From: Macrostomum lignano
Lineage: Eukaryota
Length of the DNA: 64,000 nucleotides
NCBI GenBank assembly: GCA_002269645.1
Contig: NIVC01001881.1
Location: 1 to 64,000 of the forward strand
Reading direction: 5' to 3'
This document shows, piece by piece, positions 1 through 64,000 of this stretch (positions are counted from its first letter, which is position 1; every line of letters starts with the position of its first letter). A program made the position numbers and the translations under genes. Below the pieces are notes generated by a model. That model worked only from the letters and a program-made list of their open reading frames with translations. It searched no databases and was not told the DNA's origin.

Positions 1-528
1 TTAACCCCAAAACTATAAACAGCTAGGCTAAATAGGCTAGATGTTAAATAGGTGTACGCATTTATAAAGCAAGCATTCTCCAGCTAATTAGATTGAATGC
101 ATCTTAATTTGGTCCGTTATGCCAGGTGACATTTTGACTCGACTCGCTGACTTCCTTGTCCTTTTGAGTCTGTTGTGCATTTGTGCGCTACTTCAGCTTC
201 TCTCTCGTGTTGACCATTATCTTCCTCACGCCTTTGCGAGAGTGCCTTACCTTCATAATGCGTCTTGCTTTCTGATGACCATAATTTGTTTCATAGTGAA
301 GCTGCAAAACCAATGCATATGCCTGACTATTCGAATCAATAGTTAGCCGCCACAGCGACCACTCCCTGGGCTTCGCAGCGACTAACACTACCTGATATGC
401 GGCCAAGTTGATCTGCTTGCAGATGTGTTGTGACTCGGTAGCCTTGGAAATTGTATTCATATGTATTTATAATGCACTGGCGTACATTTCCTACCAACAA
501 TAATTGAATTTTTACTAAAAAATTTCAG

Positions 529-1192
529 GAACATATTATAAGGGTTGTTTTTGCATTTTGAGCATGAAAGTGCTCTAATTAGATTCGCCAAAGAGGACTC
601 CAACATGTTTCTTCGTTCATGCATTTGGGCATGTCGAGACAGTAAAAAAATATATTTTGGAGTACAAGAAACAAACTGCTATTGCGGAGACCAGATCATA
701 TCAGAGCCGATTTTGCCATCACAGTGCGATCGCAGGTGTCCGGAAACAACCGGGAAACTTGTGGTGGCAATTTTGGTATGAGTATCTACGAAGTGCCACC
801 TACTACGGCTGTAATAGTGCCGGGTAAGTGGACAGCCGTAGCCGTATGATTTATTAGCTGTCAAAAATTTACAGAGTCACACTTTTGTCGTTTTTTCAGC
901 ACCGTCAAAGGGATGTTATTATTATAAAAAAGATTTAGTCTTGGACTTCAAGTTGAAAAAAAATTTTGCGGCTATGAACCAAAGAATGTGTGCTGAAGGC
1001 TGCTTGCAATGGTCATACAAATATTTTGGTCTAGCAAATGGCAACGAGTGCCACTGTGGCAATAGAATACTGCAAGGAAAAGCAGCGCCTAACAGGCTCT
1101 GTAACGCTCGATGCAAGAAAGGCATGGAAAATGAAACGTGTGGTGGCGCTAAGGCAATGGAAGTATTCAATTTGCTTACTACACATATCTGA
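529..1192 (+). CDS. 3' end of a WSC-domain protein gene (two WSC repeats), with two -1 frameshifts in the first exon seen (assembly error or pseudogene)
   Basis: Exon 529-823 follows an AG and reads YYKGCF..CIWAC..YFGVQETNCYCG..CDRRC..ETCGG once single-base deletions at ~548 (T run) and ~742 (G run) are corrected. A GT-AG phase-1 intron spans 824-899. Exon 900-1192 reads KGCY..CAEGC..YFGLANGNECHCG..CNARC..ETCGG to a TGA stop. AATAAA at 1274. Confidence 0.8.
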
Positions 1193-1397
1193 GCCGAACA
1201 GCTACTGACTAGCTGGAATTTGACCAAAACTTTAAACACACTATCTAACAGCAGAATGTAAAAGTTCAAGCTCAATAAACATTGTTTAGTGAAAAATCTA
1301 AGATCTGCATAAAAATTGATGCAATGAAATCTGACTCTGTCATTTCTTACATATTTTGCAACTTACATATCATTACGCCAGGGATAATATGAATTCA

Positions 1398-1838
1398 TTA
1401 ATGCACAAGAGTTAAAAACATCAAAATCATCAAACAATTTTCTCGTGCGAGGGAAAGATGAAATGTAAAAGTTTTATAGCAAATTCGGAAGTGGTTGCAA
1501 ACAAACCGAAGCACATTTCTTCTTTCTGAATAACTTAAATCTCGTATATTAACCATCGCCTCGCACTGATAGTCTTTAAGTGAAAGTGGCAGAATATTCA
1601 AAGAGGCGCTTTGTCCATATGGGAAGAAATTGATGTCATTATTATATTCAGAAGCCTTCGAAGCAGCCTTCTCATCACAGTCTTCACTCGCAGCAACACA
1701 CTTCTCCCATGGCTTAAGCATTCTTTCATCTTCCCCTGTTGCAACTAACTTGCGATCTTCTGATCTCCGTCGAGCTTTTTTTGATCTGCGAGCTCTGGCC
1801 GGTTCTTTGAGCTTAGAGCTCGCAAGGTTCTCTTTGAT
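1398..1838 (-). CDS. Possible terminal exon of an unknown gene
   Basis: Frame is open from a TAG acceptor at ~1839 to a stop at 1398 (~146 aa, K/R-rich start). No recognisable domain and no upstream exon identified. Confidence 0.2.
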   Translation of the reverse strand: MKENLASSKLKEPARARRSKKARRRSEDRKLVATGEDERMLKPWEKCVAASEDCDEKAASKASEYNNDINFFPYGQSASLNILPLSLKDYQCEAMVNIRDLSYSERRNVLRFVCNHFRICYKTFTFHLSLARENCLMILMFLTLVH

Positions 1839-2547
1839 CTACTGGCAAGGCCGGCATGTTTTCAGGTATCTTTAGTTTTATGGCTCCAGTTGGATCTGCA
1901 AGCAGACCCTGTCAGTTCTTGTTTTTTTCAGTTCTCCATGGTTGAGTCAGTCGGTTGGGATCTGCCCGTAGAGCCGGCCGGTCTTTCGGACCGAGGTTGG
2001 GTTTAGAAAGGTCCCCGTCCCTAGTTTGAGTGCATTATCCACAGTCGGCTCGAAGCCATGATACAAGTTGATGAGTTACCCACGAGGGCCACGATACCTA
2101 TCTGGCCGCTCCACCTGACCAGGCAGGATGCCAAAAAAAGATTCCTCAAGGCTGGCTTGACACCAGAAGGTGGACCACTAGCGACCGGACTACTCCCCGG
2201 CCTTCCAGCCTAGCAGCGCAGAGAACGCCTCAGGCGTTAGAGGGCCGCGTACGTTGGGCAGAACCAAGGCCTGCAAGCCACATACCCCAGTTCGGCCGGA
2301 GCTACTGGATGGGTCGCCAGCACCAGAGACCGAGGGTCTGCCTTGCACACCAGTGGGGAAGAGTTCTCTAAGTTGGCTAACGAAACAGCTTGGGGGAGTC
2401 TGCGGCTGCCAGAGACAAATAGATGGTGCAGATCTCTCACCAACCTTGACGTGCACAGTAGGGGGGGGGGGCGTGAAACATCGCAGACCATAGCCCATAG
2501 GCCTAGTGTCTCGTACTACAGGGACATTCTGAAACGCCATCAGGGGC

Positions 2548-2905
2548 CCTCTCACCGATCACCAACCATGAGTCACTTGTGCCCCTCACCGATCACCAAC
2601 CATGAGTCACATGTGCCTCTCATCGATCACCAACCATGAGTCACTTGTGCCCCTCACCGATCACCAACCATGAGCTACATGTGCCTCTCACCGATCACAA
2701 ACCATTAGTCACTTGTGCCTCTCACCGATCACAAATCATGAGCTACATGTGCCTCTCACCGATCACAAACCATGAGCTACATGTGCCTCTCACCGATCAC
2801 AAACCATTAGTCACTTGTGCCTCTAACCGATCACAAACCATAAGTCACTTGTGCCTCTCACCGATCACCAACCATGAGTCACTTTGTGCCTCTCACCGAT
2901 CACCT
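2548..2905. repeat. 34-bp minisatellite, ~10 copies
   Basis: Unit CTCACCGATCACCAACCATGAGTCACTTGTGCCC (starts at 2551, 2585, ...). Confidence 0.95.
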
Positions 2906-2946
2906 ACCAAGAGGCGCTTGTAATTTGGATGCAGAAGGTACCTTGC

Positions 2947-3502
2947 TATGTGTGCAGGTGTTTCAGTGGGTGTCTGCCATGTGTGCAGGTGTTTCAGCGG
3001 GTGTCTGCCATGTTTCCAGGTGTTTCAGCGGGTGTCTGCCATGTGTGCAGGTGTTTCAGTGGGTGTCTGCCATGTGTGCAGGTGTTTCAGCGGGTGTCTG
3101 CCATGTTTCCAGGTGTTTCAGCGGGTGTCTGCCATGTGTGCAGGTGTTTCAGCGGGTGTCTGCCATGTTTCCAGGTGTTTCAGCGGGTGTATGCCATGTG
3201 TGCAGGTGTTTCAGCGGGTGTCTGCCATGTGTGCAGGTGTTTCAGCGGGTGTCTGCCATGTGTACAGGTGTTTCAGCGGGTGTCTGCCATGTGTGCAGGT
3301 GTTTCAGCGAGTGTCTACACCATGTGTGCAGGTGTTTCAGCGGGTGTCTGCCATGTGTGCAGGTGTTTCAGCGGGTGTCTGCCATGTGTGCAGGTGTTTC
3401 AGCGGGTGTATGCCATGTGTGCAAGTGTTTCAGCGGGTGTATGCCATGTGTGCAGGTGTTTTAGCGGGTGTATGCCATGTATGCAGGTGTTTCAGCGGGT
3501 GT
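2947..3502. repeat. 31-bp minisatellite, ~18 copies
   Basis: Unit ATGTGTGCAGGTGTTTCAGCGGGTGTCTGCC. It accounts for the three overlapping Cys/Val-rich ORFs at 2874-3543. Confidence 0.95.
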
Positions 3503-4577
3503 CAATCCGGTGTGCAGTTTACTTTATTTTAAAATGTATCTAGCTATTAGCTCGTAATGAGCACAATAGACCGTTAAACAATAATTAAATTTTGAATTGG
3601 ATCCATTGCAATTTTTTTATTTTTGGAATTTGTTTTACGTAAAAGACTTTGGATTCGAAAGTTTTCAAATGATTTGAATGTTTCAACCAAGAGAATGAGA
3701 GGTCGGATTACATTTTTTTCTGAGCGATTTCTTGGAGGTTTTGTCAATGCCCTGAGTGCTTTGAAAATTCAAAAAAGTGAAATGGTAAATACTACCTTTA
3801 TGGAATTAAAAAAATTAAAATAAAAACTTTTCAATTTGTAAAGACATTCCTGCGATTCCTGTGATTCCTGCCGTCAATGTGGTCCGCCGACTGCTTGCTT
3901 TACTTTTTCATCATTCCAATATTCACTACCCCTTGAGGACCCCTCTTTATTCTGGTTTCCCCTCTATGAACCAGTGCGAGTATTTTATCACCCAAATGCA
4001 CACACCAAAACCTCATTTCGAATTCACAATCTTTTTATTCTTCGCTAATCCAATATTTTCGCTGATACGAGTATATTATAAGCCCGGGCTGACCCGAGGG
4101 TCCCTTCCAGACCTAATCGTTTAAAAAACAGAAAAGACATTCCTAACTGAGTGCAAAAATAGTAAGTTTTTGTCTCTTGATAGTGAAAACAAAACTCAAA
4201 TAGCTCGTATTATTCTCACAACTTTCATATGAAGAGATTGGATATGTGAGGGCTCTGCCCCTGCAAAAAAGGGCTAACCCATAGATCTTATATTCCCTAG
4301 ATAGGCCACTTGTATGGCGGCAATAGGGAAAGTGCGACCGCTGTTTTTCGTCCCTTGTGCGAAAAAAGCCGACATGGGTTGCTTCAATTTTGAGTTCAGT
4401 AGCTTAGGGACAGGGACGCTATTTTGAGAATTGAATAAAACTTCTCATGAATTTATTAAACAGCTACTCAATTAAACTAAGAATGATGCAATTCACATGA
4501 ATTCACTGCAGAGACTACTGACTAAATTGAGTTCAGTAGTTGATTTTCGCGCTGTTGCGAGATGAAAAAATTTTCAT

Positions 4578-4860
4578 CTCGCCGATTCCTGGTTCGCCGG
4601 AATTCCTGATTTGCCGAAGTTCCTGATTTGCCGAAGTTCCTGATTTGCCGAATTCACTATTCGGCCAATTCGTACTACGTCGAATATCTGGTAATGCCTG
4701 TAGCCTGTACTAGCTAAAACAATAGATAGGCCATTCTTTGTTTGAACTTTTTGTACATTTTTGCTTGTTATTTGACTCGGGAATTCCGGCGAACTAGGAA
4801 TCGGCGAATCGGGATTCGGCGAGCTGGGAATCGGCAAATCGGGATTCGGCGAATCGGGGG
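4578..4860. mobile_element. Foldback/MITE-like fragment with arrays of 15-17-bp repeats in inverted orientation
   Basis: Left array GCCGATTCCTGGTTCGCCGGAATTCC.../GCCGAAGTTCCTGATTT (4580-4660) is the reverse complement of right array GGAATTCCGGCGAACTAGGAATCGGC... (4781-4858). No TSD found. Confidence 0.55.
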
Positions 4861-4866
4861 TAGACC

Positions 4867-5175
4867 CTTGCTAATTGGTTCGGCAATAATGTACATTGGC
4901 CAGTCCACTGAAATGTACATGGCCGCTTTAGGCTGGAATTTCCGATAAAGGCAATTAAAATTGGGGTGGGGCGGGGCTGGGCGGGGTGGGGTGGGGATGG
5001 AGTGGAAAGAAAGGCGCGGTTGGTTTTATTGGGGTCGGGGGGTAAGAGCCAATAAATGAACCTTGACTTTAAAATTAAAAATACATTAAAATGCTTCTGT
5101 TTAACTTGCTACTGAACTGAAAGTAGCTTACACGCAAATGTGCTGAGTGGCCCATCTAGTCTAGTTATTCTAGAA
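4867..5175 (+). repeat. Dispersed ~300-bp repeat, copy 1 (matches 11256-11536)
   Basis: CTTGCTAATTGGTTCGGCAATAATGTACATTGGCCAGTCCACTGAAATGTACATGG ... GAGTGGCCCATCTAGT..TATTCTAG is shared with the copy in SIN1 intron 1. Confidence 0.85.
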
Positions 5176-6212
5176 TCTATCTATGATACAGATCAAATGC
5201 TATCAACCTAAAAGTGCCTCTCAACTTAAGCTCAAAAAGTGGAGCCCGAATAACCAATGTACACAAATGATACGTCATTCTGCTCACAGTGACACTGGGA
5301 AGCTGGGTTGGGCAAAAATATTACAAAAAGTTGGACCTGGGATAGTTAGGGACAATTAGGGACTGCTCGAAAAAAAAAAAAAAAAGATAGTAATAACTAC
5401 TTTTCCCTTTGAAAAATATTAGCTAATTATTTTGGGAGATAGTCGATTGCAAGTCAACAGCACAAGATTTTAATTTTTATAGGCATAGATATAAGCTAAC
5501 AACAGGATAATTCAGTTTATTTGTTGGCCAGGTGAGTTAAATTAATAGCGTCAAAAGTAACCTTATGTGCGCACTTTAATGTTCGTAAATGGACCTAATG
5601 CAAAATGTTTTTACAATTGTTGATACAAACCAGCTATAGACAATTAATAGATATAGATAGTTAATCTATGAAGTTCGCGTGGAAATGATTGAAAGCGTTT
5701 AAATATTAACTGACGCAATATGAAGCTTTTCTGCAATTTAATATTTGAAAAGGACTTAACAAAATTGAAATAGTCGAAGGGACAAGACTAATAATATTAA
5801 CATGTACAAATCTGAAGATAAGCGCTTAATTCATTATCTAAGCTAACACATGATATGATAATGACAATACGTGCTAATGTTTATACAATAATACTCAATA
5901 CTAATGAACAACTCAAAATTTTTTTTATAAAGTTCTTCACTACTGAAAAATAGCAAAACAATTTAATAACAGGAAAGACAAACAAAATGTTCAACGTGCA
6001 GACAGAGAAGTCAATCAACACCTCCATTAAAATCTGCAATTAAGTCGACCAACAACAATGAATCTTATTTTAGCAGTGATTTATCCTACGGAGATAGCAA
6101 TTTCTTTTTTAACGTTAACGAAACAAAGCTAACAGACCTAAAGACTAGTTCATATTTGTTAGTTGCGACCAAGTTATTAGATAGTCAATAGACAGAACTA
6201 GTTATATATTGA

Positions 6213-7465
6213 CTATCTATTAGGACTGCTTGTTAGACAGAGGACCCACTTTCTAGACACAGGGGCCACTGTTAGACACAGAGGACCACTTTCTAGACAC
6301 AGAGGACCACTGTTAGACACAGATGACCCGATTGTTAGACACAGATGATCCACTTGTTGGACACAGATGACCCGATTGTTAGACACAGATGACCCACTTG
6401 TTGGACACAGAGGACCCACTTGTTAGACACAGATGACCCGATTGTTAGACACAGATGACCCGATTGTTAGACACAGATGACCCGATTGTTAGACACAGAT
6501 GACCTGATTGTTAGACACAAAGGACCCCCTTGTTGGACACAGAGGACCACTTTCTAGACACAGAGGACCCGATTGTTAGACACAGATGACCCACTTGTTG
6601 GACACAGATGACCCGATTGTTAGACACAGATGATCCACTTGTTGGACACAGATGACCCGATTGTTAGACACAGATGACCCACTTGTTGGACACAGAGGAC
6701 CCGATTGTTAGACACAGATGACCCACTTGTTGGACACAGAGGACCCACTTGTTGGACACAGAGGACCCACTTGTTGGACACAGATGACCCGATTGTTAGA
6801 CACAGATGACCCACTTGTTGGACACAGAGGACCCGATTGTTAGACACAGATGACCCACTTGTTGGACACAGAGGACCCGATTGTTAGACACAGATGACCC
6901 GATTGTTAGACACAGATGACCCACTTGTTGGACACAGAGGACCCACTTGTTAGACACAGATGACCCGATTGTTAGACACAGATGACCCGATTGTTAGACA
7001 CAGATGACCCGATTGTTAGACACAGATGACCTGATTGTTAGACACAAAGGACCCCCTTGTTGGACACAGAGGACCACTTTCTAGACACAGAGGACCCGAT
7101 TGTTAGACACAGAGGACCCACTTGTTGGACACAGAGGACCCACTTGTTGGACACAGATGACCCGATTGTTAGACACAGATGACCCACTTGTTGGACACAG
7201 AGGACCCGATTGTTAGACACAGATGACCCACTTGTTGGACACAGAGGACCCGATTGTTAGACACAGATGACCCACTTGTTGGACACAGAGGACCCGATTG
7301 TTAGACACAGATGACCCACTTGTTGGACACAGAGGACCCGATTGTTAGACACAGATGACCCACTTGTTGGACACAGAGGACCCGATTGTTAGACACAGAT
7401 GACCCACTTGTTGGACACAGAGGACCACTTTCTAGACACAGAGGCCCAAGTGTCAGACAAAAAAG
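6213..7465. repeat. 22-bp minisatellite with variant units and higher-order block duplication
   Basis: Alternating units TTAGACACAGATGACCCGATTG and TTGGACACAGAGGACCCACTTG, ~55 copies. A distinctive block (GACCTGATTG..CAAAGGACCCCC..CCACTTTCTAG) occurs at ~6500 and again at ~7030. Confidence 0.95.
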
Positions 7466-7550
7466 GACCACTCGCAAGACAACACCCAATTTGAAGATAA
7501 GACAAGCGTCTTAGATAAACCACAAGTGTTAGACCAGATAATCCCAGTTG

Positions 7551-10500
7551 TCACTTCACAGTCAGCTCCAGAAACAACTTTCTAGCCGAGCCGCCGCGCA
7601 ACAAAAGTACATTATTAACCTGAGCGTGCAGCTCTTTAACCAGCCTAGCATCAGAGCTCTCCAGCGATAGGCAGTGAAAATTTGTACTCAAACTGCCACC
7701 GAAAGCGACTCCAGGCGAGGTGGCATTTCGATAGAACAATTGAACCGTAGCTTTAGAACTGCCAGATCGTTCTTCTAATTGGCATCCGCCGATGGCTTCC
7801 CAGCTGTAGGTGCTGGGACTTCGCTTAGAGAACAGCTTAGCCTTGCCACCCAGATGGTCCAATACAACGCAGTCGCCGCTAACGCTGAGCATCACGTCGC
7901 GATTAATAACGCTGCGCAGTTGCAATCGGTACTGTCTGAGAGCCAGGCTGTCTAATAGGTCCGGTTGGTGACTGTGCGGAGGCGATAGAAGCATCAGCTG
8001 GTGCTGTTGCTGCTGATAATGACTGGCCTGCTGACTAGCTAGATGGCCAGTTGAAGAGGCCGCTGGGTCCACCACTTGACCGGATTTCAATGCAACAGCC
8101 GCGGCATCGGCGCCAGCTTCGGCGGCCGACTGGGCGGTGCCCTGAGCCGGCGTGCTGTTGTCGCGAACCTGCAAGAATATTGAAGCGATTAGCGATTTCT
8201 AATAGCTTTGACCTTAATTGACACTGTGCTCAAATTAGTCCAAAAATGAGGTTCCGTAAAAACTCTATTTAGCTTTCAAATTACACTGTTCAAATTGATT
8301 TGACCTTCATTACACCTTTTTGTTTTCATTTGACCTTAAACTTGGATGTTCTCATTTGACCTTAATCAAACCTGACTTGTCCTCATTTGACCTTAATCAA
8401 GCCTGACTTGTCCTCATTTGACCTTAATCAAGCCTGACTGTCCTCATTTGACCTTAATCAAGCCTGACTTGTCCTCATTTGACCTTAATCACACCTGACT
8501 GTCCTCATTTGACCTTAATCAAGCCTGACTGTCCTCATTTGACCTTAAATCAAGCCTGACTATCCTTATTTGACCTTAATCACACCTGACTGTCCTCGTT
8601 TGACCTTAATCAAGCCTGACTTGTCCTTATTAGACCTTTACAGCTACAATTTCTACATCGTATCGAGGCGCTCACCAGAATGAACTCCGTAGTCCCGGCA
8701 TCGCCTAGTGGCGTGTCCAACGGAACCTGCACACTAACATCGTCAGCCCGACGCAAGGCGTACTTATGCCCTCGATGCTCTTTCAACTTACGCCGGCGGA
8801 CAATTTTTTCTAACAGACTGGACACGGGCAGAGACCGATCCAGTTGCATAGTGGTGAAGCCCTGAGGCAGGCTGACATGTACAATTAGCTGATTAGACTG
8901 GCGCCTCTGCTGCTGAGTCAGCTGTTGCTGCTGAGACTGCTGCTGAACCGGGTGCCTCTGTACAACAGCCAGAGTGCTAAAATCGTATTTATAGATCCGA
9001 TCTCGCTTCTCTAACGGTGGAAAATCCGAATCCAGATCGTCGGCCTCTTCGTACATGAACAAGTCCAACTCGTCGATGCCAACATGCGGCGGCAGAGGCG
9101 GCTGCCTGCCCTCGAGGGTGTACTTGTAACAGGCCAGCCCGGTGAACTGTTCCACAGTAGTGTCGCGAATTGGCACCACTTCAACTGGGCGGGACCGGTC
9201 AAAGTCGTAAAAAAACACTCGTATCCGGCGAAGCCCCTGGCGACTGACGCTCACCTCGAACTGGGAGAACTCGGTAAACGGATTCTGAACCGCCGATTCT
9301 GAGTTCTCGGCCAGGCGCCTAGGGGATGTTGAATTTATATTTGATATTATAATAATCTGTCCTCATTTTACCCTATAAGCCAATCTGTCCTCATTTGACC
9401 CTATAAACCAATCTGTACTCATTTGACCCTACAAACCAATCTGTACTCATTTGACCCTACAAACTAATCTGTCCTGCTTTGACCCTATAAACCAATCTGT
9501 CCTCATTTGACCCTACAAACCAATCTGTACTCATTTGACCCTACAAACCAATCTGTACTCATTTGACCCTACAAACCAATCTGTACTCATTTGACCCTAC
9601 AAACCAATTTGTCCTCATTTGACCCTACAAACCAATCTGTACTCATTTGACCCTACAAACCAATCTGTCCTCATTTGACCCTACAAACCAATCTGTACTC
9701 ATTTGACCCTATAAACCAATCTGTACTCATTTGACCCTACAAACCAATCTGTCCTCATTTGACCCTACAAACCAATCTGTACTCATTTGACCCTATAAAC
9801 CAATCTGTACTCATTTGACCCGAAAAACCAATCTGTCCTCATTTGACCCTATAAACCACTCTGTACTCATTTGACCCTACAAACCAATCTGTACTCATTT
9901 GACCCTACAAACCAATCTGTCCTCACTTGACCCTATAAACCACTCTGTACTCATTTGACCCGAAAAACCAATCTGTACTCATTTGACCCTACAAACCAAT
10001 CTGTCCTCATTTGACCCTACAAACCAATCTGTACTCATTTGACCCTATAAACCAATCTGTACTCATTTGACCCTACAAACCAATCTGTCCTCATTTGACC
10101 CTACAAACCAATCTGTACTCATTTGACCCTATAAACCAATCTGTACTCATTTGACCCTACAAACCAATCTGTCCTCATTTGACCCTACAAACCAATCTGT
10201 ACTCATTTGACCCTACAAACCAATCTGTCCTCATTTGACCCTACAAACCAATCTGTACTCATTTGACCCTATAAACCAATCTGTACTCATTTGACCCTAC
10301 AAACCAATCTGTCCTCATTTGACCCTAAACAAAACTGTCCTTATTTGACCTTGAACCTGGTTGACAGTGGTTGTTCCAATTTAATCAGGGATTGGTTAAC
10401 CTTATTTGACCTTTCAATTCAAAATGCATTCAGAATGCAAAGAATAAAGCCACAACTTTAATCAAAATATATTTCGCCGAAACAAACTAACTTAGCCAAT

Positions 10501-11898
10501 AGAGACTGCCGTTTCGCGGGCACTCGGCTGGAGCCGCCATTCTGACGCGGCGTTTTGTTCAATCGAATCTCCACCGATTCAGCCGGAGAAGAATTCGAAT
10601 CGTCAGTTTTCGTTGGCGCCGACGGTGCAACGGCAGCGTCAGGGGCGGGAAACAGATAGTCGAGATCGCTGTCAGTAACGCCAGAAACGTCGTCGCTCCA
10701 TTCGACAGCTACGGCAGTTTTTTTCTCTCTCTGACGCTCCTCACGGGCAGCGGAGACGCGCATTTGAGTGGCAGATTTTTTTCGAGACGGCGCCTGCCCA
10801 GACTCCAGCTTGGGCGGTATGATGTCCGGCGAATGCGCCTCGCCTGCTAGGGAGGCCTAAGACCGGTAAGGTAGATGTTTTTGTTAAGGATGCAACAATA
10901 AAATCTGCTAAATCGTCTACTTTAATAATAAAAAATAAATAAAAATAGCAGCATTTTTAAAGAACTAAACAGGCTACTGAATTCTTTAAAAGTAGTAATG
11001 AAAGCATTATGGTGCAATTCTAGCATTTTCTCTTCTAAATGTATTTGACGATTGCAGGCATGTCAAAATAATGTACACTATTCTTGACGCTACTCAAAAA
11101 TGGAGATATAACTCATTGATTACAACTACAGATTCTAGAATAACTTTTACTTTCAGTTCAGTAGCAAAGAAGAATACATATGCTATTTTATAAGAATAAA
11201 GGCAGCTGAGATGACTCTGATAAGGTTAGAAGCCAAGCTTGCAGGCGTAAACAGCTTGCTAATTGGTTCGGCAATAATGTACATTGGCCAGTCCACTGAA
11301 ATGTACATGGCAGCTTTAGGCTGGACTGAGAAAGGCAATTAAAATTGGGGCGGGGCGGGGCGGGGCGGGGTAGAGTGGAAAGAAAGGCGCTGTCGGAGGT
11401 TTTATTGGGGGCGGGGGGTAAGAGCCAATAAATGAACCTTGCCTTGAAAATACAAAAATATTTCAGTTTAACTTACTACTGAACTGAAAGTAGCTTGCAT
11501 GAAAATTTGCCGAGTGGCCCATCTAGTTATTCTAGTGTCTGTCTGTACTTTAAATCACAAATAGCTGACGAGGCCTTCAACACACATGCTACAGTCATAG
11601 CTACTCGTACTTTTTACCCAGTAATGACCAAAAAATTAAAAGTACAAACCTGCGAATCTGTCGCCGATTGCTGTCCCGCAGCTCCAGCCGGCGGACCAAA
11701 CGGGTCCGGCTGTTCAGTAAGCGAAGTCTGCGACTCTCCTCTGCCAGCGCCGCATGGAGGACTCAGCAGGGCCAGGACCTCTTCGTCGCAGACTCGAATT
11801 CGATCGATGAGCAGTTCGCAGACGCCAGTGTCGTCGCCACCGACAAACGCAGCTCGAAGTTGGGTCAATAGGAATGCGGTATTATCGCAGGATACCAT
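7551..11898 (-). CDS. MAPKAP1: SIN1 / MAPKAP1, mTORC2 subunit (4 exons, 624 aa)
   Basis: Exons (minus strand) 11898-11650, 10856-10492, 9318-8676 and 8168-7551; all GT-AG, phases 0/2/0, 1875 nt total. Motifs: N-terminal DNTAFLLTQLR..DDTGVCE; KRQSLLAKRL..NPFTEFSQF; CRIM VEQFTGLACYKYTLEGRQP..DSDFPPLE..YKYDFSTLAVV; RBD ..EFILVRDNS; C-terminal PH LSVSGDCVVLD..ESSDARLVKELHAQVNNVL. All are collinear with vertebrate SIN1. Confidence 0.93.
8320..8635. repeat. 30-31-bp minisatellite filling SIN1 intron 3, ~10 copies
   Basis: Unit CCTCATTTGACCTTAATCAAGCCTGACT(T)GT. Confidence 0.95.
9355..10350. repeat. 28-bp minisatellite filling SIN1 intron 2, ~35 copies
   Basis: Unit CTCATTTGACCCTACAAACCAATCTGT(A/C). 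Confidence 0.95.
11130..11536. mobile_element. MITE-like element with imperfect terminal inverted repeats in SIN1 intron 1 (copy 2 of the 4867 repeat)
   Basis: Left CTAGAATAAC..TACTTTCAGTTCAGTAG (11130-11165) is inverted relative to right CTACTGAACTGAAAGTA..GTTATTCTAG (11475-11536). The internal 280 bp matches 4867-5175. Confidence 0.5.
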
Positions 11899-12060
11899 GA
11901 TGCTTTAGCTAAGCATTTAACTAACCTGCGCAATTAGTATCCAGGAAGTTACAAAGGTCCACTAGATATTGTGCTTGTCATTAAGCATCAAATTTAAATT
12001 AGATAATCATCAAATTACCGATTTAATGTTTAGTATATGGAAGTTACATAATAAGTAGTT

Positions 12061-12520
12061 AGGGAGGCCGTAGCCCAGTGGTCTGGCATGACACGCTCTG
12101 ATATGCCAGCGGCCCAGGCTCAATTCCAAGTGCAGTCGCATTGACTTGAGGGCTAAATTGGAATCTTGGCTTGGCTCTGTTTGTGCAATTAACATCTTTG
12201 AGGGGGTTGTTTTCAAAAATGCAAAAATTCACTACCACTAAGACTGCTGCTTATGAAAGTGACTGCGAAAAATTTAGTGGTCGTGAAGTTTCAGTTTATG
12301 AAATTTAGTGCTTAATATAATGCCTAATGCCTAACGATAAATATAGTTAGGGCCACTGTACATTCCTGTGAGTGTGTGCCTATGCATATAACTGCATACA
12401 TATCTGCATGCTTGTGTGCCTGCTCAGAAGAGTTATTGGAATGGGCAGTAATGCCTCTTGCTAGTTGTGAAACAATGTTGCTTTAAGTGAACAAGGATGC
12501 ACACAGCCCCCTGCTTTTAA
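12061..12520 (+). mobile_element. tRNA-derived SINE-like element
   Basis: Head carries an A-box TAGCCCAGTGG, a CTGGCAT/ATGCCAG hairpin and a B-box-like GGCTCAATTCC. The body (GTGCAATTAA..GTTAGGGCC(A/G)CTGTACA..GCTCAG) recurs at 45845-46200 (+), 20270-20465 (-), 38946-39190 (-) and as a fragment at ~59340-59405. Confidence 0.65.
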
Positions 12521-13538
12521 TAAAAGATTATATCCCAATGCCTGATGCTAATGGTATACTACAACCATAGCAAGAAAGTTATTAAAATTTTACTAGCTAG
12601 CTATGCACATTATGGATATAGATAGGCCATGGGAAAAATTTGAGATGTGGCTACAAATATGAATTTGGGAAAATTTTGGCTTTGGCAGAAATCTATATTC
12701 TATAATATAGCCTATAGTATATAAACTTTCATGGCTTTGAAAATGATAAAAGATTTTATTTATGTTAGGCCTAACTTTAGCAAATTGATATAGGCCCTAT
12801 TCAGTGTTTGGGGGTAAATTTTTGGCATTTCCAGCACTTTCAGTTCACTCAAAATTTAGATCCATATTATTATTATATTACATTATATTATATTATAATA
12901 TTACATTTTTATTTAAAAAGAATATCTACATTTCAAATTCTAGACCAATATATGTTTTCATTTTTTACAAAGAAATATTTAAGCACTTTTTAATTGGTAT
13001 TTCATTAGAATTATAGAAGACTTTAAAAAGATACTTTAAAAAATACTAGTTAATAATTAAATATATAATATAAGGAAAAGAACTAAAATATCTAAATTGT
13101 CATTATCTCAGTATTGGACAGTGCTATATTTACTAAATCATCATGTTGCATTGTATTGGCTATGCAAAGATCTCTTGGAATTCTAGGATAACTAATTAAT
13201 TAAGATCAAAATAGGAATGAGAAAAAGATTGCATGGTAATAATTAGATAATTACATAATTATAAGCAAATATATTTCTTTAAACTTTAGTCAAGATACTA
13301 ATTAGTAATATAGCTATTAAAATAGTATATATAAATTTATTCTTCTAAGGTGCTAAAGATGTTATTTTGGTTAATTGGATTATATTTCCTAAAAAAGTTA
13401 AATTAATTATTTAAAATATAAGTAAACTCATTCTTCAATATTTGACTCATTGTAGTGTTTTGCCATAAGGGGGCTCCATATGCCATAGCTGTAGCCGTAA
13501 ACAAAACTATGGCTTCTTCCAATTCTCCATATTAAATA

Positions 13539-16500
13539 CAATGGCGTAGCCAGGGGGGGGGGGATGAGGGGGATGTATCCCCCCCGAAAATCTGATCCAA
13601 TTTTTTTCCTTACTTTTCAATAAAAATTTACTTTGAGACAGTAACTTAACATTTCATGTCATAACCTGTAGCAGTTTGTAAATAAAAGCTGTAAAAAGCA
13701 TAACAGAACAGAATGGAGCAGCATGGGCGGCATGACAAAGTGGAGCGGCGCTCCCTAAATAGTCACGCAGCTTAAAGAGTAAAAAAACACAAGTCCAACG
13801 GAGCAGCCAAAACCCCGGGGTCGGCCTCAACAAAAAACAACACCCTCTCAGCCAATAGCTGGCTGAGACTGAGAGGCGAGAGAGAGAGAAAAAGGAAGGG
13901 GTATGGAGGAAAGAATGTACACACGCGTGCGGAGGAAGGGGGGAGAAAATCAATGCACGCGCACGCTAAGAAGTTAGAGGCAATGAGGGGTATCAATGTG
14001 ATCAAGAGACACGTGATCACTGAAGGCGGAATAACAAGATAGGGCAGAGAGAAGAGTGGAGGTGGAATGCGTTTCTTTACTGCGTTGAATCAACTTGAAT
14101 GTTTCTTTACTTATATTTTTGTTGCAAATAGCGACTTTGTTTAAGCAAAGCCAATTAACAGACAACAACTAAGATAGCTGAGAGGCGATCGTTACAGTGT
14201 ACTGCTGCATCACTGCATTGAGTGCATACATCACTTCACTGCTATGGGTCCTCCTGCCGCCAAGCAGCAGAAGATCGATCGTTTTTTCTGTCCTCGTACT
14301 GAAAATACAGTTTTGAATGAGGCAAATACTGCAGCAACAGCAACTGCTCTCGAGCCAAGTACCGATGGACAGCCAAATGCATCCAAGCCACATGCTGATT
14401 GTAGTCAACTGCCCCCTGCACCGGCGTCTGCAGCGAAGATTGACATTGAACATGCCGTCCAGCTGAGGATTCAGGGAAAGATGACAATGGAAGAACGCCA
14501 GCGATTTATGAAGTACACTCTCAAGGTGCCGAGCGACTACGAGCTTCCCTTCATGATGGGTAAAACACAAAAGTTCAGGCTGCTGCCTCATCATCTGACT
14601 GGCAAGAATGATTGTTTTTATTTTTCGCCTATTAGCCAAGGTGTGTACTGTTTGCCGTGTGTCCTTTTTGCTCCGACAACTGGTCATGGCCAAAAAAACA
14701 ATCAAGAACTTGGTCACTTTGTGACCGTGCCAGTAAAGAACTATAAGAAAATATTGGAGTTTTACACAAAGCACTGTGATAGCCAATACCACAAGCATGC
14801 CTGCGACACCTTTCGCCAAGTGCAACGGAATGAAACTGAGGGCGACGTATCATCCAAGTTAAAAACAGCCGCTGACGCAGTCTTACGTGACAATTGCTAC
14901 ATCTTTGAGGCTGTGGTCAGTGGTATTGAATACTTAGGCCGAACAAACCAGGGCATTCGAGGTCATTGCGAAGCTGCTGGTCGCCTGTCAGTGCCAGACA
15001 AATCAGACTCTGTCGACTATACGCAAGGCAATCTTCGGGCTCTTCTTCAACGAGATGCCATCAAGGATAGCAAATTAGCTCACCTTATTCAGACAAGTCC
15101 ACTTAACTCTACGGGCCTCTCTCCCATGGTTCAGAACCGTCTAATAGAGTGCATTGAGACTGTAATGACGAGAGAGATCATTCTTCCTATAACATCATTC
15201 TTTGCTATCATTGCTGACGGAACAAGTGACATCGGACGGGTGGAGCAACTGTCAATCAATATCCGTTATGTTGCCCAAGACTACGGCGCAGAAGAACGGT
15301 TCATCGGCTTTGTTGAGTTAAAACAGCAAGACTCTGCTTCGATTGTGGAAGCCATCAACCAGAAGTTGGAGCAGCTCCACCTTTCGAAGGAGTTTCTAGT
15401 TGCTCAAGGCTATGATGGTGCGTCTGTCATGAGTGCTGAGGGAGATATACAGGGGCGGATTCGACAGACTTGCCCGAATGCAATTTACGTCCATTGCTTT
15501 AGTCATTGCCTCAACCTCTGCACCAGAGCATCCGTTGATAGCAAGCAAGGAATTAGAGAGCTTAAGGCGGCATATGCTACGCTGGATGTAGCCTACAACC
15601 ATTTTGCCCACTCAACTGTCAGGACAAAGAGATTTGCAGACGTCGTTGCCGCACGAGAGACTGAAGCTGTGAAGACAAAAAGCGGAAAGACCAGGCTCAA
15701 GGCATTCTGTCCCACTCGCTTTGTTGAGAGCCATAATAACGTCTTTGACTTTCTGGCACTGTTTGACGAAGCAGCCAAGTACTTCTCTGATGCCGACCTC
15801 GCCGTGTACAACAACATTGTCAATCCTGTGACAATAGTTTCGCTGCATGTACTCCAGGCCGTGCTTGGCCTATCGGTGGTCCTTCAGGTATGCACTAATA
15901 TCATATTTTGCATTAAGACTTGTAGCTATTTAAATATACATTAGTTGACTGAACAAGTGTATAAATTATAGTGCAAATTTTAACTATCGCAACTGCGGCT
16001 TCGTATAATACAGTATTCAGTAATCAGTATATTTTTCTATGCTTGGCTATTACTGACTAATTTGAATATACATATGGCTTTGACTTTAAAATGGAGGTTC
16101 ATGTGTCTGAAGGTACTTCATTGCAAATTTTATGGCATAATTCAGTAGAAGTAGAAAGTGGTGCAGACTTGCAAGTAGCTACATTGTGCATATAATAATA
16201 AAGCTACAAAGTCAAAAGTACTTTGTTTCCTATACCAATGTTATTGTTAAATTCCTGACAACGCTCATATGTGGCTTTACTTTTTTTCACTTCAGGGAAA
16301 GACCATCGATCTCATCACAGCTAGCGAGGAAGTCGATCGTGTTCTGAGCCGGCTACGTTTTTGGCGTCAGGACAACTCTGACACAAAATTCCGGGAAGTC
16401 TTTGAGATGGCCGAAGTGGTCCACAAAAGACATAATGAAGATTGCCCAATACTGGACAAGTATCGTGCGACGGCATCCAAGCGCAGCATGCATCGAAGCA

Positions 16501-17572
16501 ACGTACAGGGCGAGACTGCATTCAACAGTTTTAAGCTAAACCTTTGGTATCCCGCTCTGGATCTCATCATTAGCGAGATCAGTGAACGTTTCACGAAGTT
16601 GTCAAAGATTGCTATGCGGATGGCAAAGCTGCTTCCAGAGCATTGTCTTGACAAAGATGCATCGACCGCTGCAGCAGAAGCCTTCACGGAGTACCATGAT
16701 TTTTTAGACCACGATGCCATCTGCCATGCTGAATTCGAAAGTTGGCAGGACTTTTGCCGCAGCCTTTCAGTAGAGGAGAGAACGGCGATGAGCGTTTCTA
16801 GTGCACTTCGATGCTGTAACCCTTGTTTGTGGCCAAACATAGCCAAGCTGCTCAGAATCTTTCTTACTACGCCCGTGACAACATGTACAGCCAAGAGGTC
16901 ATTCAGCACTCTACGGCTTCTGAAGACGCATTCCCGATCAACAATGGGCCAAGGGCGTCTGAATGGTCTGGCGATGCTGGCGGTGCACAAGGACATCAAG
17001 TTGTCCTACAAGAAGGTGATGGAAGAGTACTCCCGAAGGTTTGACACACGGCTTCGGCTGATGTAACTTTTATATTTTATGTCTGTTTAAACTACAAATG
17101 CATACATGTAATACTATGAACTTGATGCTTATAAAGTTTCAATATAAACCAGCACAGTTAACTAGTTAACTATTGACTGTGCTTATTACTTCATGAAAAG
17201 AATGCAGTATTTTGTTTAAAATGCATATGCTGTCTGCTGTCCTACCCGCACCAAAATATTATTTGGCGCTAATTTTGTTTGTGCTTTATTTCATTTCTTG
17301 AGGTCACAAAGGAACAAAGGAACTTTCGTACCTGGCAGTGCACAAACCTGTGAAACATTATAGTATTACGAATTAGTGTTTCATGAATCATGATTAAATA
17401 AGGATTATGAGCAATCTACCGGGCTGAAAAGATTAAGTTTAGTTATACTTGCAATAGGTGGACGTCCATTAATCATGACGGGTTGGCTATTATTATCGCC
17501 AACTCGCCATCAGCCCATAGTCTGGGAAACTAGGATCTATCCCCCCGACAGAAATTTCTGGCTACGCCCCTG
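13539..17572 (+). mobile_element. Full-length hAT DNA transposon (4034 bp)
   Basis: 15-bp TIRs: left CAATGGCGTAGCCAG, right CTGGCTACGCCCCTG (2 mismatches). Perfect 8-bp TSD ATTAAATA at 13531-13538 and 17573-17580. Encodes a spliced transposase. Confidence 0.95.
14244..17066 (+). CDS. hAT transposase, ZMYM1-like (TTF-type Zn finger, DUF4371-like region, hATC dimerization domain), 804 aa
   Basis: Exon 14244-15887, phase-0 GT-AG intron 15888-16295, exon 16296-17066. Motifs YCLPCVLF, FAIIADGTSD..EQLS, QGYDGASVM, VHCFSHCLNL, WPNIAKLLRIFLTTPVTTCTAKRSFSTLRLLKT..RSTMGQGRLNGLAML. Confidence 0.92.
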
Positions 17573-18329
17573 ATTAAATAGCCATATGGACCCCAATATT
17601 ACCATATTTCTGTAGTTCCAGTAGCCATAGCCATAGTTTTATAACAAAAAGTCTAGGAAATAAAGTAGTTTGAATTAAGAGGATAACTTAAAAAATTACA
17701 AATAAAGGAAAAAGTCAAACTAATACTTAATTGCATACATGCGCAACTTCTTAAATTACGCTGGCCGTGCGACTTAGTTTTCGATAAAAAATGCGACTTA
17801 CCTATGAAAGAGCCAAGCAAAAACTTTAGGTAAACGGCAGGAGTAACTATGACCATATTTTTAAAGCTAAATGCCTCGCCAGCTAATTAGTGCTGCGTGC
17901 AGATTCCGCGTTTTTATAACAGCTAATCAGTATGTCATCTAGTGGCGGCATGAAGCAATTAGTAAATTATCAGTACAGTGTAGTGAGCATACTACAAAAG
18001 TCATGATTCATGAATGTCCAGAAGTAAGTGAAGTGAATACAGTGTGACCTATAGCTCAAGAACGATTTGCTAGACGATTTGGCATGGAAGATGAGAGCCC
18101 TGATTCAGATGGCTCATCAGATGCAGAATACGAATCCAGTAGAGATACAAGCTGTGAAAACCCACAGATTTTTAAACCACTGAATTCTAATTCCCGGAAC
18201 TATTTTTGCATAGATTCTAAATTTGAAGTCATGCTCAAAACAAAACTTGTTAACAGTTAGGAAAAAGGCAAAGATGGGAGTAATGCATGTTAAACTAAGA
18301 TTTGAGGCCTTTGCAAATTCTCTCCATTC

Positions 18330-18985
18330 CTCAATCTTCTCATCCTCTTTTTCTTTTCTCTCTCATCCCTTATCCCTTCTCTCTTTCCTCTCCTCTCTTT
18401 CCTCTCCTCTCCTATCTCTTCTGTCTCCTCTCTACATTCTTATCTCTCCTCTCGTCTCTCTCCATTCCACTCTACTCTCTCATCTTATCTTCCCTTTCGT
18501 CTCTCTCCACTCTACTCTCTCATCTTATCTCTCCTCTCTTTTCTACTCTCTCATCTCTCCTCTCTTCACTCTCCTCTCATCTCCTCTTTATCCTCTCTTC
18601 TCTCATCTACTCTCTCCTCTTCCTCTTTCCTCTCTTCTGATCTCATTCATCATCTTTTCTTTCCTCTTTCCTCTCATCTCCTCTTCTCTCTCATCTCTTT
18701 TTCCTCCCTCAGCTTTTCTCTCCTCTTCTATCTTTTCTCCCATCGCATCGCTCGCCTCTCCTCTGTTTGCTTATCTCTAATCTTCTATTCCCTCTACTTT
18801 GAAGTAAGAAAATATGCACATATTTTTGCTGAAGATAAGAGAGAAGAGGGCATTGAGGAAAAAGGGTAGAGAGAAAGGGGGAGAAGAGAGGAGAGTAAAA
18901 ATGAGAGGAGAGAGAAGAGGGAAAGGGGGGGAGAGAGAAGAGGGGAGGCAAGGTAGAGAAGAAGAGAGAGATGAGAGTTGAAGAG
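18330..18985. repeat. Low-complexity CT-rich tract (18330-18790) followed by a GA-rich tract (18830-18985)
   Basis: Degenerate (CTCT/CTCAT)n followed by (GAGA)n. Accounts for the S/L-rich ORFs at 18223-19029. Confidence 0.9.
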
Positions 18986-19044
18986 ACACCAACCTTGCTA
19001 CGAGTAGTTAGTAAGTTAGGAAGTTTCAAAGAACCCGAGGGGCG

Positions 19045-19090
19045 AGGGCCAGATAGAGGGGCTTCGCGAGCCGGAGTTTGCCAACCCCTG
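19045..19090. mobile_element. Solitary Charlie-type hAT terminus
   Basis: AGGGCCAGAT..CGAGCCGGAGTTTGCCAACCCCTG (reverse complement CAGGGGTTGGCAAAC) followed by CTCCAGAG, which resembles the NTCTAGAN target preference. No partner end found. Confidence 0.5.
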
Positions 19091-19239
19091 CTCCAGAGTT
19101 TAAGAAATCAATGGGAAACTGTTGACGCGGGCTTCTGATTTCAAAGATCTTGTCTGTGGTTGAAGGCTTCTATTCTGTTTTTGCTCTTCTGCCACACTTG
19201 CACCTACTACCCCCTGATTGCCTCTAATTGTGACTTACT

Positions 19240-19750
19240 TCCCTCTTATTGCGACTTAGTTGCTTCTTTTTGCGACTTACCTGATCCTTTTTGCGACTTA
19301 CCTAACCCTTTTGCGACTTACCTGATCCTTTTGCGACTTAGCTGATCCTTTTGCGACTTACCTGATTCTTTTTGCGACTTACCTGATCCTTTTTGCGACT
19401 TACCTAACCCTTTTGCGACTTACCTAACCCTTTTGCAACTTACCTGATCCTTTTGCGACTTAGCTGATCCTTTTGCGACTTACCTGATTCTTTTTGCGAC
19501 TTACCTGATCCTTTTTGCGACTTACCTAACCCTTTTGCGACTTACCTAATCCTTTTTGCAACTTACCTAACCCTTTTGCGACTTACCTGATCCTTTTTGC
19601 GACTTACTCGTAGTTTGCTTCTTTTGCGACTTACCTGATTCCTGTTGCGACTTACCTGATCCTTTTTGCGACTTGGTTTGCTTCTTTTGCGACTTACCTG
19701 ATCCTTTTTGCGACTTACCTGATTATTTTTACAACTTAGTTTGCTTCTTT
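19240..19750. repeat. 21-22-bp minisatellite, ~23 copies
   Basis: Unit TTTTGCGACTTACCTGATCC(T). Confidence 0.95.
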
Positions 19751-20269
19751 TGCGAATAGTTTTTCTTTTGCTTCACCATTTTCCCTGAACTGCTCTTTCT
19801 TTTGCTTTCCTCTTGCCTTTCTTGGTTCTTGTGTTTTTCTGTTTTTGGTTGACTCAATTTTGCGACTTACCCCTGGTCAGCCACGATTTACGGTGGCCAG
19901 ATCGGCCAGGTCGGCCAGCAGTTGCGCATGTATGCTTAATTGCCTATTATAAGATTATATTTTAATCTATCTAATACTGAAAGTACCACTACTAAACTTT
20001 TTAACATTAATAAAAGTAAGAATTTATTAGCGTTTTATTGTACTATATTCATTTCATACATGCCCAACACCTATCCAACCTAGACTATCCAAACTGGACT
20101 AGTAAAATGGCCGCCAGCCTGGGTTTTTTCTAAGGTTGGAAATCCAGTTGCCAGCTAGCCTTTGGGGCTCAAAATCTGGTTGCCAATGGCTATTTTTGGT
20201 TGCCTATTGGCAACTAGCCAAATTCTTGAAGATGGATTTTTTTATTAGAGGCAAGGGGATTGTGTGTAC

Positions 20270-20465
20270 CCTAGCACACTTTAATTGACATAGGCACACA
20301 ACTGGCAAGAGGCATTACTACCTATTCCGCCAACTCCCCTGAGCAAGCACATACTCACACAGGAGTGTATAGTGGCCCTAACTTTATTTATTGTTAGGCA
20401 TGTACACTTCATTGCACCTTGGGGGGTTGGCTCTCAAGGCCATTAATTGCACAAGCAAAGGCTAG
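20270..20465 (-). mobile_element. SINE family body fragment
   Basis: Reverse complement of the 12061/45845 SINE body (GTGCAATTAA..GCCAACCCCC..AAGTGTACATGCCTAAC..GTTAGGGCCACT). Confidence 0.6.
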
Positions 20466-22491
20466 GGCCTATGGCCCCCCTTTTGAGGAAGGGAATTTCC
20501 AAGGCTATGTTTGAAAAGTAGAAATTTGTTCTTTTAACTATAGGCCCTAATTGCTATCTATGCTGCAAATAATAACAAACTAACAATTGTATCATATGAT
20601 CATATCAATTTACATGGCACTTTTATTACACTTAAAAAATGGCAACTGGTAGGCCTACAGGGAAAATGAAGTTGCCAGATTGGCCTCTAATACCTAAAAT
20701 CCAGTTGCCAATGAAATTTTCAAGGGGCCAAAAAACCTATATAGCCCAAAAAACTAGACTATGCACCAGAACTATTCCTATCAAATAAGTCTGCTTGTGC
20801 TGTATGTTGGAACCTTTTTAAAAAAAGCACAAAAACACGAAAAACAGTATGCAAGTAAAAAATGCAAGTAAGTTGTTTTAATTATAGAAATAAAAATATT
20901 ATTAGGCAATGTAGCATTGTAGCATAAGGTAAAATTGAAGTTTAATTGAATACTAGTCCTCGCTTCTCCATTATTCTTTGAATTCAAATAATCATTGTCC
21001 TGATAGTTAAACAAGTACAAAATGATGTTTTAACTTTTAAATTGTAATTGAAGCAAAAAAGAAATTTTCTGTTGTGATAGCATGCAGTTCAATTTCTCGC
21101 GCTTAAATACTTTAAATTAAAACGTTTGAGGATAGGGCGCAAAACCAGGAATTTGCTGAGTGGTGCTTTCAGAATCAGAGCTTAGGTAAAATTCATGGTT
21201 CTATTTTGGTTTTAATGAGATCAAAAACTGATTAGTTAGTAGTTAGTTTAGTAGTTACGAGCTCAGTGAATTTTCGGCTGCTTTCAAATCGACGCCGGAA
21301 TTTTCGGGAATTCGAGTCGATTTAACAAAACTATGGGTGCGGTGGGAGCTCCAACAGCTGAGTACCTCCGGCTCAGGGGAGGGTAGCTGTCATCGTGGCT
21401 GCACGGTCGATTTTTTCGTCCTTCAGAATGCTAGGAGGACAGGATGGGCCGATACGGAAACTGTAGTCAAATGGTAGTAGATTTATCTAACATTACTTTA
21501 ATTTTAGTGGATTGCTGTCAACACCGTGGTAATTCACGAAGCAAATCCCTGAGACTTGATTATAGCTAGAACTTAGTTTAAGAACTCTTGATTCTAGATC
21601 ACTAATCCGAGGTCAGAAGTCTTGGAGAACAATTTGATTTTTTAAACAGCGCCTTAATTAAAATACGCTCGTCCAAGGGCGTTGACTACTATGGCAAAAT
21701 ATTTTTAAATATTAGAAAAAATGCTAAATAATTAAACGCAACTATTTGTATGTCGAGAAGTTCTGGATTTGGGCAATTCGGACTCAGTAGTATGGACCTC
21801 GGGTCGTATTGAAATTTTAGAAAAATGTACAGTACATTCCCGTGCAGGTATTTCCTTTCTGCGAGGCTGTTTTACATGTAAGTATTCCACTCGAGTCTGG
21901 CCAAGGCGGGGCGAGCCCAGACTCGTTTATTAGATTCTCATGAGCTTACCACGGTTGGAAGGAGGGGTTTACCCCGGGTGGAAGGTTACACTGAACGGAA
22001 AATTAAAAAAGGAGGTTCACACTGTGCGCGTCTAAATAGATTGAAATTTGTCGGAATTGATTGGAAATTTCGCAGTATGAGCCATAGATAGGAGGACAGA
22101 AAAGCCAATTCATAGCCAACTGTCGGAATTGATTGCAAATTGTTTGAATTGATTGCAATTGAATGCACGTCCGGCCAAGAACTACCATAAACTGTCTGAA
22201 TTAAATGAAAAGATTTTTACTTTGATTGCACGATTGCCAAAATAGAATGGAAAATGTGTAGAACGCAAAAAGCCATAATATTAGTAATAAAATAATATAA
22301 TACTCTGCAAAGACACTTGTGGCAGCTCTTCTCGTATATGGTTATGTATGCATGCAGCATTGATAGCCATTGCTCAATTCTCCTCTGCCCGAGCTAGCCC
22401 CCTGCCTGCCAGTTAGTCTGTCCTTGAACGCATTCGCTCCCTGCTATGTTTGGCCGCACAAGCCGCATTATAGCGTCTACTCTTGGCCATC

Positions 22492-23187
22492 ATGTCGTCC
22501 TACATACGGTTTGATTCTGCTGCCGCTGTCAACTCTCGGGTCCGGAGTGGCTCATCTGGTGGGAGCCAGCAGACACTGACTTCGGCGGCGGCGGCGGCGG
22601 CGGCAGCTAGGATACCAGCAGCTGGCACAAATGTTTCGCAGCCTAAAATCCGTGTGCCGGCAACAATGACCATACAAGTGACAGCACCTCCGTCGGCAGC
22701 CTCATCTGTGACAGAGGCAACCGCTGCGGTTGACGAATGGAACGACGACGCGGCATTGGCTGAGCTGGACTTTGCCGCCATCGACGAGCTGGAAAAATCG
22801 GCGAACAACACCAGCACTACTGAAGCTGCATCGTCTTCCGCGCCTTCCAGCCGCCGGCCTACAAATTCATGGAGTGAGACCTTATTCCGGCTGTCAGAAA
22901 ACCTCTTTGATGATAGCAAGCTCGAAGTTGATTTGCACACACAGGAGCAGCGGGATGGTCCATCGGCAACGAAACGGTTGCGTGCGACCGACCCAGAAGG
23001 CGACGCTTCAACGATTCCAAAGTCAAGTGTGCCGGATCTGAACCCCCGTCATGCTTTGTCTGGCTCTGGTGACAACGACTGCAACATCACCCGGATAGAG
23101 GTGCCAGGCTCGAACCCGCCTTCGCCGACAAATTCAGCTGCAGCAGTAGCAGCAGCGGATGCCGGGGTGGCGCTGCAGCGTCGATAG
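22492..23187 (+). CDS. Hypothetical 231-aa Ala/Ser-rich protein (single ORF or terminal exon)
   Basis: ATG at 22492 to TAG at 23187 in a GC-rich island with exon-like composition. Contains the acidic motif DEWNDDAALAELDFAAIDELE and a basic TKRLR. No known domain recognised. Confidence 0.45.
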   Translation: MSSYIRFDSAAAVNSRVRSGSSGGSQQTLTSAAAAAAAARIPAAGTNVSQPKIRVPATMTIQVTAPPSAASSVTEATAAVDEWNDDAALAELDFAAIDELEKSANNTSTTEAASSSAPSSRRPTNSWSETLFRLSENLFDDSKLEVDLHTQEQRDGPSATKRLRATDPEGDASTIPKSSVPDLNPRHALSGSGDNDCNITRIEVPGSNPPSPTNSAAAVAAADAGVALQRR

Positions 23188-23685
23188 CAGTGGCAAAACG
23201 GAATGGTAGCAGATGGAGTGAGTAAAGATGCTGACTGATTGTTAGCTTGTTTGGTTGTTTGTTTGTTGCTTCTGTATTGTTAGTATTAGCTATTGTCATT
23301 ATTGTTATTAAAATGAGCTACTGAGTCGGAAAGAAGAAGCTATAAGCCGTTTTTTACCTACATGCTGCTGTCTACCGAGCATTCTGCTGTTATTGGCGTC
23401 GACATGGCCTTGCCTTTGGACAGTTCATTTTCTTCGTTTCCAATTCAAAAGTAAAAGAGCAAGTAACAGCTGGCTGGCTGGCTTGATATTGAAGGGGGTG
23501 GGGACTGAAGTACACCTAATAAATAAGAATAAAAGCCTTGACTGGAATGCACTGTGTTTATTGTCTATGGCACGCACTCTACGAAGATTTTAAATGCTAT
23601 TTAAGAAAGTTTTCTTTTTATCCTCTCTCTAAAACGAATGCGGAAGACGCGAATTGACTATTTATAGATTGCTAACTACTATATA

Positions 23686-24392
23686 TACCTTTTTACGTTC
23701 TATTTGATAAAAACTGCAACCAATTTGGCCACGGCTCAGCCTGACGCAGCCGCAGCAATTTTCCATAGACAGCCACCGCTAGCGGCAACCAATTTGGTAA
23801 AAACTGCGAGCTATTTTGCCAGCTTGAAGATAGCAGCTCAATAGCATAACAATAACGATAAAGAATGTTAACAATACATGCACGAAGTCAGAACATTATG
23901 TCCTCAGCATTCAAGCACCGATTGAAGTACGTCTGGGAATGGTTGATCCAGCGCAGGCACTTGAGAGGCGTGATGCAGTTCAGTGCTTGCTGCACTTCTC
24001 TCTTCAGAATGCGCATTCTGTGCTGATGCAGTGTCGCACCTGCTGCAGCAGCCAGTCCAGTATCTGCCAACTCTACCAGTTCGTTCATACGTGGTCACGA
24101 TGTTCCTCACTGTCGGTTTCTTCATCCCCATCATTCTGCCAAGCTCTCTCCAGTCGTCGCCACTCCTGTACGCTCTCACGATTCGCTCTCGATCCAGCTG
24201 ACTTATCTTTTGGTACGGCCCACGATTCGCCATCAGAGCAGCTGCTATCTTCAAGCTGGCGAAATGGCTCGCAGTTTTTACCAGATTGGTTGCCGCTGGC
24301 GGTGGCTGTCTATGGAAAATTCTATGTCTATGGTCAGGCTGAGCCGTGGCCAAATTGGTTGCAGTTTTTATCAAATAGAACGTAAAAAGGTA
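23686..24392 (-). mobile_element. Internally deleted Tc1/IS630-like DNA transposon (707 bp)
   Basis: ~153-bp TIRs (23686-23838 and 24240-24392) flanked by TA on both sides; ends are ambiguous by 2 bp. Inside, on the minus strand, ATG 24233 starts an HTH (RGPYQKISQLDRERIVRAY..TVRNIVTTYERTGRV), joined to a C-terminal remnant (ITPLKCLRWINHSQTYFNRCLNAEDI). The DDE core is missing. Confidence 0.85.
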
Positions 24393-24565
24393 TACTAGCA
24401 TGCATATAAAAATGGATACATATATATGTTATTAATTGTGCATTAATCAACAGCAGCAGAAATAGAAGGATAAATCATTAGATCCATCAACTGTATAATA
24501 ACTAGCGAATAACAGATAATTATTATATATGAACTTTTACAACTGTTAATTAAACGTGCTCATTA

Positions 24566-24695
24566 GAGAGAGAGGGAGAGAGAGGAGAGGGGAGAGGGGA
24601 GAGAGGAGAGAGGAAAGAAGGGAAGAGATGAGAGGAGAGAGAAAAAGGAAAGAGTAGAAAGGAGAGATTAGAGAGTAGAGAAGAGAGGAGAGAGG
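24566..24695. repeat. GA-rich low-complexity tract
   Basis: Degenerate (GAGAG)n. Confidence 0.9.
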
Positions 24696-24729
24696 CTTGT
24701 GCATGCTTTCGCGTCTCACTCACTCACTC

Positions 24730-25293
24730 ACCGAAGAAGTTAGAGCAGCGTCCACAGGCATTTGCTGCCCGAAATTTGAATCAGCGGCGGTTGCGGCAGC
24801 CGCCTCCGCAAAGCTACTTATGACTTATTGCCACTCAGTCTGCGTGGCGATGGTATGCATGTCGGGACGTACAGCACTCTGTTGCTCGTCTGCTGACGCA
24901 GCCGCCGTTGCTGCCTTTCTACCGCACACACCGCGGTGCTTGCGGATCTGCCGGACAAATGCGTTGCATCCGGCGGTGCACAGAACAAGCCGCTCATCCT
25001 CATTATACACATTTGGCTCCATGGACAGCTCAAACAACTTCCAAAGGAGCGAGCGGCGAGCCTCTGTGTTGGCGGCGACCCAGCCGGCATCTGTTGGGTA
25101 CATATGCGCTGGAAAAGCCTGCCGGGGATGCCAGTCCCGTAATAGGTTGTCAGCGTGGTGTCGCATAAAATGGCGCTTGCGCGATGCTTTATTCAGTACC
25201 ACCAAGCACACCAGGCAGAGTCCCGAATTACCGCCGGTACATATTGGCTGAAAGCATATTTTGATGCGAGCTCGTACTATGCTGGGACAGACC
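24730..25293 (-). pseudogene. Exon-like segment with a C2H2-like motif and an in-frame stop
   Basis: Reads LCLVCLVVLNKASRKRHFMRHH (C-x2-C-x11-H-x3/4-H). After the TAA at 24825-24827 the same frame continues as VISSFAEAAAATAADSN.. to a GTGAGT donor near 24730. Confidence 0.25.
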
Positions 25294-26924
25294 TTTCAGA
25301 GGGGAACGAAAACGAAAGCGAGACGAAAAATACTTTGTCTATGGCAGTCACGAGCCAATAGGAAAGAACGGGGGGGGGGGGGGGGAAAGGGATGTTAAAA
25401 GTGAAGATCGAGCGAGATAAAAAGAACTGGCTCAGATTAGCACTCCATTCTATTCTTTCCTCCATGGTTAAGCTCCGCTGCCAGCCGGCATATCAGCCAG
25501 AGTACGCCCCAAAGCTTGGGGTTTCAGCCATAGACATTACTATAAGGAGGGGTGTCTGCCAAACAGACTCCAACACTCCAACTCATGAACGATCGATTTA
25601 GCCGCACAGGACAGACTGCGAATTCGGGGTTTGTACCATAAACTAAAAAAGCAAAGACTGGCTGCCACATGCACTGGCGCTTGGTCTCCCCCACTCTGTC
25701 TGTGGGTCAGACTACCAAACGGGCAGTTTGGCCCATAGACAACTACTGTACCAACCGATTTGGTAAAAAGTAGAGCGGGGCGAGCGCGAGCCGAGGAGCA
25801 GCAAGAATTCATTTCCTAGCTCCCAGCTATACTGACTCTATGCATCTCTTCTTGGAAGCAGCAATTGGTCTTTCCAGCTATACTATATACTTGGGTGAGT
25901 GAGCGCACGATTGGATATCATATACACAGTTGCTATATATTATGTATTTGTGTATTGACGAAGCCCATAAAGTTTTAATTTTCTTCTTTCCCTTCCGATT
26001 CGCAAATGCTAGCGAGTTACAATACGAAAGAGCATAGACCATACAACTACAAATGACATAATTCTGACATATGCATTGATACAAAACGGAACTTTCTGTG
26101 AGGACGGGCAGACTTTACGGGCAGATTTGAAATTTCATGTAAATCGTGTGTCGACTAAGTACACAACATGCGTACAGTGTAGACCGCGTGACAGTACAGT
26201 GCACACTTCAGGTACAGCTGTACTCTGAGCCCAAGCAGATCAACTGTATAATTTTTAGCCCTGCACGCACAGAAGTAGTGCAAAGTTATTTTTAGACCAC
26301 ATTCATCCAGCCAGTCTTGGTGCGCATTTCTTGGAAATGTATAAGTGGCCTGTGCGGAGCACTTCAGCAGTTTTTGCTTTTGTCCTTTGCGAAGTAAGAT
26401 TAGATAGAAAAAATATGGTATATATACGCCATTTGCTGGAGCAAGATCAATGGCTGCCATTATTTTCTAGCGCTTTACGTATACTCTGATAACCTTCTGA
26501 GCTAAATCGAAACGATAGCAAAAATGTCTGCAAAAGCAGACTCTAAAATGGAGGACTACATTGCTGGTGAGACTATTAATTCAATCTCTTTTATAGGAAT
26601 TCCCTCAGGACAGGAAAAGATAGGCCACTTTGGTTGGTTTTGATTTGCATACAGAAGCAAAACTTATGATTGAATAAGCAACTGTCAGGTGATAAGCGCC
26701 AAAATGAACGCCAGAAGACAAAACTGGATGGACAATCGGCAATAGACAAACAGCATGCAGTATCATGCATGATCGCATGATAAAGGTTTTTCAATTAGTA
26801 GTCTTGGGTTCGCTCGACTCAGGACCATCAGATGCAGCCTTCGACTTTCTAATCGCAGAAATTTAAATAACAAAACAAAACCATAATACCTAAATTTAAA
26901 GAATTATTTAACTCCTCATTACAG

Positions 26925-27181
26925 AATGTCAGGCACTGAATCAGTGGGAGGCTGAAATCCTGACAACCCAGCGTCACGTGACCCATAAAGAGCGGCTGAC
27001 ATTTCCAACTGAGACGGGCAGCTCACAGAGCTATCGCATATTGCCGACAGAGGAAGGCAGCCTCAGTCTAGACGAGGCTGTGTTCACCCAGATGAAGCGG
27101 AGACACAATAATCAACTGAAAATGCGAGGCGCAATCACTCTGGATGCCTTCAGGGCCAAACTGCTGCAAGAGTTCACTATG
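26925..27181 (+). CDS. Isolated coding exon; candidate N-terminal (OTU-like first half) exon of the RNB-helicase gene at 39249-52134
   Basis: CAG acceptor at 26922-26924, open frame, ends ATG|GTAGGT in phase 0, which matches the phase-0 acceptor at 39249. A possible first exon 26524-26566 (MSAKADSKMEDYIA, G|GTGAG, phase 1) fits its phase-1 start. Confidence 0.45.
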
Positions 27182-29149
27182 GTAGGTCATTGAATCATTA
27201 TTTTGTTTCCACGTTTCTACAAGTATTACAGTTTTTTAGGGCGTTGGCTTCAGTTTAGCATTCTTGAGGCTATACGTACATTCGTTTGCACAAACCAACG
27301 TTGAATGTGCAACTAATAGCTGGCAGAGGAGCGGAGCACATCTTAAAAGTGCTTTGAGCAGTGTTGTGTTGTTTTTTAAGCCATATCTTATATATTGCAC
27401 GGCGCATTCGTACACCCGCGAGTGACTCATCAACATGTCACACTGACACTACTACTACTACCAGGAGGGATTGTGTGTGAAAGTAAAAATATATGGAGAG
27501 AAAGGCGACCTGTGGATTTGGGGGGTGCCCCTCGTCCTTCATGCCCTTACACCTATCTAAAATAACAACACATTTCAAAACATCGCCGGTCTATAAAGAG
27601 AAGCTTAACGTTTTACATGACGTTAAACATATATCATATGTATCATATCATATCATATCATAAGGGCTTTTCAATGAACATCCTTATAATCTCTTGAGCC
27701 ACTGACTTTGGAGACAGCAAGCCTGGACCATAAATGAATAGTATAACTGGATCGCCAAAAGCTCGATTTAGGCACTAGGCACTCAACTAGGCACCCAATC
27801 TCGAAAGACCGATCTAGATAAAAAAGTTCAGAAATTAGGGCTGTCAGGTTTGACTTGGCCATATTTACATCCATTGAGATACTTATGACAACCTTAAATG
27901 AACCCTTAGCACTTGACTTTAATAAGTGTTGACTGAGCCTTCACTACCTGCCGACTATAGATATTGATTTAGTCCATTAGAGTGCTGACCGTATCAGTTC
28001 CGTCTGGCTAAGCTCTAAGTCATTAACCTTTTGTTCATATGAACGGTAAGCCCCGAAAAGGTTATAAAATAAGCTGCAGGAGTCACTTCTCAATATAGGC
28101 GCGACGAATGCCCATCATTCCGACAGAGACATCCTTAAGTATTTCAATTATTCCGTAATTACAAACCTAAAGCTTTGTTTAATAATGGCTAATCTCGCCT
28201 CCTTTCCAAAAAATGGCTGTGACTAAGAATGATAAGACCATGAAAAAAACAAGATGCTATATCACTTAGCCATAGACCGGAAAGACTTAAGAGCTTGTTA
28301 GTTTGCAGAGCGATGTCGCAACCCGGTGGGAAAAAAATGGTCGCCGCGACGGCTTCTGTTTGTTGCGTTTACGACGGCGGAAACTCCGTTCGAGTGAACG
28401 CCGAGTTTCCGTCGCCACAACGGTCGCTGCGACGGCGGTCGGAAGACCCATTAGCGACTCTTATATGCGTACGATACTACTTGTATCGTGTAGTAGTGTA
28501 GATGGACCATGATATATCCCACGAATTTTTTATTTTTTCGGAATAAAAAAGAAACGAAATATAGATGCAGTCCTTTTCAACAAATAAACATTATGTTGCT
28601 ATGGGAAATGCTTTTTAGCATTATATTTATAGAATTACCTGATTATTCAGTTCCTGCTAGAGAAGAAAAAATTCACCCATAGACATACTTCAAAAAAGTA
28701 CAATAATATCAAACTGTTGTTTATTAAGCATACACGAAGCGTACAAGAAAGCAATCGTTCACAATATTAAGTACAATAAAGTACAATAAGGTATAAATGG
28801 CCTATAGGGTCCATTGTACCCCACAGACAAATAAGCAGTCATCAATAGAAATATGGCGTGCATTAGCTAACTAATTTTCTGATTATGAACATTGAGCAAC
28901 TACTCCAGATCAGAGCAGTACTCGAGTTCGAGCTCTTGCTCAACTCAGAGTTTGAGGTGAAACTTGCCAGTTATTGCTCACTTTATTCATACGGCCAAAT
29001 GACTAATTCAATGGGCTTTCTATGCACATAAAGTAATAACACTGTTATGTACAGAAGCTGCAATAATAGTCGATTTATGGGGTCAAAAAACTCATTATTT
29101 TTTAAACGTTTGGGGTTTAGAGTAAAAGATCAGCTGTATCATTTAACAT

Positions 29150-30045
29150 ATAAGGACACCTAATTTAGCGCCCCAAGGACATCTAGTTTGATCCCCTAAG
29201 GACACCTAATTTATCGCCCCAAGTACATCTAGTTTATCGCCCCAAGGACACCTAATTTAGCGCCTCAAGGACATCTAGTTTGATCCCCTAAGGACACCTA
29301 ATTTATCGCCCCAAGTACATCTAGTTTAGCGTCCCAAGGACACCTAATTTATCGCCCCAAGGACACCTAATTTAGTGCCCCAAGGACATCTAGTTTAACG
29401 CCCCAAAGACACCTAATTTAGCGCCTCAAGGACATCTAGTTTAGCGTCCCAAGGACACCTAATTTATCGCCCCAAGGACACCTAATTTAGCGCCCCAAGG
29501 ACATCTAGTTTAGCGTCCCAAGGACACCTAATTTATCGCCCCAAGGACACCTAGTTTAGCGTCCCAAGGACACCTAATTTATCGCCCCAAGGACACCTAG
29601 TTTAGCGTCCCAAGGACACCTAATTTATCGCCCCAAGAACACCTAGTTTAGCGTCCCAAGAACATCTAGTTTGACCCCCTAAGGACACCTAATTTATCGC
29701 CCCAAGGACACCTAATTTAGCGCCCCAAGGACATCTAGTTTAGCGTCCCAAGGACACCTAATTTATCACCCCAAGGACACCTAATTTATCGCCCCAAAAC
29801 ATCTAGTTTGACCCCTAAGGACACCTAATTTATCGCCCCAAGGACACCTAATTTAGCGCCTCAAGGACATCTAGTTTAGCGTCCCAAGGACACCTAATTT
29901 ATCGCCCCAAGGACACCTAGTTTAGCGTCCCAAGGACACCTAATTTATCGCCCCAAGGACACCTAGTTTAGCGTCCCAAGGACACCTAATTTATCGCCCC
30001 AAGAACACCTAGTTTAGCGTCCCAAGTACATCTAGTTTGACCCCC
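29150..30045. repeat. 23-bp minisatellite with a dimeric (46-bp) higher-order pattern, ~39 units
   Basis: Alternating CCCAAGGACACCTAATTTATCGC and CCCAAGGACACCTAGTTTAGCGT. Confidence 0.95.
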
Positions 30046-30665
30046 ACAGAGAATCGCTCGCTGTGAGAAGCGCCAATTGACAACTGCTTTCAGAAATTTT
30101 TCTTTGAGACTCACTGTATGAGAATCTCTTTCATGCGAGAATTGTCCCTTGCGAAGAACCTTGCAAAAATCGATTCGCAGAGACCCTAACCTGACGTTTT
30201 GATAACTCAAATCTCCAATCCATAGGCGCGTATGGTAATTATAAAGCTTCCTCTCTGGCTCAATGGCCTCCATAAAATTTAGAAAATGCTGTGGAAAAAT
30301 TTCGGCATGCAGTTGGCTTTTGCGAATTTTCTTCTTGATGAATAGCTATTTGCATATGCCATTTTCTAACGCCCTATAAACACATTTTACAATCGGCTTT
30401 CGCGTGGCTATATCTGAGAATAAACATATTTTCAAGACAGCTAATTATGGAGGTGGGAACAGTAAAATGGGGCATCTTTGTGAGAAGGGCAACTGAACCA
30501 CAAAAGGGAAATTCTTAGCTTACTATATGCACCTAAAAATGAGGCATAGAAATGAGATTTTGAGATTGGGGGATTTTTGCGTCACCGATTGTCGGGGGAT
30601 TTTCCGGAGAATTCCCAGGGGGGCTTTGTTTTGACGGGAGGGTGATAGTTGTGCACATATGATGG

Positions 30666-33600
30666 TTAAGGCGATGGAGACTCGTCAGATAAGTCCTGCG
30701 AATCAGGATAGTGCCGCTTTCCGCTGCCCTGCTCGGGTGCACTTGGGCGCTTCTTCGCCTTCTTGCGCAGGTTGTCCCCCGCATGCTTAAGAGCCGAGAT
30801 GACGTGTTTTTCTACATCTCGCTCAGATGGCCTCTCATGAGGCTTGTCGTCTTTGTACATCGTGGAAACGGCTCCTGGAATTGGATTGGTGGTTTTATTC
30901 TGTCAAATTTATTCTACTCTATGCTCCATAGTCCCTACTTTAAGTAGACATTATTCACTTGAATTTGTCTAAATGTTTCATTCTGAACCAGTTTCATTGA
31001 AGAAACTATACTATAAAATTAGGCAAAATGATTCTGATTCTAGATTTACAATTACACACTTTCGGATTTCTGTAAACTTACGCTTCAGAAGAGGAAGCAG
31101 TGTTGTCTGGAAGCCAAGGCTGTCATCTGTTCCCGCGCCGCCGGACCTCTCGGCCAAGCCTCGACCGCAATAGTTTAGCTGGGCCATCATTTCAGGGGTG
31201 ATACACTTTAGCAGCATCCGTCGGATGGTGCTCGCAACACTGTCACCCCGGCAGCGTGCCAGTTGCGTGCGCAGAACTTTCTGTGCCTCCTTATCTGATG
31301 CCAGCTTTAGATAGCCCGCCCACGAAGCAGCTGGTTGCCATTCAGCTTCGGGCAGCTCGATGATAGTGCCGCCAACAGTCGAGTTGCCCTGCCTGTTGAG
31401 GGCCGCCAGAATCTCCCGCTGCTGCTGTTGTATTGTTGCGTCTCGCTGCTCTTGGAGCTGCTGGCCGCGCAACACCAGCAACATCAGCTGCGAGATACCC
31501 TTCAGACTCGCCAAGTCACCGAACTTGGCTGTTAAGTCCATCATCAGCCTGCGAGCGGCTTGGTTCTCCAGTTGTAGGCCCACGCTTTCCCTGTTGCGGC
31601 TCTGGGTGCTTGAGCTAGCAGCTGTGATAGCAGCAGCAGCAGCAGCAGCAGTGAAACTCTGGTCATGTTGAGGCCCTGGTGTCGATGTAGCCGTAGCGGT
31701 ATCTGTTGGCTGAATAGAATAGGGGTGGGGGACAAATCATTACACTCATTACTCCGGATCTGCGAATACATTTATGTCATTTTCTTGTATAAAGCATATA
31801 CACCTTATACTTTCATAGTCTCGAATTCGTACTTAAAATTTAATGCGAACATAGCATAGCATTTATCAATCACAATTACTAATCTTGCACACTCATTTAT
31901 TTATTACTTTGAAGTTGCTGCTGTCGAGACTATAGTGACTAAAATGATGTGCAAAGATGACCAGGGGACCGGATTAACCTTTCCCAAGAATTAAACATGT
32001 CAAGGCGCTCACTATAGTATAAATATACCGTACCCACGGCCAAGCGCCTGAGCGTTATAAATATTTTGTTGTACTTTTTATTTGCGACTCAGTTGTCATG
32101 ATTTACCATAGAAAATTTCCTTTTACAGTTCTTTCTCGCAGTTAAGTTTCTCGCTTCATATCTTCTCATCGTTTAACTCATAATATATATACTTGAATTC
32201 AGCCCAAGTTGACCTATAATTTCACTACAGCGTAAATCTAAAAATTGGTCTGCCATGACATTTTCATCGTCAGGTAGTGAGACACAAGGTGTGCTATGCT
32301 TACCCGCACCGAACGATGCAAATCCGACGGAGAAGCGGCTGCTGCTGAAGGTGAAGCTCGGTTCTGCATGGGTAGTAGTTGAGCCGCCTCCATACTCGGC
32401 TTAGGTACCACAGAAGCTCCATGTGGATGGCTCGCGGATGCTGCTGGCTGCCCGGAACCGACATCAGCCTCTGAATCCATCGTGCCATGATCCGATTGGA
32501 GTGCCTGCACAGATAGATCGCATAGTATGGGAATGGATTATATAGTTTATCCAGGTGTATGATTATTTCAAAGCCCGAAATTATCTCACGTTATGCTTAG
32601 ACTATAACGACGCAACAGTGAAGGGAAAGGCCCGAATTATACTCATTTTTCTAAGCTAGCAGAATTATATTTTACCTGATGGCTTGTGGATAACTCCGTT
32701 AAAGCAGCCCTTGGCCTTAGCTTAGAGTTTATTCTTAGAAACGTACAAACAAAAATAGGAGTAAAATCATTCTCCTTCCCTGTCCGCAACCGTTGTTTTT
32801 ACCCATAATCCGCTCATTCCTTTCCACTCTGCCCTCCGACCACTCCCACACTTCCATTTGTATTTCTAAGAACGAATTCTTTCTACTGCACTGCAAAAAG
32901 ACAGTCAAAAAGCTTTTTCGACGGCGTGATTTTTGGCTCCTGTTCTGATCGATAGACACCTGGTTTCTTAATAATTTAGTTTGGTAAATTATCTTTTACA
33001 TACCTGCACGGGCTTCAGCAGCAGCCGCTTCTTCACTCCGGGACAAATAACGCGTGGCGAAACCTGAAGGAACATTCGCTTCGGGCGAAAGTCTTTTTCA
33101 AGCCGGCACCTGCGGCAGTACTGTATGACTCTTGTAAGATCATACCCGTCATCAAGCGATACCTGAGAAGTAAGGATTGGGTGTAAATCTAAATTGTATG
33201 GTATAAGTCGTCCCCGACTCCATTTTATTTGTATGCATTATATAGATGAAGGTAGCAGGCTGCAGGTCTTGATAAAGTGCGGACGGTTTTTATATTCTAC
33301 GGAATACCTGCGGAATGGTGTAAAATATTTATGATGCGGACATTGTTTTGGCTCCAATGGCTTCCTCATCAAACGATGCAATATTTCCCCGCATTCAGCT
33401 ACATGCTATACCATCGTGGCCCTTGTTATATGCACTTTTCAATTTCCGAAAAATGTGCACTGCTCTATTTCCAGTAGTGTAGTCGGGCATAGGAATCATA
33501 ACAATCAAAGTGGAAAAACTGGTAGAAATTTCTGCTTCTTGACACGGTACGGTGGACTCAATTTAAACATTGTTATTGCCTAAAGAGTCTGTTGTGGCAG

Positions 33601-33953
33601 TAACAGGCTTTGAAAGCCCAGGAAAAGCAATTATATTAAGGAATTTATTCTATTCCGCATTCCGGTTCCGCAGTTTATAAAGAGCCGCAGGCTGCAGCTG
33701 ACCAAACAATAGAAATAAGATAAAAAAGTCAATATCATTTGCTTACCAATATAACTGTTGCTTCGTAGAAGGCGTCTCCGTAGATGGCGCTGCAACGGAT
33801 CCGCTCCGTCTCATGATCATCACTTTGAGCAAAGCCTATCCAGTCATTGTGACTGTCAAACGTAGCGAATCGCCCTTGAAGCCTTATTTGTTCAAAAGGT
33901 ACTTCAACTACTTCCAGGTCGCAACTAAAAATTACTACGAAGCGCATTGCCAT
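30666..33953 (-). CDS. DUF4806-like transposon accessory protein, 5 exons, 467 aa
   Basis: Exons (minus strand) 33953-33747, 33162-33004, 32504-32304, 31709-31082 and 30874-30666; all GT-AG, phases 0/0/0/1, uninterrupted frame. N-terminus MRFVVIFSCDLEVVEVP. C-terminal LARCRGDSVASTIRRMLLKCITPEMMAQLNYCGRG..DVEKHVISALKHAGD fits the DUF4806 pattern (by eye). Confidence 0.75.
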
Positions 33954-34194
33954 ATACGAGCGTACTAGAGCTGAGAGATAACTACAGAAACGATCAGATA
34001 GATATGTCAGATGCTCATAGGAATTGTTCTACGAAGTGAATAGTATCTGACTCAGAAAGTCGTAGTCTGTTCTTAAATGCCACTTAATTCTTTTGTGAAC
34101 CAATGAGAAAGCTACTGCTCTTTTTATCCTCTCTCTCGTTTGCATTCTTTTAGTCCTCATGTTCAGCGACAGCCAATGGGAGATCTTAGTGCAT

Positions 34195-34860
<666 letters not shown>

Positions 34861-35394
34861 CTTGCCTATGAGATACATTGTGATGGTGGGTAGGAGGGTA
34901 TGCTGTGCTATGTGGCGCCACTCTGTCTGTAACGATGAGACTTTATCGGTACACCCACATTCCGGCTGGCCATGAATATGGAACTGAGTGTTCGCAAAAA
35001 GGCCCTCAAACCCCCACTACCCCTATCTTTTACATTTCTAAGTTTGAAAATCGGAAATGAAGAGCGTGGGAAAATTACTTGAATTGGCTTAGAATGTTAA
35101 GATTTAGTATATTTAGATTGCTCTTTGTTTGCCGGGGCTTCAGCACACACCCTCCATCTTGCACCCTGCCTTTTCCGGATCCACCAAAATACGCAACAGA
35201 CTGAGTGTTGTGATCTGTACCCTGGCCCCTCCCCTTCCTTTGATGCAGGCTCCTGCTTGATTTCCCTGCTTGATTAGTTGCTAAAATGCTATTGCTAAAA
35301 TTTGTGATTCAAAGGTAACGATAAAAATAAAAAAAAAAAAAAAACATTTGTATTTGTATTTACTAATACAGCTTTACAGCTATTTGTATTCATT

Positions 35395-37418
35395 TCTCCG
35401 CCTTCGAGTATCTGGAAAGCTGATTAGGCTAGAGATCCGATTCTTTCTGCAAAAGACACCGACTGGGGTGCTCTAATTATCTGTAGAGTCTCATATCTGA
35501 ATCTACAGATACAGCTTGGCAGTTGCTGATTGATTTTTTTGGCTTTCCCTATTAAAATACATTAGAATTTCTAGGAATCTCCGCTTTTGAATATCTGGAA
35601 AGCTGATTAGGCTAGAGATCCGATTCCTTCTGCAAAAGACACCGACTGGGATGCTCTAATTATCTGTAGAGTCTCATATCTGAATCTACAGATACAGCTT
35701 GGCAGTTGCTGATTGATTTTTTTGGCTTTCCCTATTAAAATACATTAGAATTTCTAGGAATCTCCGCTTTTGAATATCTGGAAAGCTGATTAGGCTAGAG
35801 ATCCGATTCTTTCTGCAAAAGACACCGACTGGGGTGCTCTAATTATCTGTAGAGTCTCATATCTGAATCTACAGATACAGCTTGGCAGTTGCTGATTGAT
35901 TTTTTTGGCTTTCCCTATTAAAATACATTAGAATTTCTAGGAATCTCCGCTTTTGAATATCTGGAAAGCTGATTAGGCTAGAGATCCGATTCTTCTGCAA
36001 AAGACACCGACTGGGGTGCTCTAATTATCTGTAGAGTCTCATATCTGAATCTACAGATACAGCTTGGCAGTTGCTGATTGATTTTTTTGGCTTTCCCTAT
36101 TAAAATACATTAGAATTTCTAGGAATCTCCGCTTTTGAATATCTGGAAAGCTGATTAGGCTAGAGATCCGATTCTTTCTGCAAAAGACACCGACTGGGGT
36201 GCTCTAATTATCTGTAGAGTCTCATATCTGAATCTACAGATACAGCTTGGCAGTTGCTGATTGATTTTTTTGGCTTTCCCTATTAAAATACATTAGAATT
36301 TCTAGGAATCGCCGCTTTTGAATATCTGGAAAGCTGATTAGGCTAGAGATCCGATTCTTTCTGCAAAAGACACCGACTGGGGTGCTCTAATTATCTGTAG
36401 AGTCTCATATCTGAATCTACAGATACAGCTTGGCAGTTGCTGATTGATTTTTTTGGCTTTCCCTATTAAAATACATTAGAATTTCTAGGAATCTCCGCTT
36501 TTGAATATCTGGAAAGCTGATTAGGCTAGAGATCCGATTCTTTCTGCAAAAGACACCGACTGGGGTGCTCTAATTATCTGTAGAGTCTCATATCTGAATC
36601 TACAGATACAGCTTGGCAGTTGCTGATTGATTTTTTTGGCTTTCCCTATTAAAATACATTAGAATTTCTAGGAATCTCCGCTTTTGAATATCTGGAAAGC
36701 TGATTAGGCTAGAGATCCGATTCTTTCTGCAAAAGACACCGACTGGGATGCTCTAATTATCTGTAGAGTCTCATATCTGAATCTACAGATACAGCTTGGC
36801 AGTTGCTGATTGATTTTTTTGGCTTTCCCTATTAAAATACATTAGAATTTCTAGGAATCTCCGCTTTTGAATATCTGGAAAGCTGATTAGGCTAGAGATC
36901 CGATTCTTTCTGCAAAAGACACCGACTGGGATGCTCTAATTATCTGTAGAGTCTCATATCTGAATCTACAGATACAGCTTGGCAGTTGCTGATTGATTTT
37001 TTTGGCTTTCCCTATTAAAATACATTAGAATTTCTAGGAATCGCCGCTTTTGAATATCTGGAAAGCTGATTAGGCTAGAGATCCGATTCTTTCTGCAAAA
37101 GACACCGACTGGGGTGCTCTAATTATCTGTAGAGTCTCATATCTGAATCTACAGATACAGCTTGGCAGTTGCTGATTGATTTTTTTGGCTTTCCCTATTA
37201 AAATACATTAGAATTTCTAGGAATCTCCGCTTTTGAATATCTGGAAAGCTGATTAGGCTAGAGATCCGATTCTTTCTGCAAAAGACACCGACTGGGATGC
37301 TCTAATTATCTGTAGAGTCTCATATCTGAATCTACAGATACAGCTTGGCAGTTGCTGATTGATTTTTTTGGCTTTCCCTATTAAAATACATTAGAATTTC
37401 TAGGAATCTCCGCTTTTG
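35395..37418. repeat. 183-bp tandem satellite, ~11 near-identical copies
   Basis: TATCTGGAAAG recurs at 35409, 35592, ... (period 183). Only a few variant sites (GGGGTG/GGGATG, TCTCCG/TCGCCG). Internal inverted repeat ATCTGTAGA..TCTACAGAT. Confidence 0.97.
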
Positions 37419-38945
37419 ATCTATGACATCGAGAATTAGAGCGCGCCATTGAATTTCTCGTAAAATTGTGATTGAATGCTAATGCAAATAAAGTAATTTT
37501 AATTCAGCTCATATTTAATTTAAATAACTTAATTTCAAAGCAAACGTTCTTCCTATTTGTCGTGTAATTTGCGGCCGCTTTGAGGCTTTGTCATTGGAGG
37601 ATTCATCATGCGGCGGGGATGAGGTGGGGAACAGTTAAGGGGTGTGGGGAACGAATAAAATTAATGAGCTATGTTAGACTGTGTTAGATTTCCCGCGGGG
37701 ATCTAATCAGACCAATAAGTCGACATCACAGACCAATGAGTGTTCTGTAAATCTAAAAGATTGCTTGCTTCTTCCCGTGGCCCCAAGTGTTACTTGCATA
37801 CATTCGTATTGGTGCAGTGAAGTAAAGGTCTTACAAAGCTGTTTGCTCATAGAGTAGTGTCCTATGCCCTACTTATAGTAGGCACAAGACAACACGTTTA
37901 AACTTCGGAAGACTAATAATGCATTATAATGTACAACAAAATTCCAAGTCTGATTTTTACACGATGAAGAAGTCGATATTTCAACACCCTTGATTAAACC
38001 AGGACTCAAATTTCCCTATTTGCATCCCAGCTGCATAGCAACATATTTTCCCTTGGATACCATTGTTTCTATCACCTCAGCTGTTCCCATTAAGGATTAT
38101 GATGTCCCAGATTGCACATTAAAGCGAACTGACTACATTTTAAGCAAAGAAACGTATTCGTTATGCCATAATCGGCAAAATGCAATCAATAGATTTATCC
38201 ATGACAAAGATCAATATCCTTAGTCAAGCATTTGATTAACGAGTTCAAAATTTTAACAGCAGACAAGACGTTAAATTTCTATGCAACACTTTAAAATTTG
38301 CACTTTAAACAGCCAGTGCAGAAATAGTCGTATACAAGAAAAAATAATTTGTTACTATGCGGTTGGACTGCTAGGGTAACAAATTCACAAGGAGTCTGTT
38401 CGCCTGCAAGCCAAAATTAAATAAGGTTGGGGACTTTAGAGGTTTAATTTGGCCTAGACCGTTGTATTAAGAAGATACCTATTAGTAGGTAAAACATCAT
38501 GAAATGAAATGACATAAAATGACCATTTATCTAAAAAGTACCGATTCCAAAGCTCTATAAGTCTTTGAAGGCGACTCAAGTTACGCTTTTATAAGCCATA
38601 TAAAATTTATTTGCCTGAGAAAGGCTAATGCGCAGTTCATACTACTGAGTAGTATTCTGCATACATGTGGGTCGCCAATTAGGCTAACAGTCGAGTGCTT
38701 GGCGACCCGGAGGTTAGCCGACCCATTTTAGTACGCGGGCGCGACCAGGCGCATAACCTCTGATCAAGCGACCCTTTGGCGACCATGTCAAATTATTGAT
38801 ATTTCACTTCCTTAACCCCGAACTAACCTCAAACAGCCCGTTTTGAGTCATTTGGAGTACATTAGTAGCAGAAAAAAAATTCGACCCGAAATACGACGGA
38901 CAGCCGTCGCAACTCCGTCGCCGCGACCATTTTTTTCCCATCGGG

Positions 38946-39190
38946 AAATCACACGGATACGTACGCAGACACACGTACATAGTGTACAGCGGCCCTGACT
39001 ATATCGTGTTTTAGCATTTACTTTTTCTGTGCCTTAGACGTTGGCCCTCATGATTGTGAATTGCATGCACTACGACGAGTCCGAGGCCAAGTTTTATGCA
39101 TCTGACTAAACAAGAGACAGTGCACGGAATCGAACCAGGGGTTTACTTACCGCTGAGCTGCTCTGGCTTTAGACTCTGCCCTCGGTTGGA
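38946..39190 (-). mobile_element. SINE copy truncated at the right end of the EnSpm-like element
   Basis: Minus strand has the B-box GGTTCGATTCC (plus GGAATCGAACC at ~39126) and the body motif GTCAGGGCCGCTGTACAC. It stops at the TIR. Confidence 0.55.
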
Positions 39191-39248
39191 ATGATATTAA
39201 TTTCACCCCTAACTTTCTTCTTATCTTCTTCCTCCCTATTTCACACAG

Positions 39249-42200
39249 CCGAACGGTGACGCGCAGCAGCAACAAGAAAGCCGCAGTACAAGCAGCGACA
39301 GTTCAGCCGATACATTGGACTCAGCTGAAACGGCAGTCGCTTTTCGACGCGTGTTCGGTTTAAACATTCGTATTCGACCAGGAAATAAAACGTACAAGAA
39401 GGACTTGCTGTTTGGAAGCTGCGACAATGGCAAGGCCGTGATTGACATCGGCCACGTATATGGCCAGATATACGTGCCCCTGGGCGAGGCAGCGAGCAGT
39501 GGTGAGCGTCGGGGTGAAAGTACGAGTATATTTGATAAATTTGAGATGCCTGTGCTGCCAACGTCTGCGGTGTGACAGGATTGCTTATTGAAGGTGGGGA
39601 GAGGCGCCTAAGCCACTGCAAAGGGGACGTTAAAAGCCACTGCAAAATGGGCGCGAAAGCCACTACAAAAAGGCGCGAAAGCAATTGATAGGGCGCACAA
39701 AAGGCTACCGAAAAGAGGCGCCAAAGCTACTGATAGGGGGCACAAAAGGCTACCGAAAAGAGGCGCCAAAGCTACTGATAGGGGACGCTGATTGCCTACC
39801 AATAAAGCTGGGTTAGTGTGAGCCTGTTGCTTCCCTCCCCTGGCTATTCCCGTGAATGTGGCGCATATTGAAAATGCATGCAAACTATTTCCAAACCCAG
39901 ACTCAGTGGAGGCCGAACTTCGCAGCTCAGCTCTAAGCAGTATAGTCGAACGAATCTCAACAGAAATTCAAAGAGGCCAACAGAAGAAACAAAGCCAAAA
40001 AAATTATGAAAGTTCTGGCAGCAGAGAATCGTCGACAGTTTCTGGTTCAGGAGACGCCGACTCAGCGGTTGCAGCCGCGGCTCGAGCAAGTAAACTCAAC
40101 CGCATCCTGGACCTGTTCGAGGGCGTGCAACAGGTGGACAATTCGTGCGAACCGACAGCCGGACCCGTCAATGTGGAGTTTCAGCGTCGTTTGACTGAAA
40201 ATCCCGCGTGCTACCGACTGTGCACGGTGAGATCCGAGCAGGGCGCTTCGGGCAAAGAAATTGGCGTGCCTGTTACTGAGCAGGAGGACGGCTTGAGTCG
40301 GATTGTGCTCAACAACCCCGGTCGCTGGCTGCCTGGACAGCAGGTAATAATGTAGGCTTTGTTGAAAGTGTAATTCTTTATGAACTCAAAACTGCGCAGT
40401 TTATTGCAGTCATTGTAGTAGTATGGTTGGGGTCCCAACTCCCACCCTGCATTTCCACCGCAGTTCAGAGCTTAATTTATGAAATAACCTTTTTTTCCAA
40501 ACCATATATTTTAGCTTTAAGTAAAACCCTTCACAAATTAGCCTAATTAAGTTTTCTACATCTCTAAATTACCTGTCTTGGCGTACATTTAACTACAGCG
40601 TTTAATCACAGTACATTCGAAGTATAAACGGACTTCTGCCTTGACTACTCACCACCAGGTGGTTGTGGAGCTCCTGGACGAGGTGCAGCCCAACGGTGCA
40701 TCCAAGGGCCGCGTCCTCGGCTACTACAAGCGCCAGTTGCGCTACAACTTCCTCGGCCACCAGCAGCTGCAGAAACTCCTGGCTGAGCAGCCGAACCGCT
40801 TCAAGATTTGCAAACTCGAGCTGAACGGCGTCCAAGGGGGCTCGGCGGTTCCGGTCGACCCCAGCGACCCGATCGCCCGCATCGAGATCAACGGGCGCGA
40901 GAACTGCGGCAGGGCCTGCGCCAACGACCAGGTGGTGGTGGAGATCATGGAGATCAAAGGCGCTGACCCGGCTAATAAAGAGGTCAAAGGACGCGTTGTT
41001 GGCATGCATCAGCAGGTGCGAATTTGTTAAGCTCTTTGTCGACTTATTTCTAAACTCTTAGGGCATCGATTGGTTACAGAAAATGGGTTTGGGTCGGGCA
41101 TGCGGTCCTGAAAGTCAGTACTGTGAGAACTGTGACTGTACTGTCACAGCATAACATGCGCAACCTTGGGAATCACTCGGCCAACACACACATGTAAGTC
41201 GCTATGGGCTGAGAGCAGTCACGTGACTACTATTCCGTCCAATAGCGACTTGAATCGGGTGAATCCCTAGGTTGATGATAGGCCGGGTGAATCCCTAGGT
41301 TGCGCCCAAGCATGTGTCACAGTACTGTCAGAACTGTGACTTGAGTCTAAACAACTATCATTTAAAAAATTTCCAACGTAAAAATGAATCACAAAATGCT
41401 CAGTGCTTTATGAAAAGACAACTAATTTACAGTATTACAGAGCCTTCTCAATCACTTCTAACAGGCGGAGAAGCTGCGCTACCAGCTGTTTCTCTGCGAA
41501 GTGCTCAGCAGCGTTGGCGCACTGATGCGACCGTTGTGCGGCACCTTCCCGAAGATTAACTACGACAATTCGATTGCTCAGCATGCTTTGAAGAATGAAC
41601 CAAACGATTTGCTCGATGGACACCAAGAGCGCAGCAGCACAGGGCAGCAACAGGTGACTCAGAAACAAAATCATGCGCGAAACATTGACCGCGACTTTGT
41701 GTCGGTCTTCTTACCGAAAAGGTGTGAGCTAATTTTTAATTACATTATATTGCTACTTTTGTTTAATAATTTCAGCAACGACGTTGAATGCATTTAAACA
41801 ATTTTCAAATCTTACTAGGGATTCGACTGGTAAAATCTACTTTGAGCACGACCGCTGTCAGCGAGTGAACAAAGAATTCTGTGAGCAGACTTTTCTGGTG
41901 TGCTTCGAGTATTGGCGTCTGGACAAGAGCTACCCCATGGGAAAGGTGGTCTACGTGCTCGAAAGCACCGACGGCTCGCTGGCAGAGGCGTTCGGCCTCA
42001 TCCAAATGCGACACCGGCTGCCTCGTCCGCTGCGAGATTCAAAGAAGCTGCGCAATCAGGTGGCTAACGTGCAGCAAAAGGACAACAGCATGGGTCTAAG
42101 GGACCGGCTCGACATGCGTAAGGTGCTCACCGTTACCATTGACAACCCAGACACGCGGGACATGGACGACGCAATCAGCTACGAGCGTTGCTACTCAACA

Positions 42201-42470
42201 GGCGTAGAAACCGTCGGTGTTCACATCACCGACATCTGCGAGTTCATCGGCATCAAAGGCTCCCCGCTGGACCGTGTGGCTCGGGGTCGCCTCCGAACCA
42301 TCTACCCGCCTAAGGTGGGCAAGTCGCAGCAGCAGGTGACACCAAACCACATGCTGCCGAAAACTCTGGCTGAAGACGTGCTCAGCCTCTGCGAAGGATC
42401 CGACAGATTCTGTCTGAGTGTGCTCTTCAAGTTCAAGCGTGACGGAAAACACGTAAAAGTAAGATATCGC

Positions 42471-42505
<35 letters not shown>

Positions 42506-45500
42506 GGGTGTTTTTTGGTTGAGTGAGCACGTGCTATACTCAGCAACGATTGAAAAGTCGTCAGTGATGAATTTCTCTTGGACGATTCTGAAATAAAAGA
42601 TACGAGAAAACTGATTGGAGTAGCTTTAATCCGTCCAACCCTCGCACACCGCTCCCCCCACTTTATTGCTCAACTCAAGTCGGCCGCGGCGTAGCTGAGT
42701 TGAGTCAATCGCAAAGAGGCGCAGAGGCGCAGAGATTGCAGAGATTTTTAGGCGTTGTGAAATTCAGGCGTTATAAAATTTAGGCGATGTGAAGGAGGCT
42801 CTATCTTCAGTTTTAGGCGTTGTGAAATTTAGGTCTTATGAAAGCGTCTTGTGATTCGTATAGAGACAATTTTAGATTGCAGCGTTAAAGTCTGACTATC
42901 TAAAAATTCGCCTGTCTGTCTCGCAGAACGCCTGCGTAAGGAGAAGTATTAAGTACAACGTATAATCAGCAACAGTCAAAAGTTCCACCTGTACAAATCA
43001 CGCGTAGTTAGAGAGAAAACTTTCTTTTAAAACTCACAGTGAAAGGTGAGTAAAAATATTTTTGCTTGGTGAGGTGGAACTTATGACTGTTGTTGGGTTA
43101 TATATTACCTCACACTCACAGACAGTAACCGTTGAAATGTCTGCAATGTAAATAACGCCACTCTATGTAGTTCTCTCGACTATCGAAAACAACATAGGGC
43201 GTAGGCAGACGCTCTATTTGTAGTGGTGAAATTATCGATCGAGTAACGCCCAAATCCAATGCGTGCAGGGAATAGGGGGTTAGGTCCCCAGCCCCCAGCC
43301 AGGCCGATACAGTTTGCCTTTCCTCTCATATTTGACTTTAACTCTCTCCTTACGTCGTATTGCTCTGATATTGGCTGAGTTGGATTGAGCCTGCCCCCTA
43401 GGCACACGGTCTTTCGTCTTTCGTCCGTCTTGCGTTCACGTGTGTACGAGCTACGAGATAAATGCTTGCAGGCTGCAAACCTTAAGAAAGAGGAGTAATT
43501 TTTCCCTTGAAATATATTTGCTACATTAAATTTCAGTTATGCAACGCACAAAAACTAATATTTCTTACAAATTTATTTGCCAATGACGAATCGAATTATT
43601 ATAGATATTTAGATATTCATGCAGTTAGTTATTTAAATAAATATAAAATTAATGCCTAGCTCTAGCTAAACCAGCCGACACGCCGACTTCAAATTCATTA
43701 ACTAAGATTGTGTATGACATCTCAGATTCTATGCGGACCTGATGTAATCGAATTAGCTTGCAATTTTACCTACATTACCAACTTTTAGAGCCCTGCAAAC
43801 CTCCTCTGGGAAAAGCCCGAGTTCCACAAGACCGTCATTCGCAGCGACCTCCGGCTCAACAAGATCGACGTGCAACCGGTGCTGCTGGAGACCGAGCGCA
43901 GCGCCGACAGCTTCGGAGACCGCCTGACTCCCGACTTCGTGTCGATGCTGCGCTCTCTGTGGGACATCGCTCGACGCCTGCGGCTGAAGCGGCTTGGTGA
44001 GGCCGGCTTCCAGCTGCAGGATGACGACTTCTGCGACGACGACGACGAGCAGGGATCCATCGGGCGGACCTTCGAGACCAGCTGCCTCATCGAGGAACTC
44101 ATGGTGCTGGCCAACCTGTCGGTAGGTCAGTGGTTGGCAGAGCAGCAGCGGCCGGTTGTGGCTCGAGTCCAGGACGAGCCCCGACCTGTCGAGGTCCAGA
44201 ATTGGCTCGGTAAATTCGGTCAGACGCTGGTGCACATGCCGCGACTGCAGCGCGATCTTCGAGGCCTCAATGTCTCGTTTAGTCTGTGCAACTTTCCGCT
44301 GTCTCTGTCTCGAGCTGACTATGACTTCATCATGAAGTACCAAATCGGTAGGCCTCGCGATTGCGTTCTACGGCTCATGCACGACAGTCGCCATCCGCAC
44401 ATGATGCTGGCCCTCAGTGAATGGTTCTCCGTCACACAGCCCGCGCACTACGCACCAACGGCGGACGAGACGTCAGCCAAAGAAGCTCGGCGAAAGGTGT
44501 ACCACTTCAGCCTGCAGCAGGCGAACTATTTGCACTTTACAAGCCCCATGCGTCGCTATCCGGATATTGTTGTCCACAGGGCGTTCCGAGCGGCGATTAA
44601 CAATCAGCAGCAAGGCCCGGCGACAGGAGAGACGTCCGAGAGTCTTAGCGATCTGTGCGACTCGCTTCGAACCTGGAGCGTAGAGTCAAGATGTTCGAGA
44701 AGGACTCCATGAGCTACGCCTACGCCAGCCGTCTGAAGCGACGCCCACAGCAAGAGCTCGTGGTGTTGCGCTCCATCGATGATGGCGAGATGTCTTTCAC
44801 GAGTAGCCGTCTTCGCCGCATGCCCAAGACACTCGGAGTCGTGAAGATGTCCAGCTTCGGACTGGATGCTCGACCTGAGCCTCGAGGACTTGAAAAGTTT
44901 CGCTGCAAATGGAGCCGACGCATTTTCGTGCATTCTTCATGCGAAGACTCATCAAGCTACAACACTCCAGTACTTCATTACATTGGCAGTGAGGTTCGTG
45001 TTAAGCGAGACGTTTACGTCCAGCGCGTCAACTGCGATCCTGTAGTGAAGCTGCGCAAGGACTTCATAAGTTCCGGCGCCAATTACGAGTCAGTTCGGGG
45101 CCAGTTTCGCCAGCTGCAAGACGTTGTGCTTGAAGATCAAGGTGCGTGGATGATCACCTGTGAGAATGACCAGCTCGCTTCGGAGCGAATGAACAGCTTC
45201 TGGTGTCGGGCAAGCCAGTCCAGTTCTACCGCGAGTTCGCGGTCGGCGATATCATGCGGCTGCAGTTCCGAGCACAGTTGCGTCAGGGCCTGCTAACGCC
45301 CAGCGTTGCGCTGATCGAAGTGTGCGGCAGCCACACGGTGTGCGTAACGCACAAGGACGATCCCGTGCGCTGCTTCGCGGAGGTGACGGATGTCAAGTCC
45401 AAGCCCTCGTACCGCGACATCGACGAGTACGCGACCATCTGGCAGCGCATCGTGGCCATCGAGTCTGCCACCATCGCAGCATCGACTGATGACAGCGTCA

Positions 45501-48500
45501 TCCTGCATGAGGTGGCGCTCGACTGGAGCTACCACCAGCCCACTGACCGGTGGCTAGCCGCCTTTCATCTGCCTTCAGATTACTGCGTCCAACGCCAGAT
45601 CAAGGTTGGAGCTGACGCCACAGTGCTGGACCCGTGTTCCGAAGACAAAATTAAAGAACTCGTTGAGCACAGTGGACGCGGTGGTGGCGCCAACCTCAGC
45701 GAAGAGGCGCTCAACGAATCTTTTCAGCTGGCTGGCGAGAGAGCAAGGTGGGCAAGTTCTGGTAACTGTAGAAGTCTATGAACAGTTTGTTAGTTTTTAG
45801 TATTAATCCTGTTCACCAAGGGGGTTGATCCTAATAGTCAGGTTGGCGCTCCCATGTGCCAGCGGCCCAGGCTCGATTCTAAGGGCAGTCGCATTAATTT
45901 GGGGCTAAAATGCAATCTCAGCTTGGCTCTGCTTGTGTGCAATTAACGCTTTTGAAGGCCAACCCCCAAGGCACAGTGAAGAGTGAAGTGTACATGCCTA
46001 ACGATAAATAATAAAGTTAGGGCCGCTGTACACTCTTGTGTGAGTGTGTGCCTGTGCGTATGACTGCGTCCATATCCTTGCGCTTGTGTACCTGCTCAGG
46101 GGAGTCGACAGAATGTGCAGCCATGCATCTCGCCGGTTGTTTGACAATGTCGCTTAAAGTGCGCGAGTAGCGAGCACCCTGCCCTGACCTGAATTGAGTT
46201 ACAAGTCCACAAGCGCAATTAAAAACAACCTGCCATTGCAGAGCATATAATCCAAAAATTAGTCAAGGTTGTCAATCAGGTGCATCTTTTCCCAAAAGCG
46301 TTGACGCTGGCAAGCGGCATCACAATATTCTTATCAGCTTTGCCCATTGACAAACCGCGGTAGAGTTCTGATTTAATCTCAATTGTCTCGTGTACTTGTT
46401 TTCTTTTCTAGATACAGCGACTTTGTCTGCTTGCGCTTTTCGGGTGGCAGCTCCAATGTCCCAGGCTCTGAAGGTTTCACCACTGTTGCTCACGGCGGTA
46501 TCTTGCTAGTTTACCAGACTGTACACGGCCGCAATGTCAAGTGCAACTGCCGCAGAAGCGACGGCCCAACTGGCTATTTTTGCCAGATTGTCGTGTTTTC
46601 ACTGCAGCAGCACGACTTGAGCCCGCGATTCGATTGGTCCAGCGTGTCCACAGCCACCGTGGAGGTGATGCAGAAGTTTCTGCCAATCCGACGCCAGGAG
46701 TTGGCGCTGTGGCGCCTTCCGGCTATGCCCAGCACATCGTTGGCGCACAAGATCGCTCTGTTGGGCTCGAGAGAAGCTCGAATCTCGGGTGCGTTTAAAT
46801 CTTCGTCATTTCAGTAGATCCTAAAATGTATTCGCATTGCAATGAGCGTCATCTACTGAGGATATTATCCCATCTGTCAACCTATTGTGTTGTTAAATGT
46901 TTCAATTCCGAAGTGCGATTTAGAAGAGCTAAATAGTTTTTACATGCGTCCAAACACAATAGAAATTTCTTTACTCTAACACCAAAAACGTTCCACAGCT
47001 CGTTTTGTGGCCTAAGTCTCTGACCACTCACTCCAAGTCAATCGATCAAATTTTCTCTAGACTATACTTACAGATGTTCTCTAGACCATTAAGTCAGCTA
47101 TTTTCTAGACTACTGGCCTTTTGTTTTTAGGCGATTTTGTCAGATGTTCTCTACAATATTAAATCAGAGCTTACGTTGTCCTAATAAGCCAGTTTTATTA
47201 AGTGCAAGCTACTACTTAAAGAATTGGTTAAAAAAAGCTTTTAACAAAATAGTTTTTTGTATTTTCTGCGCATTAAATATTCGGATTGGATGCAAAACAT
47301 TTTTAAATTTCATCTTTTTAGACGCAAGCTACGGTGAGAAGCTGCACCAGAAAGGTGTCGTGAGCTACTCGATTGAGACTGGCGCTGAGGAGCGGTTTAA
47401 CGAGCACACTGGTCGCACTTACATTATGCGAAAGAGAATTCCGTGCAATGTGGCGCAAAATGATGCCATCACGGAGGCGATGAAGTACGACTTGACGCTC
47501 ATCTGGGGCCCGCCAGGTGGGATTCTCATCACGCATTAATTCTATTTATTTGCAATGCTAAGTGCTATTATTCAGAACGAGAAAGCGCTTATTTGTTTTT
47601 TCACTTGCTGTATTTTAACAAGCTGGGTTTTATTTTTCTTTGTTTTTTTCATACTTTAATGCATGCTTGCCTACATACATGTACAATATTGTCAGTATTA
47701 CGTAATAATCGCTATATCAGCATGGAATCGACCTCAATTTTGCTATAGGGAAAAGAAGCTGTCTGCGCTTCAGAACTAATTGGGTAAGACAACAAAGAGA
47801 TGCGACAGAATGTTTGCACTGTCAAAGATTTGCACTTCCTGATGGAAAGCTACATGTTCTATGTAATGCCAGATAATGACTCCATGTGTTCGTTGGGGTA
47901 GAATACTGTCCATGTCTACCAACTCTTTGCACCGAAAATAACGTTTGTAAATGATTAGTGTCTACTTTTACGTTCACTCTAAGTACGAGGATTAACTAAC
48001 CTTTTCTTATGATATCCTTGATGTCTCTATAGGATGTCTCTTCAAGCTAAGAAAGCGGTCTTGTTTATTGTATCCACTGTTTTAATCATTGGTGACGGTA
48101 GAAAATTTTTATTCAATATTAACTGTTTTTGAAAAGGAACAAAGCTGTTTTACTTAACAACCATTATATAATCTAGACGATTCACGCGACATTTCAGGCA
48201 CTGGCAAGACATCAACAGGCGTCATGCTCACTTACTGGTACGTTTTTGTAAATCGCTGCTTCGACGAAGACCAGTCAGATGTGGGATCATCTGACGATTC
48301 TGGTGAAGACGACAACGATGACGATGACAACGGCAGCAACCCAAGTGAGAGCCAAATAGCAGTCGATGATGATAGCGAAGAAGCTGCGGCCATAGACTAT
48401 TCGGCTTTCAGCAAAGGCAACGACAGTGGTCAAGATCAAACTGGAGAGCTTCGAGAGGCCTTGTCTAGAAGTTTAGCGGAACCTGGCGCAACTGACGGAG

Positions 48501-51500
48501 GCTGGAATATCGTGAGCTCAAAACGCCGCGCTGCTAGGCGGTCGACTCAAAGCCAAAGCTCTTTCGAACCGACAGCTGGGCCGACTGAAACGACTCCAGT
48601 AGCACCGATGCGGTCGAAGCGCTTCGACAAACAGTTGACGGTTCGCGATGAAGAACTGCAGACACGTCGCCAGGTGCTGTACTGCGGCCCATCAAACCGA
48701 TCCGTGGACGTCGTGGCCGAATATTTGAAGGCAAAGTTAGACAAAAAGTGTCCAACAATCGTTCGCGTCTTTAGCGAGCAACTGGAGCAGAAAAAGTACC
48801 CTGTGCCAGGCGAAGGTGTCAGCAATAACAGTGGCGATGTAGATTCTGGCGGCTACATAACTCCATTATTGCAGGTAGGGCTGAATTGTATCCTATGTAC
48901 AATTATATGTATCCTATGTATGTGTACAATGTATCCTATGCATAAGGTCCTATATATTGATGCATTTTATTGACTTTACAAAAGCATACTGACTTACAAG
49001 CCTGGGGTCCGGTTCAGAGAAAGCATTCTTGCACCATTTTTTGTTGCGTGCTGCATGCAATTCATCAGCCAACAACATCCTTTTGACTGAAATTAATGAA
49101 CTATGCGATATGTTTCCAATGAATTTCAGGAAATGGCCCTGCACGAGCTGATTCGCAACCCGGATCGCAATCCGATTTCGGCAGAAACTCTGCTCGCATT
49201 CGACGATTTGTTTCGTCGGTTCTTGGACGCTGAAAGGCACACTACCGCTGCCTGGACGAGGGCCTTGACCCAGACTGCTGAGTCAAACTCCAAGTTTCAG
49301 TCCTATCTTAACCGCCTGGCACAGGAAATGGTCACTTCTGACCGAGGTAAATTGGATTTCAGAAGCTTTAGCTATCGAGACTTGTCGCTGCTTCAGTTAA
49401 TAACAGTGTACAGAAAGGTTGTGACCGCGGCTAAGAAGCGCGTGCTGCAGCAGTTCGAAGTGATCCTGTGCACGACGTCAGTGAGCTGCAGCTCAGTACT
49501 GCAGACGGCCTGCAAGTTCAGCCAAATCATCATTGATGAGGCGGGCATGTGCACCGAGCCGGAGACCCTCGTGCCTCTGGTAGACTGCTCACCAGCCAAC
49601 CAGTCAACGATCAATGCGCAGGGGAAGAAGAAGGCATCGCACTTCACCGAGCGCCTGGTGCTCATCGGAGATCACAAGCAGCTTCGACCAATTATCCAGA
49701 ATAGAACTGCTGAACAGCTCGGCTTGGGCGTGTCGCTTTTCGAGCGGCACAGCCATCGGGCGATTATGTTGAGCTATCAGTACCGAATGGTAAGCCTGAT
49801 TTGATGCGCAAAAATAGTCGCTTTAGACAGAATCATGAGAAGCGCTTCGTTTAATAGCGACTTACATGCGTTTGTATTGCCAGTTCGTATAGAAAACGGC
49901 CTAAAAAGTGTAACATTTGTGCATGTATGCCGCTATCTTGAATTCCGACATAAAGCACTGATAAATTTAAATGCACAGTCTTTTGGGTCTACAGCTTGGG
50001 GCCGATGTGCACACAAACCTTTGTGACTGCCTAAGCAACCACGATCGTATTTCTGTCAAAATTCAGGGTTCAGGTCAAGTGGACAAACGTTCCATTTCTA
50101 ACTCCTTGAGCCCCTTGAAAATTAAATACCCAGCTAATTGCATCACCCGCAGCACCCGAGCCTGTGCGAGTTCTCTGCCGACTACTTCTACCGCACTAGT
50201 AGCGCTCATCTGCAAACGCGACAGTCGCCATCTTGGACTGGACTTCAAAGTGATGATGTTTGGGACCCCGACCGCGAATGGAACGGCATTAACACTCATC
50301 GCTTAGCAAAGCACTACGTGTTCGATTCCTACAACTTTCGCACTGAAGGTCGCGTTAGCGGTAAGCTGCGACTAGAGAACGCCAATGTGCTCATTGGCTG
50401 CTGGCCCGGAGTGCGCAGGCCGGATGACTACCCAGTTGACTCCTATAGCAGCTCCTATAGCAGCTCCGTCTACTCTTCGCACCGAGTTGTACAGCCGACA
50501 GACCTGCACGTGAAAGGCGAAGAGGATCGCATTGTGTTCCTTCACGTTGAGGGAGTCGAAGAGAAGACCACCGTGTCCACGGAAGAGGGCTCCGAGGACT
50601 CGCGTCGGAACTTGGCGGAAGTTGAAGAAGTGGTAATGCTCGTTGCTTGTGATCCTAAAGAAGGTCCGATTGTTGCAAAACCAGATATCGCGCGAAAACC
50701 CTTACTATTCTTTTACTATTCGTTTTACTATTCTTCTTCACTGATTTGCTATTTCACCCACCGCTAACAACTTGAATTTTTCACGTGAAAATCCAATTAA
50801 AACCGTCTGGTGGACATTGTGACCTTTCAGATTCGCGTCTATGAGGCAATCCGCAAACGAGCCGAGCGTCCTCGGCTTTTCAACGAATCTCTGGCAGTTC
50901 TGTCTCAGTACCGTTACCAGGTGAGCAGCATCGCCAAGAAGATACGCAGCTGCGGTGTCAAGTCGCCCATCGTCAAGACAGTCATCGAAAGCCAAGGTAA
51001 GATTTGATTGCGTCGTGCTGATCATAACTGAGATTTGCTTCTGTAAGCTCGTAAAAGCTGCTAAGTAGTTCAAATTGCGTATTTTTTATAGAAGTGGCCT
51101 TTCTATCTTTAATAAGGTGCTCTGATATCTTTATATAAGAAGCCTCATAATTTTATCTCATTTGATTGATATCCCAGGTAGCGAATTCGACTACGTCATT
51201 CTCTCCCTCGTGCGCTCGCTGCCCAACTACGAAATTCCGAAGTCCCCGATTCCAAGTTGGGAGCACAAGTATCTGGGATTTATTACCGATGCCAACCAGA
51301 TTAATGTGGCGCTCACTCGAGCTCGCAGAGGCCTCATTATTATCGGTATGTGCAACAACACTATTAAAGATCTTCTAATTTGTACGGACACAGAATCAAT
51401 TGAAAGTCACTCATGGGAAACGCCTACCAAATCTTCTGTACTATTTAGGCAATCGGTTCCTGCTGCAAGCAAATCCGATGTGGAGCTCTCTGCTGTCCAG

Positions 51501-52134
51501 TCTGAGGAGCCGCCACTGCATCGTCGACAAGCCGGCCGACTTTCCCGCTAAGACTGGCGACAAGCGCTTTTACACGCGCGATGGCAACGACCCGAAACTG
51601 TCGGATCGCGACAGCGGTTCGTCTGCTAGGGCCTGGAATGGCGGCGGCGGCGGCGGACGGTGGAATGGCATGGAAAATTGGAAATCGAGCCAGCAACAGC
51701 AGCAGCAGCGGTGGCAGCAGCAGCAGCGACAGCAGCAACCGCAGCAGTGGCAGCAGCAGCAGCGACAGCAACCGCAGCAGTGGCAGCAGCAGCAGCGACA
51801 GCAGCAACCGCAGCAGTGGCAGCAGCAGCAGCGACAGCAACCGCAGCAGTGGCAGCAGCAGCAGCGACAGCAGCAACCGCAGCAGTGGCAGCAGCAGCAG
51901 CGACAGCAGCAACCGCAGCAGTGGCAGCAGCAGCAGCGACAGCAGCAACCGCAGCAGTGGCAGCAGCAGCAGCGACAGCAGCAACCGCAGCAGTGGCAGC
52001 AGCAGCAGCGACAGCAGCAACCGCAGCAGTGGCAGCAGCAGCAGCGACAGAAGCAACCGCAGCAGTGGCAGCAGCAGCAGCAGAACTTTGTCTTGGTGCA
52101 AGATGATTTTCCTGCGTTGCCTCCAAAGAAATAG
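39249..52134 (+). CDS. HELZ2-like RNB exoribonuclease / UPF1-like SF1 helicase, paralog A (5' end uncertain; two -1 frameshifts in the long exon)
   Basis: Exons 39249-39501, 39901-40343, 40659-41015, 41465-41721, 41819-42458, 43789-45747, 46412-46788, 47322-47516, 48198-48874, 49130-49789, 50153-50632, 50831-50996, 51178-51345, 51449-52134; all GT-AG and phase-consistent. RNB motifs: TIDNPDTRDMDDAIS, EFHKTVIRS, LIEELMVLAN, HFTSPMRRYPD. Helicase motifs: WGPPG|TGKT, LYCGPSNRSVD, IIIDEAGM, LIGDHKQLRP, SLFER, YRM|HP, SQGSEFDYVI, NVALTRAR. Confidence 0.9.
42770..42840. repeat. Short 16-17-bp intronic repeats
   Basis: TTTAGGCGTTGTGAAAT-like unit, 4-5 copies. A nearby inverted pair at 42960-42990 and 43072-43103 (CAACAGTCA.AAGTTCCACCT) lies in the same intron. 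Confidence 0.6.
45845..46200 (+). mobile_element. SINE copy in an intron of paralog A
   Basis: GCCAGCGGCCCAGGCTCGATTCT head remnant plus a body collinear with 12100-12500. Confidence 0.7.
51700..52085 (+). repeat. Coding 30/33-bp repeat giving (QQPQQWQQQQR)n at the C-terminus of paralog A
   Basis: CAGCAGCAACCGCAGCAGTGGCAGCAGCAGCAGCGA-type units, ~12 copies, in frame up to TAG 52134. Confidence 0.9.
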
Positions 52135-53578
52135 ACTTCTGAACTGAATCAGATTTTCGGAATCCGGAAGAGTACATGATTGGATATCATTGTTCTTGTA
52201 CGTTGTGCAAGGCAACATTTTATTGACCATGTTACCTATTTTATTCCAGTTTTTAAAAGTTGGAAAACCTTGAATTCTCTGTTGGTGTTACTTTTACACA
52301 AGCTAGTGTGCCATTGGTGTATGAAACTTATCATAGTAAAGTAAGTCATTTTTCGATCTATCGTTTAATCCCACGTTAGGTGGAGTATTTAGAACCTTCG
52401 ACAATATTTATCAAAAATTATTCATGATGTATTAATGATAATATTCATGGTTTTGTTTTAAGCATCTTATTGCGCAATGCGCATGCGAACAAATAGAATC
52501 TAGAATCCCGTAGCCATCAATTATCTTTATTTATGCTTATTTTTTAAATTGAGTAATCTTGCAGATTGTTTTGAGCCTCGTAATCAACTTTTTTTCTGTT
52601 ATCTTAGTATTATTTACAAACATTTCACTTTAAATGAGAAGTGCAACTTAACTCATGATTAAACGTTTATTTATTAGAATAGTTTTGAAAAAAATAATTT
52701 ACACAGTTTTTTTCGTTTTTTATTAAGATTTTCACGCAAATGCTTACTGTTTTTGGTGGCTTGGTTTTCTTCCCACACATGTACTTTCCTCTTTGCGTTC
52801 ATGACGCTCGAAAACATGAAATATAACATTTTTTTCAACGATATGACTTTGACTTATTTGACAATAGCTGCAGGGCAGGCTGCGAACGCACATTCCGCTC
52901 ATCCCTGAGCGGCTGACGTGTCGCTAGGAACGTAGAGTTGGCGCCGCCCAGGGAGGTCCCCTAGGGTCCCTCCTGGGAATGTAGCGCGTGATCTAATTGA
53001 AATTTTCGGATTCGCACGTGTAATATTTTAAAATATTAGATTAAAATAGATTAGGCAAATAGATTAGGCCCTAGGCAAACCTATTATTGGAGCATGTAGA
53101 GATTTTAAAGCTAATAATCCTATTTGCCTATCGCCGATCGGCGAGTCCTAACAGAGTGATAATCCTAGTTAAGAATGACTAATTAACGAGACTTGACGCT
53201 TTAATTTAGTTAATATAAAGTTACAAAATTTTGATTCGCGATTCGCAACGCAATTAAACTCGAACAATAATAATTGAGATAAATATAACTGACGCAAATT
53301 TGGTGAGCGGATCTCAGCTCTAGACGAAGATGGAAGACAGAAAACCGAACACAGGACCACGGAGAAAGCTCCCTAACCACACTGGCCTAAACCCAGAACC
53401 TCTCAAGCGAGGACCCTGACGGATTGACAGTTCAACGGAGCTCTGGCTAAGTCCTACCAGCTCTGCCCTTCAGTGCAACACTGAGGCCCTCGGGTCGAGG
53501 CCACGCACTTTGTCAAAACCGTCAGTTCCTGTCTAACTGCGCTTTTCGACGACACTCTCTGAACAGGGTTATCGCGAG

Positions 53579-54145
53579 TGTTACGCCAACAAGGCTAGTG
53601 CGGTCGGGCAAGGGGAACAAAGCAAAGACCGGGGGTCGATTCAATTAGGCGCCTCAAAGCGCAGCAAAAGGCAGAACGGCCGGGAGATGGGACAAAACCA
53701 GAGGCCAGGAAAAACAGAAGACAGAAGTGAGATCCGGCTGCCAAACATACTTTCATTTATAGTCACATTCAAACCCTTCCAAACCCCCCTAAAGCCGGGT
53801 GATGGGTGTCTGGCCGGCCGCATCCGACTTGCATTGGACCCGCGGCGCTCTCTCAGGCCGGGTAGACTTGGTTTGCCGCGTGCCAGGGGTCCAGGCCGGT
53901 CGTGATTGGCTGGCCGCGCAAAGCTGGGGTACACTGTAAAACTGTTGACCCTAATAAGTGCACTCTTTGTTGTGTAGTCGGTTTGCAGATATGTACATCT
54001 GCTATGTACATCTGTTTTCCGATATTGATCTGTCGCAGCTAAATGAATATATAAGTATAAATATACCAGTCGGTAGGCCAACTTGGTCTGAGTTCGTGAG
54101 TACCCCTAAATTCAGTCTGACTCTCTCAACACAACACTCTTAACA
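53579..54145 (+). mobile_element. Possible solo-LTR-like fragment
   Basis: Starts TGTTACG, ends TTAACA, with an AT-rich AATATATAAGTATAAATATA block near the 3' end. The flanks do not form a TSD. Confidence 0.25.
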
Positions 54146-54364
54146 TGGAATTCGCGTCTAGCTTTCTGGCCTGTTTACACTAATAATAAACTCTAAACTG
54201 AAAAGTACTTTGAAAAAACGTGTGACTAAAATAGAGCAAAATGCAACAATTACATGTAATATTGCAATAATTAATGACAATTAAAGGTAATTTACGCAAG
54301 ATGCTCAAACTACACACGCTTCAATAATTGATGTGTGCAGTCCGAAGTATAAGTGAGTTTGGCT

Positions 54365-54740
54365 CAGTGACGTAGCCGGGGGGGGCGGGAGGACCGCGGC
54401 CCTCCCAATCGCCTGGGGGTGGGTGTTGGGCGCGGCGGGTACAAAAAAACCATGAGGCAATTGAGTGCTTGCGGCGCTAAAATGAGTGCCTGCGGCGCTA
54501 AAATGAGTGGCTGCGGCGCTAAAATGAGTGGCTGCGGCGCTAAAATGAGTGCCTGCGGCGCTAAAATGAGTGCCTGCGGCGCTAAAATGAGTGCCTGCGG
54601 CGCTAAAGTGAGTGCCTGCGGCGCTAAAATGAGTGCCTGCGGCGCTAAAGTGAGTGCCTGCGGCGCTAAAATGAGTGCCTGCGACGCTAAAATGAGTGCC
54701 TGCGGCGCTAAAGTGAGTGCCTGCGGCGCTAAAATGAGTA
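54365..54740 (+). mobile_element. Left end of a hAT-related non-autonomous element with a 21-bp tandem repeat
   Basis: CAGTGACGTAGCCGGGGGGG resembles the 13539 hAT terminus (CAATGGCGTAGCCAGGGGGG). It is followed by ~13 copies of TGAGTGCCTGCGGCGCTAAAA (54461-54738). No convincing right TIR. Confidence 0.5.
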
Positions 54741-56626
54741 GGGGTCGATGCGGCGGAGTATATGTATGCGAGAGGGATCTTCCACGAGTCTTTAAGGCCG
54801 CATGCCATTACAACTAGTGCCTCTACCTTACCTACCTTGAATACCTTAAATACTTGAATACTTAGAGTGCCTCTACCTTACCTACCTTATCTACCTTAAA
54901 TACTCTACCTTGATAACTGGTTTCGTCACCTGAGTTGCAGAAATTACAGTTCGCGTTGGGTGCTGACCTGCAAGTGCTGGTGCCTGGAGATGCAGCCGAT
55001 GCGCTTAACACATGCGCTTTCTGCAATATCTAACATGTAACGTAGTCGTATTTATGTTTCCAGTCGATACATAGATAGGGGAGGAAATGTATTGCTAATC
55101 GTATATTGTTGTAGTTCTACTATATGTGTATATACAGTTTTATTAAATAAATTTTAAATTTGAGTTTAGGGTTGTCGAGTGTGTTGAGTTCCCCGTATTC
55201 ATATATAGTCCTTCTTCCCTCTCTTATGCTTTACCGTAGCCAGACAGACTCCTACAACCGAGTTTAATACCTTTGAATATTTACTTTATAATACAATTAG
55301 CGATTTACTACAAAAATCTATAATTCTGGAAGCGGTCACATAAAATCGTCGAAAATTTCATGAATCCATCCATAAATGCATAAAATAGCTTGTAGTAGCG
55401 ATTTCTCTTTTCCCATGCGCTCAACAGACTGCAGACTCTCAAAAAATCATTACGTTTAACCGAAACATTGACTTTGAAACCACCGCTTTTTCAATTTTTT
55501 AAAATACGCTTGTTGCCACGCCTCTCGTGTCTGCGCTTACAGATCGACTGTGCTCTCGCGACCTGTCGCGCGCTCTGCTTCCTAGATGCGACTCGCTCAA
55601 AGTGCTTCTCCATCTTACACTTTCGAGGCATCTTTTGAGGCCTCGTCGACATTCCTAACGCTTTGTTTCTTCTAATTAAATCTCGGGAAAAGCTGATTTC
55701 TGGTCATTGTATGGGTCCGGGATTTTACATGGTTCATTTAGCTACAGCTATGCGTTAGCAGTGCATCATACATGTATGTACGAGTACAATTTAATGATTG
55801 TGCTGTTTAACACTAAAGATAATGTCTACACACATCGGCTTTATAGAAATTTCTTAAGTTAAAAAATGAACATCAGTAACATATGGTCGGAAATTTTCTG
55901 GAGTAATTCATCAGAAGCCGTAGTGTATTTCGATACAGTTTCGTAACATTAAAAAACCGGAATAATCGTTAGAACAAACGGTGAAGAATAGAGATACTAG
56001 AAACCTTCAGAAGCTTTTACAATAAAACAAACAATAATATTGGATATTAAAGTGAAAAAGCGGCGAAGAACAAACTTTTGTAGAAAAATATGAGAAAGAA
56101 AACAAAATTAAATAACTCCATCAGGCTACGTCAGATGGCTACTCGTAGTATTCCACGCTCAAACAAGAAACTCTTTGATGTTAGCGAAATATTATCAAAA
56201 ATATGGAATAAGATATTTATAAGAATTCCAACAAGATTAATACAGCTTTGATTATATAGATGAAAAACTCACAAACACTATATTTAACAGAAAAAATATT
56301 GCTGACAGTGAAGAATGATTATGTTTGAAAAACCTTCAAAACACTACAGTAACTATAAAAAAAACAGATGAATCGGTTGTTAAAAGCAAATTAAAAAAAT
56401 AAATATTAAAACCGATAAAACGGTAAAAAGATTACTTTTTGTTTGAACTTTCTACGTTTAAAAACGAAAAAACTTCTTAAAGAAGAAACATAATGAAGAG
56501 AACAATGATGCATGACAAGCTACTGAGGGTTAGGGAATAAGAGCGAAACAAAAAAAACATTGAAGCTGAAAACGAACCACAACCTGGCTGTTTGGCTGCT
56601 ACAGCCCAGTCAACAGGCAGCTGACA

Positions 56627-59600
56627 CTAACTTGGTGATCCATGCAACTGCGGAAAATCCATCGCCATGGCCCTAAAGCCTTGCTGCTGGTACGGTTTGT
56701 TATTCCACGGTCCGCCGCCGCCATTCCAAGCCCTAGCCGAACCGCTGCCGCGACCTGACAGTTTCGGGTCGTTGCCATCGCGCGTGTAAAAGCGCTTGTC
56801 GCCAGTCTTAGCGGGAAAGTCGGCCGGCTTGTCGACGATGCAGTGGCGGCTCCTCAGACTGGACAGCAGAGAGCTCCACATCGGATTTGCTTGCAGCAGG
56901 AACCGATTGCCTAAATAGTACAGAAGATTTGGTAGGCGTTTCCCATGAGTGACTTTCAATTGATTCTGTGTCCGTACAAATTAAGAAGATCTTTTATAGT
57001 GTTGTTGCACATACCGATAATAATGAGGCCTCTGCGAGCTCGAGTCAGCGCTACATTGATCTGGTTGGCATCGGTAATAAATCCCAGATACTTGTGCTCC
57101 CAACTTGGAATCGGGGACTTCGGAATTTCGTAGTTGGGCAGCGAGCGCACGAGGGAGAGAATGACGTAGTCGAACTCGCTACCTGTAAACATGTATTAAA
57201 AAAGTTATTTAGTTTATATTTACAAGTACATACATTAAAACTAAGACTGTCCAAAATTATCTAGGACCATTGGCCGTCATTTAGAACTCTTGCTTTCGTC
57301 ACTAAGATGAAGATGGAGAAGCTCAAAGACATTTATGACATTAAAGTCTATGCAAGTATAAAGACCATATAGCTCTTACTACGCAATATTAACGCAACTT
57401 ACGCATGGATATACGAAAAAGAACTCAATAGTTTAGTCAAACACGCCAAGGTTTCCTTAAAACTGACTAGTTCTAATCGATTAACAAGCTTTCTTAAGCC
57501 TCGACCAAACTCATTCGCACCATCGATGGGATTATACAATGATTGGTTCTGTTGGATTCGAACTCACCCTGACTTTCGTTGACTGTCTTCACCACAGGCG
57601 ATTTGATGCCCTCACCGCGAAGCTTCTCGATAATGCTGATCACTTGGTACTTGTACTGCGATAGCACGGCCACAGATTCGCTAGCCAGACGAGGACGTTC
57701 GCATCGCCTTCGAATTTCTTTGTAGATCCTCACCTAAAAGTGGTGACACCGTTTGTTAAGCTAGATTAAACGGTAAACAACTATAAGATGCCCAAGGAAT
57801 ATAACGAGCATTACCACTTCGTCAATTTCCGCTATGTTCCGACGCGAGTCCTCGGAGCCCTCTTCCGTGGACACAGTGGTCTTCTCTTCGACTCCCTCAA
57901 CGTGAAGGAACACAATGCGATCCTCTTCGCCTTTCACGTGCAGGTCTGTCGGCTGTACAACTCGGTGCGAAGAGTAGACGTGGCAGCTGCCGTCGGGTGG
58001 GTAGTCAGTCAGCCTGCGCACTCCGGGCCAGCAGCCAATGAGCACATTGGAGTTCTCCAGGCGTAGTTTACCGCTGGCGCGGCCTTCAGTGCGAAAGTTG
58101 TAGGAATCGAACACGTAGTACCTGGCTAAGTGATGAGTGTTAATGCCGTTCCATTCGCGTTTGGGTTCCTCAACGTCATCGACTTGAAGTCCAGTCCAAG
58201 ATGGCGACTGTCGCGTTTGCAGATGAGCGCTACTAGTGCGGTAGAAGTAGTCGGCAGAGAACTCGCACAGGCTCGGGTGCTGCGGGATGTTATTGAATAA
58301 TCAATGCATCATATGCTGTTGGACATACACTTTCTGTCTATGTGACAGTAACTATGAGCGCATTAACTGAAGCAAAATATAAGTATTCGAGTATCAAGAG
58401 CTATTTAAGAGAACACAGACATGCGTACGCTGAGTTGAAATCAACATATCCCAGTCACAATGCTGATGATAAACTAAATCATCAGAATGAATTATGCAGT
58501 GTGTTTGTACTGATTTTTCTGCTATTTAACAAAATTTACGCTTACCATTCGGTACTGATAGCTCAGCATAATCGCCCGATGGCTGTGCCGCTCGAAAAGC
58601 GACACGCCCAAGCCGAGCTGTTCAGCAGTTCTGTTCTGAATGATTGGTCTCAGCTGCTTGTGATCTCCGATCAGCACCAGGCGTTCGGCAGAGTGCGAAG
58701 CTCGTTTTGCAATGCCACTGGCACCGGCTGCAGTACTGCTGAAAGAACAGTCTACCAGAGGCACGAGGGTTTCCGGCTCGGTGCACATGCCCGCCTCATC
58801 AATGATGATTTGGCTGAATTTGCAAGCTGACTGCAGTACTGAACTGCAGCTCACAGATGTGGTGCACAGGATCACTTCGAACTGCTGCAGCACGCGTTGC
58901 TTAGCCGCAGATAAAACGTTCCTATACGCTGTTATTAGCGAACCAATTGGCAGGTCAGTGTAGTTCATCACTTTCTGTTCTAGGCGGCGCTTCTTGCTCG
59001 GCAGTTCAAAAACTAGCCGCTCCAAGTAGGAGTGAAAGCTCGAGTTGGACTTAGCTGTTAGGATCAATGAGCGAACCCAGGCCCTCTGGGTGTGCTGATT
59101 CTCAGCTAAAAAACGTTTGAAAAGCTCGTCAAAGCCTAGTAAAATAATCCACGAGATCGGATTGCGCTGCTGTTGCCGGATCAGCTCGTGCAGAGCGATT
59201 TCCTGCAAAAACGTTTCGAATCGCGTTGAATATGGTTTTTATTCTACTTAGGTCTTAATCGCTTAAGTTGAAAGATCAGTTTTTGTTCTTCTGCGTGTTT
59301 GCATTTGTGTGCCGATGTCTGACTGCGATACAATCGGAACTGCTGTACACCCCGAGTGAGCGTGTGACTGCGTACGTATCTGTGTGCGGGTGCGAGCTCA
59401 GGGGTCATCAAACTGTGCATAACGGCTTTCCACCATCCAAGCTCAGTGCCCTTCAACAACTGTCTCCCTAACCGCCAAACTGCATGTACCCGCATCATTC
59501 TCACCCGCATCATAGGATCGATGTCTCCGTCACCGAATTCTGAATTGTTCTTCCTGTTGAGTCCGTCTCCAGGCACAGGGTACTTCTTCTGCTCTAGTTG

Positions 59601-62578
59601 ATCGCTGTACACGCGCACAATGGCCGGACACTTGGTATCAAGCTTTTTCTTCAAATACTCGGCTACAACGTCTACAGACCGGTTCGACGGGCCGCAGTAC
59701 AACACCTGACGACGGGTCTGCAGCTCTTTGTCGTCGGTCTTCATTTGCTTATTGTAGCGCTTCGGTCGCAGTGGCGTCGAAGAAGACTTTTGAAAGAGCG
59801 CTGCGAATGAATCGCTACTCTGGGTCGAGCGTCTGGAGACGCGACCTCGCGTGCCAACGTGGTTCCATTCGGCGGCGTCTTCGAGGCTGAGCCGCAGAGC
59901 TTCGGCCAGGCCTTCCCACTCGCCGTCATCGCCACCCTCGGCTGACCCGTTTGACCCATCCGGATCCCCTTCTTTTCTGAACTCGGAATAGTTGATGGAC
60001 ACGGCCTCGGCGCTGGAGTCTTCAATAACGTTGCCGTTTAAGTCGTCATCGTCATCCTGGTTGTCGGATTGGTCAGCGTCTAGCAGGCCTTCGTCGAAGC
60101 AGCGATTGACAAAGACGTACCAGTAAGTGAGCATCACCCCGGTGGATGTCTTTCCGGTGCCTGTATTAAATAGAAAGAAAATATTTTAATTATTACTATT
60201 GTCAAGTAAGGATTGCAATATCTGTTAGCGAACCCATAACCACCAATATTAGAAAATTAGTGAGCGATTTATTGGTTGTAAAATACGACACAATGACCAT
60301 AAAGACACGCCGAAAACTGCAACACCAGTAGATTTACACTTGACTTAATAACAGAACAATATATTTTCTGATTCGGTCAGGGAAGATAAAATCAGGCCCA
60401 TTTAGACCTGATAAATGTAATGACATTGAATATTTCACTGACCAAACCCAAAGTAAAAATCTTGGGGCAATGCGAGGGAAAGAATTCAGAATCATTTATT
60501 ATGACCAAAAATTGCAGTTTGAATGGGTGGAAAAAATCTCAAACTAGGTTGCGCCTTACCCCTGAACTCTAAAAACGACGAGTCGATTCTCCCTGACTCA
60601 GTTGTCGCACTAAAGGCAAAAATGTATACAGTTTTGATTTTTGATAAATTCAATAGGCTTTTTACGCAACTCGTACATTCGGCATACACAACGATTCCAT
60701 CGAAAGTCACAACGATTTCATTGATATACGAGTACACAAGAGGCTTATCCACTCTTTTTCAAAGACAGATTTATCGTTTTTGTCTTTCTTTATAATACAG
60801 GAATTTTACAAGCAAATCCTTGAAACTAGCGTCTTTACCTTCTTACTGACTTTTGATTGCCTCAGGCTCTAAATTATTCAGTCATAAATTAATTAGACTG
60901 AAGATTACTAGAAAACTTGAAAAGCCCGAATCCCGTGCGCGTGCATAGAGAACAATAGAGAAAAGGGTGGCGCAATTACGAGTTATTACATACTTGTTCG
61001 CATCTGGGCATTCCAAATACGACTGACTAGGAATGACTTTGATCTCGTTCCTTACTGCTCTCTCATTGGCTGAGCTGGATTGGGCCTGCCCCCTAGGCTG
61101 AGTTTCGTCCGTCTAAACTCTGGCTTCTCTCCTTACTACTCTCTCATTGGCTGGGCTAGATTCTCTAGGCTGAGTTTCGTCCGTCTTGCGTTGACTTTTG
61201 TGCAGAGTTAATTGATTGTTGTTCATTCTTAAAGCCATATGCTCGTAGGCCATAAACCCCGAAAAAGAAATTTTAACTGGCACAATAAATTTAAGTTACA
61301 TTGCGCAGAAAAACTACTGAAAAAATAGTTACGTGCACTAATTTTTTACAACTTTAACAGCGACTTAAATATCCATAGTTACTCAAAATGTTTAGGTCAC
61401 CAGCGATAAATAGCTGAATCAGCCACACACTCGTAATTGAAAAATCAGCTTTAAAAAGTTGTCGAAAGTCCGTTTACCTGGCGGGCCCCAGATGAGCGTC
61501 AAGTCGTACTTCATCGCATCGGTGATTGCATCGGTCTGCGCCTGATTGCACGGAATTCTCTTTCGCATAATGTAAGTGCGACCAGTGTGCTCGTTAAACC
61601 GCTCCTCAGAGCCAGTCTCAATCGAGTAGCTCTTGACACCTTTCTGGTGCAGCTTCTCACCGTAGCTTGCGTCTGAAGTAAAAAAATAATAAATAATTAC
61701 CGCGGCAACTATAGTAGCACTGAAAATAGGAAGAGTTCCGAAGTCTCAGGTTCCGAAGAAAAACTTAAACCATAACACAGCACGCCTGTGATGAAAATGT
61801 TGCAGATGCTGAAATGAATTATTGTGCTTCGAGCCTACACCAAAAAGGGATGAGTGGTAAGCTCGCTATTTATAAAAACAGCTTTTTAAGTCTCTCTTCA
61901 AAATATAAGTTTTCGGGTTAACAAATTGGATATAAGATAAGAACAAAAGAAAATATTGTTTAGTCAAGTTCATAGCGATTAGTATGTTTGTTGTGACAGT
62001 GCAACCTGATTTAGTTGCATGACTCATTGAATTGTTTGCTTTGACATCTATTGATAAGTGACAAGCTGTTGAAACCCGCGGATTTTGAACCCGGGGAATT
62101 CCAATCCCCGGAACTATTTTTGCATGTATTCTGAAATCTAAGGCCATACAAACAAAAACTTGTTATTAGTTAGCAGGATAGAGGTAGACATAAAATAGAG
62201 CACATTCGTGTAAAAATAGGATTTGAGGCAAACATTGATATTGTTGGCTGGGGTACTGCGCAGAATGTCAGGCAATGTCTGTCTGACTCTAAAACATGTA
62301 TTGGCAAACTCTGGCCTCTGCCTCTGACTCTCCCTACGTCCCTTGGATCCTTTGAAACTTTTATCTTCTCTTCTGTTTCCTCTCTTCTCTCTCGTCCCTC
62401 GTCTCTCCTCTCTTCTCTCTCTCCTCTCATCTCTTCTCTTTTTTCTCTCTCCTCTCCTCTCTGCTCTCTATATTCTCTTTTTTCTCTCACCTATTCTCAT
62501 TCCTCGCTCTCCTCTCTTCTCAACTCTCTTCTCTACTCTCTCATCTCTCCTCTACTCTATCACCTCTCCTTTCTACTC

Positions 62579-62638
<60 letters not shown>

Positions 62639-62753
62639 ATCTCTTAACTCACCTCTCTTCTCTCTAGTCTTTAATCTCTTTTCTCTCTTTTCTCTCTTTC
62701 TCTTTTATCTTGTCTCTCTTATCTTTTCTCATTTCTCTCTTCTCTCTCTCTCT

Positions 62754-62829
<76 letters not shown>

Positions 62830-64000
62830 CTCTCCTCTCCCATCTCTCTTCTCCTCTCTACTCTCTCCCCTCTCCATTCTCCTCTTTCCTCTCCTCTCTC
62901 CTCACTCACTTCTCTCTTCCTTTGTCTCTCCTCTCTCCTCTCGTCTCTGTAATCTCCTCTCTTCTCTCTTATCTCGTCTCTGTTCTCTCTACTCTCCCAT
63001 CTCTCGTCTGTTCACTCTCGTCTCTGCTCTCTCACTCCCTCTTTCATCTGTCATCTTTACTGTCTTATATGTTCTCTGACCTCTCTTCTCTGCACTCTTA
63101 TCTTTCCCCTCTTTTGACTCCTCACTTTCCTTTCTCCCTTCTTCTCCTATCTTACCTCTTCTATACTCTCTCCCTCTCTTGTCTCCTCTTTTCTCTCTCC
63201 ACTCTCGTCTCTCCTCCATTATCTCTCATCTCTCATTTCCCATTCCTCCTTACACCTCTCTCATCTCTACAATCTTAGAGATGTATCTTTATTTCTTCTC
63301 TCTTCCCTTTACTCTCATCTCTCCTTTCACCTCTTTCCTCTCTGCTGTCTCCTCTCTCCTCTCATCTGCAGCTCTCTGCTCTCTCATCTCTACTCTCTTC
63401 TCTCTCCTCTCTACTCGCTCCTTTCTACTCTCCCCTCTCATCTCGCTTTTCCTCTCTCCCCCCTTCTCCCCCCTCTCTCTCTCGTCCTCACCCCCTCATC
63501 TCTCCTATTATCTTCTTATCTTTTCTTTTATCCCCTCTCTCGCTTCTTCAACTGAATTTCATTTCAAGTGTCTTCAACTGAACTGAATTTCATCAATTAA
63601 CTAAAAACACGACAGTATTGTAATCTGTTTACAATTTTGGTAAGAACGCACCCGAGATTCGAGCTTCTCTCGAGCCTAACAGGGCGATCTTGTGCGCCAA
63701 CGATGTGCTGGACATCGCCGGAAGGCGCCACAGCGCCAACTCCTGGCGTCGGATTGGCAGAAACTTCTGCATCACCTCCACGGTGGCTGTGGACACGCTG
63801 GACCAATCGAATCGCTGGCACAAGTCGTGCTGCTGCAGTGAAAACACGACAATCTGGCAGTCGTAGGAAAAGTCTTCGTCTCTTTTAAAGTTACAATTAC
63901 GGCACCGACCGTGCACAGTTCGGTAAGCTAGCAGGATGCCACCGTGAGCAACTGCCGTGAAGTAGTCCTGGGAACTAGCAGCTTTGGAGCTGTCGCCGGG
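56627..64000 (-). CDS. HELZ2-like RNB/UPF1-like helicase, paralog B (3' part; continues beyond the window)
   Basis: Exons (minus strand) >64000-63652, 61672-61478, 60160-59505, 59202-58546, 58279-57815, 57733-57568, 57182-57015 and 56910-56627. Intron positions and phases match paralog A; three exons have identical lengths (195, 166, 168 nt). All helicase motifs are intact. Confidence 0.9.
61073..61190 (+). repeat. Small dispersed repeat shared with 43372-43440
   Basis: ATTGGCTGAG(C/T)TGGATTG(G/A)GCCTGCCCCCTAGGC..TTTCGTCCGTCT occurs in introns of both paralogs, and twice locally at 61073-61190. Confidence 0.6.
62350..63545. repeat. CT-rich low-complexity tract with (CT)n in an intron of paralog B
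   Basis: Degenerate CTCT repeats. Accounts for the S/L-rich and R/E-rich ORFs at 62170-63586. Confidence 0.95.

Follow-up and report, generated by a model that had tools for sequence, protein, structure and literature searches.

Two putative exons of a nuclease-helicase locus in the flatworm Macrostomum lignano, placed on either side of an intron of about 12 kb, raise the question of whether they belong to one gene and what their joined product is. An initial annotation had proposed that they encode a pseudo-OTU domain fused to an RNB-helicase. To address this, we analyzed a window of 64,000 nt (NIVC01001881.1:1-64000; assembly version Mlig_3_7) from a contig that belongs to the assembly accession given in PMC5730564. 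The two exons, here denoted A and B, are probably coding exons 2 and 3 in one member of a convergent pair of HELZ2-like genes and contribute to a lineage-specific N-terminal region, not an OTU domain.

Exons A and B and Their Paralogous Counterparts

The contig carries two HELZ2-like genes, paralog A and paralog B, in a convergent, tail-to-tail orientation that forms an inverted duplicate (Table 1). The annotated product of paralog B, P0004 (2326 aa), is transcript/RNA-seq-based (StringTie/TACO, TBONE, and TransDecoder; PMC5730564) and is tied to the contig of paralog A by window positions 64000-46808, which are 100% identical to L001 17671-34863. P0005 is the homeolog of P0004. The initial annotation had proposed looking for a contiguous N-terminus in paralog B and other family members, and the annotated products P0004 and P0005 both have the same one. 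Our alignment comprised three sequences (paralog A, P0004, and P0005), of which only two are independent for the N-terminal region.

Table 1. Features of the paralog A locus, its A/B intron, and paralog B.
Feature	Position	Strand	Description
Candidate first coding exon, paralog A	26524..26566	+	MSAKADSKMEDYIA + 1 nt; inferred; alternative ATG at 26548
Exon A	26925..27181	+	Orphan N-terminal conserved block 1: ECQALNQWEAE...YRILPTEEGSLSLDEAVF...LLQEFTM
A/B intron	27182..39248	+	12,067 nt, phase-0
Inverted repeat, left arm	28322..28352	.	31 nt, 94% complementary to right arm
23-nt minisatellite	29152..30038	.	~39 copies, intronic
Largest intronic ORF	31014..31736	-	241 codons
(TC)n microsatellite	34406..34855	.	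Common to introns of paralogs A and B
183-nt satellite	35395..37419	.	11 copies, 99% identical
Inverted repeat, right arm	38915..38945	.	31 nt; 10,562 nt separate arms
Exon B	39249..39501	+	Ser/Gln-rich variable linker, then conserved block 2: DSAETAVAFRRVFGLNIRIRPGN...DIGHVYGQIYVPL
Exon C	39901..40343	+	Remainder of orphan N-terminal region: DSVEAEL...NPGRWLPGQQ
Exon D	40659..41015	+	OB_HELZ2 OB-fold; Pfam PF25049, E 3e-30; 96% identical to paralog B
Exon E	41465..41721	+	Linker / CSD2-like region
Exon F	41819..42458	+	RNB start; PF00773 E 5e-24; catalytic Asp motif DNPDTRDMDD
Exon G	43789..45747	+	Remaining RNB + following region
Exons H-O	46412..52134	+	SF1 (UPF1-like) helicase + Q/W-rich repeat tail; stop 52132-52134
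Exon H	46412-46788	+	
Exon I	47322-47516	+	
Exon J	48198-48874	+	
Exon K	49130-49789	+	
Exon L	50153-50632	+	
Exon M	50831-50996	+	
Exon N	51178-51345	+	
Exon O	51449-52134	+	
Paralog B (P0004), 3' part	56808..64000	-	Gene range from annotation; convergent with paralog A
Paralog B N-terminal exons	Outside window, record 64001-71670	-	

The exons and their in-frame join were confirmed by canonical splice sites and by phases read from the sequence, and the joined peptide quoted in the initial annotation matched the read sequence exactly. Exon A is entered at ...cattacag/aa with 2 nt of a split codon and exits in phase 0 (donor atg/gtaggt), while exon B starts in phase 0 at a strong acceptor (cttcttcctccctatttcacacag/ccg) and ends in phase 1 (donor agtg/gtgagc). 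The next exon, C, has a phase-1 acceptor (cccag/ac) that is homologous to that of paralog B.

Because ORFs of 90-120 codons are abundant in the window, ORF length alone provides no evidence for exons A and B. They are instead raised above chance by their match to P0004, by shared intron positions and phases, and by an excess of synonymous over nonsynonymous divergence in exons A to C. A phmmer search with the A+B+C peptide among 1.84e9 representative proteins returned P0004 as its sole match (E 5.2e-75, 54% identity), with an alignment that spans query residues 1-343 unbroken. Amino acid identity to P0004 is 54% for exon A (residues 11-99), with introns at matching sites, and 62% for exon B (residues 133-188). 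Intron positions and phases at the 1/A, A/B, B/C, and C/D junctions are identical between the paralogs. Relative to paralog B, dN/dS was 0.30 for exon A (Fisher p 2.6e-5), 0.31 for exon B (p 9.7e-5), and 0.29 for exon C (p 7.6e-9); the significantly lower pN than pS, with dN/dS of ~0.3, indicates that exons A and B evolved as coding sequence. Collectively, sequence comparison indicates that exons A and B are parts of one gene and lie at the start of the nuclease-helicase, with a predicted junction at 27181/39249.

Synonymous divergence also differed along the gene: dS is at least 1.2 in the 5' module and about 0.1 in the catalytic part.

A start codon is present in neither exon A nor exon B, and an upstream exon 1 is therefore needed. 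Scanning upstream of exon A for an ATG followed by a phase-1 donor yielded a candidate whose donor (CTG/GTGAGA) is identical to that of paralog B exon 1 and which lies 358 nt from exon A, versus 522 nt in paralog B. The candidate has no sequence similarity to paralog B exon 1.

Downstream Domain Architecture

Pfam and conceptual translation agree with the downstream order of OB fold, RNB, SF1 helicase, and Q/W tail described in the initial annotation. Weak OB_Dis3 matches were detected in paralog A exon F (E 0.025) and in P0005 residues 530-581 (E 0.077), and the RNB domain of P0005 was recovered by Pfam at E 1.9e-54. The catalytic DxxxxxDxDD motif is intact in translation as DNPDTRDMDD, accompanied by FTSPMRRYPDIVVHR, in keeping with the active RNB that had been claimed. 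The junctions among exons H-O are in frame and canonical, at positions homologous to those of P0005, and the conceptual translation contains the helicase motifs Walker A (GPPGTGKT), DEAG, and VALTRARRGLIIIG. AAA_11/AAA_12 were found C-terminal to the RNB in P0005 and in an annotated 569-aa fragment of paralog A. Only this single helicase was detected; Pfam returned nothing in P0005 residues 1-337 at E<=1, consistent with the earlier report that a Zn finger and a first helicase are lacking.

Integrity of Paralog A

Compared with paralog B, exon G of paralog A is missing one nucleotide at each of two positions, 44672 and 45180, which the initial annotation overlooked; in the assembled sequence the reading frame ends at a stop at 44707-44709. 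In paralog B, the corresponding region is contained in a single uninterrupted exon. Exon homology places the N-terminus and the RNB-helicase in one gene, but the two frameshifts in the RNB exon leave the N-terminus, in the assembled sequence, without a fusion to an intact RNB-helicase ORF. Once two single-nucleotide corrections are made, the 16 exons join through canonical junctions at every step into an ORF of 2539 codons without interruption. Paralog A is either a pseudogene or affected by assembly errors.

It is conceivable, if unlikely, that paralog A is decaying or recently dead, such that exons A and B no longer contribute to a working RNB-helicase mRNA and function is left to paralog B and its homeolog. 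Such decay would be compatible with the exon homology, and it is favored by the two deletions and the resulting stop, by the gene listing, which has no called gene over 41964-46737 and represents the 3' part of paralog A only by the 569-aa partial product and a 56-aa product, and by the A/B intron, which is about nine times larger than its 1,275-nt homolog in paralog B in a species whose introns average 1.1-1.4 kb (PMC5730564). However, none of the remaining exons is interrupted, their splice sites are canonical and homologously placed, the catalytic motifs are preserved, and dN/dS is below 1. Moreover, both indels could be errors of the assembly (PacBio/Canu, short-read polished), since polishing is unreliable in duplicates that are 94-96% identical and the first deletion falls in a C-run.

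The N-Terminal Region and the OTU Fold

In the A+B+C region of ~330 residues, a Ser-rich linker of variable length lies between two short conserved blocks, and a helical/low-complexity stretch comes after them. Within the 1.84e9 proteins searched with phmmer, the region has no detectable relatives beyond this gene family, and exon C has no Pfam match above noise.

The pseudo-OTU identity assigned to A+B found no support in Pfam, HHalign, phmmer, or Foldseek. On that view, A+B would form an OTU-like domain that has lost catalysis through a Ser-for-Cys replacement, recognizes ubiquitin, and links ubiquitinated RNPs to RNA decay. The order of elements is loosely OTU-like, with a strand (YRILP), a loop, a helix, a later helix and strand (AETAVAFRRVFGLNIRIR), and a C-terminal strand containing GHVY; the best local HHalign match to OTU aligns that same helix-strand segment with the OTU 'EIxAL...I.V' element. 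The His of DIGHVYG is invariant in all three sequences, but such 'conserved' residues carry low weight because only two sequences are independent, and no significant alignment maps this His to the OTU His.

Against this, Pfam hmmscan of A+B at E<=10 returned no family, neither OTU nor Peptidase_C65, and OTU proteins were absent from the phmmer matches among 1.84e9 sequences. An eight-sequence OTU profile that recovers 50 distinct chain sequences from the PDB, all of them OTU-family deubiquitinases and including distant viral and bacterial OTUs, was compared by HHalign with the three-sequence A+B alignment, and the probability was 0.35-0.7% over 17-41 columns (0.35%: E 0.17, 17 columns); the score of 15.7 was equalled by 16 of 200 column shuffles (8%). 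AF2 models of the N-terminal region, built from an MSA of three sequences, are unreliable (mean pLDDT 33.6 and 46.7), and a Foldseek search of the PDB with such a model gave a best E of 1.9 and TM <= 0.15, with the OTU/papain fold absent among the top 50 matches listed, although a model of this quality says little against the OTU fold. A Ser-rich linker of 24-34 residues and variable length would also split the putative domain. Finally, the segment earlier aligned by eye to place Ser at the catalytic Cys (TEEGSLSLDEAVF in paralog A, ATEWEDLSLVEAVF in paralog B) contains neither a Cys nor a DGN motif; a pseudo-enzyme could lack the Cys, but in that case the feature lends OTU no positive support. 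Relative to the OTU deubiquitinases (PF02338; OTUB1, OTUD1/3/5, yeast Otu1, and nairovirus vOTU), the likeness is confined to the loose order of predicted secondary structure and a 17-column helix-strand match, whereas significant sequence or profile similarity, a Cys-loop motif, the catalytic Cys, and a supported His-loop alignment are all missing. We consider a dead OTU domain improbable.

Most likely, the N-terminal region serves as an accessory or targeting module peculiar to this lineage, although a very remote relation to a known fold is possible. It is improbable, in our estimation, that A+B represents a small domain, either papain-like/OTU-type but extremely diverged or otherwise new, that Macrostomum took on as a rapidly diverging targeting module of a HELZ2-like nuclease directed against viruses or transposons, with the 5' module escaping the gene conversion that keeps the catalytic part uniform. 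A Ser48/His155 pair is invariant in the three sequences of the A+B region.

The 12-kb Intron

The A/B intron spans 12,067 nt and is ancestral, as paralog B carries one at the matching site with matching phase. The intron of paralog B is mostly (TC)n and matches the (TC)n tract of paralog A at 34401-34862. What had been described as a 10.6-kb element amounts to a pair of 31-nt inverted repeats: similarity does not extend past 31 nt, no matching target-site duplication was seen in the flanks, and further copies are absent from 82 kb of the contig. The description of the intron as transposon-containing did not hold up: Pfam signal for transposase, RT, or integrase was absent from the ORFs scanned, which were those of >=89 aa, and an intronic transposon is unproven. 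The largest intronic ORF has no Pfam match, no homolog among 5.8e9 proteins, and no called gene on record.

It is very improbable that exon A ends the coding sequence of an unrelated gene upstream and that the helicase gene begins inside the 12-kb region: the exon A ORF does read past its donor as ...FTMVGH to a stop (TGA at 27191-27193) and exon B has no ATG, but exon A is homologous to P0004, in which the exon-B homolog directly follows, the intron yielded no conserved sequence resembling an exon, and the best candidate in the alternative-start scan lies upstream of exon A.

Comparison With HELZ2 and Implications

Vertebrate HELZ2 is an interferon-induced 3'-5' exoribonuclease with two UPF1-like helicases (Huntzinger et al., 2023; PMC10516660), and the same study reports it from some invertebrates, corals and molluscs (PMC10516660). 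Like vertebrate HELZ2, the flatworm proteins place an OB_HELZ2 fold immediately ahead of an RNB whose catalytic Asp motif is complete, and a UPF1-like SF1 helicase (AAA_11/AAA_12) comes after it. Unlike vertebrate HELZ2, they lack the N-terminal CCCH Zn fingers and helicase 1 and have in their place the ~330-residue region without detectable homologs, and paralog A ends in a Q/W-rich repeat tail. DIS3, DIS3L2, and RNase II-R (CSD1-CSD2-RNB-S1) likewise have an RNB core after OB/cold-shock-like folds, although the OB_Dis3 match is weak; in contrast to these enzymes, the flatworm RNB is fused to an SF1 helicase and a PIN/CR3 N-terminus was not detected.

In the proposed gene, the orphan region encoded by exons A, B, and C would precede the OB_HELZ2 fold, an RNB 3'-5' exoribonuclease domain with its catalytic residues intact, and a single SF1 helicase of the UPF1 type, and the A/B intron of paralog A would have grown from ~1.3 kb to 12 kb as satellites and other sequence accumulated. 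If it acts as human HELZ2 does (PMC10516660), the enzyme would unwind structured RNA and degrade it. Overall, the locus appears to encode a HELZ2-like enzyme that bears a lineage-specific orphan N-terminal region.

Conservation of the N-Terminal Exons in Two Paralogs

The initial annotation had joined exons A and B of the plus-strand HELZ2-like gene in the window (paralog A). Exon A ends, and exon B begins, in phase 0; joined in frame, they give exactly the peptide that had been quoted. Neither exon opens with a usable in-frame ATG. Moreover, ORFs as long as these exons are common across the window, and independent support was therefore needed. A phmmer search of 1.84 billion cluster representatives, with the 343 aa encoded by exons A to C as query, gave a single hit: P0004 (2326 aa; E 5.2e-75, 54% identity), which is the product of paralog B, the convergent second copy of the gene. 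The alignment is a single stretch between query residues 1-343 and P0004 residues 12-336, and the same contiguous N-terminus was found in the near-identical P0005 (2385 aa), a homeolog protein from another contig. Word-indexed protein searches returned nothing at E ≤ 1 with exons A and B, and with exons B to F they returned only three bacterial RNB proteins, missing P0004 though it was in the collection.

The window corresponds to NIVC01001881.1:1-64000 of GenBank assembly GCA_002269645.1, the contig to which P0004 maps. Paralog B lies in locus L001, positions 17671-34863 of which are 100% identical to window positions 64000-46808. Its exon order is exon 1 (MTIMGFMFNS plus 1 nt), A', B', C', and D'. 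Introns 1/A, A/B, B/C, and C/D have exactly equal alignment positions and phases in the two paralogs, with A/B in phase 0, B/C in phase 1, and C/D in phase 0. Comparison with paralog B also fixed the limits of exon C; an acceptor at 39823, our first choice, was dropped for 39901 on comparison with P0004. By these alignments, the join of exons A and B is a homologous join.

Pairwise dN/dS between the paralogs was 0.30 for exon A, 0.31 for exon B, and 0.29 for exon C (dS 1.2-1.55), and nonsynonymous differences were significantly rarer than synonymous differences (Fisher p of 2.6e-5, 9.7e-5, and 7.6e-9, respectively). These observations indicate that exons A and B evolved as protein-coding sequence. 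Divergence over the compared regions (window 26925-52134 and L001 10001-24863) is a mosaic: dS is at least 1.2 in exons A to C but falls to 0.41 in exon E and to about 0.1 in exons D and F, and amino-acid identity to P0005 ranges from 48% to 98% by exon. This pattern suggests patchy gene conversion between inverted duplicates, a process that would have spared the 5' module.

Features of the window, with exons of paralog A
Feature	Position	Strand	Details
WSC carbohydrate-binding domain ORF	842-1189	+	E 4e-14
SIN1/MAPKAP1 (mTORC2 subunit) homolog exons	8613-9362, probably also 7554-8198	minus	CRIM E 5e-19; SIN1 Ras-binding domain E 2e-7
hAT-type transposase ORFs	14178-15941 (588 codons), 16251-17063 (271 codons)	+	DUF4371 E 4e-15; hAT C-terminal dimerisation E 2e-11
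Sleeping-Beauty/Tc1-type transposase HTH ORF	23907-24428	minus	PF25787, E 5e-7, below gathering score; probably a Tc1/mariner remnant
Exon 1, best candidate	26524-26566	+	MSAKADSKMEDYIA + G; donor CTG/GTGAGA
Exon A	26925-27181	+	acceptor cattacag/aa, donor atg/gtaggt, as read from the sequence
31-nt inverted-repeat pair	28322-28352 / 38915-38945		within A/B intron
23-nt minisatellite	29152-30038		within A/B intron
Largest intron ORF	31014-31736	minus	241 codons; one of several minus-strand ORFs
(TC)n tract	34401-34862		within A/B intron
183-nt satellite	35395-37419		11 copies, 99% identity; within A/B intron
Exon B	39249-39501	+	strong polypyrimidine acceptor ...cctatttcacacag/ccg, donor agtg/gtgagc, as read from the sequence
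22-45-nt tandem repeats	39603-39784		most of the 399-nt exon B-C intron
Exon C	39901-40343	+	acceptor cccag/ac
Exon D	40659-41015	+	OB_HELZ2
Exon E	41465-41721	+	
Exon F	41819-42458	+	
Acidic helicase insert	48198-48874		only 49% identical at protein level
Q/W-rich repeat tail	51449-52134		long (QQWQQQQRQQQP)n, paralog A only; tails of paralog B and P0005 short, unrelated
21-nt tandem array between paralogs	54459-54739		laddered self-matches; GAKMSAC repeats in one frame
Paralog B 3' helicase exons	64000-56808	minus	5' exons just past window edge

Comparison with OTU Domains

The joined peptide had been read as a pseudo-OTU domain with a possible role in ubiquitin sensing, and neither part of that reading is supported. 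Pfam searches with exons A and B returned zero families, even at E ≤ 10. An OTU profile, compiled from eight OTU domains and validated against the PDB, recovered OTUD5, OTUD3, OTU1, OTUB1/2, nairovirus vOTUs, and bacterial OTUs (E 1e-46 to 8e-5). When aligned to this profile with HHalign, the N-terminal alignment gave a probability of 0.35% over 17 columns only (ETAVAFRRVFGLNIRIR versus an OTU helix-strand element). A Ser-rich linker that differs in length (24 versus 34 residues) breaks up the region where exons A and B meet; without the linker the probability was 0.7% and the score 15.7, a score reached by 16 of 200 column-shuffled alignments. By these profile comparisons, the by-eye OTU alignment is no better than chance.

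Sequence searches of the PDB with exons A and B and with the N-terminal alignment found nothing relevant, and a search of NCBIfam with the latter gave no match. AlphaFold2 models, built on an alignment of three sequences of which two are near-identical, had a mean pLDDT of 33.6 for a 318-aa query and 46.7 for one of 196 aa (pTM 0.41). Foldseek comparison of the latter, better model with the PDB gave a best E of 1.9 and TM of at most 0.15, with no OTU or papain-like protease among the top 50 matches listed; given the low confidence of the model, this is no evidence against an OTU fold. We advise against carrying the OTU idea forward.

Gene Start and Integrity of Paralog A

The first two nucleotides of exon A belong to a split codon, and an upstream exon is therefore required. 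The spliced leader of M. lignano ends in …TTGCATG, that is, in ATG (PMC8629364). It was rejected as the source of the start codon since this ATG is out of frame once joined to the exon A acceptor, and a cis exon 1, as in paralog B, is thus needed. The best candidate would be a short exon upstream of exon A, the donor of which is identical to that of paralog B exon 1; the two exons share no sequence similarity, and a similarity search with the upstream region of paralog B as query found no exon 1 for paralog A.

In paralog B the RNB region is one uninterrupted 2-kb exon. By comparison, paralog A has two single-nucleotide deletions, a C missing from a C-run at 44672 and a G missing at 45180, and each of them alters the reading frame. 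The assembled ORF comprises 1057 codons and stops at 44707-44709; if the two bases are put back, it comprises 2539 codons and extends to the expected stop at 52132-52134. The proposed fusion to an RNB-helicase is therefore upheld in the position of the exons but not in the continuity of the assembled ORF. Paralog A may be a recently disabled duplicate (pseudogene). Alternatively, the missing bases may be residual long-read assembly indels, in a region that shares 94-96% identity with paralog B. The Mlig_3_7 assembly (NIVC01) was generated with PacBio reads and Canu and polished using Pilon with Illumina and RNA-seq reads, and the GenBank gene models were obtained from transcripts assembled with the genome as guide (StringTie/TACO, TBONE, TransDecoder; PMC5730564). 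In the GenBank gene listing, nothing is called over 41964-46737, including the RNB exons of paralog A, and the 3' part is represented only by a 569-aa 5'-partial product (46737-50292) and a 56-aa product (51964-52134). The 569-aa product ends in a shifted frame and was not reproduced from canonical junctions with one or two junctions varied. ORFs at 22492-23184 (+) and 31014-31544 (minus) are absent from the gene records.

Expansion of the A/B Intron

The A/B intron is 12,067 nt long in paralog A versus 1,275 nt in paralog B, where it is mostly (TC)n and matches the (TC)n tract of the paralog A intron. If this tract is ancestral, sequence would have been gained on its two sides and not by one insertion. 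The high identity among copies of the 183-nt satellite indicates very recent amplification or homogenisation. The intron had been described as containing a 10.6-kb transposon, a proposal that is unproven: it rests on a single inverted-repeat pair with no similarity outside 31 nt and no more copies in the contig region examined, and no matching target-site duplication was seen in flanks read by eye. Pfam scans of intron ORFs of at least 89 aa matched no family. For the largest of them, the word-indexed search found no homolog, and it is not a called gene. The data show a repeat-expanded intron.

Relationship to HELZ2

With P0005 as guide, all downstream junctions of paralog A are canonical, in frame, and at homologous positions, so that the predicted gene structure places both exons, as had been claimed, at the N-terminus of an RNB-SF1 helicase gene. 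Proteins of the family begin with an orphan N-terminus of about 337 residues, in which Pfam matches nothing at E ≤ 1. OB_HELZ2 follows, then a weak CSD2-like signal, RNB, and one SF1 helicase (AAA_11/AAA_12). The RNB Asp motif DNPDTRDMDD, FTSPMRRYPDIVVHR, Walker A, and DEAG are all present. A weak OST-HTH/LOTUS Pfam match at the N-terminus of exon D (40659-40810; E 0.009 in paralog A, 0.098 in P0005) sits just before and overlaps the OB_HELZ2 match and may be noise.

In mammals, HELZ2 is induced by interferon and acts against RNA viruses and LINE-1. Unlike vertebrate HELZ2, the family of paralogs A and B is without Zn fingers and without the first helicase. Its domain content marks the M. lignano gene as a trimmed member of the HELZ2 family, which has been reported from some invertebrates (PMC10516660). 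In sum, the enzyme is a HELZ2-like nuclease-helicase headed by an uncharacterised, lineage-specific N-terminal region, and paralog A itself may not be intact. If functional, the gene would show that flatworms possess a trimmed nuclease-helicase of the HELZ2 type, equipped with an N-terminal module specific to the lineage, and invertebrate variants with swapped N-termini may reveal how HELZ2-type enzymes are targeted.
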